The notes beneath the pieces were generated by a model that made no database searches, was not told where the DNA came from, and worked only from the letters and a program-made list of their open reading frames with translations. A stretch of 64,000 bases of DNA from Cyanidioschyzon merolae (taxonomy: Eukaryota): NCBI GenBank assembly GCA_000091205.1, contig AP006502.2; one strand, written 5' to 3'. Below, one piece after another: positions 1 through 64,000 of this stretch (positions within the stretch are counted from its first letter, which is position 1; each line of letters opens with the position of its first letter). The translations under genes and the position numbers were made by a program.

Positions 1-410
1 CCCGCGTCTCTCGGCGTTGCCATTTCATCCGACATGAAACAATATTGTAATATAATGCTTTTATATGGAATCAATGGACACAATATGTTGGAGCGCGGCG
101 ACAATCCGCCCTACCGCAGTGCCGACTCGCGCCGCACCAGCGCCGCTCTACCGCCTGCACAAGTCTATCGTACCAGGAACGTGTCTATCCACGAACGTCA
201 GTGTACTTTTCTCGACAGTCGCGGCCGGTGCTTCTGGGTCCTCGAACCCGTATCCTTGTGTACGACGTCGGTTTTGGTAGACGGATCGAGTGAGTACGGC
301 TGGGTGACGGTGACGCCTGTGAGGTCGGGTGCTCGTCGTCGGCGACGTCTCTGTGCCTGACAGGGGCGGTGGTGAGCGCGACTGTGCGCAGCGCACGTTA
401 ACAGGGCGTC

Positions 411-1013
411 ATGCGCATCGAAAAGTGTTATGTCTGCGGCGCGAACGTCTACCCGGGCCATGGCAGTGTTTTTGTGCGGAACGACGCAACTTTTTTCCAT
501 TTCTGTCGTTCCAAGTGTATTCGAGCCTTCCGACGCAAGCGCAACCCGCGCTACCTACGTTGGACGAAAGCTTACCGCAAGGCCCACGGGAAGGAGCTCG
601 CCCAAGATCTGACGTTCGCCTTTGAACGACAGCGGCACACTGTGCCCAAGTATGACAGAGAACTTGTTCGGGACACTTTGGCGGCGATCGAACGCGTGAC
701 CCAGGTGCAACAGGAGCGACAAAAAGCGTTTTACCTCCAGAGAATGCGCGTGAAACAGCGCATAGAGCAAAGAGAGGCAGCCGTTGAGCTTGCCCGGCAG
801 CGAGCGACAACCAGCCTGCGTGCCATCGAAAAGCTGCCGAGTGTACAGCGGCGACTGTCACACAGAGCATCCCATCCCTTGGTACGCGAGGCGCGCGCTG
901 CGCTCGTCGCAGCCAGTTCCATGCAGGAACCTGCGCCAACGCACTCTGAGCATGGTTATATGGCGAGTGAGCTCACGGACGGCGCTCCGCAGCCGAACGG
1001 GACCCTGTCGTGA
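411..1013 (+). CDS. RLP24: Ribosome biogenesis protein RLP24 (ribosomal L24e-like, TRASH domain).
   Basis: The N-terminus MRIEKCYVCG..VYPGHG..FVRND..FCRSKC..RKRNPR..WTKAYRKAHGKE has the Rlp24/L24e hallmark. A charged coiled C-terminal tail follows, as in Rlp24 rather than RPL24. The ORF starts at ATG and stops at TGA. Confidence 0.85.
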   Translation: MRIEKCYVCGANVYPGHGSVFVRNDATFFHFCRSKCIRAFRRKRNPRYLRWTKAYRKAHGKELAQDLTFAFERQRHTVPKYDRELVRDTLAAIERVTQVQQERQKAFYLQRMRVKQRIEQREAAVELARQRATTSLRAIEKLPSVQRRLSHRASHPLVREARAALVAASSMQEPAPTHSEHGYMASELTDGAPQPNGTLS

Positions 1014-2162
1014 GCACTCGAGGTTCCCCGGTCGTGTCTTGCCGGGGTTGCGCTCCGGCCTTCGAGCACCAGAACCTGCAACAGATTCTGCGCAGATCGA
1101 CTGGTACGGGCGCGAGCGATGCATTCTAGATGCATCTTGTTTCTGCCGAGCGAAATTTAGCGATACTCGGCATGGTATCGTTTACGCACGTGCATGTGTT
1201 CCAGCTTTGCGTGCGCTGCCGCATTCTACGAAGAGCGACCGTCGATCTCGACGAACGAGATGTCAGATACGTACCCGACGTGCATGGTGAAGGAATCGGG
1301 GCTGAAGTTTTACGTAGCAGGGATACCGTGAGGTTTCATGGCGCACGCTTCCGCCATTTGCGTCGTCAGCAGGTATTGCATTGCGGGTTTCTCTCCACCG
1401 AGTCAACATCAACTGCGTAAATTATCAAGTTGCCGACGATCGATTTCGCTGGAGGAGGTCCCGCTAGTTACACAGACAATGCCCCGCGGCATCATAATGA
1501 CATCGGAAACTCGCTGCTCCCTGATTTGTGCGGACAGTGATGGAGATCACGAAGCGGATTGCTCGAAATTCGAATCCAGCGTCTCCTGCAAAACTACCGC
1601 GCAACGTAATATAGAAGCATCTGTAGATAACCGGTTATCTCCTGTGTGACTTTGGGCAGCGTCCGCGACTGCGGGCGCCCAAGCGGGTACAACGATTGAC
1701 GGTACATCAGAACGCGGCACGTTCAGTTCTTCAGCGATCAAACGCTGAGCACCAGTACGCCGAGATCTCCGGTGTACCAGACGCCGGTACACGTCCGTGG
1801 ATCACCCCGCTGAGGTGGAGCGCTCCGGAGCAGGGTGCCCGACGCGCTCGGCACTTGACATTGGCATCAGCCGCGCTCGTTTCTAATGTCATAAAGAACG
1901 CCGCTTTGTTCGGAGGCGCACACCATACGTACGCACCGCAGAAACCCTGACGTATTCCCGCGGCACTGACGGGAACGTTTTTGAACGACTCGTCATGTCT
2001 GGGCATCCTCAGAGAGATCCTCCTCTATATGCGTCCTGTGGAGCAGCTTGGCACCGCCACGAGGCCACCGCGCAAGCGAAAACGCGCGACAGACTGTTGA
2101 TGCGGTACCGTTAAACGCAAGGGGAACTCTCCAGTGCCACAGACGCCATGCTCTGGTCATCT

Positions 2163-2858
2163 TTATGAGCTGGTCCGGTTCGTGTGTGTCTTGATGATCT
2201 CCAGGATCTCCGAATAGGCTTCGTATTTGGAGTTGCGAACAAGACCGCCGAACTTGCGCGGTTGCTCCTGCGCCAATAGCTCCTCGACCAACTGTTGAGC
2301 AGTGCGGTTTCTCGAGTCGCGCAACTCAAATCGCAAGAAATCACACGCTGCATCAGTCAGTGCACGAACCGTTGCTGGACGTGCATACCCGCATGCCATG
2401 TGCAGCGCGGTGAGCCCCTGCGAGTCTTGCGCGTTCACATCGACACCAGCCTTGATGAGCATTTCGACGACTTCGGCCAAACCGAGCGCCGCGGCAAAGT
2501 GCAGCGCTGTTCGGTTATCCCGGTCGACAGCGTTCACATCGAAAGGAAGACCTCTGCCGTCCAGGTGAGCCCGCAGTAGCTCTCGCGCTCGTTCCGCGTT
2601 CGTATTCGGTGGCTGCAGCGCTGTGTGCAACGGCAGCGGGTCATAGGTATCGCGCAGGTGCACTTGTTCCTTCTGCGCACTATCTGGCTGTTTTCTCCAA
2701 AACGAGCCAATACACTGTAAACTACGCGCAGATGACGCTTGTCTCGGAAGTTTTTGCGTCGAATACGAGCGCAGTGGCAACCGCTGTCTTGTCAACAGCC
2801 GTCGCTGCAGTCGAGTCGCGTGCGCAGGGCTCGAGGAAACCAGAAACATGCTTTCCAA
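2163..2858 (-). CDS. Ankyrin-repeat protein with an S/R-rich N-terminal extension that may be a targeting peptide.
   Basis: Two clear ANK repeats are present (..NRTALHFAAALGLAEVVEMLIKAGVDVNAQDSQGLTALHMACGYARPATVRAL..). The exact start is uncertain. Confidence 0.55.
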   Translation of the reverse strand: MESMFLVSSSPAHATRLQRRLLTRQRLPLRSYSTQKLPRQASSARSLQCIGSFWRKQPDSAQKEQVHLRDTYDPLPLHTALQPPNTNAERARELLRAHLDGRGLPFDVNAVDRDNRTALHFAAALGLAEVVEMLIKAGVDVNAQDSQGLTALHMACGYARPATVRALTDAACDFLRFELRDSRNRTAQQLVEELLAQEQPRKFGGLVRNSKYEAYSEILEIIKTHTNRTSS

Positions 2859-3614
2859 CGTGCTTCACTGCTGCCAACTTGTCCCGCCTATACCAGGCGT
2901 CAGGTTCTACAAGTCGCCGCCTCGGGTAGCGTAACCTCTATGTGTAGTCGACGATAACGACGACAACGACGAAAACGTCGAAGTCGTTGGTGTATGCTGG
3001 CGTCTTTAGTGGTAATGACAGTTGGCGTCGTGGTGCCGGAGCAGGCCGCGGAGCTCATGTGCGTCGCTCCGCGGCTGGTGCTCCCAGCGCGCCGTCCGGT
3101 TTAGGCACGTTTTCCATCGCGATGACCCAAGTGCGTCAGCAGCTGATCCTGGCGATACAAGCGTTGTTGACGAGTGCGTACATTTGCATATGCACTGATG
3201 CTTGTGGGATATTGCGAGCGTTGAATAGGACTGCATGTATATGTCTATGGACACGAACACGCATTGGCTGGTAAACAAAGACTGAGGTACGTTCTGGTAG
3301 GGATCATTGCCGAGGCGATACGCTATCGCCAGCAACAAGAGCGGCATCACAGTTCCTGGGAGACGATTCGTGCGGTCCGACGCCGCGCTCGGTCGTTGGC
3401 AGCCAACAACCGAACATTCGTCTTCATAATCTCTATGCCGAGGCTGGTCTCATAAATCCATCATGGGAATACGCTGGGGGCGCGTCGTTCGGCAGATACT
3501 GTTGCAGGTTTTTGCACGTTTCGTGCTGCGTTTTTACGACGATGTCGGACACATCTGTGGCTTCCACAACGCTGGGTCACGCTGAGCATGTTCCAGCGTT
3601 CCTGAACGGGTGTT

Positions 3615-4523
3615 TCACGGTTTCGAACTCGACCCGGATCCGCTGATATTTCCTGCGTGCAACCCGCATTCCTTCTTGGTTTGGTCCTCCCACCACCAAC
3701 GGCCTTCACGTTCATGCTGGCCAGGGAGGACGGCACGCGTGCAGGGCTCACACCCGATGCTGATGTAACCGCGCTCATGGAGTTCGTTGTATGGGACTTC
3801 CAGAATTCGGATTGTGTCCCAAACCTGCTTCGAGCTCATGTTCGCAAGCGGGTTAAACTTGACAAGCATGCCGTCGCCCTCGAGACCTGCGAACGTCGGG
3901 TCTACCTGCGCCACGGGGATCGCGGCCCGAGTACCAGGTGACTGATCACGTCGCTGACCCGTGATCCACGCTCGAAGGGTAGCCAGCTGCTTCCTCAGGG
4001 GCTGAACTTTGCGGACGCCGCAGCACTCTTGGTGCCCATCCGTGTAGAACGAGAAGAGACCCTTGTTTCGGACGAGTTTCTCTACTTCAGTCGCATCCGG
4101 GAAGCAGTATTCGATGCGGATTTCATAGTGGCGCTCCACGCGATCGAAGAAACGGTACGTTTCAGGGTGCAACCGACCAGTGTCCAGGGCGAACACACGG
4201 AACGGCCGTTTCGTTTGCGACGCATACTCGACAAGGAGCACGTCCTCCGCACCCGAGAACGCAATAGCACAGTCAGACCCGAAAACTCGGAGCGCTGCGT
4301 CGATCACCTCCACCGGGTCGGAGTTTTCGTCCAAAGATGCAAATTCAGCGGGAAGACTCGGCACTACTGCCGTTGCGTGTATACCAAGCACTCCCGAGCG
4401 TCCGCTACGCAAAGTCGCACGTTTGGGTTGCCCAAGCGGCCGCCAGGCGATCACGCGTCGACTGCACGCACACTTAGACCGCCGTTGCGAACTGCTCGGG
4501 AAACCAGCTGTGAACTGGAACAT
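3615..4523 (-). CDS. cysH: Adenylyl-sulfate (APS/PAPS) reductase, CysH family, Fe-S cluster type; it lacks a thioredoxin domain.
   Basis: The CysH motifs are present: a CC pair (CCGVRKV), CEPC, and the C-terminal KECGLH catalytic motif. The PAPS-reductase fold signature ..[16 protein letters not shown].. is also present. There is an N-terminal extension. Confidence 0.8.
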
Positions 4524-6744
4524 GAGTCAGATGCACCTCAGGAAGGCTCACGTTGACGAAACGCACGTACCCTCTAGAGGAAGTTTTTCGTGGGTATCAC
4601 GAGCGCGCGCGTTACCCAGACACCGACTCGCAATGCTCGACGTCGCACCGCCGGGTGCCGCTGCGCGTGCGTCGGGATCGGGGGCTGTTTGCGCGCGTGC
4701 CGCGACACCGGCGCGACGGCAGGCGTTCCCCCACAGCGGCCACCGCCGATGATTGCCACGGAGGCGCAGGGGGCCAAATTCGCATGGCGGCGGATGCAGT
4801 GCGTGCATGCCACGTGGACATGCATCGCCCTCGTCATTCGTTCGAACTGACACGGATGCGATGATGCCGAATCGGGATTCGAACATGCGTGTCCCGTTGG
4901 TGTTGGTGCTGTATCCGCAAGGAGCGCTTGCGCCAAGATATGACTATGAGCGTTCCAGTGTTTGCTTGTTTGTCACGGGAGCAGCCAAGGACTTGTCAGA
5001 TTGTGTGCGGACCCAGTACATCACATAGATCCCACTGTCGAGTCAGTAGTTTGGAGTTTGATCCAGTTGAAACCGGTCGAGGACGGTCGTGCGTGCGAAC
5101 GCCGTTCGCGTGGTGCGGGGTTCTCTCGTGGCTTGTGGCTGTGCTCATTGGGACCAGAGCTGCGGTTTCGAGACGTCTTGATGTATGGAAGTCGTCCAGA
5201 GATCGACTGGGACTCGCGTACGCTGCCTCACGGAGTCCGCGAGCCAGCAGCACCTCTGCCACTGCGACGGTGGCGAACGTGGGTATTGCCGGCGCCGGGG
5301 CTCCGACGAGCGCGTTGGCGGCGACCTCAGCGTTGAAGAGCTCACCGGCGGGGCCAGCGGCGGCCGTACTCACGGCAGCCGTGTGGATGCGTTCACGTCT
5401 CACGATTCTACTGGTGTTGGTGCCGTGTACACTCGGGGGTTGGTTGCTGGTCGAGGGTCTGCGCGAGTTCGAGAAGCGAAAGCCGGTTTGGCGAACTGCG
5501 AGTCCGGATGTGGCCACCAGAGATCAAGGGAATCAATAGTCCTTGGTATACATCCCGCAAACTTCATGTATGTACAGTTTCATGCGAACCATGCCATCTA
5601 CAGCACGTGTCAATTGTATATATCGTTCTAGGTGCAGGGCTCGGAAGGCGCTTGCCAGCAAGGCCGTGTACTATGCGAATCGACTGGAGCTGATCTCGGA
5701 AATCGAGTGATCGATACTGTTTGAGAAAAAGCATCGAAAGTAAACGCACTGTCATGCATCGCTGATCGTAGCGCGAACACATTGTGCACGAGGCGTACTC
5801 ATTGGGGCGAATACAAGGGACCGGCGTTCGACGACGGACCCCGACACCGGAACGCGATGCGTGGACCAGTGCACCGATAAACTTGTGGTGCGTCCACGTG
5901 ACAGGTTATCATGCAGGCACCGTGCCGACAGTTCTCGTAGGTTCCTCAGGTAGGTAGCGCTTTAAACGAGCGTGCATCTGGCGATACACTGGGGCTGCCA
6001 TTCGAACTGGGACAGGTTTCCTGCGCTCTTTCGAGCTCAGGAGACGCTGGACTACCTGTGCTGTCTGCTGCGACTAATGAAATAACCTATAAGCGCTGGG
6101 GCGCTTCATGGTGAACCAAAGCTATGCGAAACAGGCAAATTTTTCGCGTTGCTTGGCCCCTGCCCAGCTCGCATGCGTTACGGAACGAGCATGCCGCGTA
6201 TCGCCAACATGCGATATGCTCGTCCTGAAACCGCACCACTGCACGCAATCTATCGCATCCTAAACACCCAAGCGTCTCGAGTTGTCAACCGTGCGTCACG
6301 TGCTCGTGCGGCATCCAGATGCAGCAACGATGGCCCCAGCTGCAGTCCTGCGCTCGCTTTTGGAATGGCAGCGTTTGTTCTATGTGGCCAACACGCCCGT
6401 CCACTGACTGGCGTTCGAGGCTGTTCGGCGTGGCGCCCTGGATGCACGACCAACACCCGATGCACAAATGATACCTCGCATGAGTCGGGGCGCATCGTCG
6501 GTGTTTGCGCGCTGTCTGAAGCGGCATCATTCCCGTCAAGGTCAACCGGGACCCGCTTGTGCGATGTATCGACGCTCGTGACCAGATGAAGTCGTCCGTC
6601 TCCCGTGAAAGGCGGCTTCATAACAACCACGCATTCCAGCTTGCTAGTTATCTTGGGTGTAATCATGCTTTCCCAAACTGACACTGCAGCATTGTCCTAC
6701 GTTTTGTTCTTCACCGACACCACAGCCATCGACTTGAGCCTCTT

Positions 6745-8694
6745 TCAGGCCGAGAGTACCGCACTCGACGCATTCGGCAACGCTTCCCTCCACTGCAGCG
6801 AATCCTTCAACGCCAGCGTAAGCATCAGTGCCTGGGCATAGTTCAGTCGCGGATCGCAAGCTGAATGGTACGCGCGAGCGAGGTCATGAACTGCGGTTCG
6901 GGTGGCGCCACCAAGGCACTCGGTCACCGCTTCGCCGCTCATTTCCAGGTGTATGCCACCAGCAGGCACACCTTCGGCAGCGGTAATTTCAAAGAATAAC
7001 CGCATCTCGTCGAGAACCTGCTCACAGTCTCGAGTCTTGAATGAATTGCCGTTCTTGTCCCGAACACTCTGGGTATTCGCATGCATCGGATCGCACATCC
7101 AGACGACTGCGAGGCCGCTGCGCTTCACCGCTGCCATGAGCGGTGGAAGCTTTCGCTGGAGAGCATCCACACCCATGCGTGTGATCAGTGTCAGACGTCC
7201 GGGAGTGTTCGCGGGATTCAGGATCTCGGCTAGCGCAAATACTTGCTCCAGTGTAGCGTTTCCAGACAGTTTCACGCCAATCGGATTGGAAACACCTCGA
7301 AGAAACTCAACATGAGCGCCATCAATCTGGCGAGTGCGCTCACCTATCCAGAGAAAATGAGCACTTGTCGCATAATACTGCGGCGCTGATAATAAATCGA
7401 TAGGCGATCCCGCGTCTCGGTTCAGGTGCTCCAGGGTATGTGCATTGCCCGAAGGAGACCAGTCGGCAAGGCGCACTAGGCCTTCCTCGTACGGAAGTAA
7501 AAGTGCTTCGTGCGACGTGAACACATTCTCGATCACGTTTGTGTCGATACTTGTTACATGGCGGCCAGTGCTGCTCATCACTATGATTTCTTCATCGATT
7601 CCTTGCACCAGGTTTTGAATCGCCTTCACCAGGTTCGAGTCCACGACGCTGTCCCAGGCCAGTTTCTCGCTCAAAATCCTCAGCGATTCCATCGGAGACG
7701 CATGCAGGTGCTCAAGAACACGCAGATGTTCCAGAGACGCGGACGCATGCCGGTACGCCTGCAAGAGTCGCTGTGGGTCCGGAGTTCGCGCTCTGCCATT
7801 CGGTGCTGCGGAGTGCACGATGTCGCCCCGGAACGACGGCAGCCCGTCCGCATCCACAGGAGCAGAGCGAGGCTTCGCAAACTGACCTGCTATGCGTCCG
7901 ATTCGAACGATACGCCGCTTGCTCCCAGTACTCGATAAGATAGCCGCCTGGGCAGCCAGCAAATGGTAGAGGCTTATGTTGTACTCGAGGGTGCGGCTCG
8001 AGAACGTTTCGGCACAGTCCCCACCCTGAATCACGAACGCCTCACCGTGACACGCCGCGGCCAAGTGCTCGTGCAGTGATCTGATCGATTTGGGTGTCAC
8101 GAGACCGGGGAGTGTGCGCAAACCCGCTTCGACGAGCGCCAGCTGGTCTTTATCCGGGTACACGGGTAGCTGGTGCGCAGGTCGCTGGCGCCAGGAGCTC
8201 GGTGACCACGGCTCCGACCCTACCTGCCGACCCCCGATCGAGACGCTGTTTCGCAGTCCGAACGCTCCGCAGCCATCGCCGAGCCGTACGCAGACCTCCG
8301 CGCCCCGTTCAACGTAGTAGACGCGGCTGCTCAGCGCGACGCTTCCACACCGACGCACCGCTTGCCAAGCAGCGCGCCCGCTCACTCTTCGCCGAAACGG
8401 ATTCGACACCACAAACCCTTCCATTGAACGTATAGTGCACGTAATAGCGGACGAAGGTCGCTTCGATGCAACTGAGCCCGCAACGGCTTCCGAAGCTGCC
8501 GCCCCCGGAAGCATTCTGCGCTTACAGCCAACCTCGCTGCTGCTGTTGCCGGACGCAAAAACGGCGGCAACCGGCATTCCGGCCGCCGCCAATGTCGACG
8601 CCTTCCTGCAGCGCATCCGGACACGTGTCTGGTTCCCGGCGGCGTTTTGATCATCGTTCACCTCAAATGTGTTCCACATTCCGGTGCAGGTCAT
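6745..8694 (-). CDS. 3-deoxy-D-arabino-heptulosonate-7-phosphate synthase, class II (plant/microbial type), with an N-terminal extension of ~170 aa.
   Basis: Class II DAHPS motifs: GGDCAETF, IGRIAGQFAKPRS, WIGERTRQxDGAHVEF, CDPMHANT, HLEMSGEAVTECLGG. The true start may be an internal Met downstream of the transit-like region. Confidence 0.9.
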   Translation of the reverse strand: MTCTGMWNTFEVNDDQNAAGNQTRVRMRCRKASTLAAAGMPVAAVFASGNSSSEVGCKRRMLPGAAASEAVAGSVASKRPSSAITCTIRSMEGFVVSNPFRRRVSGRAAWQAVRRCGSVALSSRVYYVERGAEVCVRLGDGCGAFGLRNSVSIGGRQVGSEPWSPSSWRQRPAHQLPVYPDKDQLALVEAGLRTLPGLVTPKSIRSLHEHLAAACHGEAFVIQGGDCAETFSSRTLEYNISLYHLLAAQAAILSSTGSKRRIVRIGRIAGQFAKPRSAPVDADGLPSFRGDIVHSAAPNGRARTPDPQRLLQAYRHASASLEHLRVLEHLHASPMESLRILSEKLAWDSVVDSNLVKAIQNLVQGIDEEIIVMSSTGRHVTSIDTNVIENVFTSHEALLLPYEEGLVRLADWSPSGNAHTLEHLNRDAGSPIDLLSAPQYYATSAHFLWIGERTRQIDGAHVEFLRGVSNPIGVKLSGNATLEQVFALAEILNPANTPGRLTLITRMGVDALQRKLPPLMAAVKRSGLAVVWMCDPMHANTQSVRDKNGNSFKTRDCEQVLDEMRLFFEITAAEGVPAGGIHLEMSGEAVTECLGGATRTAVHDLARAYHSACDPRLNYAQALMLTLALKDSLQWREALPNASSAVLSA

Positions 8695-9763
8695 CAGGTG
8701 CTTTTTCGCGGTTTTGTAGCGGTTGCGGTCGAAGTGCGTTCATTTTCAAACATAAGATACCCTAGGGAAAGGTGCGGACATAAAATTCGGGGAACTTGGA
8801 GGGCGGCATTGCTGGGTTCTACAAAAAACCCGAAAGAAGTCCATGTTCTCGCTGACCCGCGCGCGAAGCAGAGCGAGTGACGGACAGGAAGAAGAAGAAG
8901 AAGGAGATAGAGGAAACACTGTTTGCCTGACAAGTCGATGACGAGACTGCATTAGCACAGAGGGTATGCGTTCGAGGAATCCTTGCAATATTGAGTTCCC
9001 CTAGAGGCAGTGCATGTAAGGAGTTCGTAAACCTGAACGCTAACGCTGCTTCAAGTATAAGACGACGTGCTGTGCTGAGGACGAAACTCGAGGACCTGAC
9101 GCGAACCAGCATCGTCGGGCAGCCTCTCAGGCTCGAAGTATGCCTCGATAAACCGAAATCGATAGCAGGCGGCCAGTCAAAACAGGCTGGAAGGCGTCTG
9201 CGAGGGCGTAGATATATATAAACGCTCCATCGTCGTAGGGTGTTTACGAATGACTGAACGCTCAGATACTGCAGCAGCGCGTGCAGCGCATTCGCGGCAG
9301 CGCACACGCATGCGCAACGGCGCGACGATGCAGGCGCGCACATCGATCCAGTGCGTTGTTAGCGGACTGCCATACGCGGGCATCGAACACCAGCGTGTTG
9401 CCGGCGTGCACGATTCCTGTAGGCAACTTGCGGTAGCGACTGCCGCCTCGAGAGTGCAGCGGAGGAGATCACACACATAAATGTATTCCATTGGATTGGG
9501 GGTTCTCGGCGAGAAGGTAACCTACCGTGCAATCCATTCGAGATTAGAGGCTCTTCGTGCAACAGTCTCCGCAACCGGCAAATGCGCTACGGACATCGAG
9601 GGGCAGGGCGCTTTTCGCCAAGGTCTGTGCACCCGTAATGATAGTATCCAGCACCAAACAATCCGCGTGTGGAAGACGTCGTCCCCCAGGCCGGATGTCT
9701 CTCCGAAAGCAGAACCCTTATTCCCATCATTTCCTCTAGTCGTGGAGCACTGGTTTTGCTGGA

Positions 9764-12142
9764 ATGCTCGCGTGTCCAGGGGCAGCTCGGGGAGAACGCC
9801 GCACCGTCAGCGACGACGCACCGTCGCCGCGGCGCGATCAGCGCACCGTTTCGCGTCGGAACATTCGCCGCGTGGGGCCGGCAGCGCGCGCCTCTCCTTC
9901 GCGCTCCATGCATCGTGGCGTCGCCATCCCTGCGACTGTCCAGCCACGCTCCTATCTTTGCATTGTGTTGCGTGGAGCACGTATGGTCGAGCCGTCTGTG
10001 GTGTGGTGGTGCCTGGTGGAAGCGCTCAAGCGACGCTTACTCCGTCAACAGCGCTGGCAGTTATGGCTCCTGGTCGTGGGCCTTTTCCTTCTTTGTACGA
10101 TACGCCCAAGGATGCAGAGTGTTCTGGATGCCGCCAGTAAGGAACCCGGGTCCCTACTGGATCCGAATCCAATGTATATTCCTGCGTGGGACGCACAAAC
10201 CGGTGCGGTGCTAACAGCTTTTGATCCTCAGAGGCACCTCCTGCCGTTCCACTTCATTGCATGCTCTTCAGATGACTGGGGCCGCATCGCGGATAGCGTC
10301 CCACTATTTCGCGACTCGCATGCACGTCAGGAGTTTCTGGCCGTGGCGTCTGAGGAGCTGAAGCGTTCACTGCGCCAGACCGACTGGTCCATGGCAACCG
10401 TAGAAACCGTGCGTGATCTGCAGCGACTCCACGAGTTCCTACTTCGCCTGCAGGAGGCTGCAGGAGAACCGCGTCAGCGTTTCGTGCTGTCACCCATGTG
10501 GGTTGTCGGCGGACCCGACATCCCCGCCATGCAAAACCAGCTCGATATCAAACGGGAAGGCAGCACCGGGCCGCTGCGTGAACGATCATCTGACGCCCAG
10601 CTCTGGGTGGACGCTCGCGTCCAGCGCGCAGCTGCGACCCCGGAACGCCGGGGTCGCATGCGTCTGGTACAGCGGTCGCCTAGGGAGAGATGGCGAAACA
10701 GTCGCCAGCGGCTGCATGAAACGCATGCCGAGTATCCGCAGCCGGGTGTCGGGCAGCGCTCCACGGACCCCGTGGGCGAAACGCGGCGCGCTGGGGTAAC
10801 TTTGCAACGCCCTGATTCCCTGAAGAGGTTCACGGGCCAATCGTCGACGTGGGGATTGCTGACGCGGCCGGTCGTACCTACAGACGCACAGGCTGTACAC
10901 GCTGCACCAACAGGTTTCCCCTATCGAAGCATGTACATGTGCCGGCTTTCACGAAACGGTGCATCAATACTTCCAGGCCGCGATCTGATCGAATCCATTG
11001 AGGTTGCCGAATGGTACCGTAAGCTGTGGTACGATCGCGTGTGGGCACCTCAGTTCCACGGCAGCGCCCATATCCATCCACATCGCTGGCTCGAAGCGCT
11101 CGAGCGGACACGACCTCTGCGGCGACAACGAAGCACTGCAAGGACGCGAATTATTCGCAGCGCCTACGACAGCCTCCGTGAAGGCTACGTCTACGCGGGA
11201 AACATCACCGCTCTGCGTTCTGAGTTCGCGGATGGCGCTTGGTCACCGGCAAGCCTACGAAAAGGCATTGAGACATTTGCAGGGTTTTGGGGTTATCGAC
11301 CGCGGGTTATGAGCTCGCCGCATAACACCTGGACGCCGTCGTTCGTCCAGCATCTCGTTGCGAGTCATGCAGTCTTTGGCATCGATGCTGGCACTGGTCA
11401 ATGTGCGACGCTCGTGATTCCAAACGCGACTCAGCGCTCCGTTTCATGCATCGATCGTGAACCGTGGGATACGTTCGCGGGGCGTGCCGCGCGTCTCGAT
11501 GCGCGCATGCCACTCATCCAGGAGCGGATTGCGGCGTTGAGGCCGGGATTTACGAGCCTCGCCTGGCACGCACAGAATGCACTGAGCGCGACGACATCGC
11601 CCCGGGTGGCTGCTGCGCACCTGGAGCATCTGGAAACGTTTGTGCATTGGGTACAGCGCCAGAATCATACTGTTTTCGTGACATCCAATGAACTTCATCA
11701 AATTCGTTTGCGTGGATGGAGCCTCGAGGTATGGCCAGATGCATTCGTTTATCGAAATTTTCTCCCATACGACATACTCGTATTGGTTCCGTGCCTTGAG
11801 GACATGTTCTCAGGAGCTTCGCCATGGGAAGCAGCGCCTTTACGCGTCGTCCGGCTTGATCAGCGTCTCATCCGCGCTCCGATCTCACAGTCGAGTCCCG
11901 AACTGACGCAGTGCCGACCCTGGTCGGCACTGATGGCGGATTCACAGCACGGGCATGCACTGCCTCGGAGCTTACGATACATTCAGCGGCAGAAGCAGAA
12001 ACGGAAGCAGCTTGCCGCCACTCCGGCCTTTCGAGGTTGTCGCTGTCAGCGCATTCGATTGCCCTCGTTTATGGATGATGGCGTCCTTCTTCTGCCAGGC
12101 AACAGTCATTGGATCGAGGTTCGGCGCCTGTCGCACGAGTGA
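9764..12142 (+). CDS. Large hypothetical protein (792 aa) with an N-terminal hydrophobic signal-anchor segment. No domain recognised.
   Basis: It is a long uninterrupted ORF of balanced composition. A predicted TM helix (WQLWLLVVGLFLLCTI) lies near the N-terminus. There are no recognisable catalytic motifs. Confidence 0.45.
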   Translation: MLACPGAARGERRTVSDDAPSPRRDQRTVSRRNIRRVGPAARASPSRSMHRGVAIPATVQPRSYLCIVLRGARMVEPSVVWWCLVEALKRRLLRQQRWQLWLLVVGLFLLCTIRPRMQSVLDAASKEPGSLLDPNPMYIPAWDAQTGAVLTAFDPQRHLLPFHFIACSSDDWGRIADSVPLFRDSHARQEFLAVASEELKRSLRQTDWSMATVETVRDLQRLHEFLLRLQEAAGEPRQRFVLSPMWVVGGPDIPAMQNQLDIKREGSTGPLRERSSDAQLWVDARVQRAAATPERRGRMRLVQRSPRERWRNSRQRLHETHAEYPQPGVGQRSTDPVGETRRAGVTLQRPDSLKRFTGQSSTWGLLTRPVVPTDAQAVHAAPTGFPYRSMYMCRLSRNGASILPGRDLIESIEVAEWYRKLWYDRVWAPQFHGSAHIHPHRWLEALERTRPLRRQRSTARTRIIRSAYDSLREGYVYAGNITALRSEFADGAWSPASLRKGIETFAGFWGYRPRVMSSPHNTWTPSFVQHLVASHAVFGIDAGTGQCATLVIPNATQRSVSCIDREPWDTFAGRAARLDARMPLIQERIAALRPGFTSLAWHAQNALSATTSPRVAAAHLEHLETFVHWVQRQNHTVFVTSNELHQIRLRGWSLEVWPDAFVYRNFLPYDILVLVPCLEDMFSGASPWEAAPLRVVRLDQRLIRAPISQSSPELTQCRPWSALMADSQHGHALPRSLRYIQRQKQKRKQLAATPAFRGCRCQRIRLPSFMDDGVLLLPGNSHWIEVRRLSHE

Positions 12143-12644
12143 ATCTTGACTGTAAATCACCGCCATGCATGCATGTTTGCATGAATCCATGCTTCCATAA
12201 CGTACGTCATGGTCGATCACCGCACTGTCACAGCGATCACTGGCTATCAAGGAACACATGCACACGACTCCACGAATGCTCCGACTGGGCAGGATGATCC
12301 GCCGTCCGCCAGAGACGACGCACACCGCCCAGCGCCTGAGGATGTACTCGCGGAGACGCCGCGACACCCGAACACCCACTAAAATAGCCCCGGCGATCGA
12401 ATCACGCCTCCAGCGACCGCTGCAGTGCATGCAGCGTTGTAGCAACCGGGCACCGGGTGCTCGAGAAACACGAGGCCGCTCGATCGCTCCTAGCCTCGAT
12501 GACCAACGGTAGCGAGTAAGCAGCCGAGGGAGCGCTCAAACTTCTACGGATCAACAGTTATCTGCTGCAGAGTTATCGGGAGTCCATACTTGACCAAACC
12601 AACACGGTTCGACGCGCACCTGTTTTCCTCGGCAGGATAAGCGC

Positions 12645-14134
12645 ATGTCTGCATGCGGATGCACCACTCTGCGCACCAGAGAACAGGGTGCCGGATCGAA
12701 TCGCCTGCAGCGCCGCAGATGCACCACACGAAGAAGTCGTGACCCGCCGGCGCGGTACGAGCGCACTACGCGCAGCATTCGAGCAGCGCTGTTGTGCACC
12801 AGCGTTGACGACTGCCAGAACACTCTTCCGGAAAACCTATTCCACAATCAGAACACGAGGCAGTCGCTTAAAATAATGCTTACTTTCGAAGCGTTTGTAG
12901 CGGGTGCTATCTGGGATATTGAGCGCAATGGCTCGTGGCTGGCACCGCGCTGGCGCCGGTCAAGCGTGAAGCGTCGGGCGCCGTTGGGGCAGCGCCCGCC
13001 CGTGAGCGGAACCCGGAACTTGGCGGGAAAAGAGCCAAGCGGACCAGCACGGTCGGAGGGTCCTTTCTTTACCTCCAAATGGGGACGCTCCGAGAGCAGT
13101 CAAGCGGGATCTCAGGCCGGTGCAGGTCGCCAAAAGTTCTTGAACAAGAGCGAGCGCGTTCCCGAGCCGCTCGAAGACCCACTGTTCGAGTCACTGCTGG
13201 GACCGGAGCCCGCTGAGAAGCGCAGCAAACACAAGTCTTCAAAGAAACAGTCCGTAGACAGGCTGGTGCGAGGAAAGCAAAAGTACTTTTTCGAAGGCGC
13301 AGTATCTGAGACGGAAGCGTACAACATGTTTGCGAACTTGCTAGAGAGCGAGTCGCTCACGCAATATGCTGCCCGTGCAGAGGTCGAATGGTTCGATGCG
13401 AAGCGCCTTGAGGCAGCGTCTAAGAATAGGCGTGGATTCCCCTCCGTTGGCGAGATCCAGGACCTCCTGTACGATGAACTCATCGACACCGACGGCAAAC
13501 GGTGGCGCGAGACCGTTGTGCCATCGGACAATCGCGTGCTCCTTGTCTTGTTTCAGGTTTCCCCGATTGACGTGGAATTTCCCAGATACTTGGAACATTT
13601 TCACGCTGCGTTAAATCTGACGCCAACGGATGCTATCCATTTGATCGCGGTTTCGCGGGAGAAGCCATCAACGAATCGCAAAACGATGCGCAAGCTGAAC
13701 TTACGCTTTCCGCTTTTGAGCGATGAGCAGGGTGCACTTGGTGCGCTTTTTGGGACAGGAAATAAGCCCCATATGTTGATTTTCTATCGAGAGAAAACGC
13801 CGAGCGGCATCGAGGGTTGGTTCTTCGATCGCTGTGCGCGCGCCGAACTACCCAGCAAACTTTTGGAGAACACCGTTGACTATGCCCGCAAGCTAGTTGC
13901 CCAACGATTGCAGGCGAGCATGCGGGCAAAGCAGAATCCGACGAGCACCGGCGCCAGAGCGGCTGGCACTGATTCCGTTGCGAACACAGGAATGCAACCG
14001 GTGCCGCCGGGACCAGGTGCGTCACGCTCGCCGCAGGCCGCTGGTGCCCAGGCGACGTCCACGTCGACCGCGGGTGCCGCAGCACCAGAGCGCAGGATCG
14101 GACAGAATCCTCCGGCAGCAGGGCGCACTGAACT

Positions 14135-14165
<31 letters not shown>

Positions 14166-14618
14166 AGCGGTGCCTCTGCATCGACACCAACCGCTGCCGA
14201 GAGACTCTCTGCGGCATCGAAAGCGGTACCGCTGGCAGATCGAACGTCTTCGACACCCGCAGCAGCGGGTCGCGGCACCGTATCAAAAAACGAGGCCAGG
14301 GCGCGGCTCGTGCTTAATCACTCAACACACTTGGAAGGCCTCATTAGCGTTTTAGAGCGGCTGGCGGTCTATGAAAGCATTCGCAAAATCGTTCCAGGAA
14401 GACTTTACACGGCACGGAGCAATGCAGAGCGCTTGAGCATTCGCGTCACCGTGCCTGTCGCTGGAGGTTGGAAGCTTGTCGCTCGCAAGGGAACGCAAGT
14501 TCAGGATGTGTTCGTTACCCTGGAAAGTCCCTCAAGCGCGTATGCAGTGGCCCACCAGAGATCCATTTTATCAAAGGAGCAATTGCAGCGACTCGTCGAC
14601 GAGGCCATTGCGGCCTGA
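12645..14618 (+). CDS. Hypothetical protein with a thioredoxin-fold (AhpC/TSA-like) domain that lacks the peroxidatic Cys, plus a poly-Q tract. The likely true start is the ATG at 12876.
   Basis: The segment ..VLLVLFQVSPIDVEF..LNLRFPLLSDEQGALGALFG..KPHMLIFY.. resembles a peroxiredoxin/BCP fold but has no T/SxxC. A (CAG)9CAA run encodes Q10. The N-terminal 77 codons are R-rich and probably non-coding. Confidence 0.5.
14136..14165 (+). repeat. (CAG)9-CAA trinucleotide repeat encoding poly-Q inside the CDS 12645..14618.
   Basis: Direct reading of the sequence. Confidence 0.9.
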
Positions 14619-15000
14619 CCTCAAAGACCCGCGACACGCAATTTCTGAGCAGTCTCTAGCCAGCAAAGTTCCGATGACTACCGTGAAGGCTGGGCCAAAT
14701 TTGCCGACTATCGAATTTGGCTCGCAAATGGCGGCTCTTGTGCGTCGCTGATGCGTAAAACACAGAACGCTGGGGCTCTGTGGCTGGCTCTGGTGCAGGC
14801 TCATCCCGCGGAGGGATTTGGGCGTCTTCCACATGTCCACGAGTTCAGCAACGTAGCGTCCACCAGGACAAGTGCCCAGAACGCAATTCGTCATACTGCG
14901 TATGGTCGACGCTTGCGTATGCTGCCGTGGCTGCCAGGGCCCTCGAACGCCTCCTCTGCCGTCAACAGCGTTCCGTGTACACAAAAAAGCGGTTCGCGTG

Positions 15001-15022
15001 ACACACACACACACACACACAC
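15001..15022. repeat. (AC)11 dinucleotide microsatellite in an intergenic region.
   Basis: acacacacacacacacacacac is read directly. Confidence 0.95.
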
Positions 15023-16612
15023 GACTCGCTCGAGAGCGGCACGTTAGCCTCAGCCCTCAGGTCTCCATGTCCTTTTGTAGACGCTTGCAAGCGAGAGCCT
15101 ATCAGTCATCTCAGAATAAAATGGAACGGCCTCTCGAACTCGGGCGTACACTCCAATGTTTGGATGTTGTCCCGTGATTTTCAACACCAGCTTTTGCGGG
15201 ATTTTCTTTTCTGTGACCGCTTCCGTTTCGTATCTCTTACTTCCGGCTTTCAAGATGCGGGTCACTCCTGTCCCTCGAGCTCCACTGGAAACAGTCGGGG
15301 GATATTGATGGCAGCTTTTTCGTCCCGATTTGGCCGCCTCCAGCACTTGTCGACGCAGTTGACGTTCAGGTGAAAGTTGCGATCCTCGATTCGCTTGCGA
15401 TTCCCATCTTTATTGGAAGTAGTTATGGTGCGCCCTTCACAAAGCAAATGATTGGCCGTTGTTCGGTGTTCCCCTGGATCCACTGGACCTCATCGACCGA
15501 GCGCCATCGTGCGGCTCGTGAAATCCTGCCTCAGCGCTCGGCACCGGCCCATGACGGGTACAGTACGCTGCACTCGATGTCATCGCCTGTTTCCGCGCCC
15601 GATACCGTACCCTTCCATCACGTAGTTCCGCTGAGCGATTCTCTGAAACAGTACGTTGTCTGCCGTACAAGCAAACGCGCTTTGTTCCATTTGATAGAGG
15701 ATTTATGGAATACGATGTTGTCTATGATGAAATAAAATGCGGGAAGGACGATCCACGCTGAGGAACATCTCGAACAATGGCGATCCGGTCTACGCTTCCT
15801 TCATGAAAAGTGATGTCGTATGCTCCATTGGTATCGATTGCTGCGATGACGCAAGTGCTAGTCCGAGACACCTTTCCATGCAAATAGGAGAAACACGAAC
15901 ATATTCGAGAATATCTAGTAAGATGTATCATGGTGGTGCTGCCGAAAACAATGTCTTCGATGCTCGCACCGGGAAGACCGTTTGTCTTTCGAATGGGAGA
16001 GATTATTTGGCGCGACAAGTTCACCGAGATCCCCGCACAAGCGTATAACCAAGTCGTCCAGGGACGGTTTCAAGTGTCTTCCGTCGTCAATTGAGCGACA
16101 CGGCTAGCTGCGCCCACGAGTTACCTTGAAAAACCAAGATGGAAAACTTGAAGAACGGATGATTCTAGGCATGCATTAGATGATGATATCGATATTTTAC
16201 GAAACCTTGTGCGAGGCCGTCATGAACCAGTTGGATTCGGGTCACGTCACGAATTCCAGCGGCAGGGCGTCGAACGTGCCACATCCCGAAACACAACCGT
16301 GGATCCCGCATCGACTTTTGAACCCGATAAACCTCTTCGCATTACTAGGAATGCTGAGGTCTTACATTTAGAAGAACTCGGGAACAATCGCAAGCTAGAA
16401 CAGAGCGAGTCGTTCAGTGCTATTTTCTATGAAGGTGACGCGGGTGTCGAGCGCCCGGACGCGCAGCCCCTGGTGCGACCATACCAACTGTTCCGCTCCC
16501 GCTGCACAGATACGCGTTTCCGCTTCTAAAATAGGTCTAGGAAGCTGCCGCGGGACGGGAACGCTTTTCGTCGTTCCCAAACCCGGCTGGGTCCGCCGGC
16601 TCGGTACACAGC

Positions 16613-17983
16613 ATGTCCAAAAAAACAAGTGACGACCAACGCCAAACAGTCAGCAAGTCAAGAGCTGTGGCTTTCATTCACCCGGATCTCGGGCTCGGTG
16701 GAGCCGAGCGTCTCGTCGTGGACACAGCGCTTGAACTACGCGCGCGACACCATACCGTCGTCCTGTACACGCTGCATCTGGACCCTCAGCGCTGCTTTTC
16801 TCATGTTCTAGATGGTTCTTGTGGGAAAGTGGTTTGTGTAGAGAACCGTGTGATACGTTTCATTAGACGTTTCGTCTGGGGACACGCGTTGCGCGCTGCG
16901 CTCTCCTGCGCAGTGCTGGCGGCAAGCGTGCCGCTCGACTATGATGTCGTCTTCGTGGACCTGGTTGCAATACCGCTCATGATTCTATGGTGGAAGAGGT
17001 TCCTGCAAAGGATCAGCTTGCACTGGAAAACGAGTCGGTACCTGGAAGCCGACGCCGCACGAAGATCCCGTCCTCGACCGCTTCTCGTGTACTATTGCCA
17101 TTTTCCCGATCGTCTGCTGGCACCTGGTGCCTCTTTCGAAAGCGTACCCACTGGCGTTGGTCCACCCAAACAATCGGAGACCTGGTGGCGACGCTGGCTG
17201 CGCAGTCTCTATCGCAGCGTTGTGGACAGCCTAGAAGCCTGCAGCATCGCGCACGCAGATAGGATCCTGGTGAATAGTCAGTTTACAAGTCGAGTCGTCG
17301 AGAGAACGTTTCCTCGAGCAACTCGGAGCCGAAAGCCGTGCGTCTTGTATCCGCCAGTACCTGCATCGCCGGCGGATGTGAGCGAACCCCGCATACCCGA
17401 CATGGTTCCCAAGCGCCCGTTCCTTCTCTGCATCAGTCGCTTTGAACGGAAGAAAAGGATGGAACTGGCGGTCCACGCACTCGCTCTACTCTATCAGGAT
17501 ACACGAGTGCGTGAAAGGCGGGTAATGCTAGTGATTGCCGGCGGCTATGACGAACGATTGACTGAGAACGTCGAATACCATGCAGATTTGCAAAAGCTTG
17601 CCGAAAAACTCGGCATCACGGAGGCGGTGATTTTCGCTCCCAACGTCAGTGATGCGGCTCGTGACGCCCTACTTTCACGCTGCGTGGCGTTGGTGTACAC
17701 GCCATCCTTTGAGCATTTCGGTATCGTGCCCTTAGAAGCGATGCGAGCGGGGAAGCCGGTCGTCGCCTGTAACAGCGGTGGTCCACGGGAAACCGTTGTC
17801 CACGAGGTGACGGGGCTGTTGTGCGACGAGCCGGTCACCCCAGAGGCGTTCTCACAAGCGCTCAAATCGCTTGTGATGGACGAGGAAAAGCGGCAACGGC
17901 TTGGTCAGAATGCACGGGAGCGCGCAGTGCAATGTTTCTCCCGTAAGGTCTTCGGAGATCAACTCGTCTCTCTTCTCGGTTGA
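16613..17983 (+). CDS. ALG2: ALG2-like alpha-1,3/1,6-mannosyltransferase (GT4 family).
   Basis: A GT4 N-domain (AFIHPDLGLGGAERLVVDTA) is present. The C-terminal E-x7-E region is FEHFGIVPLEAMRAGKPVVACNSGGPRETV. Overall length and layout match ALG2. Confidence 0.85.
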   Translation: MSKKTSDDQRQTVSKSRAVAFIHPDLGLGGAERLVVDTALELRARHHTVVLYTLHLDPQRCFSHVLDGSCGKVVCVENRVIRFIRRFVWGHALRAALSCAVLAASVPLDYDVVFVDLVAIPLMILWWKRFLQRISLHWKTSRYLEADAARRSRPRPLLVYYCHFPDRLLAPGASFESVPTGVGPPKQSETWWRRWLRSLYRSVVDSLEACSIAHADRILVNSQFTSRVVERTFPRATRSRKPCVLYPPVPASPADVSEPRIPDMVPKRPFLLCISRFERKKRMELAVHALALLYQDTRVRERRVMLVIAGGYDERLTENVEYHADLQKLAEKLGITEAVIFAPNVSDAARDALLSRCVALVYTPSFEHFGIVPLEAMRAGKPVVACNSGGPRETVVHEVTGLLCDEPVTPEAFSQALKSLVMDEEKRQRLGQNARERAVQCFSRKVFGDQLVSLLG

Positions 17984-19121
17984 GGATGCCATCGGAAGCC
18001 AGCAACGGGCGACGAGGCCGTGGCATTCGCAGCGCGCGCACTTGTCGTCTTGCGATTCCGCGTGCGGGCGTCAGAGTCGCGAATGCGCATGCGCGAGAGA
18101 GTACGCATCCGCCGCGCGCGCGTAGCACTTGACCGCGTGCCAGCCGCATCGCCATGCTTCATGGATCGAAGTGGCACCCAGAGCGGATGCTTTCGGGCAC
18201 CTTACGCTCGCGCCTGGATCCGTGCATAACTGGCGTCGTCATTCCCGCGTTAAACCGTGCCAACACGCTGGCAACTCCACCGGGTTTACCGATTCCAGAA
18301 ACACAAACCAGGAAGGAGCTCGCCAGCGAAATCCTTCCGCGTCCGAAAAGAAAACCGAACCCATTGGTAGCCGCCCCTGAACCTGGTGCATATCACGTGG
18401 ATACCGACCATGAACATGCGTTTCGCCGCGGCGCTGGCGAAGATGCGGCGCGCGGGTCCATGGCGTCGAATGATCGCGCACGCACAGGTCGATGGATAGA
18501 CTGGGACACGTGTCCACGGATGGGCGTTCCCGCGAAGCAGTCGTTCCGCGTACGCACCTGAGGGCCATTCGTGGACCGGTAGCCGGCGTTCCGTGTGCCG
18601 GAATCGTACGCGCTTCCATGTATGTACGTTTTGTGTCCTATCGCCGCGGCGATGCTCAGCTGCGTTTCCTGAATGGGCGTTACCCGGGCCGGATCTCTTT
18701 TTCCGGTGCTGTGCTGGGAGCCGTTTCGCCAGGAACCTTCCGCGACCTTGCTCGATTGGCTTGATAATTATCGAAGCATATCATCGGCCGCAGGGAAACA
18801 TGACTGCATGCGTGATGGCGTCGAATGCTAGCGCCGTGCGGAAGCCGCGCATACCGGGGTACACGAGCCCCGGGGCCGATATCGACGCCATGCCGGCAGC
18901 AGCGCAGGTAGCGTAGGCTGCGTTTTCGCTCGAGGAGACCGCTTCCAGAGCCGGTTCATGGAATGCCTGGGGCGATCGACTTATTCGTTTTCAGTCTTAT
19001 GGACTCGATTGGGACCGAATACCTCGACTTGAATCCGGAGAACGTTGCACCACCGTGTGCTTGCGTACCAGCGCGATCTGAGACACGTACGAGCGACAAA
19101 CCTGCGTCTCGAAGGACCGCA

Positions 19122-20423
19122 CTAGTCTTGGTCCCAGTCAGGTCGCTCCCAGAAATAGCGTGGTGAAGCATCCGTCTTGGCGGTGAGCACCTCCACGCCC
19201 GCGTTCGTTACCAGCAGCGTTTCCTCGAACTGGGCAGAGCGTCCGCCATCGCTCGTTACTGCTGTCCACTGGTCCGGCCAGAGAACGTCACGTGCACTGC
19301 CCTGACAAATCATCGGCTCAATGGTGAACGTATTCCCGGCCCGGGCCACACCAGGAGTTTTGTTTTTCCGGTAGTGGGGAATATTCGGAGCCGCATGGAA
19401 TAGCCGATGGATGCCGTGGCCACAATACGTTCGTACAACATTGTGCCCCAGTTTCTGCGCTTGCTCCTCAACCGCTGCCCCAATATCCCGGAAAGCTAGG
19501 CCCGGTTTCACGATGCGAATACCAGCTTGCAGACAGTCGTATGCGTTTTTGACCAAAATTCGAGAGGCTCGGTCAACATGGCCCACCAGAAACGTCTCAT
19601 TCAGGTCACCGTGGAAGCCGTCCACATAAAGCGTCACATCAATGTTGACAATATCTCCATCTTCTAGAGGCCTACAGTCCGGGATCCCGTGGCATATGAC
19701 TTCGTTCACGGAAGTGCAACACGACTTGGGAAAGCCGTAGTAGTTCAGCGGCGACGGGTACGCACCGCGAGCGATGCACGCCTCGTGAACGACTGCATCG
19801 AGCTCGTCCGTGGTTACGCCAACGTCAACAGCCTTGCCCGCAAGATCGAGCACCTCACGCGCAAGTCTGCACGCTCGACGCATACCCTCGATCTCGTGCG
19901 GACGCAGACACGGTATCTGGTTGGAACGCTTCGCCGCCTCCTCCGCGGCCGATACCCCGGTCTCTGCGTAGTCCGGCCGCGGAATCGTCGGCGGTACCGC
20001 TCGCTGAGGCGTTACTTTCCAGGGTCGCAGTGGGCCGGTGTACCCTGCGTAGCCGTGAAAACAGGGCGGAGGGTCCGCCGCGCTATCGTTCACCTCGTTT
20101 ACCGTTGCAGTGTGGTTACGCTGCAAGCTTCTCGCAAGCAACGCCAGGTGCAGGCGCTGGTGCAACGGCCACGTTCGGTTGAAACAAGCAACCGAGCAGA
20201 AAAACGCAGGAGGACCCTTGAACCCCAGTCGAGTACACACCGGGCAGCGGTACCTACCCAGGTGTTTACAGGCGGCGGCGGCACAGTGGCGCTCTTGACA
20301 AGCGTCCGCTGGACACTTCTCGAGCTGCACCGGTGCGGCTGCGTTCAGCGACTCGTCGGTGGTTTGTGGTGTACCCCACTTTGACGGAGCATCGAGAGCG
20401 CCATTCTTGCTCTTGGAGCTCAT
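19122..20423 (-). CDS. METAP1: Methionine aminopeptidase type 1 with an N-terminal C6H2/MYND-like zinc finger.
   Basis: Zn-finger cysteines lie in ..CPADACQERHC..CPVCTRLGF..CSVACF..H..H. Pita-bread metal ligands are in ..DGDIVNIDVTLYVDGFHGDLNETF..HGIHRLFH..FTIEPM..EETLLVT. Confidence 0.9.
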   Translation of the reverse strand: MSSKSKNGALDAPSKWGTPQTTDESLNAAAPVQLEKCPADACQERHCAAAACKHLGRYRCPVCTRLGFKGPPAFFCSVACFNRTWPLHQRLHLALLARSLQRNHTATVNEVNDSAADPPPCFHGYAGYTGPLRPWKVTPQRAVPPTIPRPDYAETGVSAAEEAAKRSNQIPCLRPHEIEGMRRACRLAREVLDLAGKAVDVGVTTDELDAVVHEACIARGAYPSPLNYYGFPKSCCTSVNEVICHGIPDCRPLEDGDIVNIDVTLYVDGFHGDLNETFLVGHVDRASRILVKNAYDCLQAGIRIVKPGLAFRDIGAAVEEQAQKLGHNVVRTYCGHGIHRLFHAAPNIPHYRKNKTPGVARAGNTFTIEPMICQGSARDVLWPDQWTAVTSDGGRSAQFEETLLVTNAGVEVLTAKTDASPRYFWERPDWDQD

Positions 20424-20886
20424 GCCTCTACACTAGACCAGGTCTGGTCTCTGGTACAGCCACAGCACTGGCCTCGGGGCGCTCGTACCGAAAGGGGGCA
20501 AGCACAGCATCCCCACCGACCGGCGTTCTGGATCGTGGAGACGCAGGGCGGCGCGCCGTTCTCTTTCGTTCTCTGTATATCGAGACGATACCAGGGGCAT
20601 CCGGCAGCTCGCTGGAGCTCACCTGTATGTTATACCGAACCGGACGCAGCGGTTGAGCTGATGCGTCGTTCCGTGTCACTAGTTGCAGTCGCGCGCCTGT
20701 TACGTGTTGGCTAGGTCTCTCACTTCCCGTCGCATAAAGAGTAACGGGCGGAGCGCTTCCTCCAGCGTGGGTTGTTCAAGGTCAGGCGCTCGCTATTTTG
20801 ATGCTGGCTGACTACTGGCTTGTGAAGCGGTCTCGTAGACGTGTGGCAGGACGCCCGCAGTGAGCAACTGGTAAGCGTCTGCTCCT

Positions 20887-22488
20887 GTGGGAACAGAGAC
20901 TGTTCGCGCTGCTACCATGCGTGACCAGCAGCAGCTTGCTGGACGTCCGCGAAAACGTCGTTTCAGTGCTGTGAATCATCTAGATGCAGACTCCGGTGTG
21001 GGATCAACTGGAACTAATGCGGCTGCCGGTAGTCAGGTTTCTTCATTTTTGACCGCACTCGCTGGAAAGCGTCACACCGCTGATACCGAGCGCTCAACTG
21101 GAAACCAGTTGGCTGCCGCTGGCCAGGTTGCCTCCTTTTTGACTGTGTTAGCTGGCAAGCGAACCAGCGCTGATGCTCCGTCTTCATTCTCTGCTCATGG
21201 AAGAACGACCAGTGCGTCGCAAACAGCAGTTGCCAGGGAGAACCCTTATGTTAGTGAGCCGCTGTTACAGGCACTCAGAGAAAGCGGCCTAGCGGATAAA
21301 CGCCGGCAGCTACACGAGTATGTGCCAGGTTCGTGGATTCGATGGGCGCATCATCTGCGTCTCCAGCGGCAAAACGAGATCGAATGGGAGAAATGGTTGC
21401 GATATGGTATGAATGTCACGAGTCTCGCAGTGAGCGAAGCAAGAGCACCGCACTACTTGGTTGCTGAGACGATGCTCCCGTCCAGGAGTAGTCACGAGAC
21501 GCAACTGGAACCATGGGATGAACTCTTGGTTGCTACCTCTTCAACAGCTTGCTCCTATGCGGAGGCGCTGAAAATGGCGACGCTCTTCGATCCGACACAG
21601 GAGGCGTTTCGCCGGCCTTTTGACGCCACGTCCCTTGCCAGGTTCATTCAGGCGCCACCATATCCAAATTGTATGAGCATCGACTTGACGCTGCCAGAGG
21701 AGCGACGACGCATTCGGCGCGCAAGAAGGCTCCAGAAACGACAGGAAATGGAGCATCTGAGACGCGCTGGCGCTGCTCCGCCGCCACTTGCTCACCGACG
21801 AGCCTTCCACGGGGTGCTAGCGGCCCTGGAAGCGCGACAGACGCGAGCTGGCGCCGCCTACGGGGCCTTGGCCACAGACCAACTGCGTCAGGTTGCGCAA
21901 GCGATGGTAACAGAGCGCATGCGCCAGCATGAGGCACGGAACGAAGCGAACAAACGTTCCGCCGCAGAGCGTGCGCTTGCGCGGAAACAGAAGCTAGAGC
22001 GAGACCGTCAAAGAGGCCTCGTCACGAAAGTGTACGCGCTCTGGACAAAAGGTATGACGAGTCCGAACGTGCGGCGCTTGCTTTTCCAGCTGTCAGCAGC
22101 TGCGGAGCGAATTGGTGTGAACGGTTTTATTCTGGAATGGCGGGAACGTTTCTTCAAGCACTGGGCAGGTGGCCTTCGATTTGCGGTCTTCATCGCCATC
22201 CAGGGTGGTGAAACCGCGACTCGCCAATGGGATGCTCTCCTCGAGCGACGGATGTCTCATACGGAAGATCGACTGCTTCTCGATCGTGTATGGCAAAGCA
22301 CCTGGATCAGGGTTCTAGCAGGCGCCGCCCCAGTGACACTGCGGGGTGTGTCCTCGGAGGACAGCGCCCGGATGCTCACATTCGAGGCGCAAGTCGCTGA
22401 ACTGTATGATATTGCACGCGCACGTTTCCTCTTGCATGTCGCAAAAGACACCTCTACGCCAGAGCGGAATGAGCATGATCTGTTTTAG
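20887..22488 (+). CDS. Hypothetical charged coiled-coil protein carrying an internal ~30-aa tandem duplication.
   Basis: It is a long ORF. The duplication AAGSQVSSFLTALAGKRHTAD / AAGQVASFLTVLAGKRTSAD lies at about 21019-21180. The ORF ends with TAG. Confidence 0.5.
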   Translation: MGTETVRAATMRDQQQLAGRPRKRRFSAVNHLDADSGVGSTGTNAAAGSQVSSFLTALAGKRHTADTERSTGNQLAAAGQVASFLTVLAGKRTSADAPSSFSAHGRTTSASQTAVARENPYVSEPLLQALRESGLADKRRQLHEYVPGSWIRWAHHLRLQRQNEIEWEKWLRYGMNVTSLAVSEARAPHYLVAETMLPSRSSHETQLEPWDELLVATSSTACSYAEALKMATLFDPTQEAFRRPFDATSLARFIQAPPYPNCMSIDLTLPEERRRIRRARRLQKRQEMEHLRRAGAAPPPLAHRRAFHGVLAALEARQTRAGAAYGALATDQLRQVAQAMVTERMRQHEARNEANKRSAAERALARKQKLERDRQRGLVTKVYALWTKGMTSPNVRRLLFQLSAAAERIGVNGFILEWRERFFKHWAGGLRFAVFIAIQGGETATRQWDALLERRMSHTEDRLLLDRVWQSTWIRVLAGAAPVTLRGVSSEDSARMLTFEAQVAELYDIARARFLLHVAKDTSTPERNEHDLF

Positions 22489-22959
22489 TGAGGCACAGCA
22501 CAAAGTACCAAACGCTCTCCGCAAAAGATACCACTGCAATCGATTGGAAAGAGTATGTCCTGTTAGGGTGAAGCGGGCACGACAGGAAACGCTTCCCCAG
22601 CGTTTCCTCTTCCCAGGGAGCATGTGATCCAGGTTTTCGCCTACGGACATCTATCCTACTCGAATTCCAGACGTTTCTTTTGCATGCGACAACTCCAGTG
22701 CCGCGTTAAGCGGGTATTACATGATTCGCGAGGCGCTTAGAGCACGTCCAGAAGACGCGAGGCAGGCGTCCCATCTACGTGCATCCAGATCGAGGGAATG
22801 CGTCCGAAGTTGCCCCTGGCGAAGAAAAGCTCTCGTCACCTGTGTGTCCATAAACACACGACGCTAGGCCGCAGTGTTTTTGCTGCCGTTTGGAATCCTG
22901 TTGGTACAGGTCTATCGTTGAAGTCTTCATCGATGCGCTGCAGATGCGGAAGCAGCCTA

Positions 22960-24249
22960 CTAAATTTCTTCAACGAGACGCCGTTCATGGCGCTGATTCT
23001 CAACGGATCCACCGAGCGGCACCCGGAGAGAGAGCGTCGTCGGTGCAGAGGCGGCCCGCAGAGGTACGAGGGTCCCATCCAGACGAAGCCGAAGCAACAC
23101 CGTTTCCGAACAAGTTGGAGTACCAGCTTGGAATACACCTTCCTCTACTGCGTGAATTGAAAGCGAGTCCCCGGAAACACCTGGAGAAACGTACCGAAGC
23201 AAACCTCGATGAAACGCGGTCCGATGCCCGTCGAGGCATCGGCGGTATGCTGGTTCCCAGCGAAGGCGCCAGCCCCAATGGGTGCCTATGGCTCGAAGCA
23301 CAGCACTTTCGAGCGTTTCAACTACCGGTTGCCATGATCGATATGCTGTTCGTAAACAGGCTGGCAGGCGTACATCGAGCACGTCAACGAGCTCGGTGGC
23401 GGCGGGAGCAGGCACCGAGGCCTCAACGCCGCGAGCCCCCACACGGTCAAGCGGAAAGCTTCTTCGCTGGATGCGAGCTACCAACACTGTATCTGCAGTG
23501 CCGACGAGGTTTCCGTTTGCTGTCAATTGCAGATCAGCATAGGACGGATGGACCAGCTCCGAGTCCGGAGAGAAGCGCCAATGGATGTAGACTTGTTGAT
23601 CGAACTCCCGGCTCGTCATCGTACACGCTGCATTTCCCAGTGATACTAGGTCCATCTGCTGCTCCAGGTCTCTTTGCAGGACCCGGAGCCAGTGCAGGAC
23701 GCTGTAGCGCTGCCTCAACGAAAGTACAGTCTGCACGAGAGTATCGGGAACGGAGCTCGAGGTGGGTGTGGCGCTTTCCTCGCCAGGGGGCTCGGTATGT
23801 TTGCGCGACAACGCCTCGACCTGGTCCAGAGCAAGCAGGCGCCGCCACCGCTGACTTGACACGGTTTGCGCGGTACCCCGTATTCGAAGCAAACGCAAGA
23901 GGTCTGCCTTGACGTCCAGGATTCCAAGAGCCTCGCTTTCGTTTGCGGCTATTCTTTCCAGTTCCCGTTCGAATGCTTCCGGGTCCAGTTCGAAGAGTTC
24001 GAGAGCCACTGTGGCCACAGCGCCGAGCTCATGCTTTAGATCTTCAAGGATTGCTCTCAGGAGTGCAGCTGGAACAAGAGGTGCGGGGGTTACCTCCGAT
24101 TTCGACGTCGGCAGCCGTGCGTCGCCTTGGAGGCGCTCCGCAAAACATAGCACCGTGCACAGGACGACATACCGAAGCAGCGTGCCTTGGCTAGCGCGTG
24201 CTTCCACGCTGGCGGTACTCTCCGCGGCATACCCTCCCGTGGTGTCCAT
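22960..24249 (-). CDS. Hypothetical protein (429 aa), leucine-rich and helical.
   Basis: Its composition is balanced. The overlapping plus-strand ORF 22890..23912 is R/P/A-rich, which is typical of spurious antisense ORFs in GC-rich DNA. Confidence 0.4.
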   Translation of the reverse strand: MDTTGGYAAESTASVEARASQGTLLRYVVLCTVLCFAERLQGDARLPTSKSEVTPAPLVPAALLRAILEDLKHELGAVATVALELFELDPEAFERELERIAANESEALGILDVKADLLRLLRIRGTAQTVSSQRWRRLLALDQVEALSRKHTEPPGEESATPTSSSVPDTLVQTVLSLRQRYSVLHWLRVLQRDLEQQMDLVSLGNAACTMTSREFDQQVYIHWRFSPDSELVHPSYADLQLTANGNLVGTADTVLVARIQRRSFPLDRVGARGVEASVPAPAATELVDVLDVRLPACLRTAYRSWQPVVETLESAVLRAIGTHWGWRLRWEPAYRRCLDGHRTAFHRGLLRYVSPGVSGDSLSIHAVEEGVFQAGTPTCSETVLLRLRLDGTLVPLRAASAPTTLSLRVPLGGSVENQRHERRLVEEI

Positions 24250-24637
24250 AAACGCGGTCCACTGCTTCGGTACTCGCCAACGCGAGTACTCGGAGAACGC
24301 TGTTCACGGAGAGCAAGTCTTGAACCGCCGGGTACTCGTGCGTCCAGTGCGTTGCCAGCCAACTGGATGGTGGTCGTTCAGCGCGCTCGCGCTTCAACCG
24401 CGTACACCGTCATTATCCCGGGAGGTCAAAGCCTGGTGCTCCGACTCAAGCCGCACATATGAGTTACGACTTTACGTGCTTTAGACTTGAAACGACATGT
24501 GTCCAGTTGTCATTGGACCTGTCTCTGCAGTACACGTTCTGAACCAACATGGTACCTCCTATCCTGAGCAATACAGCGCGTTCGCCAAGTACGGAGTCGC
24601 CCTTCCCACACGCACTGAGTTATCCTTGCAACGACGC

Positions 24638-25843
24638 TTACTCCACAATCGCGGTCTCTCCACGTTCCAACAACTCCTGGACGGTCGGAAAGTCTTCGGT
24701 TATGAGCGTCATCAGCTCGTCGCGGCTAACGAGGCCGTCCGCGTTCGGGTCCATAGCCTTGTTGAAAATGCGGATAGCACTCCGCATCCGAGCGCGGTTG
24801 ATGAGGTTGCGAACTGTGCGCGCGTTAGAGAAGTATGGCATCTGCATACGCTTCTCGATGTACGCACGGCAGGCGGGGATCGCATCGTCTGCGATACGGT
24901 ACTCCATATCGCGGACCATCACCTTCGCGATGTCGACCAACTCCTCGAGTGTATAGTCCGGGAAGCTGATGTGATTTCCGATTCGGGAGCTGATGCCGGG
25001 GATATACGAATAGAATTTGTTCATGCGGTCCTCGTAGCCGGCAAAAATGACCACGAGATCCTCACGCTGCTCCTCCATGACGTTCAGCAAAATCTCGATG
25101 GCCTCGACACCGTAGTCGCGATCATTCGCGGCATTGTAGAGGTAGTACGCCTCGTCGATGAAAAGCACGCCTCCGAATGCGCGCTTGATTACCTCCTTGG
25201 TTTTCGGTGCGGTATGACCCACGTATTGTCCGACGAGGTCGTCGCGCGTGGCAACGATGAGATGGCCCGATCGGCTGTAGCCCATGGCCTTCAGAATTTG
25301 ACCCATGCGCATCGCAACAGTCGTCTTGCCCGTACCAGGCGAACCAGTAAATGCCATGTGCAAGGATGGTGTCGTACCAGTCAAACCCAAGCGGCTTCGC
25401 AGCTTGTCGACTACCAGCAGTGCGGCGATTTCCCGAACCCGATCCTTGACCGGTTTCAGACCAACCAAGTCGTGGTCGAGCTTCTGTAGGATATCGAGCA
25501 CGCCCTCTTTCTGAAGAAACTCGTCGATAGTGCCAGCCTCTTTGTCGTCAGGGATACTCATCAGTTCTTCGATTTTGCGTTGGCGCCGCAAACGCTCCTC
25601 GCGACGCGCCCGGTCTCGCCGTTCCGCCTCCTCGCGAGCGAGACGTGCCTCCACGTCACGCTCCTTGAGCGCATCACTAAGTCGACGTTCAGTTGGTTGC
25701 TCATAGTCTGAGCTTTCGTCAGCACGCAGACGAAAAGCTGCCGGGACAGCAGCGCCACTACGCTTTGAATTAGAGCACTTTGCGAGTGCCGGCGCCCGAA
25801 TGCGCAGTGAAATCCCCTGAAGACTAGTCGTAAAACCCAACAT
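24638..25843 (-). CDS. cbbX: CbbX, the red-type Rubisco activase (AAA+ ATPase), with a charged N-terminal extension of ~100 aa.
   Basis: Walker A is GSPGTGKTTVA and Walker B is VLFIDEAYYL. The CbbX-specific C-terminal region is ..FAGYEDRMNKFYSYIPGISSRIGNHISFPDY... The ORF stops at TAA. Confidence 0.9.
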   Translation of the reverse strand: MLGFTTSLQGISLRIRAPALAKCSNSKRSGAAVPAAFRLRADESSDYEQPTERRLSDALKERDVEARLAREEAERRDRARREERLRRQRKIEELMSIPDDKEAGTIDEFLQKEGVLDILQKLDHDLVGLKPVKDRVREIAALLVVDKLRSRLGLTGTTPSLHMAFTGSPGTGKTTVAMRMGQILKAMGYSRSGHLIVATRDDLVGQYVGHTAPKTKEVIKRAFGGVLFIDEAYYLYNAANDRDYGVEAIEILLNVMEEQREDLVVIFAGYEDRMNKFYSYIPGISSRIGNHISFPDYTLEELVDIAKVMVRDMEYRIADDAIPACRAYIEKRMQMPYFSNARTVRNLINRARMRSAIRIFNKAMDPNADGLVSRDELMTLITEDFPTVQELLERGETAIVE

Positions 25844-26817
25844 GCTTCAAAGTATATATGTCAGTCTATGAATTGAACTATATTACCTGTGTTAAAGTGA
25901 ATTTTAGCACCGTATGTTACGAGCAGTCGCGAAAGCTCCACACACGCACACACACAACCGTTGTATACCGAGCGGAGCAAAGAATTCGAGCCATTCGTGT
26001 GATGCGACGCAGCATGCGCTCGCCCGCAGCCGCTCGCCCGCAGCCGCTCCGTCGTGCGCATGCCGCGCCGCATCACACGATCCCAGATGTGACCGATCGC
26101 GGCGAACGACGTGACATCGATTTCCTTCCGATTCGATAGGGCGTGTGTCCGCTGACCACGGATCCAGGACTGCGGGATGGATGCAGGTACTCGGGGAAGC
26201 GTGCATCATGTTGCACTCTAATTTCGATTACCGTTAAGTTCTCTTGGGCGTGCGGGCCGTTTCGTACGTTCTATCTTGAACCGAGTGCCTGCCGTGCTGT
26301 ACCCATCATAGCACCGAGACCGCTGGCACGGATGCCGTATTGAGAAAGCACGCGGTATTGCGCGAATACTGAGGGTGTCGGCTCGATGCCATGATTCGTT
26401 CAACGCGGCACCGCAGTGCATAATCGTGCCGGGAGCCAGCAAGCTGTGCATGCGGACATCCTGTCTGCCGACGCGCGGAGCGATATGCTACGAGTCCGCT
26501 GCGACCAGGGCGACGCCCAGACGCAGCGTAACCGTCCCTAGTGCAAGAATAAAGTGCGATGCCGACGATTTGCTCAGGTATTGCCACAGCACGCGCCACA
26601 GAACAGAGCGTGAAACACGAGTCCAACAGACTTGGACGCTCCGCGGGACCTAATACCGAGGAGGTAAACTCTCGAGAATATGGAAAACCTTTTCTTCCTT
26701 CCACGCTACCGAGAAAGCGAAACGAAATTATGATACGGTTGCTAGTCAGTGATAAGTTTCTGTTCTTTCCGCACCATACTGCATCACAGGGATGATGCGT
26801 GCGCAGCTACGAGCCAT

Positions 26818-26970
26818 CGATGCAGGGGCAGGGCCTCACAACAGACTCGGTGCACTGCGGAACTTGCGGCCTGATCCATATCTTCAAGGGAACCGATGCA
26901 GGGGCAGGGCCTCACAACAGACTCGGTGCACTGCGGAACTTGCGGCGTGATCCATATCTTCAAGGGAACT
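26818..26970. repeat. Tandem duplication of two 76-bp copies in the CbbX-DDX3 divergent intergenic region.
   Basis: The units are 26819-26894 and 26895-26970. They are nearly identical, differing at one C/G and at the 3' end. Confidence 0.9.
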
Positions 26971-26990
26971 ATGGATAGTCGCTCGACAAA

Positions 26991-27095
26991 CTTGGAAGTA
27001 CGGCGTGGAATGATGGGCGCTTTCCCGGAGGCCGATACCCATCCAGCCCGCAATCTGGGATCCATGGTCCATGGGAACGTTTTGTCATCGAAAAG
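26991..27095 (+). repeat. Conserved non-coding element, copy 1. Its ~60-bp core is ~85% identical to 33495-33553.
   Basis: Both copies share the core cccgcaatctgggatccatGgtcCatggGaaCgttttgTcatcg. This copy lies ~245 bp upstream of the DDX3/Ded1 ATG and contains the ATG of a 66-codon upstream ORF (27071..27271). Confidence 0.7.
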
Positions 27096-27338
27096 AAAAA
27101 TCCGTCGCTGCAGCGGCGGCGACGGCGGCGACGGCGGCGGCGGCGGTGCCCAAACGCGCCCCCGCGAATCGCGTTACCGTTTCACAATCGCTTCTGCAGT
27201 CGTTTGTATACTGTGGAGAGAATACTGACGAAAATGCCAGAAGAAACAACATCAACAGTGTAAAGGAATGATCATAACGAGCAGAGGGATACGAGGGAGC
27301 GTCACGGTTCAGAAAGGGACGCCAGAGACGGCGCAAAG

Positions 27339-29222
27339 ATGGCTCGATCTTACGTACCGCCCCATATGCGGCGGCAACTGGAACAGCAGCTCCGAGTAGG
27401 TGCGGCAGCAACCGAGCGCCCACAGCCGTTTCAGGGAAACGGTGCTCCCGAGGGGCGTGCTGCCTCATCTGGGGGCTTCTTTCGAAGTGGTTCTGGGGCG
27501 TCAAGAGGAGGCAGCTCTTTTGGAGGTGGCGTGATGGGTGCTCGGGAACGCGGCACCGGGAGCGCTGCTCCGGGTGGCGGTCGGCGTTGGGGTGCGGCTC
27601 CGACAGGCCCTGGACACCAATCAGGCGCGTCATCGCGCTTGCAGCGCCTTGGATTGTGGGAGGAAACAAACCCCTACTACAGCAGTGGGCTGGGGAAGCC
27701 TCAGGAACAGGATCACGCTGCCGCTGATGCGAACGGCGAGGTTCTAGAGCTTTTCAACGGCCAGAATACTGGCATCAACTTTGACAAGTACGACGATATT
27801 CCAGTAGAAGTTTCCGGTGAGAACGTCGTACCGGAGATCATGTCCTTTGAGACCAGCGGTATGGATAAGATTCTCCTGCGGAATGTCGCACTGTCAGGGT
27901 ACCGCAAGCCCACACCTGTGCAGCGGCACGCGATCCCGACGGTGATGGCTGGTCGCGACCTCATGTCATGTGCCCAGACCGGAAGCGGGAAGACTGCAGC
28001 GTTTGTGCTGCCTGTTCTACATCAGATGCTGTTGATGGGCGGCCCCGCGCCACCGCCATCCTCGTCGGGCGTAGGCGGGATTTCCTCGCGCTCCCGTTGC
28101 TCGTATCCAACGTATCTGATTCTGGCTCCGACGCGGGAGCTTGCATCGCAAATCTTCTCTGAGTGCCGGAAGTTCTGTTACGGCACCAGTATTCGCGCCG
28201 CCGTGATCTACGGTGGCTCCGAAAATACCCGTGAGCAACTGCGCGCCGTGGAGAATCAAGTTGATATTGTGGTGGCAACACCCGGGCGCCTTTTGGATTT
28301 TATTGACCGGGGCCGCATCCATTTGGCAAACGTCCGGTTCCTGACCCTTGACGAGGCGGACCGTATGCTCGATATGGGTTTCGAGCCTCAGATCCGGCAG
28401 ATTGTGGAGAACTGCGACATGCCGGCGGCTGGCCAACGCCAAACGCTCATGTTCAGCGCAACCTTCCCACGGGAAATCCAACGGCTTGCCTCCGACTTTC
28501 TGCACGACTATATTTTCCTTGCCGTGGGGCGAGTCGGTTCCACCACGGATTTCATTGTGCAACGTATCGAGTTTTGCGAGGACCATTTGAAACGAGAGAT
28601 GCTGCTAGATCTCTTGAACAGCATACCCGGCTTGACCTTGGTTTTTGTAGATACAAAGCGAGCCGCCGATGCTCTCGAGGACTTTTTACTGCGACACGGG
28701 TATGCGGCGTCGTCGATTCACGGAGACCGGAGCCAACGCGAGCGCGAAGACTCGCTCGCAGCTTTCCGTTCAGGACAGACGCCTATTCTCGTTGCAACGG
28801 ATGTGGCTGCTCGTGGTTTGGATATCCCGAATGTTGCGCACGTCGTCAACTACGAGTTGCCAGCAGCCATTGATGACTACGTGCATCGGATTGGCCGAAC
28901 TGGTCGAGCTGGCAACCAGGGCATCGCGACCTCTTTTGCGAACGAAAAGAATCGGGGCATTGTACGTGACCTCATTGAACTCCTACAGGAGGCCGGCCAA
29001 GAGGTTCCCTCCTGGCTCTATACGATGTGTCAGGCACCAGTAGCCCGGAGCGGTAGCGGTCGAGCGGGGCGTGGCGGTCGTTTCGGCGGACGCGATATGC
29101 GTCGCGAAACGGGTGCTCCACGTCGACCTGCATTCGCAGGGAATGCATCATCGACCTCGACGATGCGCGACGAGCCCTGGGGAGGTGGCAACTGGCGTGC
29201 CTCCGGCGGAAGCGCCTGGTAA
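27339..29222 (+). CDS. DED1: DEAD-box ATP-dependent RNA helicase of the DDX3/Ded1 family.
   Basis: Helicase motifs are present: [56 protein letters not shown]-rich N-terminus and RGG tail follow the Ded1 pattern. The ORF stops at TAA. Confidence 0.9.
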
Positions 29223-29603
29223 GCACATGGACCGCTCCGTTGTACCTCGCGTCCGTTACTATGTACTCTAAACATCTCAATATACGAGCAGCAGGTTGTT
29301 GGTTTCGTTTTCAGTTGTGGCGTCGAGTGGATACCATTCCGAGCGCCTCGATGCTGGCGTCGCGTCTGAGCCCAGGCCTGCGCTTGCCCCGAATCAAAGT
29401 GCTTCAGGCAGGTCGTTCTATTGGTGCCAGCGTGACCTGGTCGTCCAAATTGTGAAGCAGACCAGTTGATGTGTCCTGTTCTGTGCACACCAGACAGCAG
29501 GCTCTGTAGATGTCTGGACGTGGCGTACGGCTCGGCGGTTTGTTTGTGCTTACCTGGCGTGCGGCGAGCGACCCAGCCGCGCCCTGAAAGCGCCTGCGCG
29601 TGG

Positions 29604-29621
29604 TTATTGTTATTGTTATTG
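29604..29621. repeat. (TTATTG)3 minisatellite.
   Basis: Read directly from the sequence. Confidence 0.8.
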
Positions 29622-30899
29622 GGTACTACAAGCAGCAATTGCGCCTTTGGGAGGATGCACCATCGACACATCGATTTTCTGTAATCAAAAACATGTGCCT
29701 GTCGGCAAGCGACATCCTCTGGTACGCCATGAGCCTTCCAAGGGTGCAGCGCCTGCACCACGGCGCACAGCATCGCTGAAGGTACTCGAAGCAGCTGGAT
29801 AGCTGGGGCCTGGGAATGGGTGTGCGTGGGGAAAGATCACGGCGGACGATGCGCTGGGGGATACCCAGGGGAAAAAATAGATTGGATCTGTACGCATGCC
29901 AGGCTAAAATGGAACGCGTCCCCCAGGCGAACTCAGGTGTCTGCTCTAAGGAAAGGGTCTCTTTCCATGATCATGATCAGCACCAGCGTTTGCAGGCTTT
30001 TCCGCTACTGTCCGTTTTTCCTCTCTCGTTCTCTCTTATATCCGGCATTGCACAGGTCGGACGCTCGTATCCCTTGCGAGGTAATCCCAACAGTCGACGG
30101 ACGTGGACAGTGGCTTTAGAGACTGGATTTCGGAGTTTCCGACGGTTGTCGACGCATTTCACGTACAAACCGAAGTTGCGATCTACGCTTTGCGAACCAT
30201 TTCGATTTCCTTCGTATGCAACCTCTGTGCATGCTGCGCAGCGGTAACGCTTGACGCTGATCAGGTATACCCATAGGTCCATCATTTCTCTCGTGGCGCG
30301 GAGGCCGCGTTGCGGCGCATGAAGGCTTGCACCCTCGCTCAATACACACGTTCTTGTTGGGTACTGAGAGCTTCCCCATATGCTTCCAAAGATTTCCGCG
30401 CCTACTTTCGTTCTTTAACGATCACGCGCTTCTTCGGCACGGTGCCTGCGGCGCGCTATCCGCTGCGCTCGCAAGTGCAGGCCCTTCTATTCGATGCTAT
30501 ATTCGTGGAGCGCCAAATTACTCACAGTGACATAAGTAACGGAAGAAGAACCCAACTTAGAAAGCTTTCCGATCCGGTTACTGTCCCTTCTTGGAGAACG
30601 GTGACAATCTCGCCACTGAGAGCGATCGCCGTTTTGACTCAAGTCCGAGTTGAAGTCCCTCTGCCATGCACACAGAAGAGACGGGAGCCTTTGCAAGTAT
30701 ATCCCGTCGGGGGGACCATGCTGCTGTGGACTTTTGTTTCGTTGATGTCCACAAAAAGAGAAGGACTGGCAGTTCGAACGTTGTTCTTTATTTGGTGCGA
30801 CGAGTCCATTGAAATTTGGGCAAGAGCTGACGAACAAGTCATCAAGGGACGAGGTCAAGTATTTTATTCCGTGAATCCGGCGGTTCGAAATGCTGCACC

Positions 30900-33400
30900 C
30901 ACGAGTTGCCATGAACCAAAATGATCGAGAACTTGAAGCGTATGTGATTTGACGAAGCTACACATAGGGATTGGACACGAGCGGAGGCTTTTAAATGTGA
31001 ATCGCATGATAAGATCGGCTATTAAATGAACCCTTTTTCGATAAAGTTGCGAATCATCTTGATTCTAGTGACGCTACGAAATCCGAGTAGACAGCATCGG
31101 AGGAGCCGCTTCGAAAGCGCGACCGAGAATCCGAGAAATTCCAATGAATCCATTAGCACCCTGTGTTCACTATCCTCTTTTTATACACATGTGATCAGAG
31201 AAACAAAAACGCTTTCTTCGAACGTCCAGGATAAATGAATACCTACTCACAGACGCTTCCCAGTCTTTTCCGACCGGCAGCCTGCTATCGGCTTCAGCTT
31301 CTCCTTGTACACTTTGAGCCTGAAAGGTTGCCCCATGAAGTTGGATCACCTCAGGTCCGCAGATCTCGTCTTCTGCACCGCATATCGTCTGGCGTGGATG
31401 GCGGCGTTGAAGTCTCGGTTCACGACCTCCATGCGTTTATTGCAGCTGGTTGGACTCACTATCGCGAGGCTCACTCGAACTTTTGCATTCTGTACCACTA
31501 CAGTCCCGCCATTGGCCTGTCGAGCAAACACCTTTTTTTTTGTCAGTGTCCCTCTTCTTCGTCACTTGCTCTTCTTCGTTCGATGGCCGGCGAGCATATT
31601 GTTTTCGTCCATTTCGGGCGCCCGGCGATGACGGGCCTGCAGGATCCTCGACTGCCATGTGCATAACTGTCCCTTGGATGTTTTGTTTCTTTAAAATGAA
31701 CGCACTTGTTTATGCCCCTTTGTGGTGACCTTCACGGACGGAGAAGGGCCTGCGGAGGAACGACGCATGATATCCCGATGTGTCGCCGTGTGCTGAACGC
31801 TCTAGCGATTCACCTAGAGGATCGATCAATACGTTTCATAATAGACAACACGCCTTCCATGGGCTTCAACCACGGAGCGTACGGAGGAACGAAAAGCAGC
31901 TCTACCCCGATAGAGTGCGCAAAAGCTCGGACGCAATGGGAACGCTGAAATGCCACGTTTTCCAACAGAGGGACGTCACCAGACCCACAGGTGAAAGGTC
32001 TTCGATCATTCAACAAAGTGGTTCATGCTGGCCTGTGAGCCTGCTCTACGAGCGAAACCGAAGGCTCCACTGGAATCCAGTGCACAGCTAGAACACATGA
32101 TGATGTCCTGGTTCTCTTCGAGTTCGATCATATATACAACGGGCCCCATCACCTCGAGTACCCGTGTACGCTCAGTCGATTTCATCCGATGGACGTGTCA
32201 TCTGCGGAGGGAAAACAAAGCAACATAACTCCGTTTCATACCGACCGCTGAGTTCCAGGACCGCTATTGTTGTGATTTCGATGGTAAATGGCCGTGCGTG
32301 AACCAGGACTTTTTCTGCGCTTGTATTCCAACGTTTTCAGGACTATACGAACAAACAGTGAAGAAACAGAGACGGTCATGGTGGCTACTAGCGTCGCTCT
32401 CTGCTTGCTGTGCGATGATCAATCGGTCGTTTACGATCATTGGCAGCAAACAGTCTTTGAGAATGCACATATCTGGCACGGAGCGCTTGTTGTTGTTTCT
32501 TTCAGTATTCCTCAACTATCTGGGTACATTGGTATGACCAACCTGAAGGAGTAATGCAGTCCTCCATGTGCACTTCCGTAAAGCGCATTTCCTATGGGCA
32601 ACTCGGCTCCGATCTACACTGTACATTGGAGTGTGATATCGATCGTCTGCTACGCAGCGTGGCAGGTGGCGGCACGAAACTGTTTTGAACGACTGTAACG
32701 GGAGGTGAATGGTGGAACCTGCAGTTATGGTGCAGAATGATGAATGACCTCACGTACGCGGATAACGTTGGCGCCCAATCGAAGATGTTTCAGTTCGTGA
32801 CTGCGAACCATCGATCAACGTACAGAAACGATCCGATTGCTTCATCCTATGGATGATGGAAAAAGAAGAGAAAATTACTATTGTATTGGCGAAAGTGTGC
32901 CGAAAGAACAGAAACAAACCACTAACTAGGAACTCGATAACAGTAGGTTTCCCTCTGTACGATAAACCTTAGAAAAGGGGGACGCTTTCCGTACGATCGA
33001 AAGTTTCCCTTGTAGACGGAAGAGCCCACAAGCCGGACGAGTCTCCGGGGCTCGTACTTCATGCCCCTCCCCCAGTGGCGGATGTTGTGACGAGACGTTA
33101 GCGACTCGTTCACATTGCGAATGCACTCTGGAACTCTGGGCAGTTGGACGGTGTCTGTGCGTCGCCCTGGTCCGGGTGGACTCCTGGAATATCGCTTCGC
33201 GCTGCTGCAGGCAATAGGTCTATATGCACAGCTTGCGGGGTTTCAGAATAATTATGCACTCTGACCCCGCTTCAGGTGAAGCACTCCTCGACCCGATGCC
33301 CTCAGTGGTATGACGAAGCCGTTCTGACTCCGTGATGCATCTGCTCCAGCGTTTTAGGCGCTACTGCCGGTGCATTGATGCAAGAACTCGGCACACGTTA
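30900..33400. mobile_element. AT-rich block with no long ORFs that harbours the mariner-like remnant. It is probably a decayed DNA-transposon insertion, and its boundaries are uncertain.
   Basis: GC content drops against the flanking genes. It contains a (T)10 run and the transposase fragments. A weak inverted match (gctcttc..cgt.c near 31568 and 33023) may mark degenerate TIRs. Confidence 0.35.
31810..32515 (-). pseudogene. Degenerate mariner-like (Tc1/mariner superfamily) transposase remnant.
   Basis: Minus-strand fragments in three frames align with the Mos1 transposase. CFFTVCSYSPENVGIQAQKKSWFTHGHLPS matches IVTGDEKWIHYDNPKRKKSWVKPGQPS, with the first DDE Asp lost. LVEQAHRPA matches LLHDNARPH. 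LLFVPPYAPWLKPME matches LPHPPYSPDLAPSD. Stops and frameshifts separate the fragments. Confidence 0.55.
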
Positions 33401-33449
33401 GAACGTACAAAACAACCAGCACATCCGAAAGAAAGTACAAGCAATGGAA

Positions 33450-33555
33450 CTTGGAGGTAGGGTGTAGCATCATGATGGAAGCTTTTTCGATTGCGATTAT
33501 CCATCCCGCAATCTGGGATCCATAGTCAATGGAATGTTTTGGCATCGGAACAAAA
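33450..33555 (+). repeat. Conserved non-coding element, copy 2, overlapping the annotated 5' end of the KMO ORF.
   Basis: It aligns with 26991-27095 over ~105 bp. The core is ccatcccgcaatctgggatccatagtcaatggaatgttttggcatcgg. Confidence 0.7.
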
Positions 33556-35805
33556 TCCATTTCTGCGCCAGAACAATTTTTCACTTGCACGCGAGACCAC
33601 CCAGAGCCGGAACTTGGGGCAAAGAGCGCTATGGCGTCTTCTGAAAGCTTCTCGGGCAAGGAATATACAATTGCTTCGAATGACCACACAACTGACCCGG
33701 TTCGGCGTGTGCTCCACTTTCATAGCGAAGCGAGTAAGGGCCTCAAGAACCGGGAAGAGGGCTCGTCAACCAAGCCGTCTCCGGCAAAGACGTTGCAGTT
33801 GTCTGAGAGCTGCGAACAAGACGCCCTTGCTTGCGCCTCAGAGGTGCGTATCCGAACGGTTCGCTCGTCACCAGAGTCTGGGTCACCAGGTGTCGCCGCT
33901 TCGACGGTGCTCGCACGTGACCCCGCTGTCGTGCTGGGTGCCGGCCCAGCGGGCTGCCTCATCGCACTCGAACTCAGTCGTCTTGGTATTCCCGTAGAAG
34001 TTTTTGAATATCGCTCCGCGCATTATTTTAGACCCTATATAGAGTACGCTGGAGGTGGCGGTGATCGGGCTCCTTACCAGCGATATCGCGGACGATCGAT
34101 CAATCTGGCACTTTCGGCGCGAGGTTTGCGTGCACTGGAAACCGTCGGACTCGCACAGCGCATCCAGCAAATAGGTGTGCCTATGCGGGGGCGCATGATC
34201 CACGATACAGCAGGACGCGTACACTTTCAGGCCTACGGTGGTCGTCCCGAGGAGTACTTGCTCTCGGTATCGCGCACCACGCTGAATCAGATGCTCGTGG
34301 AGACCTGTCTGCTCGATGAGCGCGGCCTGATTACGATGCATTTTGGAAAGAAATGTACCGACATTGATCTCGACCAGTGCGTCTTGACATTCGAGGATGG
34401 ATGGATGTCACCGAGGCACCACGGTTGGCCAGAATCAAATACTGAGGACACGGTTGATTCGCCACCGAGTAGCCGCAGCCTCGAGCGAGAACGAAGAGCG
34501 CGAAAGCGCGCAGCACCCGCGCGCGGCTTCCTGGGCACCAAAGAGAGAACGCCGCGTACGCCGCAGCACGACGCTACGCACAGAGAGCCTGGTGCCGAGG
34601 CCGTCCCCGGGTCGCTGATGTCGTCAACCGGACGCTCGACGTCAGCCGGAGCGGTCTCGACGCGTCATGTCACTGCAAGTTTTATCATAGGTGCGGATGG
34701 TGCACATTCGCGGGTGCGCCAAGCCATGCAACGACTTGTGCCTTTCAATTACGAGCAGGAGTACATCCCAACGGCGTACAAGGAGCTCTCGATTCCGTCA
34801 CGCATACAGCGAGATGACACCGGGGGCTCTTCGGGCGGTTACTTGTTGGCACCGCACGCGTTGCATATCTGGCCTCGACATCGCTTTATGTTGATTGCAC
34901 TGCCAAACCGAGACGGCTCCTTCACTGCTACGTTATTTATGAACAGAGATGCGGATCCAGGAGCGCCAGACGTGCCTTCGTTTGCAACCGTTCGAACGCC
35001 TTCGCAAATCCAGCAATTTTTCGAGTCCTATTTTCCGGATATTTACGCGCTTGTGCCATCGCTGGTCGCAGATTACCAGAGTAACCCGGTTGCTCCGCTC
35101 TTTACGATTCGCTGTGCACCATTTCATTACCGCGGCAGGGCGGTTCTCGTCGGAGATGCAGCACACGTGATGGTGCCGTTCTATGGTCAAGGTTGCAATG
35201 CCGCCATGGAGGATTGCCGGATTCTGGCAAATTTCTTCCGTGAAGAGATACGCCTCGCTGCGCTTCGAGCACCAAACAGACGCGTGCGGGGATGCGTGCG
35301 GCTCCCTGCCTCGGACTTGACGGTTGACTTCGAGGATGGCATTGCAGAGGACGACTTGACAGATGCGAAAGGCCTGCAGCGTGCTCTAGCCGATGATGGA
35401 TATCTGGGCGGTGTCGTAGATTCGGAATCCGAGGGCGCGGCACTTTTGGACCTGGAGCGGGTGTTCTCTGCCTATAGCGCTGAACGGAAACCGAATGCTG
35501 ACGCGATCACCAACTTGGCGCTCGAAAATTACTGGGAAATGGCCAGTAAGACCTCGTCGCGTCTTTTCCGCTGGAAACGTGAGATCCAAAACCAACTTCA
35601 CGCGCTCATGCCTTGTTATTTCATGAGCCTTTATCACATGATCTCATTCAGCAACATTCCCTATGCAGAAAGCGTTCGCAGAGCTCAGAAGCAGGATCGT
35701 GTCATGAACGCGCTCTTCCGCTCATTAGGCTTGGGCTGTGTCAGCTTTGCTGGATTCATGCTGTGGCGCGCTTGTCACTTGCTACGCAAAGCACAGAGAA
35801 ATTGA
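33529..35805 (+). CDS. KMO: Kynurenine 3-monooxygenase (FAD-dependent) with low-complexity insertions and a C-terminal TM segment.
   Basis: The FAD GxGxxG motif is VVLGAGPAGCLIALEL. Other motifs are FIIGADGAHSRVR and the diagnostic KMO motif VLVGDAAHVMVPFYGQGCNAAMEDC. A C-terminal hydrophobic anchor is present. The more likely start is the ATG at 33631 (MASSESF). Confidence 0.8.
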   Translation: MECFGIGTKSISAPEQFFTCTRDHPEPELGAKSAMASSESFSGKEYTIASNDHTTDPVRRVLHFHSEASKGLKNREEGSSTKPSPAKTLQLSESCEQDALACASEVRIRTVRSSPESGSPGVAASTVLARDPAVVLGAGPAGCLIALELSRLGIPVEVFEYRSAHYFRPYIEYAGGGGDRAPYQRYRGRSINLALSARGLRALETVGLAQRIQQIGVPMRGRMIHDTAGRVHFQAYGGRPEEYLLSVSRTTLNQMLVETCLLDERGLITMHFGKKCTDIDLDQCVLTFEDGWMSPRHHGWPESNTEDTVDSPPSSRSLERERRARKRAAPARGFLGTKERTPRTPQHDATHREPGAEAVPGSLMSSTGRSTSAGAVSTRHVTASFIIGADGAHSRVRQAMQRLVPFNYEQEYIPTAYKELSIPSRIQRDDTGGSSGGYLLAPHALHIWPRHRFMLIALPNRDGSFTATLFMNRDADPGAPDVPSFATVRTPSQIQQFFESYFPDIYALVPSLVADYQSNPVAPLFTIRCAPFHYRGRAVLVGDAAHVMVPFYGQGCNAAMEDCRILANFFREEIRLAALRAPNRRVRGCVRLPASDLTVDFEDGIAEDDLTDAKGLQRALADDGYLGGVVDSESEGAALLDLERVFSAYSAERKPNADAITNLALENYWEMASKTSSRLFRWKREIQNQLHALMPCYFMSLYHMISFSNIPYAESVRRAQKQDRVMNALFRSLGLGCVSFAGFMLWRACHLLRKAQRN

Positions 35806-36793
35806 GGATTCACGGAAAGCATCCGCGATGAATCGATCTGCTCCGAGCTGCACGACAGGCGTGCGTTGCGTGCGCACTGAGAACGCCACCAAGTGGGACG
35901 GCATGCGTCGTGTGCGGTGCGGTGCGGTGGAGTGACTGCCGGGAGCATCTAACGCTGACGCTTGCCCGCGTTACGCGGAGTTGTCTGGTCACGGCACGGC
36001 GGACGCAATCGACGCTGCACGCAAAAGGTCGCTGGATGCCTTCAGTCCCTATTTGTCTTTTATGGAATACTGCTAGGAAGCTTGTGGAGCATCCAACCGT
36101 CGGTGAAGGAGCGGTGCTCACATGCCTGGTAGCGGGCAACGCTTGCAATTTCCGGCACCATCTAATCAGAGACTCCGATGGTATCCAGTAAAGGAATCGA
36201 TGCGGAAGGCGCCGGGTTCTCGTTATCGCCTCCGCTGTGCCTGCTTGGCAAAGATCCCGCACGGGTGCAGAGCCGGCCTCCAGTCAACGCGTGATCATGC
36301 CCTGATGTAACATACGCTGAAACTTTACGAGCCAGAAGCTTCGTGAAAGACCTGCAATATAAAATAGGGCATTTCCCAGGAACGCAGACGCTGGATATGT
36401 CACGTCTTTGAAACATGGACGCCGGGCCTACATATGCGAGGGATTGATCGCGTTCTCGAGCGTCCTGCGCGCCTTGCGCACGTGCACAGAGACACCAAAA
36501 ACCATAGCACTGATCGGTTTACCGTTCACAAGCAGGAGCAGCGGCACCCGGAGCACCAGCACCAGTACCAGCGATGTCGCTGGCCGTCGTTCGCATCACC
36601 TGCGGTGCTGCGCGCGGAATCACAAGCGCCCATGTGCGAGCACCGTGAATACCGCGTCTTCCAGACGTCGTGTTTCCTAGCGCAGATCAATACGCCCGTG
36701 CATGTACATAGGAGTCGGTGCGTCATCCACGCAATGCACAATCTCCCAGTCTGCAGTGAACGTACTTGCGACGCTCAAACCAGGCATGGCGCT

Positions 36794-37759
36794 TTATGAC
36801 AATCTCCGCGCGCTCGTATGCCTCCTCGTGCTGGTCACGGAACCTCTTGCGGTCGATGCCAGCATACCAGCTTTCGCAGCGGACGTCGTTTGATCCCCGG
36901 CATCTGCTGAAAAATGGGTGCTTTTCACGAACTGTTGCGCTTCACTCGTGGGTTCGGAAGATAGCGCAGCTTCTTTCTCGCGAGATCTGCTCTGTTTTGG
37001 AGTCCGATACGACTTGCGGAAAAAGTCCCAAAACAAATAGCAGAACGAAATACCAACCAACTGTCCGAAAATAAAGGCCCGCATGGATCCTGAGCACCCC
37101 TTAGGATGCCTAAAGTAAAAGTAGACGAAAGGATAGGTTGCGGTTAAATCAATGACGAACTGAACGATCTGCGCCATCGTTAGATGCTGCTTCCACCAGA
37201 CCCTATACCCGAGCGCCGACACCGCGTAGTAGTAGTACATGAAAACATGCACAAACGAGTTTGCCACTACTAGAATGAAATGAATCACCATCGAAGTCCG
37301 AAGGTACATCCAGAAAAGCGGCAGCACTACGCAATGGTGATAGACGTGCAGGAAGCTCAGAGGCCGTTTCCGCAAAACCATGATGATGGTATCGAGTAAC
37401 TCATAATACTTGCTGACGTAGAACACATACATCCAGAAAAGCAAGCGACCGCGCATCACGGTACCGCGGTGGTCGCAGGCTATTGCACGCAACCCGTCTG
37501 GCTCTCGTACGGCATGCAGCATGATTTCAATGAGCGTCCCGAAACCCATGGCCAACGAAAGAAGCGTGAGAAAAACGTTGTGCAGGACGACCGCGCTTCG
37601 CAGAGAGAACGGGCGGCGTGTCCGCATGACTCGCTCGAGCCCTGTGATCACCAGCAGGTAAATGGCGATACCGGCCAAAGGGTACACGGGGCGCGAAAGC
37701 GGCGCACCACGGAACCCGAAGTTTTCCGAGTATTCCAAGAGCGGTTGTAGGCGAGTCAT
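36794..37759 (-). CDS. ELO: ELO-family fatty-acid elongase (3-ketoacyl-CoA synthase).
   Basis: The HxxHH box is LSFLHVYHHCVV. MYYYY and multiple TM helices are present. The C-terminus is K/R-rich. Confidence 0.9.
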   Translation of the reverse strand: MTRLQPLLEYSENFGFRGAPLSRPVYPLAGIAIYLLVITGLERVMRTRRPFSLRSAVVLHNVFLTLLSLAMGFGTLIEIMLHAVREPDGLRAIACDHRGTVMRGRLLFWMYVFYVSKYYELLDTIIMVLRKRPLSFLHVYHHCVVLPLFWMYLRTSMVIHFILVVANSFVHVFMYYYYAVSALGYRVWWKQHLTMAQIVQFVIDLTATYPFVYFYFRHPKGCSGSMRAFIFGQLVGISFCYLFWDFFRKSYRTPKQSRSREKEAALSSEPTSEAQQFVKSTHFSADAGDQTTSAAKAGMLASTARGSVTSTRRHTSARRLS

Positions 37760-38674
37760 ACGTTCGAGCGTTTGTCGAATTCAGAAAAGCGCCGGCTGAA
37801 AAAATTGCGCAATACGCAGCGCCAGAGCAGAGACAATGCGAACAGTGCAGCGCTCCCCGCCGTGCGAGGCACGATGCAAACGCACGAACCGTGCGACTTC
37901 GAAGACGACGCAGCGAGACCGCAGTGGCCGAGAACTGCGCTCTGTACCAAGTTTCGCGTGTTCAAGAGTTACTTCGCTGTGAGCTACTTGGCAAACAACT
38001 CCGCAGGTAAACTTGGAGCAGTTCCCAGTCAGCGTATCGTTCCTGAGTTGCAACCCTCTTCTCAAGAAAAAAAAGATACCGCGCAAACTAGGACTATTTG
38101 GCTGGTAAGTTCCAGTGGAAGGAAGCTGCCTGTACGAAGAGAAGTTTTGTTTAGTGACGAAGCACAGGGTCCACACAATGCAGTCCCTGACTTGACGCCG
38201 TATTGTGCGCTGCGCTGCACCGAAGCAGTGCAACCGCCAACCCGAGCGTGCACCGAGCCCACAATGGACGCCTGTCTTGCGAGTGCGGTCTCAACACCGC
38301 AAAAGCGACTCGTTCGCGCTGCACCAGCACCTGCTTCTGGAACGGTCTACGGCGCGGTTCCGTGAGCGAACGCGTTGCACAAGCAGTCGAGAGCGCCGTC
38401 GTCACTTGCGCCGCACGAAGCGCCAGCACACGGATGCGTATATTTTTGCACGCATGCGTGCGTGCGCCGACGGCGGCGACGCGAATGCGCTGCCACAGCG
38501 CCCCAGGCACGACATCAGAGATTTGCGTTGCGCTCGTTGCGGAAGACGGTGCCAACGCTGCTGCCTTTGCCGCTACCTGCAACGCACCTGTACATGTATC
38601 GAAGACCGGAACGAGCCTTGCTGCAGAATCTGGAAATTGGGACGTAGTTCAGGTTCGAACGGTGTCTTTCTACG

Positions 38675-39463
38675 ATGACAAGTCAAGAGTCGGGCGTACG
38701 TCGCCTGGAGTGGACGCTTACCACCGCGGAATCCCTCCGGAAACTCACCGAAGAGAGCGCAACTGCTCCGGTCGTTATTGACTACATCTTATCGAAGCAA
38801 GAGGTGCTGACCACGAGGGATGTCATTGACGCGCTGTTTCTGGTCTATGATCTTCTTGTCTGGTCAGCGACAAGCTTCGCAATGCCCATATCCACAGTTG
38901 TGCGCATGCTATCGTTGCCCTTGCTTGTCGCACTGCAACGGTCCGCCATTGCAGCCTCTCTGCAGAGTGGTCCGAGCCCATGGCCCCAGTGGGAGCACGT
39001 CGCTGTCGGGGGCACCTTTGACCGGTTGCACGCAGGCCATCGACTGCTGCTGTCTGCTGCCCGATACCTGTGCCGCTCGCATCTCTACATCGGGGTCTCC
39101 GGCGAGGCACTCGTCGCCGACAAGGCGCAGAAACACAACCTGCAGGCATTCCCCGAGCGGTGTGCTGCTGTCCAAGGCTTTATGCTGCTTCTGGGGAGCG
39201 TGGTTTCTCACTTGAGCACGGTGAACATCCATCTCGTCGAGTTGGAGGACGCTGCTGGACCTGCTGCGACGGACCCGTCGCTTCAAGCGCTGGTGGTGTC
39301 CGAGGAAACCGCCGCTGCGGCAACTGCAATTAACCGACAACGGCAGGAAAGGGGCCTGTGCGAAGTGGTTTTAGTTCAGGTTCCCATTCTTTGGCAAACG
39401 CGCCCCGATGGAAAACGGGAGAAAGTGAGTTCGACCTGGCTTCGGCAGATGCTCAATGGCTGA
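38675..39463 (+). CDS. COAD: Phosphopantetheine adenylyltransferase (eukaryotic PPAT/CoaD type) with an N-terminal extension of ~110 aa.
   Basis: The nucleotidyltransferase motif is VAVGGTFDRLHAGHRLLL. Also present are ..LQALVVSEETAAAATAINRQRQERGL.. and ..SSTWLRQML, which closely parallel plant PPAT. Confidence 0.75.
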   Translation: MTSQESGVRRLEWTLTTAESLRKLTEESATAPVVIDYILSKQEVLTTRDVIDALFLVYDLLVWSATSFAMPISTVVRMLSLPLLVALQRSAIAASLQSGPSPWPQWEHVAVGGTFDRLHAGHRLLLSAARYLCRSHLYIGVSGEALVADKAQKHNLQAFPERCAAVQGFMLLLGSVVSHLSTVNIHLVELEDAAGPAATDPSLQALVVSEETAAAATAINRQRQERGLCEVVLVQVPILWQTRPDGKREKVSSTWLRQMLNG

Positions 39464-39660
39464 ATCAGACACAGCGCGTGGGCGGAAACGCTGCGCGTGC
39501 CGCACGTTTTGCGACAAAGTCGCCTTTGGACTCGCTTCGGTCCACTGACGCAACCAAAGCACCATGTCGGTTGCGCAGCTGACCCGAAACATGATCGTAG
39601 ACCGAGTTGAATAACTCGGTTGGTCACGGTCGGATCGGAGCGCGCAACAGCGGCTTCCGA

Positions 39661-42270
39661 TTAAGACGGAGGACTTCCCGTAGACACCTCTTCCTCGCCT
39701 TTCCTGAGCTCGATCTCTCTCTCGAGAACTTTCTCAGCGCGTTGGAAAAGAAGCTGCCAGAAACGAACCGACTGGCGTTCGAGAAGCTTGCCCATGATCA
39801 TTCGCGAGTCTTGAAACAGTTCTCGTACGACTAGTCGCAGCAGATTCGGATTCCTCCGTAGCGTATTCAAATCAAAGCGCTGCGATGTCGTCTCGAGCTC
39901 ACGGGGTAGTGGCGGCAGCAGCTGCTCGAGCAGCAGCTCCTGGATCGCCCTGAGTCGCGCTGAATTGGGTTCCCCGCTGCTCGGAACGATGCCAAACGTT
40001 GCACGCGAGAGCGTCTGCAGAAACGCCAACTGTAAGTCATCCACGATATCAACGAATTCATTCAAGAGGCCTTCGCGCAGAAAGAATCCCTCATTTGAGA
40101 GCAGGTATTCTAGGGCGAGGTTCCAGGCAGCGTCGGCGGACATGGGCTCGAACGGATCCACCGCAAAACCAGCAACGCCCCTGAAGCGCAACATATCCGA
40201 GCTTGACGCAGCGCTGCTTGCATCGGGGAATACGGAACCGTTTTCGCCGCTTGATGCCCCATCTCCTCCAAGAGCCAGACTGCTCTGACGGATCATCGTG
40301 AAGAGTCGATTCCAGCGAATCCGGCGAGTGGTGGTATCGAGCAGCACCTGCTGGACTGCTTCCCGCAGCGCCGGCGTCGGAGCGAAGAGTAACCGCCGCG
40401 CAACATATGGGTACGCAGCATCAACAATCCTGAAACCAGGGTCGTACTTGAGCGCAAGCCCCTCGAGCGCCGTCAATGAACGCATCACCAGCGCCAGGCT
40501 CGCCGGTATCCGAATGGGATACGCGAACGCGACCCGGCCCAGGTTCGAAGTCAACGTTGCAAAGTTCAGGTCCGTGAGGGTCGCGCGACGTCCACCTCGT
40601 TCTGCATCCGCATTGCTCGCTCGCTTGGATGCCTCGAAGGCTTCCTCCAGCGCTCGGCTGACGGGCAGCGGGTCCACATCGGGTGGAAGGAAATCCAACG
40701 CCACCAAATCACGACTCAGCTCGGCGTACTCCTTGTTAATGAGATGCGTGATCGCCATGATCAAGTGATATCGTCGGTCAGCATCAAGTTCCGCCATACA
40801 ACCAAAGTCCAGGTACACGAGTCTGCCTTCTGGTAGGGAACAGAGAAAATTTCCTGGGTGTGGATCTGCATGAAAAAACCCGTCATCCAATAGCTGTTGA
40901 AGTGAGCTCGCCACTCCGATTCGAATGAGACGCAGAGCATCCTGTTTTTCCCATTGTGACGGTTTGAGGCCGTTAATCCATTCCAGCGCCAACACATACG
41001 GCGTTGTGTAGCGCCAAAGGATGTGGGGCACGAGGATCTTGTCTCGAAGCGTCGCGTCGTTTGCTGCCAAGGACGGCGCTCGTGCGTACAACGATCGGAA
41101 GCGTTCCGCGTTCATAGCTTCGTGGACGTAATCCATCTCCTCGAAAAGTCGCTCCCCGAACTCATCCACGATTGCTGGCAAATCGGAGCGCAGTCGGAAA
41201 AACTTTCTCGCCTTATCTGCAAGCCAGCGTAGGATCAACAGATCCAGCGGCACGTCTAAATGAAGGCGTGGTCGCTGCACTTTGACAGCAACCTCCATCC
41301 CGGAATCTGAAAGCTGCGCCCGATAGACCTGCCCGAGCGACGCTGATGCAACCGGCTCAGGCATGCGACTCGCATCGAATGCACCGTTGCCAAATAACTG
41401 GTGCATGGCCTCAGCGCCAAGTTCGGCCCTGAGCAAGGCCCACGCCTCTTCTTTGGGAAACGGACCTACGTCGTCCTGCAATTTCTGGAGCTCAACCATA
41501 AAAGTCGGACCAACAATATCCGGCCGACTGCTGAGCGTCTGCCCCAGTTTGATTGCAGTGGCGCCAAAGTCGACGGCGAGCGCTCGTAGCTCGGCGGCAG
41601 AGCTTGCATCCATGCGGATGCCTTTCTCGTTCGCCAGCGCCTGGCGAAGCTCCGGGTCCCGTAGCCGCCAGCGATACCGTACAAACCAGAGCAACAGCGG
41701 GAACGCGACAGCCGCGGCCCGAGCGATGACCAAGTCGAATCGCCAACGATAGAAGCGAGCAAACGCCTGCAGATCGTAGTGAAGGAACTCGGCGCGACCT
41801 CGACGAGTGATCCAAGAGCGCAGGCGTCGCCAGTCCTGGCGTACCAGCGCCCATCCGCGAAGCCCCGCCTCGACCTCCTCGGTGTACCGATATCGGCGCT
41901 GGATTTGCTGAACATCCATGGGTATCGCATTCGAGGTTCCGGGTGCCGAATGCGCAGAAACGATGACGCTCTCCGTCTCCGACAGACTCGCTTTGGTGAC
42001 GCGCCAAAACTGGTCAAGGTGAGCGTGCTTGCGGCGCTGTCGCCATAGGCCTCGCCGTCCCGTACAATCCCAACGGCCACAAAAGTAAACTTCTCGAGCG
42101 AAAGGCTGCGCACGCCAAAATACCGGTTGAGAGAGCATGAACGCCGTTAGAGGCACCTGGGGATGCACGGGCTGCGCTTGCAAAGTAGCGCGTGCTCCAG
42201 CTCTCACCCGGTTCACGGGTTCTGGGTTGCAACACCCCTTGTCACGACCTGAGAACTGCATACCATGCAA
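39661..42270 (-). CDS. ABC1/UbiB-family atypical protein kinase (ADCK / plastid ABC1K-like).
   Basis: ABC1 motifs are present: ..FGATAIKLGQTLSSRPDIVGP.., ..PVASASLGQVYRAQL..GMEVAVKVQRP.., ..FFHADPHPGNFL.., ..LVYLDFGCM... The N-terminal start is uncertain. Confidence 0.85.
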   Translation of the reverse strand: MHGMQFSGRDKGCCNPEPVNRVRAGARATLQAQPVHPQVPLTAFMLSQPVFWRAQPFAREVYFCGRWDCTGRRGLWRQRRKHAHLDQFWRVTKASLSETESVIVSAHSAPGTSNAIPMDVQQIQRRYRYTEEVEAGLRGWALVRQDWRRLRSWITRRGRAEFLHYDLQAFARFYRWRFDLVIARAAAVAFPLLLWFVRYRWRLRDPELRQALANEKGIRMDASSAAELRALAVDFGATAIKLGQTLSSRPDIVGPTFMVELQKLQDDVGPFPKEEAWALLRAELGAEAMHQLFGNGAFDASRMPEPVASASLGQVYRAQLSDSGMEVAVKVQRPRLHLDVPLDLLILRWLADKARKFFRLRSDLPAIVDEFGERLFEEMDYVHEAMNAERFRSLYARAPSLAANDATLRDKILVPHILWRYTTPYVLALEWINGLKPSQWEKQDALRLIRIGVASSLQQLLDDGFFHADPHPGNFLCSLPEGRLVYLDFGCMAELDADRRYHLIMAITHLINKEYAELSRDLVALDFLPPDVDPLPVSRALEEAFEASKRASNADAERGGRRATLTDLNFATLTSNLGRVAFAYPIRIPASLALVMRSLTALEGLALKYDPGFRIVDAAYPYVARRLLFAPTPALREAVQQVLLDTTTRRIRWNRLFTMIRQSSLALGGDGASSGENGSVFPDASSAASSSDMLRFRGVAGFAVDPFEPMSADAAWNLALEYLLSNEGFFLREGLLNEFVDIVDDLQLAFLQTLSRATFGIVPSSGEPNSARLRAIQELLLEQLLPPLPRELETTSQRFDLNTLRRNPNLLRLVVRELFQDSRMIMGKLLERQSVRFWQLLFQRAEKVLEREIELRKGEEEVSTGSPPS

Positions 42271-42550
42271 TGCCCAGGTATCTTGCCTCGACTGTCAAAC
42301 AAACGCGTGACTGCCCACGTGGTGATTCGTCAAAAGCCGCACGCAGTTATCCAGTCGGGACGTTCACAGCCAAGAACGTTTTCGTAACGGTGATGAAGCA
42401 GGCGCGAATCCGTGACGCCACCGCGCACAAGTCGTCGCAGCAGCTGTGCATCGATCGGTGAACGCTGCGCTGCGGCCGCTGCTGTCGAGTAGGCGCTGCT
42501 GGGGGGCTGCAGTGATGTCCGATGAACATGGAAAAATGAATTTTGCGTTC

Positions 42551-43328
42551 TGTCCCTGTCATGCGAATGTTATTTCCGAGGTATTCTAGGTGTACAGCAT
42601 CGACATTGTCTGTGTACCAAGTGGAGCACACGGATTCGTGTGTAGGTCCAGGATTCGCGGTGGTCTTTTTCTCGGAATACGCCTTCGACGCTTTGCCGTC
42701 GGCGTTCGCGACGTCATCGGAATCGAGATGATTCGCGACGCTCTCCGAGAACACTTCAAGAAAGTAACCCGGATCATTATGCAGGGCATGCGTACGGGCC
42801 CCGGCGATTCTCCGTTGCGTACATGGAGCATGCCCAAACCGCGCATGCTCCAAGATACCGATCTCTGTTTCAGGACAGCTTGTGGGCGCAGCAGTGCTTG
42901 CCGCAGGACTGACGCGGAATAAATCGGGGTATCGTCCCGTGACGCCTTTTTCGCAAGCACATACCAAGCGTTCACTGAAAATCACTTGTGAACTGTTCGT
43001 AGACTCCGTTCGAAGCACACATCCTCGATTCCGTGTGGGCATCCACGACGCGCCATTTGACACCAGCGTGATGCCTCGTGCCTTGAACAGTACTCACCCT
43101 GACAACGGGCGAAATCGGGACTGGAAAGCCACCATCACCATCCTTTGACTGCCGAGCACGAAGCCGGCGAGAAAAGAAAAACCGGCGTGCTACGAGCTGG
43201 AGATAGTCGGGCGGAAACGGCATCGGTGTCGGAAGAGCGCGCAACGGCTTGTGTTGATGCGCATTGGCAGAGACTCGAACGCAAGCGCATACGCCTATGT
43301 TGCTACGCCTGTTCCATTTTATACTGAC
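42551..43328 (+). repeat. 778-bp dispersed repeat, copy A. It is ~99% identical to 53384..54161 and in direct orientation.
   Basis: Base-by-base comparison shows only about seven mismatches. The termini are 5'-TGTC...GAC(A/G)-3'. It contains the 5' ~170 codons of a minus-strand ORF (42347..43063) and about 265 bp upstream of it. Confidence 0.9.
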
Positions 43329-45664
43329 GTGAATGTAACGACAATCGGGAATGCTTTGTATCGAATGGATGATCTTCTCATGAAATAGGACAGATGAAGA
43401 TTCAGTTCGCGTCTCGCGATGGACGTCCTGCGAGCGGAGACGCTCGAAGCCCAGGGCGCTCTGCTGAGTCACCGCGTTTGCCTGGCAGCAGCCTGTGCAC
43501 TTGGCAGCGCGTCGCAATGCTAGCACGCAGCGTCCTCGAGCAGTCGTCTACAGCGACATGGCAGCGCCTTTTGCGTCTATATAGTCGCTGCGACGGCGAA
43601 TGGCACGCAACAGCAAGCATCTTCGACAGCCTTGGGACTCGAAGTGTCACTGGATTCTTTAAGCTCGCATGCGCTAGCGGACCACGGGACTGGAGCTGAC
43701 GCAACATCGCGCTCTCTGTGGATGAGACAAGGCCCAAGCTCCGATGACCGTCGGCGTTCGCGTGCCTCCCTGACTTGGGTGTGGTGCTTCTATCCAGTAT
43801 CATAGACCATGTACACCGAGAATACAGGTGAGTCCATCGAGTCTCGCCTCCATTGGGGAATGCAGCACCAGGATCCAGGGAATGTAGAAGCCTCCATAGA
43901 CAGCAGGGGTGCTTTCCCTGGTTAAAGACAGCGCTCGTCCATCCGGAAAACAGATGCGGTTGGACGCATCGAACCTTTACCAGGAAAGCAACCGCATGTA
44001 ACCCAGCCAGAGCGACGGCAACACAAGCGGAGATCTCCAAGCATACCGCACTATGTTCCATCCTCCGTAGGGTGGCACGCGAAGAAGAAACCTCTCGTGC
44101 ATGTGCGTTTCAAGGCTTTCTAATGGACGACGAGGCATCACCATTGGCATCATTGGATCAAGAAGAATCGTCCTCGCTTGATGGAAGGCTTTTGCAGGCG
44201 CCGCAGCCACGCGTTTTTCTGCGCACTTCCTGCCCGGCGCTCTTTCCGTATCTAGCCGCAGAACAAGAAGCGCGAACTGTGTGGAGACCGTTTCATGCAG
44301 TGTCTGCGGAACTGACGTCTTTTATACGCCTGCAGGACTTGTGCAGGCACGTTTTCTGGTATCATCTTCGACGAACGCCAGCGTCTGCACTAGAAGTCGT
44401 CTCTGGTTGTACCAGGGGCTGCTACCCCGTTTCGTGGTGTTTCCGCTCGGAATAGGTCTTTGTGCGGGATTCGAGCGCAGCACCGATTGCAGGCCTATCG
44501 CGCTACTGGTGTCATGTTTTGCGATTGTTTATCCCGAGAGCCCAGCCCATGTTTGCAAGCGGTCCAGAACATGGACTATGTTCGCTGCTATACCCCCGGT
44601 TCAAAGCTACATTCGTGACGGAATGCGGTCCCAGCGTGTCGACGAGGAGCTCCCCAGCACGACGCCCGAAGATCGCTGTGAATCGTGCCGTACAGGAGCT
44701 TCTGCGGATACACTCAGAATCGGATGCACCGCGATACCTGTTCGGGAGCTGCTTTCACATGGAAACGGATGTGCGGAGGAGGCGCAGAACGCTGTCCAGT
44801 GTCAACCTGATAGACATCGCTCCGCACTGAAATCGTCCGCAATAACTGACCGTCCCCCGAACGAGGTTACACCAGTTGAGGATGACGAGGAGGATTCGAA
44901 CGAGGCTGACGCTGTGGTCATCGGAGCGACACTCAAGCATTGCGCCAACATGCGCAGAGACGAACAAAGTTGGGCTGTTTGCTTCTCCAAAAAACCTGCG
45001 AAAGCAGCAGAGGAGCGACCAGTCGCCGATAAGAACAGGTTCAAGTATGCTCCTTTCGCGGGGACGCTGATTCCTCCATTATAGGCCCTGGGAAACGAAT
45101 TCCGATGACGATCGTTTGATGCTGCAGAGGCCACGACTCTGCAAGTCTCGCTTCAGGATACGCGTGCGCGCTTTCCAGAAACTTGCCACATTTGCATCGC
45201 TATTCCTCGTTGCTTCGGCTGGAATCGGGTTGCACATTCACGCGCACGCTGTCTATTCCAAGCGTGACCCACGAACGTGGGGTTTTCCCAATCCAGCACC
45301 AGAGGCTGCTAGTGCTACAATAGCCTCTGTCCTCGGAAATGCGCCAAGTTCTATGCTTCGATCGTACTTGTGCCATTGCCTTTTGGCTATAACGCTGCAT
45401 GAAAAGACCTCCGTCGCTTGGTACGGCGTCAGCGCACCAAACGCGCTGCCGCCTCATCTCGGGCGTTTTCTTCAACGCCCTACAACTGCGATACTACACG
45501 GAGTCTCGCATGCCGTGCGGCACTGCTGACTGGCATGGTACTCCCTGTACGAATTTGCGCCACGTTCACTGTATCGTCCGTGCTCCATGGCTCGCTTTTA
45601 ATCGCACCCGAAGCGAGTCACTTTGGATTAGCTCGTTGAGATAGGCAGATTCGCTTCGCAGAGA

Positions 45665-46591
45665 TCATGCTAATGGTTCAATCCCGCCATTGCGTTGCCA
45701 AGTATCCACAATCTCAACGGTTAGTAAAACTAGCCGCGTTGACTGGTTCAGAATCGCAGACTCTAAAGGAGACCTCTGGCTGGTTGAAGTCCCGATCGAG
45801 GTACCGGGCGCCTGGGGCATCGACTTGAGCTGCAGCTGCTGCTCCAGACGTATTCGAGCGAGATCATAGCCGGCTCGTGCTGCATCTACAATGGACTGCA
45901 CGAAGCGATCAAACTGGTCAGGAACTCGGAACTCCTCCGTGATCGCTCGATTCCGACTGGACTGTTCAGACGGGGCCTCCGGCGGCATGCGATCGCGAGG
46001 AAAGTTCACATAGCGAAGCACCTTGAAGACCAGCGTTAGCCATATCGTGCGCAGCTCTACTTCATCAGCTTCTAGTGGACGAGGGAGTTCGCCACTAGCG
46101 CTTCGGTTTCCAGAACGAAGTGACTCGGCACCGACGCGGCGGAGCTCGATTTCTAGCGCATCCAGCGAGTAACCAAGGCGGTAGGCCCGAACAGTGGAGG
46201 CAATAAACGACCGTAGTGCAGCAACATACGGCACGCCACTTTGCGGTAAGCATGCGTTGAGAAACGCCTCGTGGATGGCTCCCGCCACCCCGTTGACGTC
46301 ATCGTTCTCAGCGGCGGAGGATAACACCAGCCGATAGACTACGCCGCGAGGTGACGCAGATTGGTGCAGTGCTTTCCGGTGGCCTCTCCAGTGTAGCTCG
46401 GCGCTACCGAAGCTTGGCACGAAAGCCCCTGGTGCCAACGGGCAACCCATACCTCCAGATAAAGGCATCAGCTGAGTGCGTAGCGTGCGTTGCGGCAAAG
46501 CGGCAACCCGTCGGCCTCCAGCGTGCAAGTGCGTTCCTGCCGCTGCAAATGAAGCCGTTCGTCGTAGCGTGCTCATTGCAAAGCAGAGCAT
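45665..46591 (-). CDS. Hypothetical protein (308 aa) with an S/T/R-rich N-terminus that may be an organelle presequence.
   Basis: The ORF is long with balanced composition and has no recognisable motif. Confidence 0.35.
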   Translation of the reverse strand: MLCFAMSTLRRTASFAAAGTHLHAGGRRVAALPQRTLRTQLMPLSGGMGCPLAPGAFVPSFGSAELHWRGHRKALHQSASPRGVVYRLVLSSAAENDDVNGVAGAIHEAFLNACLPQSGVPYVAALRSFIASTVRAYRLGYSLDALEIELRRVGAESLRSGNRSASGELPRPLEADEVELRTIWLTLVFKVLRYVNFPRDRMPPEAPSEQSSRNRAITEEFRVPDQFDRFVQSIVDAARAGYDLARIRLEQQLQLKSMPQAPGTSIGTSTSQRSPLESAILNQSTRLVLLTVEIVDTWQRNGGIEPLA

Positions 46592-47841
46592 TGGCGGTAC
46601 ACCCTTTCACGTTTCCGTTATCGCTCTTAGCAGGGACAGCAACTCCACGCAGAAGCTGCGAAGCAAGCAAGTACCCGCTGTAGCTCAAGGCGGACGCCAG
46701 CGCTCGACGCGTGCCTCGGGATCTTCGCACGCGCGCCTGCGCTGCCGTTGGGCAGCCGCAGGTCGCTTATGATCGATGGTTTTTTTCGATGACAAAACGT
46801 TTCCATGGACTGCGGAAAACAGATTGCGGGTAGGTAATGGCAATCGAAGAAGCGTCCATCATGGTGCTACGCCCTATCTAAAAGTTCTATTACTTATAAT
46901 TCCCTTCGGATGAAATGGTCGTTTCGTGCGTTCTCTCTTTCGCCGAGTGCCTACCGCGAGCACCCGCCGTCGCGCGTATACCGCTGGTGCGCATGCCCCA
47001 CCGAGACAGAACCGCCTTTCTATGCTACTGAGGGCGTCCGCTCGAAGGATGATTCACCTGACACAGAATCAGGGCTCATTATCATTCTGGGAGCCTGCAA
47101 GCTGCGAGGCAGATATGCCGCTTGGGGCAGAGCGAAGCGATACACTAGGAGTCTACCGCGATCAGGACGACGCCCAGACACAGCATCCCGCTCCTAGTCT
47201 CCGAATATACTGCGCGTTGACGAGTTGCTCAGGTCTCGCTAAAGCACCAGCTACTGCAGAGTCGCATGAAGCACGAGTCGGGGAGACTCGTCCGGCTCGC
47301 GGGACCACCTGCCAATAAGATAAACTTTCGATAATATGGAAACCATTTCCCCTTTTAACGGTTATCGTTGAGGGCTGCGCAATTTTCATCATGTTGCTCG
47401 TTAGTGGTTCGTCTATGTTCTTTTGTCTGCAGCGCAGTCCATACGCGCACACCCGTATCTTGTAGGCATCAGACAAGACGCGTATCAGGCGGTTGAAAGG
47501 AAACGCGATCCTGACCATGAGCTTGTAGCTCTATGGTAAAAGACGTATTAGGGTTGAAGACGTAGCAAAGTATAGTGTTTTATCCCAATTGTGCTCCAAC
47601 ACTCAAGATAGTGTATTCATGTGATTTTTCACGGTTTATAGCAGAAGCGTTCGAAGTACGTTCTTTTTCTAAAAATAAAAATAAAGTTGTGGAAATAGAA
47701 GTGGAAGATCCTGGAGAGCTGGTATCCCCGGTTGCCGGAAACAGACGAATAACATTGCGGAGCAAAGAGGAATCGGGGAAGACGAAGAAGCAAAAAGGGG
47801 AGGCCCGACGCCGAAAGCTGCAAGAAAGACGATAATGCGAC

Positions 47842-49551
47842 GTGATGGTGGTGAAAGCCTGTCTTCTTAAACATATCAAGGATCCTTACAGGGAAAAGTT
47901 GCGAGACGCTATCAGAAACCGTATCGACTCGTACTCCAAGAGCATCGTCAAGGCGTCGTCAGGTCTGATGCATTTGGCGAGGGGGATGTATCGCGACGTG
48001 AAGCACATGGAAACAGTCGAGATTCCGGACGAGTTTTTCGATAAGACCTTTAGTCGTCAGCTGATGTTTGGCACAGGGGAAGCTCCGAGGGAAAATGAGC
48101 GAATGCATGCCCTCCACGAGAAACATCCCTTTTACAGGTTCGAGGGTAATCGAAACAAGGGGGACTGGGGTATTTACGACAATGGGGCGATGAAGTACCT
48201 CACGAATCTGAAAAACCATTTGACAGTGAACCTCGAACGTTTCATGATACGCGCCGTGTTTGCGCTCCACCCGGGCATCTCTCGCAATGGAAAATGGGCG
48301 ATTATCAGTGGCATCATGAAAGATCGCAAGCATGAAGACGAGATCGAATTTGTCGGAGAAAAGGCGTCAAACGAGAGCACGAGTGAGGATTCCGTCATCC
48401 GCGCGGTTATACAAGAGCATCGTGCAGTCTCGGGGCTGACGAACCCAGCAGAAAATGTATTAGATTTGAAAAAAGATAAGGAAAGATACTATCGCCTCGT
48501 CCTGCGCTATTTCGTGTTTTTGGACCGTGAACTCGAATGCAAGGCAGAGATGAAGCTGAATGGGACAAAAAATGAAGATTCGGGGAGACGGAAGGCTGCG
48601 CTTCTGGGTAAGCGCTTCAACGTCGTTCCGTTATGCAACATCAAGTCACATTTTGACACCATCGACTCCAGAATCGCTCACGGCAGCATAAAGGAGATCA
48701 GTCCGGAGTTCGATGTAAGGAGGACAGAGTTCACTGGTGGAAACCGGGAGACGTACTGGAAGAACATCTTCAATTTCAAACGGCTCAAAGTCAGCAAACA
48801 AAAGGTATTCACTGGGATGATCGAAAACAATGGGGTAGCCATGTGTGTCCACTATCGGCGGTCGAAGGTGGATCGCCCAATCGTGCCTTTCGCTTCGCCC
48901 TCTGCGAAGCATGAAGAAAGCAAAGAGGCGGATCCTGTGATGCAGGAGGTGCAGGATAACGACTCTGTCGTTGGCGCGGACCCGGGGAACACGAACATCG
49001 TAACCATCGCAGTACCCAAGCACGGGGTATATGGTAACGACGGCAATTTACGTCAGAAAGACATGCGTCTTTTGAGAATCTCGAGAGCGAGATGCTACCG
49101 AGAATCCGGTATAATGAATGTGAGGAAGAAAATTTCTGCATGGGATGCAGGAATGAAGGATCACCTGGAAGCCACGAGCGCGGTGACGAGCCGAGAAGCA
49201 GACTTTAAAGCTTTTCGGAAATTCGTGGAAGTTCGTGTTGCGCATTGGGATGCCCTGTGGGAGGAGTATACCGAGCCCAGATGGGCTCGTTTGCGTATGA
49301 ATCTATACTGTGGAAAGCAGCGGGCGTTCGCGAATTTTTTCAATGAGTTGAGCGCCTTGAAGGAGGATGAAAATCAGAGGCTAGTAGTAGCATACGGAGC
49401 AGGGCGATGGACGACCCAAAAAGGGTGTACACCAGCTCCAACGACGAGGGTGTACAAGGAGTGCGCACGGCGTTTCGTTACGAACCCGGTAGATGAGTTT
49501 CGAACATCGTATACACACCATGAACTGTGGTGTACACTTCAGAGGGTCTAG
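47842..49551 (+). CDS. Fanzor-like protein (eukaryotic TnpB/OMEGA-family RuvC nuclease homologue). This is the main ORF body, and it is interrupted at the C-terminus.
   Basis: A ~380-aa N-terminal region precedes the RuvC-I-like motif [16 protein letters not shown], whose Asp codon is at 48979-48981. Near the end, [15 protein letters not shown] resembles the TnpB TS-x-C zinc-finger lead-in. The ORF ends at an in-frame TAG (49549-49551). An in-frame TAA at 47833 separates it from an upstream 86-codon ORF with a K/R-rich NLS-like tail. Confidence 0.7.
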
Positions 49552-49763
49552 ATGGAAAAGTGTCCGGGGAGCCCCGAGGATATAGCAAAGTACGGACCGC
49601 TGACAGACGAGCAAATGGAAAGGATAACGAAAGTGCGCAGGCTACTTGCATTAGTGAGTAAACTCCTAACGGCACGAAACAGGTGGAGTTTGTGAACCGA
49701 GACTTGAACGCCGCTATCAATGTAAGGAGATGTGCGGTACTGGAGAATAGACCTCCAGACTAA
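49552..49763 (+). other. Displaced C-terminal segment of the Fanzor/TnpB-like gene carrying the RuvC-III motif. It reads as either a pseudogene tail or an exon after short introns.
   Basis: In the frame of positions divisible by 3, codons 49683..49763 read VEFVNRDLNAAINVRRCAVLENRPPD*, with RDLNAAINV being the canonical TnpB/Fanzor RuvC-III motif. It is separated from the main ORF by the TAG. A 29-nt GTGAGT..CTAAC..AG element (49654-49682) would splice frame 1 into this frame in phase. Confidence 0.6.
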
Positions 49764-50020
49764 ACAAGAGGGAACTTTGATGGACAATTCTGAAAGTTTT
49801 ACTATATGAGAAAAAGTTGGAAGCAGTTGTGGGTGGCCGGTCGAACAAGTCTGGCAGGCGTCTGCACATCAGTTGGAGACGTTTCGTTTAGGGTGTGTCG
49901 TTCGCCACTACTGTACACTGCCGGCAGCATCGTTCGACTTTAGATAGGCGTTTGGTGTTGGCTGCGTCTTAGACCTATAACGAGGCAGACCGATACGAAG
50001 CTCGGTGAAAGGAGCCGTTT

Positions 50021-51781
50021 ATGGGTCCCGCCGCTGCTCAGCCGCCACAGCTGGCGGCGCACGGACTCGACGAGAGCGGCTCGTTCCGGGACTCGGGCAC
50101 CGGCGTCTTTGAAGACAGCTACACTGCACAAGGCGGTTTCGCAGAGCTTAAAGCTCAGCCGCTGTCGGAAGCGTCGATGCCTCGACGTAAACATCAGACT
50201 GAAAGAGGAAAACTTGGCCGAGTAGACGGATTGTTCGAGGAGGCGCCCCCCGGTGACTCGGTTGTTATAGATACCGTCACTGCAGAAAACGGTTCCAGCT
50301 CGGCACGTAGGAGGTTTGAGTGGCGGTTGGCACTCCGTAAGCTCGGTCCGGCTTTTCTAATCTCAATCGGGTACATGGATCCGGGAAACTGGGCTACGGA
50401 TATCGAGGGCGGCTCACGTTTCGGCTATCGGCTGCTGTGGGTGCTGGTTGTCTCCAACGTCATGGCGTGGCTGCTACAAACGCTTGCTTCACGCCTGGGT
50501 ATCGTGACAGGTCGCCATTTGGCACAGCTGTGTCGCGAGGCGTATCCGCGCATCATCGCGATGACGCTGTTCGCGCTCGCCGAAACAGCGATCATCGCTA
50601 CGGACCTGGCGGAAGTCATTGGAACGGCCGTTGGCTTGAATTTGGTCTTGGGTATCCCGCTCCTGCTCGGTATCCTGGTGACAACGCTCGACACGCTCCT
50701 GCTTCTGATGGCACAGCGTGCTGGTGGGCTACGTCGGATCGAACAAATTGTCCTATCTTTGTTATTCGTCATCACGATATGCTTCGCATTGGAGCTGGTA
50801 TTGAGCAAACCCAGTTTCATCCAAATGATTGGAGGGCTGGTACCGCGTATCGACGGGCAAAGCCTTCTGGTTGCTCTAGGTATGTTGGGCGCGACGGTGA
50901 TGCCGCACAATTTCTACCTCCACTCCGCCATTGTGATTCGTGATGCGACTGTGAGGCGCCCTGCCGACTCGTGCGTGTCCACGTCGGCGACACGCACGGC
51001 AGACGGGACAGCGCATAACGGACACGACTTGGCAGGCTGCACTGATGATTCGGATCGCGGGCGCGAACTCGAGTGCGTCTATTCAGCGATCGACTGTGCG
51101 GTTGCGCTGAATGCGGCGTTCTTTATTAATGCGGCGATTCTTATCACAGCGGCATCCTCTTTTTGGGCGAATCACGTGCAAGTGGCGACCTTGCAGGAAG
51201 CACATGCCCTTTTAGAGCGCGTGCTACCCATTCGTCTCTGGGGTCGCGTGGAAGTTGCGCCGCTCGTCTTTGGGATCGCTTTGATCGCAGCAGGCCAGTC
51301 AAGTACCATCACCGGAACACTCGCCGGCCAGTATGTCATGGAGGGCTTTCTAGGACTTTCTCTGCAGATGTGGCAACAGCGATTACTGACGCGGCTATGC
51401 GCGGTCGTGCCGAGCGTGCTGGTTATCATCCTACTTGGGCCCGAGAGCACCTACAGGCTCTTAATTCTTTCCCAGGTAGTTCTATCGCTTCAGCTGCCAT
51501 TCGCGATTGTGCCCATGATTCGATTCACTGGGAGCAAGGCACTCATGGGTGAGCGGTTTGCCTCGGGAATGTGGACTCGTATCTGTGCCTGGTGCGCTGC
51601 TGCGTTCATCATCGTACTGAACCTGTGGATGGCTGGCTCGATGCTCTTCGATGCCTTCCGGGTGCAGTCTGGTCGAACTGCTGGCGCAGTCGTTGGCGGT
51701 GTTCTCGCCGTTCCGCTCACCATCTATCTTCTCGGTGTACTGGTCTGGCTGTGTATGTACAGAGGGTTTAGAAATGAATGA
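50021..51781 (+). CDS. NRAMP: NRAMP-family divalent metal transporter (MntH/DMT1-like).
   Basis: The NRAMP motifs are IGYMDPGNWATDIEGG and MPHNFYLHSA. The ORF has about 11-12 TM helices and stops at TGA. Confidence 0.9.
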   Translation: MGPAAAQPPQLAAHGLDESGSFRDSGTGVFEDSYTAQGGFAELKAQPLSEASMPRRKHQTERGKLGRVDGLFEEAPPGDSVVIDTVTAENGSSSARRRFEWRLALRKLGPAFLISIGYMDPGNWATDIEGGSRFGYRLLWVLVVSNVMAWLLQTLASRLGIVTGRHLAQLCREAYPRIIAMTLFALAETAIIATDLAEVIGTAVGLNLVLGIPLLLGILVTTLDTLLLLMAQRAGGLRRIEQIVLSLLFVITICFALELVLSKPSFIQMIGGLVPRIDGQSLLVALGMLGATVMPHNFYLHSAIVIRDATVRRPADSCVSTSATRTADGTAHNGHDLAGCTDDSDRGRELECVYSAIDCAVALNAAFFINAAILITAASSFWANHVQVATLQEAHALLERVLPIRLWGRVEVAPLVFGIALIAAGQSSTITGTLAGQYVMEGFLGLSLQMWQQRLLTRLCAVVPSVLVIILLGPESTYRLLILSQVVLSLQLPFAIVPMIRFTGSKALMGERFASGMWTRICAWCAAAFIIVLNLWMAGSMLFDAFRVQSGRTAGAVVGGVLAVPLTIYLLGVLVWLCMYRGFRNE

Positions 51782-52145
51782 TCAGCGTAAAATTTGGCGG
51801 TCGTCTCACCGGCAGCGCTATGCGGTGCACGCCGCCGCGATTGATGCCGTCGAGGCTGCCGTCCGCGGCGACGAAGTACCAGCCTGGATCAGACGAACCT
51901 GCGACCTCGTCAGCGCTGCGTTCGCGATGGAACAGGATCCGATCCGTATGGATCAGCACACACTCTAAACGAAGACGAAACCTATACCGTGGGGCGTCTT
52001 TCCGAATTTGGCGTCCTTCTTCGCGGCAATGCCCACGGTCCACCGACGGCAGGGGCAGCGACAGTCCAACGCCAAACACGTAACGACGCTTTTGTGACCC
52101 GAAAAGCACAAAAACGAAGCTGAGCATCTGGCGCCGCAGTGTCCA

Positions 52146-52922
52146 CTAGGCGGACGGCAATGTCGGGCGATTCGCGAGCAGCCACTCGACAACACAATGC
52201 ACGCCATACCCGGTGAGCGCGTCAACGTGCTGGAGCGCGACAGGTCCCACGGCGCCCTTCTTTGTCACGCCTTCGATGAGTCGCGTGAGCGCTTCTTCCC
52301 AATGAGGAGCGGCATCCTCAAATTGGCCTCCATGGAGCCTGTTGATCACCAGGATAAGCGGCCGCTTTGGCGACGGCTGCGAATGCTTGGACCCAGCGTC
52401 GGCGATACCGTGACGACTGCATCCCGCTTCGGCGACGGACGCAGCGGCAGAGGGGGCAAGGTGCTCGCAGGTCTCCTGCAGTGCCGCGATGCACTCTTCT
52501 ATCCGAGTTGCATCAGATCCGTCGATGACCCATACCACGGCATCAGCCTGTTGCAGATACCTACCCCAAAGAAAACGGAAAGAGGCGTCCCCGCCGAGGT
52601 CCAAGAGCACCCAAGTAACCTCCGGACCGTTGGCCGCACTCGTGACCGAGAAGCGGTCGAGTCCCACGGTCGGAATATAGCGCTCTCGTTGGCCATCAAC
52701 TGAACCATTGGAGTCTGGGTGCACGGGTTCGGCAACCCAGCGCTGCGCAACGGCGGCGACGGGGTGCGCGTTCGAGCTCGGTACCTCACCCGCTAGCCTC
52801 TTGCGAATCGCGCGTACTAGCGTCGACTTTCCCGAACCCTTCAGTCCTAAGAAGACAACTCGATAGGGTGGATGCCTCTCTACCCAAAATGTGTTAGCAA
52901 GACTCGAAAGCAGTCCAAACAT
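52146..52922 (-). CDS. Atypical ARF/SAR/SR-beta-like small GTPase.
   Basis: An N-terminal amphipathic helix is present. G1 is GLKGSGKST and G3 is LLDLGGD. G4 NKxD is replaced by a divergent sequence, and there is a ~35-aa insertion after G1. Confidence 0.55.
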   Translation of the reverse strand: MFGLLSSLANTFWVERHPPYRVVFLGLKGSGKSTLVRAIRKRLAGEVPSSNAHPVAAVAQRWVAEPVHPDSNGSVDGQRERYIPTVGLDRFSVTSAANGPEVTWVLLDLGGDASFRFLWGRYLQQADAVVWVIDGSDATRIEECIAALQETCEHLAPSAAASVAEAGCSRHGIADAGSKHSQPSPKRPLILVINRLHGGQFEDAAPHWEEALTRLIEGVTKKGAVGPVALQHVDALTGYGVHCVVEWLLANRPTLPSA

Positions 52923-53383
52923 GCGGCGTTCGTTGCACGTCCCTTCGGCGCGAGTCTGGTGCTCCCTGGCCGCTCACGAACGTCCTCTGTGACCAGCAAA
53001 CGGGGTCGCGCTGCCTCAACCAGAGCGTCTTGCCCGTAGAAGGCATGGACTTTGCTCAAACTCGTACAAGTGCCTAGCGGTGGTACTCAGCACGTGCGAC
53101 CAGGCAAGCAGCGGCAGCAGCAGCAGAAGCGAAAACATCGATCATTCGGTCTGTCGAGTCGCGCACCCGCAAACGCCACCTACCTCCGCGGCACCCGAGC
53201 TCGGCAGAAGTTCTCTTGCTGCATCGACGGCACGGCGCTGTCGAAGCGTTCAAGGTAAGTATGCTGTTGGAGATGAAAGTCAGGTCTATGAGGTCAGTGT
53301 TTAGCACTGTGCCTCATTTCGTGCCCGGAGACCTGACGTCAGCATTCGTGATAGACTGAACTAGCGCACTGGACTACCCGCTT

Positions 53384-54161
53384 TGTCCCTGTCATGCGAA
53401 TGTTATTTCCGAGGTATTCTAGGTGTACAGCATCGAAATTGTCTGTGTACCAAGTGGAGCACACGGATTCATGTGTAGGTCCAGGATTCGCGGTGGTCTT
53501 TTTCTCGGAATACGCCTTCGACGCTTTGCCGTCGGCGTTCGCGACGTCATCGGAATCGAGATGATTCGCGACGCTCTCCGAGAACACTTCAAGAAAGTAA
53601 CCCGTATCATTATGCAGGGCATGCGTACGGGCCCCGGCGATTCTCCGTTGCGTACATGGAGCATGCCCAAACCGCGCATGCTCCAAGATACCGATCTCTG
53701 TTTCAGGACAGCTTGTGGGCGCAGCAGTGCTTGCCGCAGGACTGACGCGGAATAAATCGGGGTATCGTCCCGTGACGCCTTTTTCGCAAGCACATACCAA
53801 GCGTTCACTGAAAATCACTTGTGAACTGTTCGTAGACTCCGTTCGAAGCACACATCCTCGATTCCGTGTGGGCATCCACGACGCGCCATTTGACACCAGC
53901 GTGATGCCTCGTGCCTTGAACAGTACTCACCCTGACAACGGGCGAAATCGGGACTGGAAAGCCACCATCACCATCTTTTGACTGCCGAGCACGAAGCCGG
54001 CGAGAAAAGAAAAACCGGCGTGCTACGAGCTGGAGATAGTCGGGCGGAAACGGCATCGGTGTCGGAAGAGCGCGCAACGGCTTGTGTTGATGCGCATTGG
54101 CAGAGACTCGAACGCTAGCGCATACGCCTATGTTGCTACGCCTGTTCCATTTTATACTGAC
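53384..54161 (+). repeat. 778-bp dispersed repeat, copy B, the partner of 42551..43328.
   Basis: Same as copy A. Its ORF copy is 53339..53896 on the minus strand, which diverges once outside the repeat. Confidence 0.9.
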
Positions 54162-54751
54162 ATTTGCTGAGCACGTTCCCCGCTGAATACCGGCGGGTCG
54201 GCGGCGTGCATGCACTGCTCTACGGAATGTTCGGCTGATGTTGTCAGCGCAGCAGACGTCTTAAACAAACATTCGACGCGGTCGTGGTCCGCTTGGCTCG
54301 AACGCTCGACTAAAGGAAGAGGCTCGAACAGGCGTCCAGCCACTCTGTCTGGCAGGTGCCATCTATTTACCAAGTACCAGCGGAGAATCTTGATTTTATG
54401 CCCACGTACTCTGCTGCAAGAACACCTATTGCCTCGTGTACTAGTCGTTCCGAGCGAATGCCCACGCGTACGGCGTATAGGCAACGCTTTCTCCCGCCCC
54501 GGCGCCAGCCAGCTGTACGAGAAAAGCACGTCACGCACCAAGCAGGTCACCACCTGTCTGCCGGGGATGCTCCCGACGGGCAAGAACCACTTGTGTCGAT
54601 CGTAATGGTAAACCAGCAGTGCCAGCATAACAGACGTCAGGCCGCGAACCCTCCACGCACACACACACAGTCGCTGTTTGACTGATACTGTCCTGTCGAG
54701 AAAGCGTCCTCGTCTGCCCAGCTACGCAGCTCCGGAGCGCCGTCCAACGAC

Positions 54752-55294
54752 TCACTCAAACTCGAGCTCCTCCTCCTCCTCGCTGCCGCTACCCGACACG
54801 GCTTCCATGGCGGCTTTGCGAGTTTCCGACTGGATGTACAAGATAATCAGGAACGCAACAGGGATCAGAGTGCCCAGGAACACCGCCAAGTACGCACCGA
54901 ACTGCACGGTCATACCGCTCTCCTCTGCGGCGTATCCCATCGAAGGAAGTGCCCACATAGCCGCCGCGAGCGACACCGCTGACGCAACTGGCGAACCTGA
55001 CTGCGCCTCCGGGGCACGTGTCGCACCAGCAACGCGCTGCTGCTGCTGCTGCTGCTTCAGCAAAACGGCGGCGCGCGTGCAGCCAACAGCTCGGTGAACG
55101 CGCATCGTCGAGCGGCTCGGTAGGGGTGCTCGCACCCTTTGCTTCAGCACAAGCCGCGACTTTGATGAATATCCAACCAAGTTTGTCACAAACAACGTGT
55201 TCATCGCTGCAACTTCTGTAGTGAGGCTTGACGAAGCGCGGCTTGCGATAGAGACAACCGCAGCACGCTCAGACAGCGATGGCGATCGCGGCAC
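54752..55294 (-). CDS. Small single-pass membrane protein with an S/R-rich presequence, a Q6 run and an acidic C-terminal tail. It may be organelle-targeted.
   Basis: The ORF is 180 aa. A TM helix is at GAYLAVFLGTLIPVAFLIILYI, and the tail is SGSGSEEEEELEFE. Confidence 0.4.
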   Translation of the reverse strand: MPRSPSLSERAAVVSIASRASSSLTTEVAAMNTLFVTNLVGYSSKSRLVLKQRVRAPLPSRSTMRVHRAVGCTRAAVLLKQQQQQQRVAGATRAPEAQSGSPVASAVSLAAAMWALPSMGYAAEESGMTVQFGAYLAVFLGTLIPVAFLIILYIQSETRKAAMEAVSGSGSEEEEELEFE

Positions 55295-55840
55295 AGCGGG
55301 CCGAGCATCGCAGGCAGCGCAGCAGGCACCGGGGCCGCGAGATCACCACGGAGGAGGCGCGGAGGCGCGGAGGCACTGCCGCTGTACCTGCCGCTCGCGT
55401 CTCCGCGGCCCAGCAGCGGATCGCGAGGCGCGGCTGCCTGCTGCGCAGCCTGCGCTGCCAGGATGCTACACCACATCGCTGCGTCCACGCGTACCTGTCC
55501 GGGTGCGCGTATCATCATGCTTAGGACCAATGAATGGACCTCATTTTCTCCACAGATGCTCCAGCGTCCCATACAATCCAGATGCGTCTTCTCCCCCCGG
55601 AGGGGGGGGGACGGTTGCAGACCCCTGATGCATCCATGAACACACCCGATATCGAGCCTACTGCGGCTCGTGTCGATGAGGATGGCGCAGAGGTCGGCCT
55701 CAGAGGCGGCAGCTTACGTCCGGGAGTGGCCTCCAGAGCTCCTGGCCTGCAGCGGCATCCGCTCGGTGCGCTCCTCGCCAGCCTGTCGGCTATGTACCGA
55801 TCGGCGGCGCGCCCGGGGCGCCTCGAGCGCGATCCGCCGC

Positions 55841-55880
55841 TGCTGCTGCCTGCTGCTGCCTGCTGCTGCCTGCTGCTGCC
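55841..55880. repeat. (TGCTGCTGCC)4 tandem repeat in a GC-rich intergenic region.
   Basis: Read directly from the sequence. Confidence 0.9.
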
Positions 55881-56503
55881 TGTTCCTGCAGCGGCGGCGG
55901 TGCGCGCCGCTGTGCTCGCGGCGGCATCTCGCCGAGCGTCGCCCCGAGCACAACCGATGCGCGCGTGCGCAGCAGTGCCACGAAGCGGACGACGCAGGCA
56001 TCATACGAGAGGATCGACTTTGTGGCATTACTGTTTGTTGCTCAGAGCGTGCTTCTTGCGTATCTGTACGTTTCGAAAGCCTGCATTACACACCGACACT
56101 TTTGAAGCATGTTTGTGAACGGCTCACTTTCAGTAAAGGTCAAGAAGGGAGCAGCTTCAGCATCAGTGGCACGTGCCGCAGCGCACACGCGTCGAACAGC
56201 TGGTGTCGCTACAGCAAAGCGTACAGGTGCTACGCGTTCGCCTGTGCAAATGGTTCTTGCTCCACACGTCGCGCAGCCGCTGGAGACAGTGGTAGCTTTT
56301 GCGAACACACAAAGTACCAGCTTGCTCACAGCAGCAAATGAAAGCGACTTTGGCGGTTATTTCATTCCGGCGATATCGCTCATCATACTCGGTGCGATTA
56401 TCCTGGCGCTCTCGCCACCACTGCGTGACTAGGGCGTCGGAACGTAGCCGAGCGGGCCTGGTCATCGCGTTTACCGGGTGATGCGTATGGGATAGTTTCA
56501 GTT

Positions 56504-57829
56504 TTACACGTTAAAGCGAAACAGTATAACGTCGCCCTCTTGCACCACATAATCCTTTCCTTCAGCACGGACGAGTCCCTGCTCCCGCGCACTCGTCAAG
56601 CTACCTGCCTTCACTAGATCCACGAAGGATACAGTTTCCGCGCGGATAAAGCCCCGTTCAAAGTCCGAGTGAATCACACCGGCCGCCTGGGGCGCCTTGG
56701 TGCCCCGCGGAATCGTCCATGCGCGCGTCTCCTGCGGTCCGCAGGTAAAGAACGTGCATAGCCCGAGCGTCTCGTATGCGGCACGAACCAAAGCCCGTAA
56801 GCCTATATTTTGGAGATCGTTGATGCCTAGCGATTCCAAGTACTGCTCTCGCTCGAGCGGTGGAAGCTCTACAAGCTCGCTCTCCAGTTGCGCCGACACC
56901 GCCACAACAGGGGCCTGTTCGAGTGCGGCGTATTCGAAGACCTCACGCACGAGCGCAAGCGGGCTTTCGTTATCCGGCCAGACATTTGCCTGCATTTTCG
57001 CCTTCGCCAGCGTTTCTGTGGCAGCAGCAAGCACGCTGTCGGCAACATTCGCAGCATAGATGACCGGTTTGGCGGTCAGCAGACCCAGGCGACGTAGGGC
57101 CTGTCGCTCATCCACGGTGCAGTCGGATAAAGAACGCCTGATCGGCATCCCAGCATCTAGCGCCTTCGTGACGCGCTCGAGTGCACTGCGTTCGGTGTCC
57201 TCGGCCAACTGACTCGAGGTCATCGTGCCCGCGCCTGCTGAACGGCGCGAGCTACCCGGCTTTCGCAGGCGCTCAAGCCTCTTCTCCACCATAGCCAAGT
57301 CGGCTAGCATAAGCTCTGTATCAATGGTTTCAATATCTTGCTTGGGATGGACATGACCAGCGACATGCACCACGCGTTCGTCCATAAAACATCGAACGAC
57401 ATGCACAATCGCATCACATTCACGGATATGCGAGAGGAATCTGTTGCCGAGGCCTTCGCCCCGCGATGCGCCCTTCACCAGACCTGCAATATCTACAAAC
57501 TCCAAGTAAGTGGGGACGATGCGGCTGGAGCCGCCGATCTCCGATAGCACCTCGAGACGGGAGTCGGGCACCGTAACTACCCCAATATTCGGCTCGATCG
57601 TGCAGAAGGGAAAGTTGGCTGCCTCTGCTTTCGTCTGCTCGCACAGTGCATTGAAAAGCGTCGATTTGCCTACGTTCGGCAAGCCAACTATTCCGGTTTG
57701 GAGCTTGCAACGCAAGGAACGGCTGGACGCCAGTGACGCAGGTCTAGAGCGGTATCGTGCCTGGGTTTGTCTCACGGCTACTGGTCGTGCCCAGGCCGCT
57801 GTGGTGACTATCCCAGCGAAGCCGAGCAT
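56504..57829 (-). CDS. ychF: Obg-like ATPase YchF/OLA1 with an N-terminal presequence, probably organellar.
   Basis: Motifs are [17 protein letters not shown], ..FCTIEPN.G.V.VPD.RL.., ..[21 protein letters not shown].. and a C-terminal TGS domain (..[19 protein letters not shown]). About 40 aa of R/S-rich sequence lead the ORF. Confidence 0.9.
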
Positions 57830-60800
57830 GGTGCTTTGCGGACGTCACCGTTCGCAAGGGTTTCAAAAGTCGGCGTCGCTGGCCAGCACCCAGGAACACC
57901 GCAGTCAAACGCGCCACCGGATGCTCCAGTTGATATTCAGAGAGCGCGCCCTGAGTACTCTGTGGTCGTAAGCGTCGATTCTGCAGCGCAGCACGCCACC
58001 CCAACGTGTACAACGTGTGTGAAGCGACTTCACGTTGCAGTACAACGGAGCGCCTGCAAGAGCACAGGTTCAAGTAGGCAACGCAGTGCAGCTGCCGACT
58101 TGCCGCAACGCAATGCAGCGCGACGTGCCGAGTCTGACGGCGTTACAGCCAGCGTGTTGCTGCTCAAGCGGTCCTCGATGCACTGCCTGCTGGAATACCT
58201 TTCCATGCAGGTCCTTCTTGTTTTTCGTTTGGTTTTCTCGCAGGTACTCACTGAAAGGAATTTATTGGGTTGCTTGGGGAAAAGTTGCGTAAAGACTTGA
58301 TCCTGTAAATACTAGCTTGCGAAGACGCAGACTCATTTGCACAAGTCAGCAATTCTGCGGGCAGCACGTGGATGACGCACCCTGTTCGTCGACGTTATCC
58401 TGAACGCCGCGCACTCAAAACATAACCTGTGGAACTCTATGTACACGGCCATCTCCTCGTCCATACATGCTACTCGAGACGTTTTCTACCGAATAATACT
58501 AGAGAAACCACAGGTACTGAAGTGTCCACAACATTGAAACGAACGATGACGAAGGGACACCGATGGAGAACGGAAACAGGTGCGCTTCTGCTGGAGATCG
58601 TCGTGCGTTGAGCAACAAACGATCGATGTCGCACTGAAACGCGATCGCTCAGTCCAACACGAACGAGTTTTCGACTCAGTCTACGAGACCTCGTTGGGAG
58701 AAACGCCAGACCGATACATGCGGTACTCCAAACGGGCTAATCATCTGACCGAATCGGAGAGACAAGCGAGCGTCTCGAAAATGTCATTCCGAGCGGCGAT
58801 TCAATCGACAGGTCACCTGTGAAGCGACAAGCGATCTTTTCTGTTCAGCAATGCGTCCATCATCGAGGCGGCCCGGTGGCTTCTCCGCCGCGCATTCCTC
58901 TGTCTCGCTCGTACACATCGTCGCTTTCCATCATTCACAGGCGGTGAACGAGTACGCAGCTCCGATTCGCGTTGAACCGGTCGTCGTGTTAACCTATTCT
59001 CTCAGGTTCACTTGACTCGAATGCATCGTGTCTACTGTAGCAACGCCATTTTGACGCTCGCGAATCATTGGATGAGTCACTCGCATCCGTGGCACCGTTC
59101 TTCGACAAGTGGTTCGATACCTTCACCAGTCTTGGACTGGTATATTGCCGGCCTGCTCGTGGGCCGGAAGGAGCGAAAAGATGCACTCCGGTCCATGGCC
59201 GTGCACGCAACGGAACAGGTGACGAAAAACTGCATGTGAGGAAGTTGAGATACATGCACGAAAAAGGCGAGTTTCGGTGCTACTGCCCAACCTGCGCATC
59301 TGAATCCCGAGTGAAAACGGATATTGGATAGATTCAGCACATCCATGCAAACCGGCTGCGCAAAGGAACAGATGAAGAAGGTGGCGGTAACTACGAGCAA
59401 GTATGATAAAGCCTTTGCACAATTTTGTGTGCAGCATTCGCTTAGCTCGTTCAAGGGTTCTCGTTTAAAGTGAGAATATGGAAATAAGTTGGCGTGGATG
59501 ATGGAGACCGAGGGGATATCCATCCGCACGCACTCTGTTCGACCGAAGCCAATGTCGAGGAACGAGACCCCTCGTCCATCGTTCAAGCTTGAGGAAGAGA
59601 ATGACGCTTTCGTGAGCGTGCTTCTCGGATTTCAGGAAATAATCGCCGCCACCCCACCTCTGTATGAAGACAACGGAGCCAGAAACCAGAATGGAAACCA
59701 CATGAAGCTGCTCAAACATTGACGGGACTCGTTATGATCGGGGATCGGTCACGATGACCCCCAAGAGGCATGCCCGCAGTAGAGTGAGCGTGCCAAGACG
59801 CATGCCGACGCCCTCAGTACAGCACCGGGCAGCGGCAGATGCCTTGCGCCCTGCATTCAGAGAGAGCACACACACGAGCGCTCAAACGAAGCATGCGGAC
59901 GACGTATGCTGGGCGATCATGAGACCGCTCGGGATTCGTCAACGATGTCGATTTTACGGATGCAGGAAGCAGGTATTCGCCAAATTTTCGAATGTGTCGG
60001 AGACGGCAATGACGAACAAGTTGGATCGTTTCGTGGCAGCCTATGGCGCTGGACGCAGTGTGACGCCCAGAGCAGCACTCCTGTATCTTCGACGAGCGCG
60101 TACACCGAGTGCTGGAATCGATGGTATACGATTCCTGTCGATGCGCTCCCTAACGACATACACGCATCACAGCGACGGATGCACACACGGAAACAGACGG
60201 ATAAGAAGAGACGGAAATCGACATGGACACACGAAACGCTGGGCGGTAAACTCTGACCGAACATCAAATGGCGAAGCACTCGAAAACGAGGCGCTCGCGA
60301 TGGTGTAACACGACCAGCAACCCGACGTGCAAGCATGTTCTGCGTACCCCGAGACCTGAGCGCCCCGCTCAACGCCTGCAAAAGTATCGTACGTACGGAG
60401 CGCTCAGCAGGTTTGTTTCAAGCGATACTTCGAAGGCATCGCACAGTGCATCGTGCGGGCATTGTGCTAGAACGCCGATGACTTGCGATGGAACGAGTCA
60501 GTGGCCAGAAGCGAGAGCATCGGATTCTTGCCTTGAGCAAAGCACGCGCATGGTACGGTTCAGGTATCCGTGAGAAAGGCCAAAACGCGCGGCATATACG
60601 TCTACATGGATCGGGAACGATTTTCCCGGTCAATAGTTGAACCATGATATTGTTCCGGTATACGACACCAGCGAGTCTATGAAGCTTAGAATCTATGGAT
60701 GTACGACGGAGCAAGCATGCATATCCGAAGACGCGCCCAGGTTACCATCGAGAGCAACTCGGCCGAGTGCCAAGTCAACCGAATACGTCTGCTGCAACAC

Positions 60801-61153
60801 GAACCTCCGAGAGACGCCCTTCACGTCAAGATTCGAAGCTGCTGCTGCTGCTACTGCTGCTGCTGCTGGTAAAGTATGTTCAGCGCGAATCACCAACGCC
60901 TCCGCTTGCCAACGCTCGCGTCGAGCAGGCAGTCATCCGGCCCTGGAGCAGCGGCTGCTATCGACAACGCCAGCAGTTCTGAAGCAGCTCCATAGTGAAT
61001 TCAGCTTTACGGGTCCTGGGCTACATCCGTAATCAAGTCACCGAGGGGGCGAGTTTCAGGTGCAAACGATCACGAAACGCGTCGCTGCCGGCACCAGCGT
61101 CGCGCATGGAACGAAAGCGCTCCACGTAAACCTTGCCCCAGCTTGCAGCGCTA

Positions 61154-63982
61154 TCAGACTCGAGCGGCGCTGTTGCTCGTCACTTCCAAGCGCACAAACG
61201 GATGCTTCAAGAGGTCCGCAGCACTCGGACGCTTGGATGGTTCCCATACCCAACACGCTTTGAGAAAGGAGGCGCACTCAGCGGATAGGTTCGGGGGTAT
61301 TGGTGGCATGCGATCTTGGACCATTCGAAAAAGTGCTGCCATGGCATTGAGCGTGTGATACGGTCTGCGACCGGTGGCGAGCTCCAGCACCGTGCACCCG
61401 AGACTCCAGATATCCACGCTGTGATCATAGGGTCGTCCTTCAATCATTTCCGGTGCAATGTACCAGGGCGTTCCGACCATGGTGTGTCCGCTGCCGGCAG
61501 TCTGCAGATCAACACATGAACTCACGCCGAAGTCGGTAATTTTCACCATTCCGTTCTGGTTCACCATGATATTTCCCGGTTTCAGGTCGCGATGCGTGAC
61601 CCCGTGGGAATGCAGGTATCGCAGACCGTGCAGCACCTGACGCGTGATTTCGCGTACCAGCGGCTCGTGGAACTCGTTGAACTGGGCCAAGTGTTCTGCG
61701 AGCGACCACCCGTCCACATATTCAATCACGAGGTTCAGATCGCCCTTCTCGCCGATAAATGACCCCTTGTACTCGACAATGTTCTCGTGCCGTAAACGTT
61801 GCCACAGACGCTGCTCCTTGAAGGCCCTCGGATCCACGGTGTAGAGCGTCTGGCCGCTATCCACCGCGTGGAACGATTTGATGGCCACGATTTCGTTGGT
61901 TCGAACGTTGCGTGCCATGTAGACGACACCGTAACCACCGCGACCGAGAACCTGGCCCAGCTCAAAGGTATCTACGGTGTAGAAATGATCTTTCTGGGCA
62001 TTCGCTAGCGGTCGCATGGTCACCGTTCGACCGGTCGACTGGAATGCACCAACGGACGGCCGCAGTGGTCTACATTTGAGTGATAGCGGTGCTAGCGCAG
62101 AGACCTGTCCTTCCACAGCTACCGAGGCAAGGTTGTTGCTCTTTGAGCGTTGCCCCTCGGGTGCGCTCCGGACAAGCGCAGATCGCAGGTCGATGAGTGC
62201 TGCCTCAGAGCGTCCACTCTGAACGCTTCGTATCGAGCACTGACGCAGGTGCGTCAGGAGTGTTTGTCGAATATCGCTGCCCGCACGGGCAAGAACGATG
62301 AGTGCACGGCGAGTCTCGGAGCTGAGCTCCCCGGCGGGTTTCGCAAGCTCCAGTATCGACAGCAGGGGCAGGTCAACGCTCAGAGAGGCAGCAACGCGAG
62401 CGGTCGCAGCCTCGAGACACAGGTTCGCCAGCGCCCTGCAAGCGTCTGCCAGGGGGTTTGTGGACGCAGACTCGAAATAGTGCGTAGCCTGTCGCTGCTC
62501 GCACTGCTCGATGAAACGACAGAGCGTTTGCGTGACGAGGGGCCAGTTACGGGCAGCTGCACGACCGCGTGCGGTTGCACCCAAGTTGCCAAACGCTCGA
62601 CACGCTTCGGCAATGGTGTCGCTAGCACGGAAGACGTGCGAATGGTCTGCAGAGGGGGCACGGTCGAACTCGTGCCAAAGCTGACCGCTCGCAAGTTCGG
62701 ACGCGATGAGCCTGGCAAGTGCGGGAAACACCCCGATATCTATCAAGTAGTCGTGGACAGCACCGCTCTGAAGCGATAACTCGGCAATAATGCTGGCAAC
62801 ATGGAAGTTGAACTCGGCTCGCTCTGCTGGCTTGCGGAAGGCATCAATGTGTCGAAGAATCGCCTTGATGCACTTGGCCTTCACCAGTGCGAGTGCGCAC
62901 GGTGGCTCCTGGGCGATGTTTCCGAAGGCTCCGGTCGCTTCAACCATCGCGCCCTGCATGATTTCATGTTCGACCAGGACCTGGGGGGCGGATAACACCT
63001 GCACGAGCGCGGGGATAACGCCCAAACGGACCATTCCTTCGGCAGTGCGCGGACTCCCAGCCGTGAGATTCCGGAGCGCGCGTGTCGCTGAGGCCAATGT
63101 GGAGAGTAGCACCCCGAGCGCAGCGCTCGCTCCGCACTCTACCAAAGACGTTGTGGTGCGGGTTGCAGTGGCAAGCTCTGGAATCACGGAACGCACAAAT
63201 CCAATGAGTGCAGATGGTGCGTCGGCACGCACCAGCTTTTCTTCAAGCTCTTCCAGTACCGACAGCTCCGCCAGCGCAAAGGCTGCATGCGACTTGCCTA
63301 GATCAGAAGTCTTCGCGTCACGCAGCGCCGACACCAGGAACGGGATCGCCTCGCGCTCGACGAGCTTTCGACGTGCCTCATCGCTCCGAGCAGCGATTCG
63401 TGCCACTCGCAGCAGCTGGACCTCGGCTTGCGGAGCTGCCCAGTTCTCCACAGGCGTGTTCGAGCTGCAGCCGTTTCCAATACTGCTGGATGATGCTGAG
63501 TCCGTTCTCCGGTGCCCAGCGTCGGCGTCGGCTCGCGCACTGGCCTCCTCCGCCGCAGCCCGCACACTCGTCGGAACCTGACGCGGCACCAGCGAGCGAC
63601 GGCGAGCAGAGCCCGACGCCCCTACCGCCCCCTTGACGCTGGCAACTGGTATAGACTGCTCGCTGGGACGTTGAGACGCCTGCTGCTGAAGGAGGCGCTG
63701 CCCGGCTTTGGCCGGTTGAGAAGTCTCACCGGGTTTTCGCCCACCAACGTCGGCGCGCGCCACCTGTCGTGCACGCACCGGAGCCGCATCCCCACTTTTC
63801 GATCCTTGCAACCCGTGAACGGGAACAGCTGCAGGCGCGCGTGCTGCTGCAGTTTCGATCGAGCGCCCCGAGCGCTTCCCCGCAGCTCCCTTGCTCTGCT
63901 CTTTATGCACTTCCTTCGGGTGCTTTTTCTTGCCGATAGTAAAGAATCCCATGAGGATCTCCGTTTTGCAGGTAGCTTGCAA
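61154..63982 (-). CDS. Ser/Thr protein kinase (STE/MAP3K-like) with N-terminal armadillo/HEAT repeats and a C-terminal kinase domain.
   Basis: Kinase subdomains are present: GRGGYGVVY, AIK, HRDLKPGN, DFG, GTPWYIAPE, DIWSLGC. The N-terminal ~550 aa are repetitive, helical and ARM-like. The start lies near the window edge. Confidence 0.85.
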   Translation of the reverse strand: MQATCKTEILMGFFTIGKKKHPKEVHKEQSKGAAGKRSGRSIETAAARAPAAVPVHGLQGSKSGDAAPVRARQVARADVGGRKPGETSQPAKAGQRLLQQQASQRPSEQSIPVASVKGAVGASGSARRRSLVPRQVPTSVRAAAEEASARADADAGHRRTDSASSSSIGNGCSSNTPVENWAAPQAEVQLLRVARIAARSDEARRKLVEREAIPFLVSALRDAKTSDLGKSHAAFALAELSVLEELEEKLVRADAPSALIGFVRSVIPELATATRTTTSLVECGASAALGVLLSTLASATRALRNLTAGSPRTAEGMVRLGVIPALVQVLSAPQVLVEHEIMQGAMVEATGAFGNIAQEPPCALALVKAKCIKAILRHIDAFRKPAERAEFNFHVASIIAELSLQSGAVHDYLIDIGVFPALARLIASELASGQLWHEFDRAPSADHSHVFRASDTIAEACRAFGNLGATARGRAAARNWPLVTQTLCRFIEQCEQRQATHYFESASTNPLADACRALANLCLEAATARVAASLSVDLPLLSILELAKPAGELSSETRRALIVLARAGSDIRQTLLTHLRQCSIRSVQSGRSEAALIDLRSALVRSAPEGQRSKSNNLASVAVEGQVSALAPLSLKCRPLRPSVGAFQSTGRTVTMRPLANAQKDHFYTVDTFELGQVLGRGGYGVVYMARNVRTNEIVAIKSFHAVDSGQTLYTVDPRAFKEQRLWQRLRHENIVEYKGSFIGEKGDLNLVIEYVDGWSLAEHLAQFNEFHEPLVREITRQVLHGLRYLHSHGVTHRDLKPGNIMVNQNGMVKITDFGVSSCVDLQTAGSGHTMVGTPWYIAPEMIEGRPYDHSVDIWSLGCTVLELATGRRPYHTLNAMAALFRMVQDRMPPIPPNLSAECASFLKACWVWEPSKRPSAADLLKHPFVRLEVTSNSAARV

Positions 63983-64000
63983 AACAGCGACCAGCCTGTT

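Follow-up and report, generated by a model that had tools for sequence, protein, structure and literature searches.

Cyanidioschyzon merolae, a thermo-acidophilic red alga of hot springs, has a very compact genome which is almost free of introns and poor in transposons. In a stretch of this genome (contig AP006502.2 of assembly GCA_000091205.1; 64,000 nucleotides, called the window in the following) a reading of the letters alone had noticed, at positions 47842 to 49763, what looked like the gene of a TnpB/Fanzor-type nuclease homologue lying in a compositionally foreign island next to host genes. This raises the question of whether a eukaryotic relative of the RNA-guided nucleases is indeed encoded here, how it came to this place, and whether the gene is still able to yield a protein.

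The insertion and its boundaries

The stretch from 46787 to 49950 on the plus strand is almost certainly one old, full-length insertion, dead in its coding capacity, of CMe-1A, a non-autonomous DNA element of about 3.2 kb whose sole gene encodes the Fanzor1 protein CMe-1. This family had already been published for Cyanidioschyzon merolae in 2013 (Bao & Jurka, Mob DNA 4:12, PMC3627910), and the copy at 46787..49950 is neither new nor functional. According to these authors the CMe-1A consensus has 3169 bp, about 150 copies occur in C. merolae, each of them about 80% identical to the consensus and some still intact, TIRs are lacking, TSDs were left undetermined, and the 5' 635 bp correspond to TE-N2_CMe (PMC3627910). 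The consensus was taken from Additional file 2 of that paper. With blastn its positions 1..3169 aligned collinearly to 46787..49950 of the window with 84.2% identity, and a global alignment of consensus and window copy yielded 84.6% identity with just 11 small indels. The CMe-1 protein matched the window in tblastn with 77% identity along residues 1-665, followed by tail fragments in other frames, and the stitched translation of the window copy found 72 homologues with E values from 0 to 8e-60. The host is identified by four ORFs of the window which exactly match protein records (including XP_005539209.1, CMT166C); three of these records are assigned by name to C. merolae 10D, and the fourth clusters with one of its proteins. 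In this way 3.2 kb of DNA of odd composition, with a GC content of 0.499 as compared to 0.570 in the remainder of the window, could be assigned to a published transposon family.

Alignment to the consensus divides the non-coding left part of the element into a 5' module equivalent to TE-N2_CMe (46787..47423, plus strand, consensus 1-636) and a leader of the Fanzor core (47424..47688, plus strand, consensus 637-905), the core common to all CMe-1 subfamilies starting at about consensus 645. TE-N2-like modules are also found solo in the window, at 33547..32903 on the minus strand and at 26153..26768 on the plus strand. The element is flanked by eukaryotic genes, with an ORF on the minus strand (45665..46591) upstream and an Nramp manganese-transporter gene at 50021..51781. 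No transposase ORF was found within the element and no TIRs at its ends, the sole inverted match being a sub-terminal one of 10 nt. The identical insertion is present in environmental strains with 99% identity. Among environmental Cyanidioschyzon contigs with the same Nramp gene no empty site was detected, and the informative ones (L085 and L086) all carry the insertion; it is for this reason that we infer the exact ends of the element, the target site and any TAM. Most of the environmental Nramp contigs end inside the repeat, and one (L091), which is probably chimeric, joins unrelated DNA 40 bp inside the element.

As to the way in which CMe-1A was spread, it may be a rolling-circle element of the Helitron2 type, non-autonomous and moved in trans, which has captured a Fanzor1 gene in the manner of CRe-1/2/3 of Chlamydomonas, although this account is unlikely. 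The 10-nt inverted match (consensus 5-14 and 3098-3107) was reached by 9 of 2000 shuffles and changes in step in the copies L075 and L046, the extreme 3' end has hairpin potential in two sequence variants, and a constant 3' end is combined with at least four different 5' modules. About 16 of 19 copies are preceded by a T-run, and the flank on the 3' side begins with TTTG, which may be compared to the insertion of Helitron-1N1_CRe after TTTT without TSDs. Like CMe-1A, the Helitron2-borne CRe elements are non-autonomous algal elements which carry a Fanzor1 gene without TIRs and show variable 5' ends, a constant 3' end with hairpin potential, and a T-run at the 5' junction. The CRe genes, however, have 5 to 10 exons, as compared to the single exon of CMe-1, and the ends of the CRe elements agree with those of verified Helitrons, whereas CMe-1A has no known relative among the Helitrons. 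The definers of Helitron2 themselves examined CMe-1A and left it unclassified, as 'lacking TIRs' (PMC3627910). The spacing of the inverted match is outside the Helitron2 definition, since the 3' repeat lies 62 nt instead of 20-30 nt from the end and the 5' repeat 4 nt instead of 0-2 nt; a 5' hairpin was not seen by eye, and covariation in the hairpins was not significant. The 3' partner of the repeat furthermore overlaps the conserved end of the ORF, so that its conservation has another possible cause. A RepHel gene is not known from C. merolae. Replitrons were also considered as a carrier and dropped, none having been detected in red algae.

The encoded protein belongs to Fanzor1

That a RuvC nuclease homologue of the TnpB/Fanzor type lies in this eukaryotic nuclear locus is supported by profile, fold and catalytic motifs, and by its fold and its catalytic constellation (the aspartate of DPG, a glycine in RuvC-II, the glutamate of VDEFRTS and the aspartate of NRD) the CMe-1 family is Fanzor1. 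A profile made from 60 relatives matched solely Fanzor1 structures in the PDB, namely PpFz (9cf0, 2e-20), SpuFz (8gkh, 5e-13), and GtFz (9cer, 5e-11). The fold, defined by the WED/REC/RuvC core of SpuFz1, was compared with an AlphaFold (AF2) model of an intact relative, P0001 (pLDDT 83, pTM 0.81), which is 65-74% identical to the window translation, the fold of the window copy itself being presumed from this likeness. In Foldseek the best seven matches of this model were all Fanzor1 structures (SpuFz, PpFz, and GtFz; E values from 3e-17 to 2e-13), with SpuFz on top and TM scores of up to 0.72 for the Fanzor1 matches, and Cas12 proteins ranked next. The Pfam domain Cas12f1-like_TNB was matched by 12 of the 60 relatives (E<=0.01, best 5e-6), while the Pfam scan gave no match for the ORF of the window or for the stitched protein, and a PDB search with a shallow profile of seven sequences remained without matches. 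Fanzor1 homology emerges only via a deeper profile or via structure; the relic as such can be spotted by reading the sequence alone.

All four residues of the catalytic constellation could be placed in the window. The RuvC-I motif (ADPGN; 48967..48996, plus strand) contains the catalytic aspartate, which corresponds to D484 of P0001, is invariant in the 60 relatives and aligns in the profile alignment to D383 in the DPN of SpuFz1 (PMC10432273). The strand VVAYGAG (49384..49404, plus strand) aligns to the canonical RuvC-II position and has a glycine instead of the glutamate there, and 33 residues further on the motif VDEFRTS (49489..49509, plus strand) provides an alternative catalytic glutamate, which is invariant among the relatives (E656 in P0001) and aligns to E541 of SpuFz1. 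Such a rearranged RuvC-II, in which the canonical glutamate is changed to glycine or proline and an alternative glutamate lies downstream, is typical of Fanzors (Jiang et al. 2023, PMC10530073). The RuvC-III motif NRDLNAAINV (49695..49724, plus strand) begins about 145 nt past the stop of the ORF in a shifted frame (+2), in agreement with the spacing given by the sequence-only reading; its arginine and aspartate (R724 and D725) are invariant in the 60 relatives and the aspartate aligns to D606. That these features are not due to chance is seen from the 72 homologues of the stitched translation and its 77% identity to CMe-1.

The segment VDEFRTS..C had also been taken for the beginning of the zinc finger. 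The position is the right one, the glutamate motif being followed by a degenerate, cysteine-poor zinc-ribbon position, but the finger itself is missing. The TnpB/Fanzor signature of Bao & Jurka includes a C4 zinc finger between [TS][TS] and RD (PMC3627910), but a CxxC is lacking from the window copy and from CMe-1, and 42 of the 43 relatives scanned likewise have none; PF07282 was not matched by the window protein either. As the CMe-1 family was published as Fanzor1, the finger is to be regarded as degenerate in this clade and the clade is not thereby excluded, but with the zinc ribbon missing nuclease competence is not assured even for intact CMe-1 proteins. In about 75 copies of the family conservation is higher at codon positions 1 and 2 than at position 3, and an intact copy of 752 amino acids recurs across several metagenomes. 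Selection maintains the CMe-1 protein, even though CMe-1A has no known transposase.

A recent horizontal acquisition, by which a prokaryotic TnpB of the IS200/IS605 type or an integrated viral gene would have come to lie here as a foreign island, is very improbable. The lower GC content (0.50 vs 0.57) and the virus-borne spread of Fanzors proposed by Bao & Jurka (PMC3627910) would be compatible with it, but the copy differs by about 15% from the consensus of a resident family which has about 150 copies, and the environmental strains carry the same insertion with 99% identity. Structure comparison puts eukaryotic Fanzor1 proteins first and not TnpB, the catalytic site is rearranged in the way of Fanzors, and neither the window ORF nor the stitched protein matched OrfB_IS605 or TnpA in Pfam. 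A prokaryotic TnpB is also not what the locus looks like, given the absence of a Pfam match, the glycine at the position of the canonical glutamate, the absence of a transposase ORF, and the eukaryotic genes on both flanks. Of the foreign island, therefore, the lower GC stands and the foreignness does not: what looks like an island is simply the transposon, of which about 150 copies exist, and as the low GC is the element's own composition it is no evidence of a recent foreign acquisition.

The gene of the window copy is a pseudogene

The CMe-1 gene of the window copy has not survived as a gene. Tblastn and a map of its lesions delineate a Fanzor1 (CMe-1) pseudogene at 47689..49891 on the plus strand, which is equivalent to the consensus ORF 906..3110 of 734 amino acids. 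The ORF of 569 amino acids with a GTG start (47842..49551, plus strand), the longest one surviving in the list of ORFs, and the out-of-frame NRDLNAAINV are parts of one Fanzor1 gene. The interval 47842-49763 had hence been put inside the gene correctly but leaves out the first 51 codons as well as the C-terminal tail of 47689..49891.

The lesions, all given on the plus strand, begin with the loss of the start codon, which is changed from ATG to GTG (47689..47691, consensus 906; consensus alignment). A premature stop at codon 49 (47833..47835, CAG to TAA) falls into a place where intact relatives have RQLYDE or RQYDE, and a second one at codon 621 (49549..49551, GAG to TAG), where the consensus alignment shows a conserved GAG, terminates the 569-aa ORF. 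A deletion of 1 bp (49660..49661) then shifts the frame between the alternative glutamate and RuvC-III, a region which intact copies encode as LALVSTTxxGKKRMEFVNRD in a single frame. The stop after ...RPPD (49761..49763) stands for TTG in the consensus alignment, and a second deletion of 1 bp in the C-terminal tail (49787..49788) was found in the lesion map. Many other copies likewise have a stop codon at the position of 49761..49763, which may therefore characterise a subfamily and need not be a lesion acquired anew. The gap between the ORF and its RuvC-III tail is explained by the change of GAG to TAG at 49549 and the 1-bp deletion at 49661, and there is no intron. The window copy is thus unable to make the protein, its start codon being lost and its reading frame interrupted by two or three nonsense codons and two frameshifts; the three RuvC motifs do not lie in one uninterrupted ORF, which leaves the assignment to the family unaffected. 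That the gene might be intact and functional, with a 29-nt GT..AG intron (49656..49684) and read-through bypassing the stop and the change of frame, is extremely improbable, for although removal of gtgagt...aacag (29 nt) restores the frame into VEFVNRDLNAAINV, intact homologues code straight through this region and the window differs from them by one 1-bp deletion, the TAG at 49549 takes the place of a GAG which is conserved, the start codon is gone and 47833 carries an additional stop, and the C. merolae genes in the window are intronless ORFs, so that such a micro-intron is ruled out by the alignment to intact copies.

Relation to known systems

The decayed copy is most similar to CMe-1A and CMe-1 as published, with which it shares the species, full collinearity, the TE-N2 5' module, a single-exon Fanzor1 gene, and the lack of TIRs. 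Its divergence is that published for the family (about 80% identity to the consensus), and it differs only by its lost coding capacity.

The best structural match of the family is SpuFz1 of Spizellomyces punctatus (PDB 8GKH, 9CEU-9CEZ; Saito et al. 2023, PMC10432273), with an E value of 3e-17 and a target-normalised TM score of 0.72. The motifs DPG/DPN, (V/L)DE(F/Y)xTS and NRD superpose on D383, E541, and D606, and both genes are single-exon and multi-copy. Sequence identity is only about 15%. SpuFz1 lies between inverted repeats of 30 nt, with a CATA TAM and a TA duplication, whereas CMe-1A has no TIRs, and it retains a cysteine zinc ribbon (CPRC...C...C) which CMe-1 lacks. RNA-guided cleavage has been demonstrated for SpuFz1, whereas for CMe-1 it is putative. 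PpFz of Parasitella parasitica, the strongest profile match (2e-20), and GtFz of Guillardia theta (PDB 9CF0 and 9CER; PMC11423790) resemble CMe-1 in the REC-like N-terminal helices and the RuvC core, aligned over more than 300 residues, and differ from it in length, insertions, hosts, and element types. ISDra2 TnpB and Cas12f belong to the same RuvC superfamily, Cas12 structures ranking behind the Fanzors in the fold search. TnpB has the canonical RuvC-II glutamate in contrast to the rearranged one of CMe-1, and as compared to ISDra2 TnpB and Cas12f CMe-1 lacks the HTH, the zinc ribbon and a TnpA partner and has a far larger REC-like N-terminal region.

The 3' end and the spread of the family

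Conservation and folding mark the 3' terminal 220 nt or so of the element (49727..49950, plus strand) as a candidate omega-RNA or cis-acting end, which is decayed in the window copy. In the family this part is as conserved as the coding sequence and has hairpin potential. Nucleotide conservation of 0.82-0.9 runs past the variable stop positions to consensus 3169 and then drops to background, and conservation of third codon positions increases in the 3' terminal stretch. The folding z-score of the 3' end is -2.3 for the consensus vs -0.3 for the window copy, and the terminal hairpin, which exists in two sequence variants in the family, is broken in the window copy. RNAalifold gave no consensus structure for the last 80 nt, covariation in two named hairpins was not above shuffles, though pairing exceeded slid controls, an alifold run on 250 nt showed many stems with almost no two-sided compensations, and Rfam yielded just one sub-threshold chance match. 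In view of these folding results the omega-RNA stands as a candidate. Having lost its coding capacity and its terminal hairpin, the window copy is a fossil; it is an ordinary one and matters little in itself. The CMe-1A family is mildly interesting, as a high-copy Fanzor1 in the compact genome of a hot-spring alga.

By analogy to SpuFz1, ApmFz, and TnpB, intact CMe-1 members would probably bind the candidate omega-RNA, with the conserved last 200 nt or so of the element as its template. The guide part of this RNA would probably extend into the DNA adjoining the right end, and the protein would probably cut matching DNA beside a motif resembling the left flank; such cutting would help CMe-1A to persist or to spread. 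In the searchable literature no report was found of RNA-guided, TAM-dependent cleavage by CMe-1, and no study on an omega-RNA, TAM, activity or movement of CMe-1A. It is conceivable, albeit distinctly improbable, that the CMe-1 core (about consensus 645-3169) is a self-sufficient mobile unit which does without a transposase, being spread by RNA-guided cleavage of look-alike sites and homology-directed copying. If this were true it would offer, as a by-product, a Fanzor from a thermo-acidophilic host. The about 150 copies without TIRs, TSDs or a transposase fit such a unit, as do the lasting purifying selection which the copies show on the Fanzor ORF and the constant, conserved 3' end with its hairpin potential. 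Also in keeping with it, the 3' flanks share a degenerate TTTGTTGTTG-like stretch of about 10 nt beside the hairpin-prone 3' end, the T-run flanks on the 5' side could be a T-rich TAM, and several unrelated 5' modules are joined to one and the same core.

Identity of the element and its neighbours

Fanzor was named by Bao & Jurka 2013 (PMC3627910), who described one Fanzor1 family, CMe-1A, from C. merolae. The consensus of this element is 3169 bp long, and its roughly 150 copies are each about 80% identical to it; the element is without TIRs, had its TSDs left undetermined in that paper, and codes in a single exon for the 734-aa protein CMe-1. Its 5' 635 bp are identical to a separate short element, TE-N2_CMe (PMC3627910). 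Consensus DNA and CMe-1 protein sequence were taken from Additional files 2 and 3 of the same paper. By blastn, consensus 1..3169 was collinear with 46787..49950 (+) of the window at 84.2% identity, and the window protein was 77% identical to CMe-1 over residues 1-665. As the full-length consensus and its protein match in C. merolae, the window object is one copy of a family already published, and from this same species; CMe-1A, its Fanzor1 gene and their host were known before. The sequence-only reading, which had recognized a Fanzor here, was correct, the profile and structure tests it proposed being positive. The compositional difference which had been pointed out is real, GC being 0.50 in the region versus 0.57 elsewhere in the window. 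The downstream neighbour at 50021..51781 is an exact match to the manganese transporter XP_005539209.1, an Nramp protein by Pfam, and another window ORF exactly matches CMT166C of C. merolae 10D. In all, four window ORFs had exact matches among database proteins, three to named C. merolae 10D proteins and the fourth to a record that clusters with one.

Assignment to Fanzor1

The predicted 569-aa ORF is present at 47842..49551 (+) with a GTG start. Its translation contains the DPG-type RuvC-I motif (48967..48996) and VDEFRTS (49489..49509), and the RuvC-III sequence NRDLNAAINV lies in another frame at 49695..49724, about 145 nt past the ORF stop. A search with the ORF joined to this downstream frame yielded 72 homologues with E from 0 to 8e-60, all in environmental assemblies. 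Full-length intact relatives (P0001, P0061, P0063) read without interruption where the window copy breaks (RGLLALVSTTxxGKKRMEFVNRDFNAAINI). A 29-nt GT..AG intron restoring the frame was excluded because these proteins have continuous coding sequence there.

Pfam gave no match for the window protein, nor did PDB with a seven-sequence profile. An exhaustive profile search collected 2679 relatives at E<=1e-3, and 60 diverse ones, 26-40% identical to the 752-aa P0001, were aligned. With this profile exactly three PDB sequences matched, all Fanzor1: Parasitella 9cf0 (2e-20), Spizellomyces 8gkh (5e-13) and Guillardia 9cer (5e-11). Thirteen columns of the alignment were invariant, and the aspartate of DPG, the glutamate of (V)DEF(R)TS, and the arginine-aspartate and two asparagines of NRDxNAAxN were the same in all 60. 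In the Spizellomyces punctatus enzyme SpuFz1 two magnesium ions are coordinated by D383 (with N385), E541 and D606 (Saito et al., PMC10432273); in the profile alignment D383, E541 and D606 superpose on the three invariant acidic residues of the CMe-1 relatives, the spacing from E to D, verified by counting, being 65 residues. An AlphaFold2 model of P0001 built with the same alignment (mean pLDDT 83, pTM 0.81) had Fanzor1 structures as its seven best Foldseek matches in PDB (E 3e-17 to 2e-13, TM up to 0.72 on target), and Cas12-family effectors ranked behind them with E>=6e-3. Whereas canonical TnpB carries a RuvC-II glutamate, the corresponding position in the VVAYGAG strand of the window is a glycine, and a conserved glutamate follows 33 residues downstream. 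This rearranged catalytic site with an alternative glutamate, described for Fanzors by Jiang et al. 2023 (PMC10530073), is thus shared by the CMe-1 family.

A zinc finger had been expected to begin at VDEFRTS. The position holds and an intact finger does not, the segment being degenerate in the clade: between catalytic glutamate and RuvC-III no CxxC pairs occur in CMe-1 and in 42 of 43 relatives scanned. The CxxC...CxxC zinc ribbon is absent from the whole Fanzor1 clade of CMe-1. In the segment from (D/E)EFxTS to RD of the 60-relative alignment, a remnant persists as the lone cysteine of GLLWC in most members, and is gone in CMe-1.

Decay of the window copy

A codon-aware comparison of the consensus ORF (906..3110) with its equivalent at 47689..49891 revealed, all on the + strand, a start codon change ATG to GTG at 47689, nonsense changes at 47833 (CAG to TAA), 49549 (GAG to TAG) and 49761 (TTG to TAA), and 1-bp deletions at 49661 and 49788, besides 99 synonymous and 159 non-synonymous codon differences. 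Many other CMe-1A copies also have a stop at the 49761 codon, immediately following ...RPPE; it may mark a subfamily instead of being a new lesion. As RuvC-I, the catalytic glutamate and RuvC-III can not be encoded in one polypeptide, the window copy is a dead pseudogene. What remains of interest is the family, with its candidate RNA guide, its possible activity without zinc ribbon and its spread with no known transposase.

Family architecture and selection

The window copy and 80 related loci, drawn from metagenomes of hot-spring type, were placed on the consensus. Over most of the ORF, conservation was higher at codon positions 1 and 2 than at position 3 (e.g. 0.94, 0.94, 0.78), which indicates selection for the CMe-1 protein while the family spread; selection on the Fanzor protein had already been argued by Bao & Jurka (PMC3627910). 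Just N-terminal of RuvC-I lies a tandem unit of 75-80 bp (about 25 aa, VAKHEEKKEADPATQEVQENDFVVGA; consensus 2117-2196, e.g. L001:11225-11376), present in one copy in the window and in up to about 4-5 elsewhere in the family; in the AlphaFold2 model the expansion (P0001 residues 388-470) is disordered. From about consensus 645 onwards the family has a common core. It is preceded by at least four different 5' modules (loci L014, L015, L022, L030, L038, L042, L052, L073 and others), among them TE-N2 in either orientation, and despite these differences the 3' end is constant across loci.

The conserved 3' end

After RuvC-III the ORF ends at three different points, RPPE*, RENFIG* and RRFV* (L003-L082, consensus ~2975-3169, window 49760..49950). 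Past these variable stops nucleotide conservation persists to the element end and third-position conservation rises; values of 0.7-0.9 extend up to consensus 3169, followed by 0.59 over the next ~10 nt (TTTGTTG...) and background beyond. Because conservation persists wherever the ORF stops, the last ~200 nt seem to be constrained by something other than the protein. A candidate omega-RNA is the most likely source of this constraint, judging by SpuFz1 and ApmFz.

Of 200 shuffles, 199 folded less well than the 3' 226 nt of the consensus (z = -2.3), while the window copy did no better than shuffles (z = -0.3). The terminal 20 nt (consensus 3145-3169; columns 61-82 of alignment A5) occur in two sequence variants, each with the potential to fold into a hairpin, in registers shifted relative to one another: CGTTTTTC-TTTT-GAAAGGCG and GTCGTTCGA-CTT-TCGAACGGC. 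These pair in 96% and 86% of cells in their own register and in 48-61% in the other; in the window copy the hairpin is broken. Pair counting for two named hairpins gave 75% versus 38-63% in slid controls, and in a formal test their covariation was not above shuffles. RNAalifold found no consensus structure in the last 80 nt, and Rfam had no match for the 3' region.

Element ends and mobility

From the window (46747..46786 and 49951..49965) and loci L003-L082, the flanks of 19 5' ends and 58 3' ends were compared. Next to the TE-N2 module, about 16 of 19 copies have a 5' flank that finishes in a T/pyrimidine run, often as GAT(T)n, and the 3' flanks begin with TTTG/TTGA, with a common G/T-rich TTTGTTGTTG-like stretch of ~10 nt. 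Either insertion favours such targets or the element reaches slightly beyond the published consensus. Consensus 5-14 (window ~46791..46800) has an inverted match of 10 nt at 3098-3107 (window ~49879..49888), GACAAAACGT / ACGTTTTGTC, a length reached by only 9 of 2000 shuffles, with partial co-variation in two copies; its 3' partner lies 62 nt from the 3' end, overlapping the last ORF codons. Taken with the flank patterns, the hairpin at the 3' end and the differing 5' ends, this match recalls the Helitron2 architecture defined by Bao & Jurka 2013 (PMC3627910), but its spacings fall outside that definition, and such a kinship of CMe-1A appears unlikely. An empty site, i.e. an allele without the insertion, was not found among environmental strains, which share the insertion with 99% identity. 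On one environmental contig (L091:1-1082) unrelated DNA is joined to window position 49910, 40 bp inside the element 3' end and upstream of the Nramp gene, owing either to chimeric assembly or to structural variation.

Other related copies in the window

Solo TE-N2_CMe-like modules were found at 33547..32903 (-; 80% identity to CMe-1A 1-636) and 26153..26768 (+; 73%), and a further copy or fragment at 27090..26989 (-; 82%); the patches of low GC at 30-33 kb are due in part to such solo copies and fragments. CMe-1A remnants of only the RuvC-III/C-terminal end, with 44-55% amino acid identity to CMe-1 ~640-734, lie at 31486..31250 (-) and at 8694..8750 and 8943..9218 (+), the latter looking like an internally deleted derivative. 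A Fanzor1-like relic in several frames at 59411..60475 (+), decayed much further, is 23-35% identical in amino acids to the distant P0061 and P0063 and suggests an older or second Fanzor1 lineage in C. merolae.

Follow-up and report, generated by a model that had tools for sequence, protein, structure and literature searches.

A decayed CMe-1A transposon upstream of an NRAMP gene in Cyanidioschyzon merolae, with a candidate Fanzor guide-RNA scaffold in the tail of its family

The locus and its Fanzor1 pseudogene

We analyzed a stretch of 64,000 nucleotides (contig AP006502.2, from here on the window) belonging to chromosome 20 of Cyanidioschyzon merolae 10D, in which eight of the ten long open reading frames are exact matches to annotated proteins of this strain. 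A transposable element lies there between the host gene CMT178C (45665-46591, minus strand) and a gene coding for an NRAMP manganese transporter (Pfam Nramp, E=4e-115). The start codon that the first-pass annotation had given for the latter, at 50021, is confirmed, and its 586 aa product is identical to the C. merolae protein BAM83173.1. The region between 47 and 50 kb has a GC content of about 49-50% (49.3% over the whole element) versus 56.6% for the window. The features of the locus are collected in Table 1.

Table 1. Features of the element and its 3' surroundings (window coordinates).
Feature	Position	Strand	Remarks
CMe-1A copy A, whole	46780-49968	+	Limits of similarity to other copies
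5' module, equivalent of TE-N2_CMe (~635-650 bp)	46780-47431	+	Similarity starts at 46780-46792; module ends at 47423-47431
Left end of the Fanzor core, with subterminal palindrome/hairpin	47432-47465	+	Family forms GCGCTCAGTGAGCGC or GTGCGGTCGATACGCGCAC
Fanzor1 pseudogene	47611-49891	+	Family consensus frame; ~760-800 aa ancestrally
Premature stop TAA	47833-47835	+	Consensus CTG (Leu)
Premature in-frame stop TAG	49549-49551	+	Consensus GAG (Glu)
1-nt deletion (frameshift)	49660	+	Relative to the family alignment
RuvC-III motif VNRDLNAAINV	49692-49724	+	Catalytic Asp codon 49701-49703; now out of frame
Stop TAA	49760-49762	+	Mutated from consensus TCG (Ser)
Decayed C-terminal coding tail	49763-49888	+	Family …NFxGQPLKVELYEKKLEAVVGGRSKKTGRRLHVSWRRFV
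Second 1-nt deletion (frameshift)	49787	+	Relative to the family consensus
Ancestral stop TAG	49889-49891	+	Common to most copies
Stem-loop 1	49892-49906	+	Family GGCGGG-loop-CTCGCC, 6-bp core; four contiguous pairs left in copy A
Single-stranded linker	49907-49918	+	ACTACTGTACAC; near-invariant in 42 copies
Stem-loop 2, long hairpin	49916-49962	+	From single-copy folds and covariance-model alignment; degraded in copy A
Element right end	49962-49968	+	Exact base uncertain inside the range; 52-58 bp before the NRAMP ATG
Host DNA, would-be guide if a read-through RNA were made	49969-49988	+	TTAGACCTATAACGAGGCAG; by analogy with SpuFz1
Host NRAMP gene	50021-51781	+	Outside the element

The family to which the element belongs was already known. 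CMe-1A was described by Bao & Jurka (2013, Mob DNA 4:12; Repbase families) as an element of ~3 kb present about 150 times in C. merolae, with ~80% identity between each copy and the consensus, without terminal inverted repeats (TIRs) and with undetermined target site duplications (TSDs). Intact CMe-1A reading frames were also reported there. The first 635 bp of CMe-1A were recognized in that work as a separate repeat, TE-N2_CMe, which is its non-autonomous partner and has around 70 copies. The element studied here has the same host, a length of ~3 kb, a Fanzor1 reading frame, a TE-N2 module at its 5' end, no TIRs and ~80% identity. Since copy number, identity, length and 5' module are as in CMe-1A, the element at 46780-49968 is one copy of this Fanzor1-carrying transposon (copy A in what follows), a member of the family and not a variant of it. 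Two further copies of the TE-N2 module are present in the window, at 33554-32903 (minus strand) and 26255-26692 (plus strand). Apart from the 2013 description, our literature search found no paper tying Cyanidioschyzon to Fanzor or TnpB guide RNAs.

The longest open stretch of the nuclease gene (47842-49551, 569 aa) contains the motifs GADPG and VDEFRTS. Searched against Pfam, or as a single sequence against PDB, it gave no match, so that a family profile was needed to establish the link with Fanzor1. A search of a large protein collection provided 57 relatives, and a profile of seven of them matched the experimentally solved Fanzor1 of Parasitella parasitica (PDB 9CF0) with E=5.4e-11 over RuvC-I and RuvC-II/III. 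The majority consensus of 43 copies is an open frame ending in RRFV*, and in a tblastn search it covers 47611-49888. The three Fanzor1 motifs (RuvC-I DPG, the RuvC-II Glu in (V)DEFRTS and RuvC-III RDxxxxxN) are found both in this consensus and in copy A. The RuvC-III codons are present where they had been annotated, located in copy A 3' of one stop and one frameshift. The zinc-finger region between RuvC-II and RuvC-III reads E-x6-HHELGC-x9-C...RGLLAL rather than CxxC...CxxC. It fits the zinc-finger pattern of Yoon et al. only approximately, and more distant homologues retain ...LLWC.S. Near 47833 there is an N-terminal basic stretch, a possible NLS.

The 3' end of the gene had to be redrawn. 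In the first-pass annotation the region downstream of Fanzor began at 49552, which is merely the codon after a premature TAG, and the gene was closed by the TAA at 49760-49762. This TAA does exist, but the gene did not originally stop there, the consensus codon at this place being TCG. Homologous proteins run past it (…RPPESTRENFLGQPLKVELYETTLEAVVDGRSKRTRRRLHLGWRRFV…) and the frame of the 43-copy consensus ends in …GRRLHVSWRRFV*, with its TAG aligned to 49889-49891. As homologues and consensus both read 49763-49891 in frame, the Fanzor gene extends beyond 49762. Conservation through the C-terminal half (49773-49831 included) is weaker at third codon positions than at the other two, a pattern indicating that this tail was protein-coding and under selection in active lineages. 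In copy A it reads ...TRGNFDGQ(frameshift)LKVLLYEKKLEAVVGGRSNKSGRRLHISWRRFV*, in shifted frames. The ~260 bp of AT-rich non-coding sequence previously described after RuvC-III is thus reduced to 77 nt of element non-coding DNA, 49763-49891 (about half of it) being decayed coding sequence. Its AT-richness is weak as well: the GC content of 49763-50020 is 49.2%, about that of the element, and that of the true non-coding tail is 55.8%.

Compared with the consensus, the nuclease gene of copy A is interrupted by three premature stops and two frameshifts, and its reading frame is not intact. A fully open frame is found in none of the 81 loci examined (L001-L081); L015 comes closest, with 778 aa open and the last ~35 codons missing. 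Two other explanations for the broken frame were discarded. An intron at 49657-49685 (GTGAGT...CAG) would account for the change of frame, but every other copy reads through this segment in frame (…LVSTTNDGKKRMEFVN…) and copy A is simply one base short. TAG as a reassigned sense codon was rejected as well, given that the consensus at 49549 is GAG and that TAG is the family's own stop.

Ends and modules of the element

To delimit the element we relied on a scan of metagenome contigs that yielded 79 loci from related hot-spring Cyanidioschyzon populations, with a DNA identity to copy A of 75-84%. In 42 of them the 3' flanks were unrelated, i.e., they are independent insertions. In nearly all of the full-length matches among the 79 loci, BLAST similarity to copy A stops at 49950-49968, and column conservation falls from 0.84 (49890-49919) to 0.75 (49920-49949) and 0.43 (49950-49979). 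Within subfamilies, 8-13 more bases are held in common past the motif GGCGTT.G. before the sequences diverge, and L080, whose tail is the most similar, agrees with copy A as far as the CGTC at 49968. The loss of similarity of 42 independent insertions at 49950-49968 places the right end inside the interval 49552-50020, where the first-pass annotation had expected the boundary. The alignment with other copies that it proposed gives ~49962-49968, and not a position before 49763. An estimate of ~49868, obtained by aligning the relics A, B and C of the window, was ruled out by the 42 closer copies, which match through 49950-49968; it is an artefact of relics B and C being older and more diverged. 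In a corrected annotation the Fanzor relic extends to 49968, with 49891 as the last base of its ancestral stop; 49969-50020 is host DNA, and these 52 bp separate the transposon end from the NRAMP gene.

At the other side, copies without the TE-N2 module begin to be similar at ~47432, either beside unrelated flanks (L008, L015, L021, L054) or beside a second class of shared upstream sequence. Since many copies begin there next to unrelated DNA or to another repeat, we take 47432-49968 as the Fanzor core unit. The palindrome or hairpin at its left end differs in sequence among subfamilies. Hairpin-forming sequences are found at both ends of the core, with no TIR, and no transposase gene was seen. 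A search for TIRs and direct repeats around the element gave short chance matches only, and asymmetric terminal inverted repeats could not be recognized by eye. We also looked for the empty site at the orthologous NRAMP/CMT178C loci of related strains, and the element was found in every contig reaching upstream; the insertion is common to all the related strains examined.

Compared with the 2013 description of CMe-1A, the right end within a few bases, the true stop codon, the 77-nt structured tail and the occurrence of the Fanzor core also without the TE-N2 module are new. If the tail is the CMe-1A guide-RNA scaffold, a family that has stood unclassified, without TIRs or known TSDs, since 2013 would gain defined ends to build on.

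The 77-nt tail

The 77 nt from the ancestral stop to the right end (49892-49968) are conserved in the 42 independent insertions, up to the point where divergence of the flanks sets in. The arms of stem-loop 1 are conserved, with ~80% of the alignment cells paired, and its loops differ both in sequence and in length (TTT, TCA, CCGGT, GTTGC…). After the linker comes stem-loop 2, for which the copy L021 provides an example (CACCGTTGGCGCCGTTCG-ACTTT-CGAACGGCGTTGATGGTG). The 3' base of this hairpin is 0-10 nt from the point of flank divergence. When the window was scanned with a covariance model of the tail, a similar sequence appeared only at 49884-49974, with no ghost or solo copies of the scaffold.

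We examined the folding of the tail in the family as a whole. The mean fold energy of the 42 copies was -29.0 kcal/mol for the sense strand versus -23.8 kcal/mol for the antisense (Wilcoxon p=1.8e-6), an asymmetry due to the many G·U pairs. Shuffled sequences averaged -24.5 kcal/mol; the mean z of the sense strand was -1.39 and 14 of the 42 copies were below -2. In a MAFFT alignment based on sequence only, 70.9% of the cells were paired versus 39-56% with slid partners, and covariation showed no excess over shuffles. RNAalifold run on this alignment recovered just three pairs of stem-loop 1, a poor result caused by register shifts and indels in stem-loop 2. A covariance model was built on the proposed structure and 52 tails were re-aligned to it. 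This alignment is fitted to the model and hence leans towards it. There, the paired cells were 72.4% (35-60% with slid partners) and the covariation score was 0.156 versus 0.124±0.007, a value reached by none of 500 shuffles. Pairs changed on both sides numbered 16 versus 10.9 (3/500 shuffles), and extra pair types 48 versus 40.2 (2/500).

The arms of the hairpin were also compared with chimeric combinations. Cognate arms gave -18.9 kcal/mol versus -16.6 for chimeric ones (0/5000 permutations). The advantage comes from a few apex types and is lost inside the main one (p ~0.11), and the basal helix of stem-loop 2 alone gave no signal in the same comparison, which indicates that few independent compensatory events are behind it. 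Tails that by eye seemed compensatory at the base of stem-loop 2 were dropped, being without statistical support in this test. The 3' arms are G/T-rich and able to pair promiscuously. A scan of 46500-50500 against Rfam 15 (E≤10) detected no omegaRNA or fRNA family and only a chance match to CRISPR-DR41 at 49289-49317. The structural check suggested beforehand thus came out mixed, with folding and pairing above the controls, but covariation significant on the model-fitted alignment only and Rfam empty. Taken together, the family tail shows a conserved, sense-specific hairpin potential, in which covariation is moderate, depends on the alignment and reflects few independent events.

Some of the helices proposed by RNAalifold extend into the coding tail, above all one that pairs CAGTAGT (49825-49831) with ACTACTG (49908-49914). 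The extended model would consist of this long-range helix and three hairpins. In the well-aligned region 87.5% of its cells were paired and double changes numbered 12 versus 5.3 in shuffles. Third codon positions within the helices were no more conserved than those outside (p=0.21), and the high conservation at 49800-49829 comes from first and second codon positions, i.e., from selection at the protein level. An extension of the putative scaffold into the coding sequence is unproven; we keep it as a possibility and prefer the 77-nt model.

In copy A the tail is degraded. According to the covariance model, 8 of the 24 modelled scaffold pairs are broken or non-standard, including 6 of the 18 in stem-loop 2, the 5' arm of which has in addition a 3-nt insertion, and the fold of the tail is not more stable than that of shuffled sequences (z=0.02). 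With three stops, two frameshifts and these eight broken pairs, copy A cannot be a working system and is a fossil.

A probable guide-RNA role and the comparison with known systems

The reading that we favor, and consider probable, is that the 3' end of this dead CMe-1A copy carries what serves in active members of the family as a guide-RNA scaffold and is inert in copy A. In active members the tail would be transcribed on the sense strand as the scaffold of a Fanzor guide RNA (omegaRNA or fRNA), and this RNA would fold into stem-loop 1, the conserved linker and the long stem-loop 2. Read-through would add ~15-20 nt of flanking host DNA as the guide, and a guide taken from the flank would direct the nuclease to cut sites that have lost the element. 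The 20 nt next to copy A that would occupy this place (49969-49988) show no conservation among copies. Copy A would be inert in this scheme, as both gene and stem-loop 2 have decayed. The scaffold that the first-pass annotation sought in this interval has then a plausible counterpart, a conserved, structured and sense-specific segment adjoining the right end, but the candidate is only ~77 nt long and is broken in copy A.

The hairpins might instead be DNA signals for transposition by an HUH enzyme, either IS200/IS605-like or Helitron2-like, that would recognize the right-end hairpin in single-stranded form, a role compatible with that of a guide RNA. CMe-1A has neither TIRs nor visible target duplication, its core bears a palindrome or hairpin also at the left end, varying with the subfamily, and other Fanzor1 genes are known to ride on hairpin-ended Helitron2 elements. 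Strand-specific folding would also fit a hairpin of top-strand DNA, but the helices are rich in G·U (G·T in DNA) pairs, which favors RNA, and size and layout match those of the solved Fanzor1 guide RNA. Besides, TE-N2_CMe does without this tail in its ~70 copies, nothing else in the window resembles it, and no transposase is known for CMe-1A. We regard DNA signaling by itself as unlikely. A combination of both roles, in which the core would be a hairpin-ended element devoid of TIRs and TSDs, its right-end hairpin doubling as a signal for transposition and stem-loop 2 in a compact guide RNA of ~77 nt, and the tail of copy A perhaps working as NRAMP promoter or leader, appears to us quite unlikely.

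The remaining readings are less likely. The tail follows directly the ancestral stop, as would the 3' UTR of an ordinary Fanzor mRNA with signals for termination, 3'-end formation or stability, and in copy A it might serve as promoter or leader of NRAMP, the ATG of which is just 52 bp from the right end; the presence of the insertion in all the related strains examined means that the host gene works with the element in place. Yet a near-invariant linker of 12 nt and two hairpins ending exactly at the boundary, in copies that are ~20% diverged, would not be expected in a UTR, and we judge this reading improbable. Finally, the tail could be neutral relic DNA conserved by common descent only, its structure being due to chance. 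The fold of copy A itself, the lack of significant covariation on the sequence-only alignment and the negative basal-helix and synonymous-site tests go in this direction. Against it are the family-wide difference between strands (p=1.8e-6), the 71-72% of paired cells versus 35-60% in slid controls, the variable loops between conserved complementary arms and the coincidence of the hairpin base with the element end. Chance is in our opinion highly improbable.

If the favored guide-RNA reading is correct, it points to a Fanzor from a hot, low-pH organism, of possible interest for genome editing. C. merolae grows at ~45 °C and low pH. Should the right-end hairpin have the double role, the coupling of end and guide in the style of IS200/IS605 would have survived in a thermoacidophilic red alga, and near-intact members would represent a naturally heat-tolerant eukaryotic RNA-guided nuclease.

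The TnpB systems of IS200/IS605 and IS607 have a layout like the one proposed for CMe-1A, in which the 3' part of the nuclease gene encodes the guide RNA (omegaRNA or reRNA) and this RNA runs to the right end. A stem-loop flanks the guide, which in CMe-1A is the putative one. The TnpB elements lack inverted repeats and target duplications and have hairpin ends; in CMe-1A no TIRs and no visible target duplication were found, and the ends of the core bear hairpin-forming sequences. Scaffolds of TnpB have a greater length and a pseudoknot and share sequence with the coding region, whereas support for helices overlapping the coding sequence in CMe-1A is weak, and no TnpA-type transposase is associated with CMe-1A. 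A stem-loop next to the guide is a feature that TnpB and Fanzor1 RNAs have kept in common.

Among eukaryotic systems, the omegaRNA of SpuFz1 from Spizellomyces punctatus (Saito et al., 2023, Nature 620:660; structure 8GKH) measures 88-90 nt, of which the scaffold takes up 75 nt, and the 14-15 nt lying past the right end form the guide. In its solved structure a short 5' lead is followed by stem-loop 1, a 6-nt linker contacting RuvC, a long stem 2 with a dispensable distal part and the guide. Stem-loop 1 is 7 bp long across the three solved Fanzor1 complexes; between it and the guide there is only one other stem-loop in SpuFz1 and PpFz1, and more in GtFz1. CMe-1A differs in several details: the core of stem-loop 1 is 6 bp rather than the 7 reported, the linker 9-12 nt rather than 6, the 30-nt inverted repeats of SpuFz1 elements are absent, and the zinc-finger region has HH..C...C instead of CCCC. 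The resemblances, in a comparison of layout, lie in a 'CA' that SpuFz1 and CMe-1A tend to have just before their left end, in the length of the scaffold, 75 nt in SpuFz1 versus 77 nt from stop to right end in CMe-1A, and in the succession of stem-loop 1, linker, stem-loop 2 and guide from the flank that SpuFz1 and PpFz1 (Xu et al., 2024, Cell; 9CF0) show and the CMe-1A tail would reproduce. Placement, size and order of the parts make the tail a reasonable candidate for a Fanzor1 guide-RNA scaffold by analogy. If it is the CMe-1A scaffold, the compact type with two stem-loops of SpuFz1 and PpFz1 extends from fungi to a red alga.

Apparent composite make-up and genomic setting of CMe-1A

The published CMe-1A element, as represented by the dead Fanzor1 copy of the window (copy A), looks like a composite of two units, a 5' part that we call the TE-N2 module (46780-47431) and the Fanzor core unit (47432-49968). 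Many metagenomic copies consist of the Fanzor core without the module, and these adjoin either unique DNA or a second, different upstream repeat that is shared among loci (L003, L009, L023, L038 and L050). Besides, the ends of the core bear no resemblance to those of TE-N2.

At 3.2 kb, the element takes up nearly all the space between two divergent host genes (45665-50021), leaving 189 bp to the ATG of CMT178C and 52 bp to that of NRAMP. Every related strain examined carries it at this same site, and the promoters of both host genes must hence operate around the element or from inside it.

Variation in the Fanzor protein

Just upstream of RuvC-I, the ORF contains a tandem repeat with a unit of ca. 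25 amino acids (…KHEEKKEADPATQKVQDND…; 48899-48981 in the window and 5431-5651 in the metagenomic locus L001). Copy A has a single unit, but L001, L002 and the homologous protein P0001 each have three to four, and this variable repeat disturbs the frame of the consensus at this region. Between RuvC-II and RuvC-III (49510-49660) lies the zinc-finger region, where the family consensus reads THHELGC…EKC…RGLLALVS and the usual CxxC…CxxC is absent; the remoter relatives P0052, P0056 and P0057 keep …LLWC.S… there. Zinc binding may be altered or lost in the CMe-1A Fanzor family.

Of the copies at the fetched loci, that in L015 (2075-4408) is the best preserved, with 778 open amino acids in which the N-terminus and each of the three RuvC motifs are present. 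The only change that cuts its frame short is CAA to TAA, ca. 35 codons before the normal stop, and we consider this copy a candidate for reconstruction.

Additional relics and tail-like sequences

Besides copy A, the window contains more relics, left by this element or by relatives of it. Two patches of low GC, at 30-33 kb and at 58-60 kb, coincide with such relics. The covariance model built on the structure of the tail (the non-coding 3' segment and candidate guide-RNA scaffold) detected a second tail-like sequence 5' of the main Fanzor copy at three metagenomic loci, and a tandem tail duplication at another. Nested elements, adjacent elements and solo ('ghost') scaffolds are possible readings of these extra tails. 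Short trinucleotide arrays also appear in the window, with no relation to the Fanzor tail finding.

Relics, tail-like sequences and simple repeats in the window and at metagenomic loci
Feature	Sequence	Coordinates	Strand	Remarks
TE-N2 module and heavily decayed Fanzor	Window	33554-31226	-	RuvC-III and tail at 31486-31226
Fanzor 3' fragment	Window	8943-9218	+	Last ~95 codons only
Fanzor-like stretch	Window	59450-60185	+	Very decayed; 23-30% amino acid identity
Solo TE-N2-like copy	Window	26255-26692	+	
Solo TE-N2-like copy	Window	27047-27097	-	
Second tail-like sequence	L038	826-916		Covariance model
Second tail-like sequence	L039	994-1084		Covariance model
Second tail-like sequence	L011	644-732		Covariance model
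Tandem tail duplication	L019	743-807		Covariance model
(GCT)n/(CTG)n arrays	Window	55839-55889; 60838-60868		10-13 units

Left end of the Fanzor core

A palindrome or hairpin opens the core unit (47432-47465 in the window; also seen at L003, L008, L015, L021 and L054), and subfamilies have different versions of it, either GCGCTCAGTGAGCGC or GTGCGGTCGATACGCGCAC. Directly before this end most of the independent contexts, a small sample, carry the dinucleotide CA, with TA instead in the TE-N2 class. Within the limits of such small numbers, the CA of CMe-1A recalls SpuFz1, which has a conserved CA before its left end and a CATA TAM.
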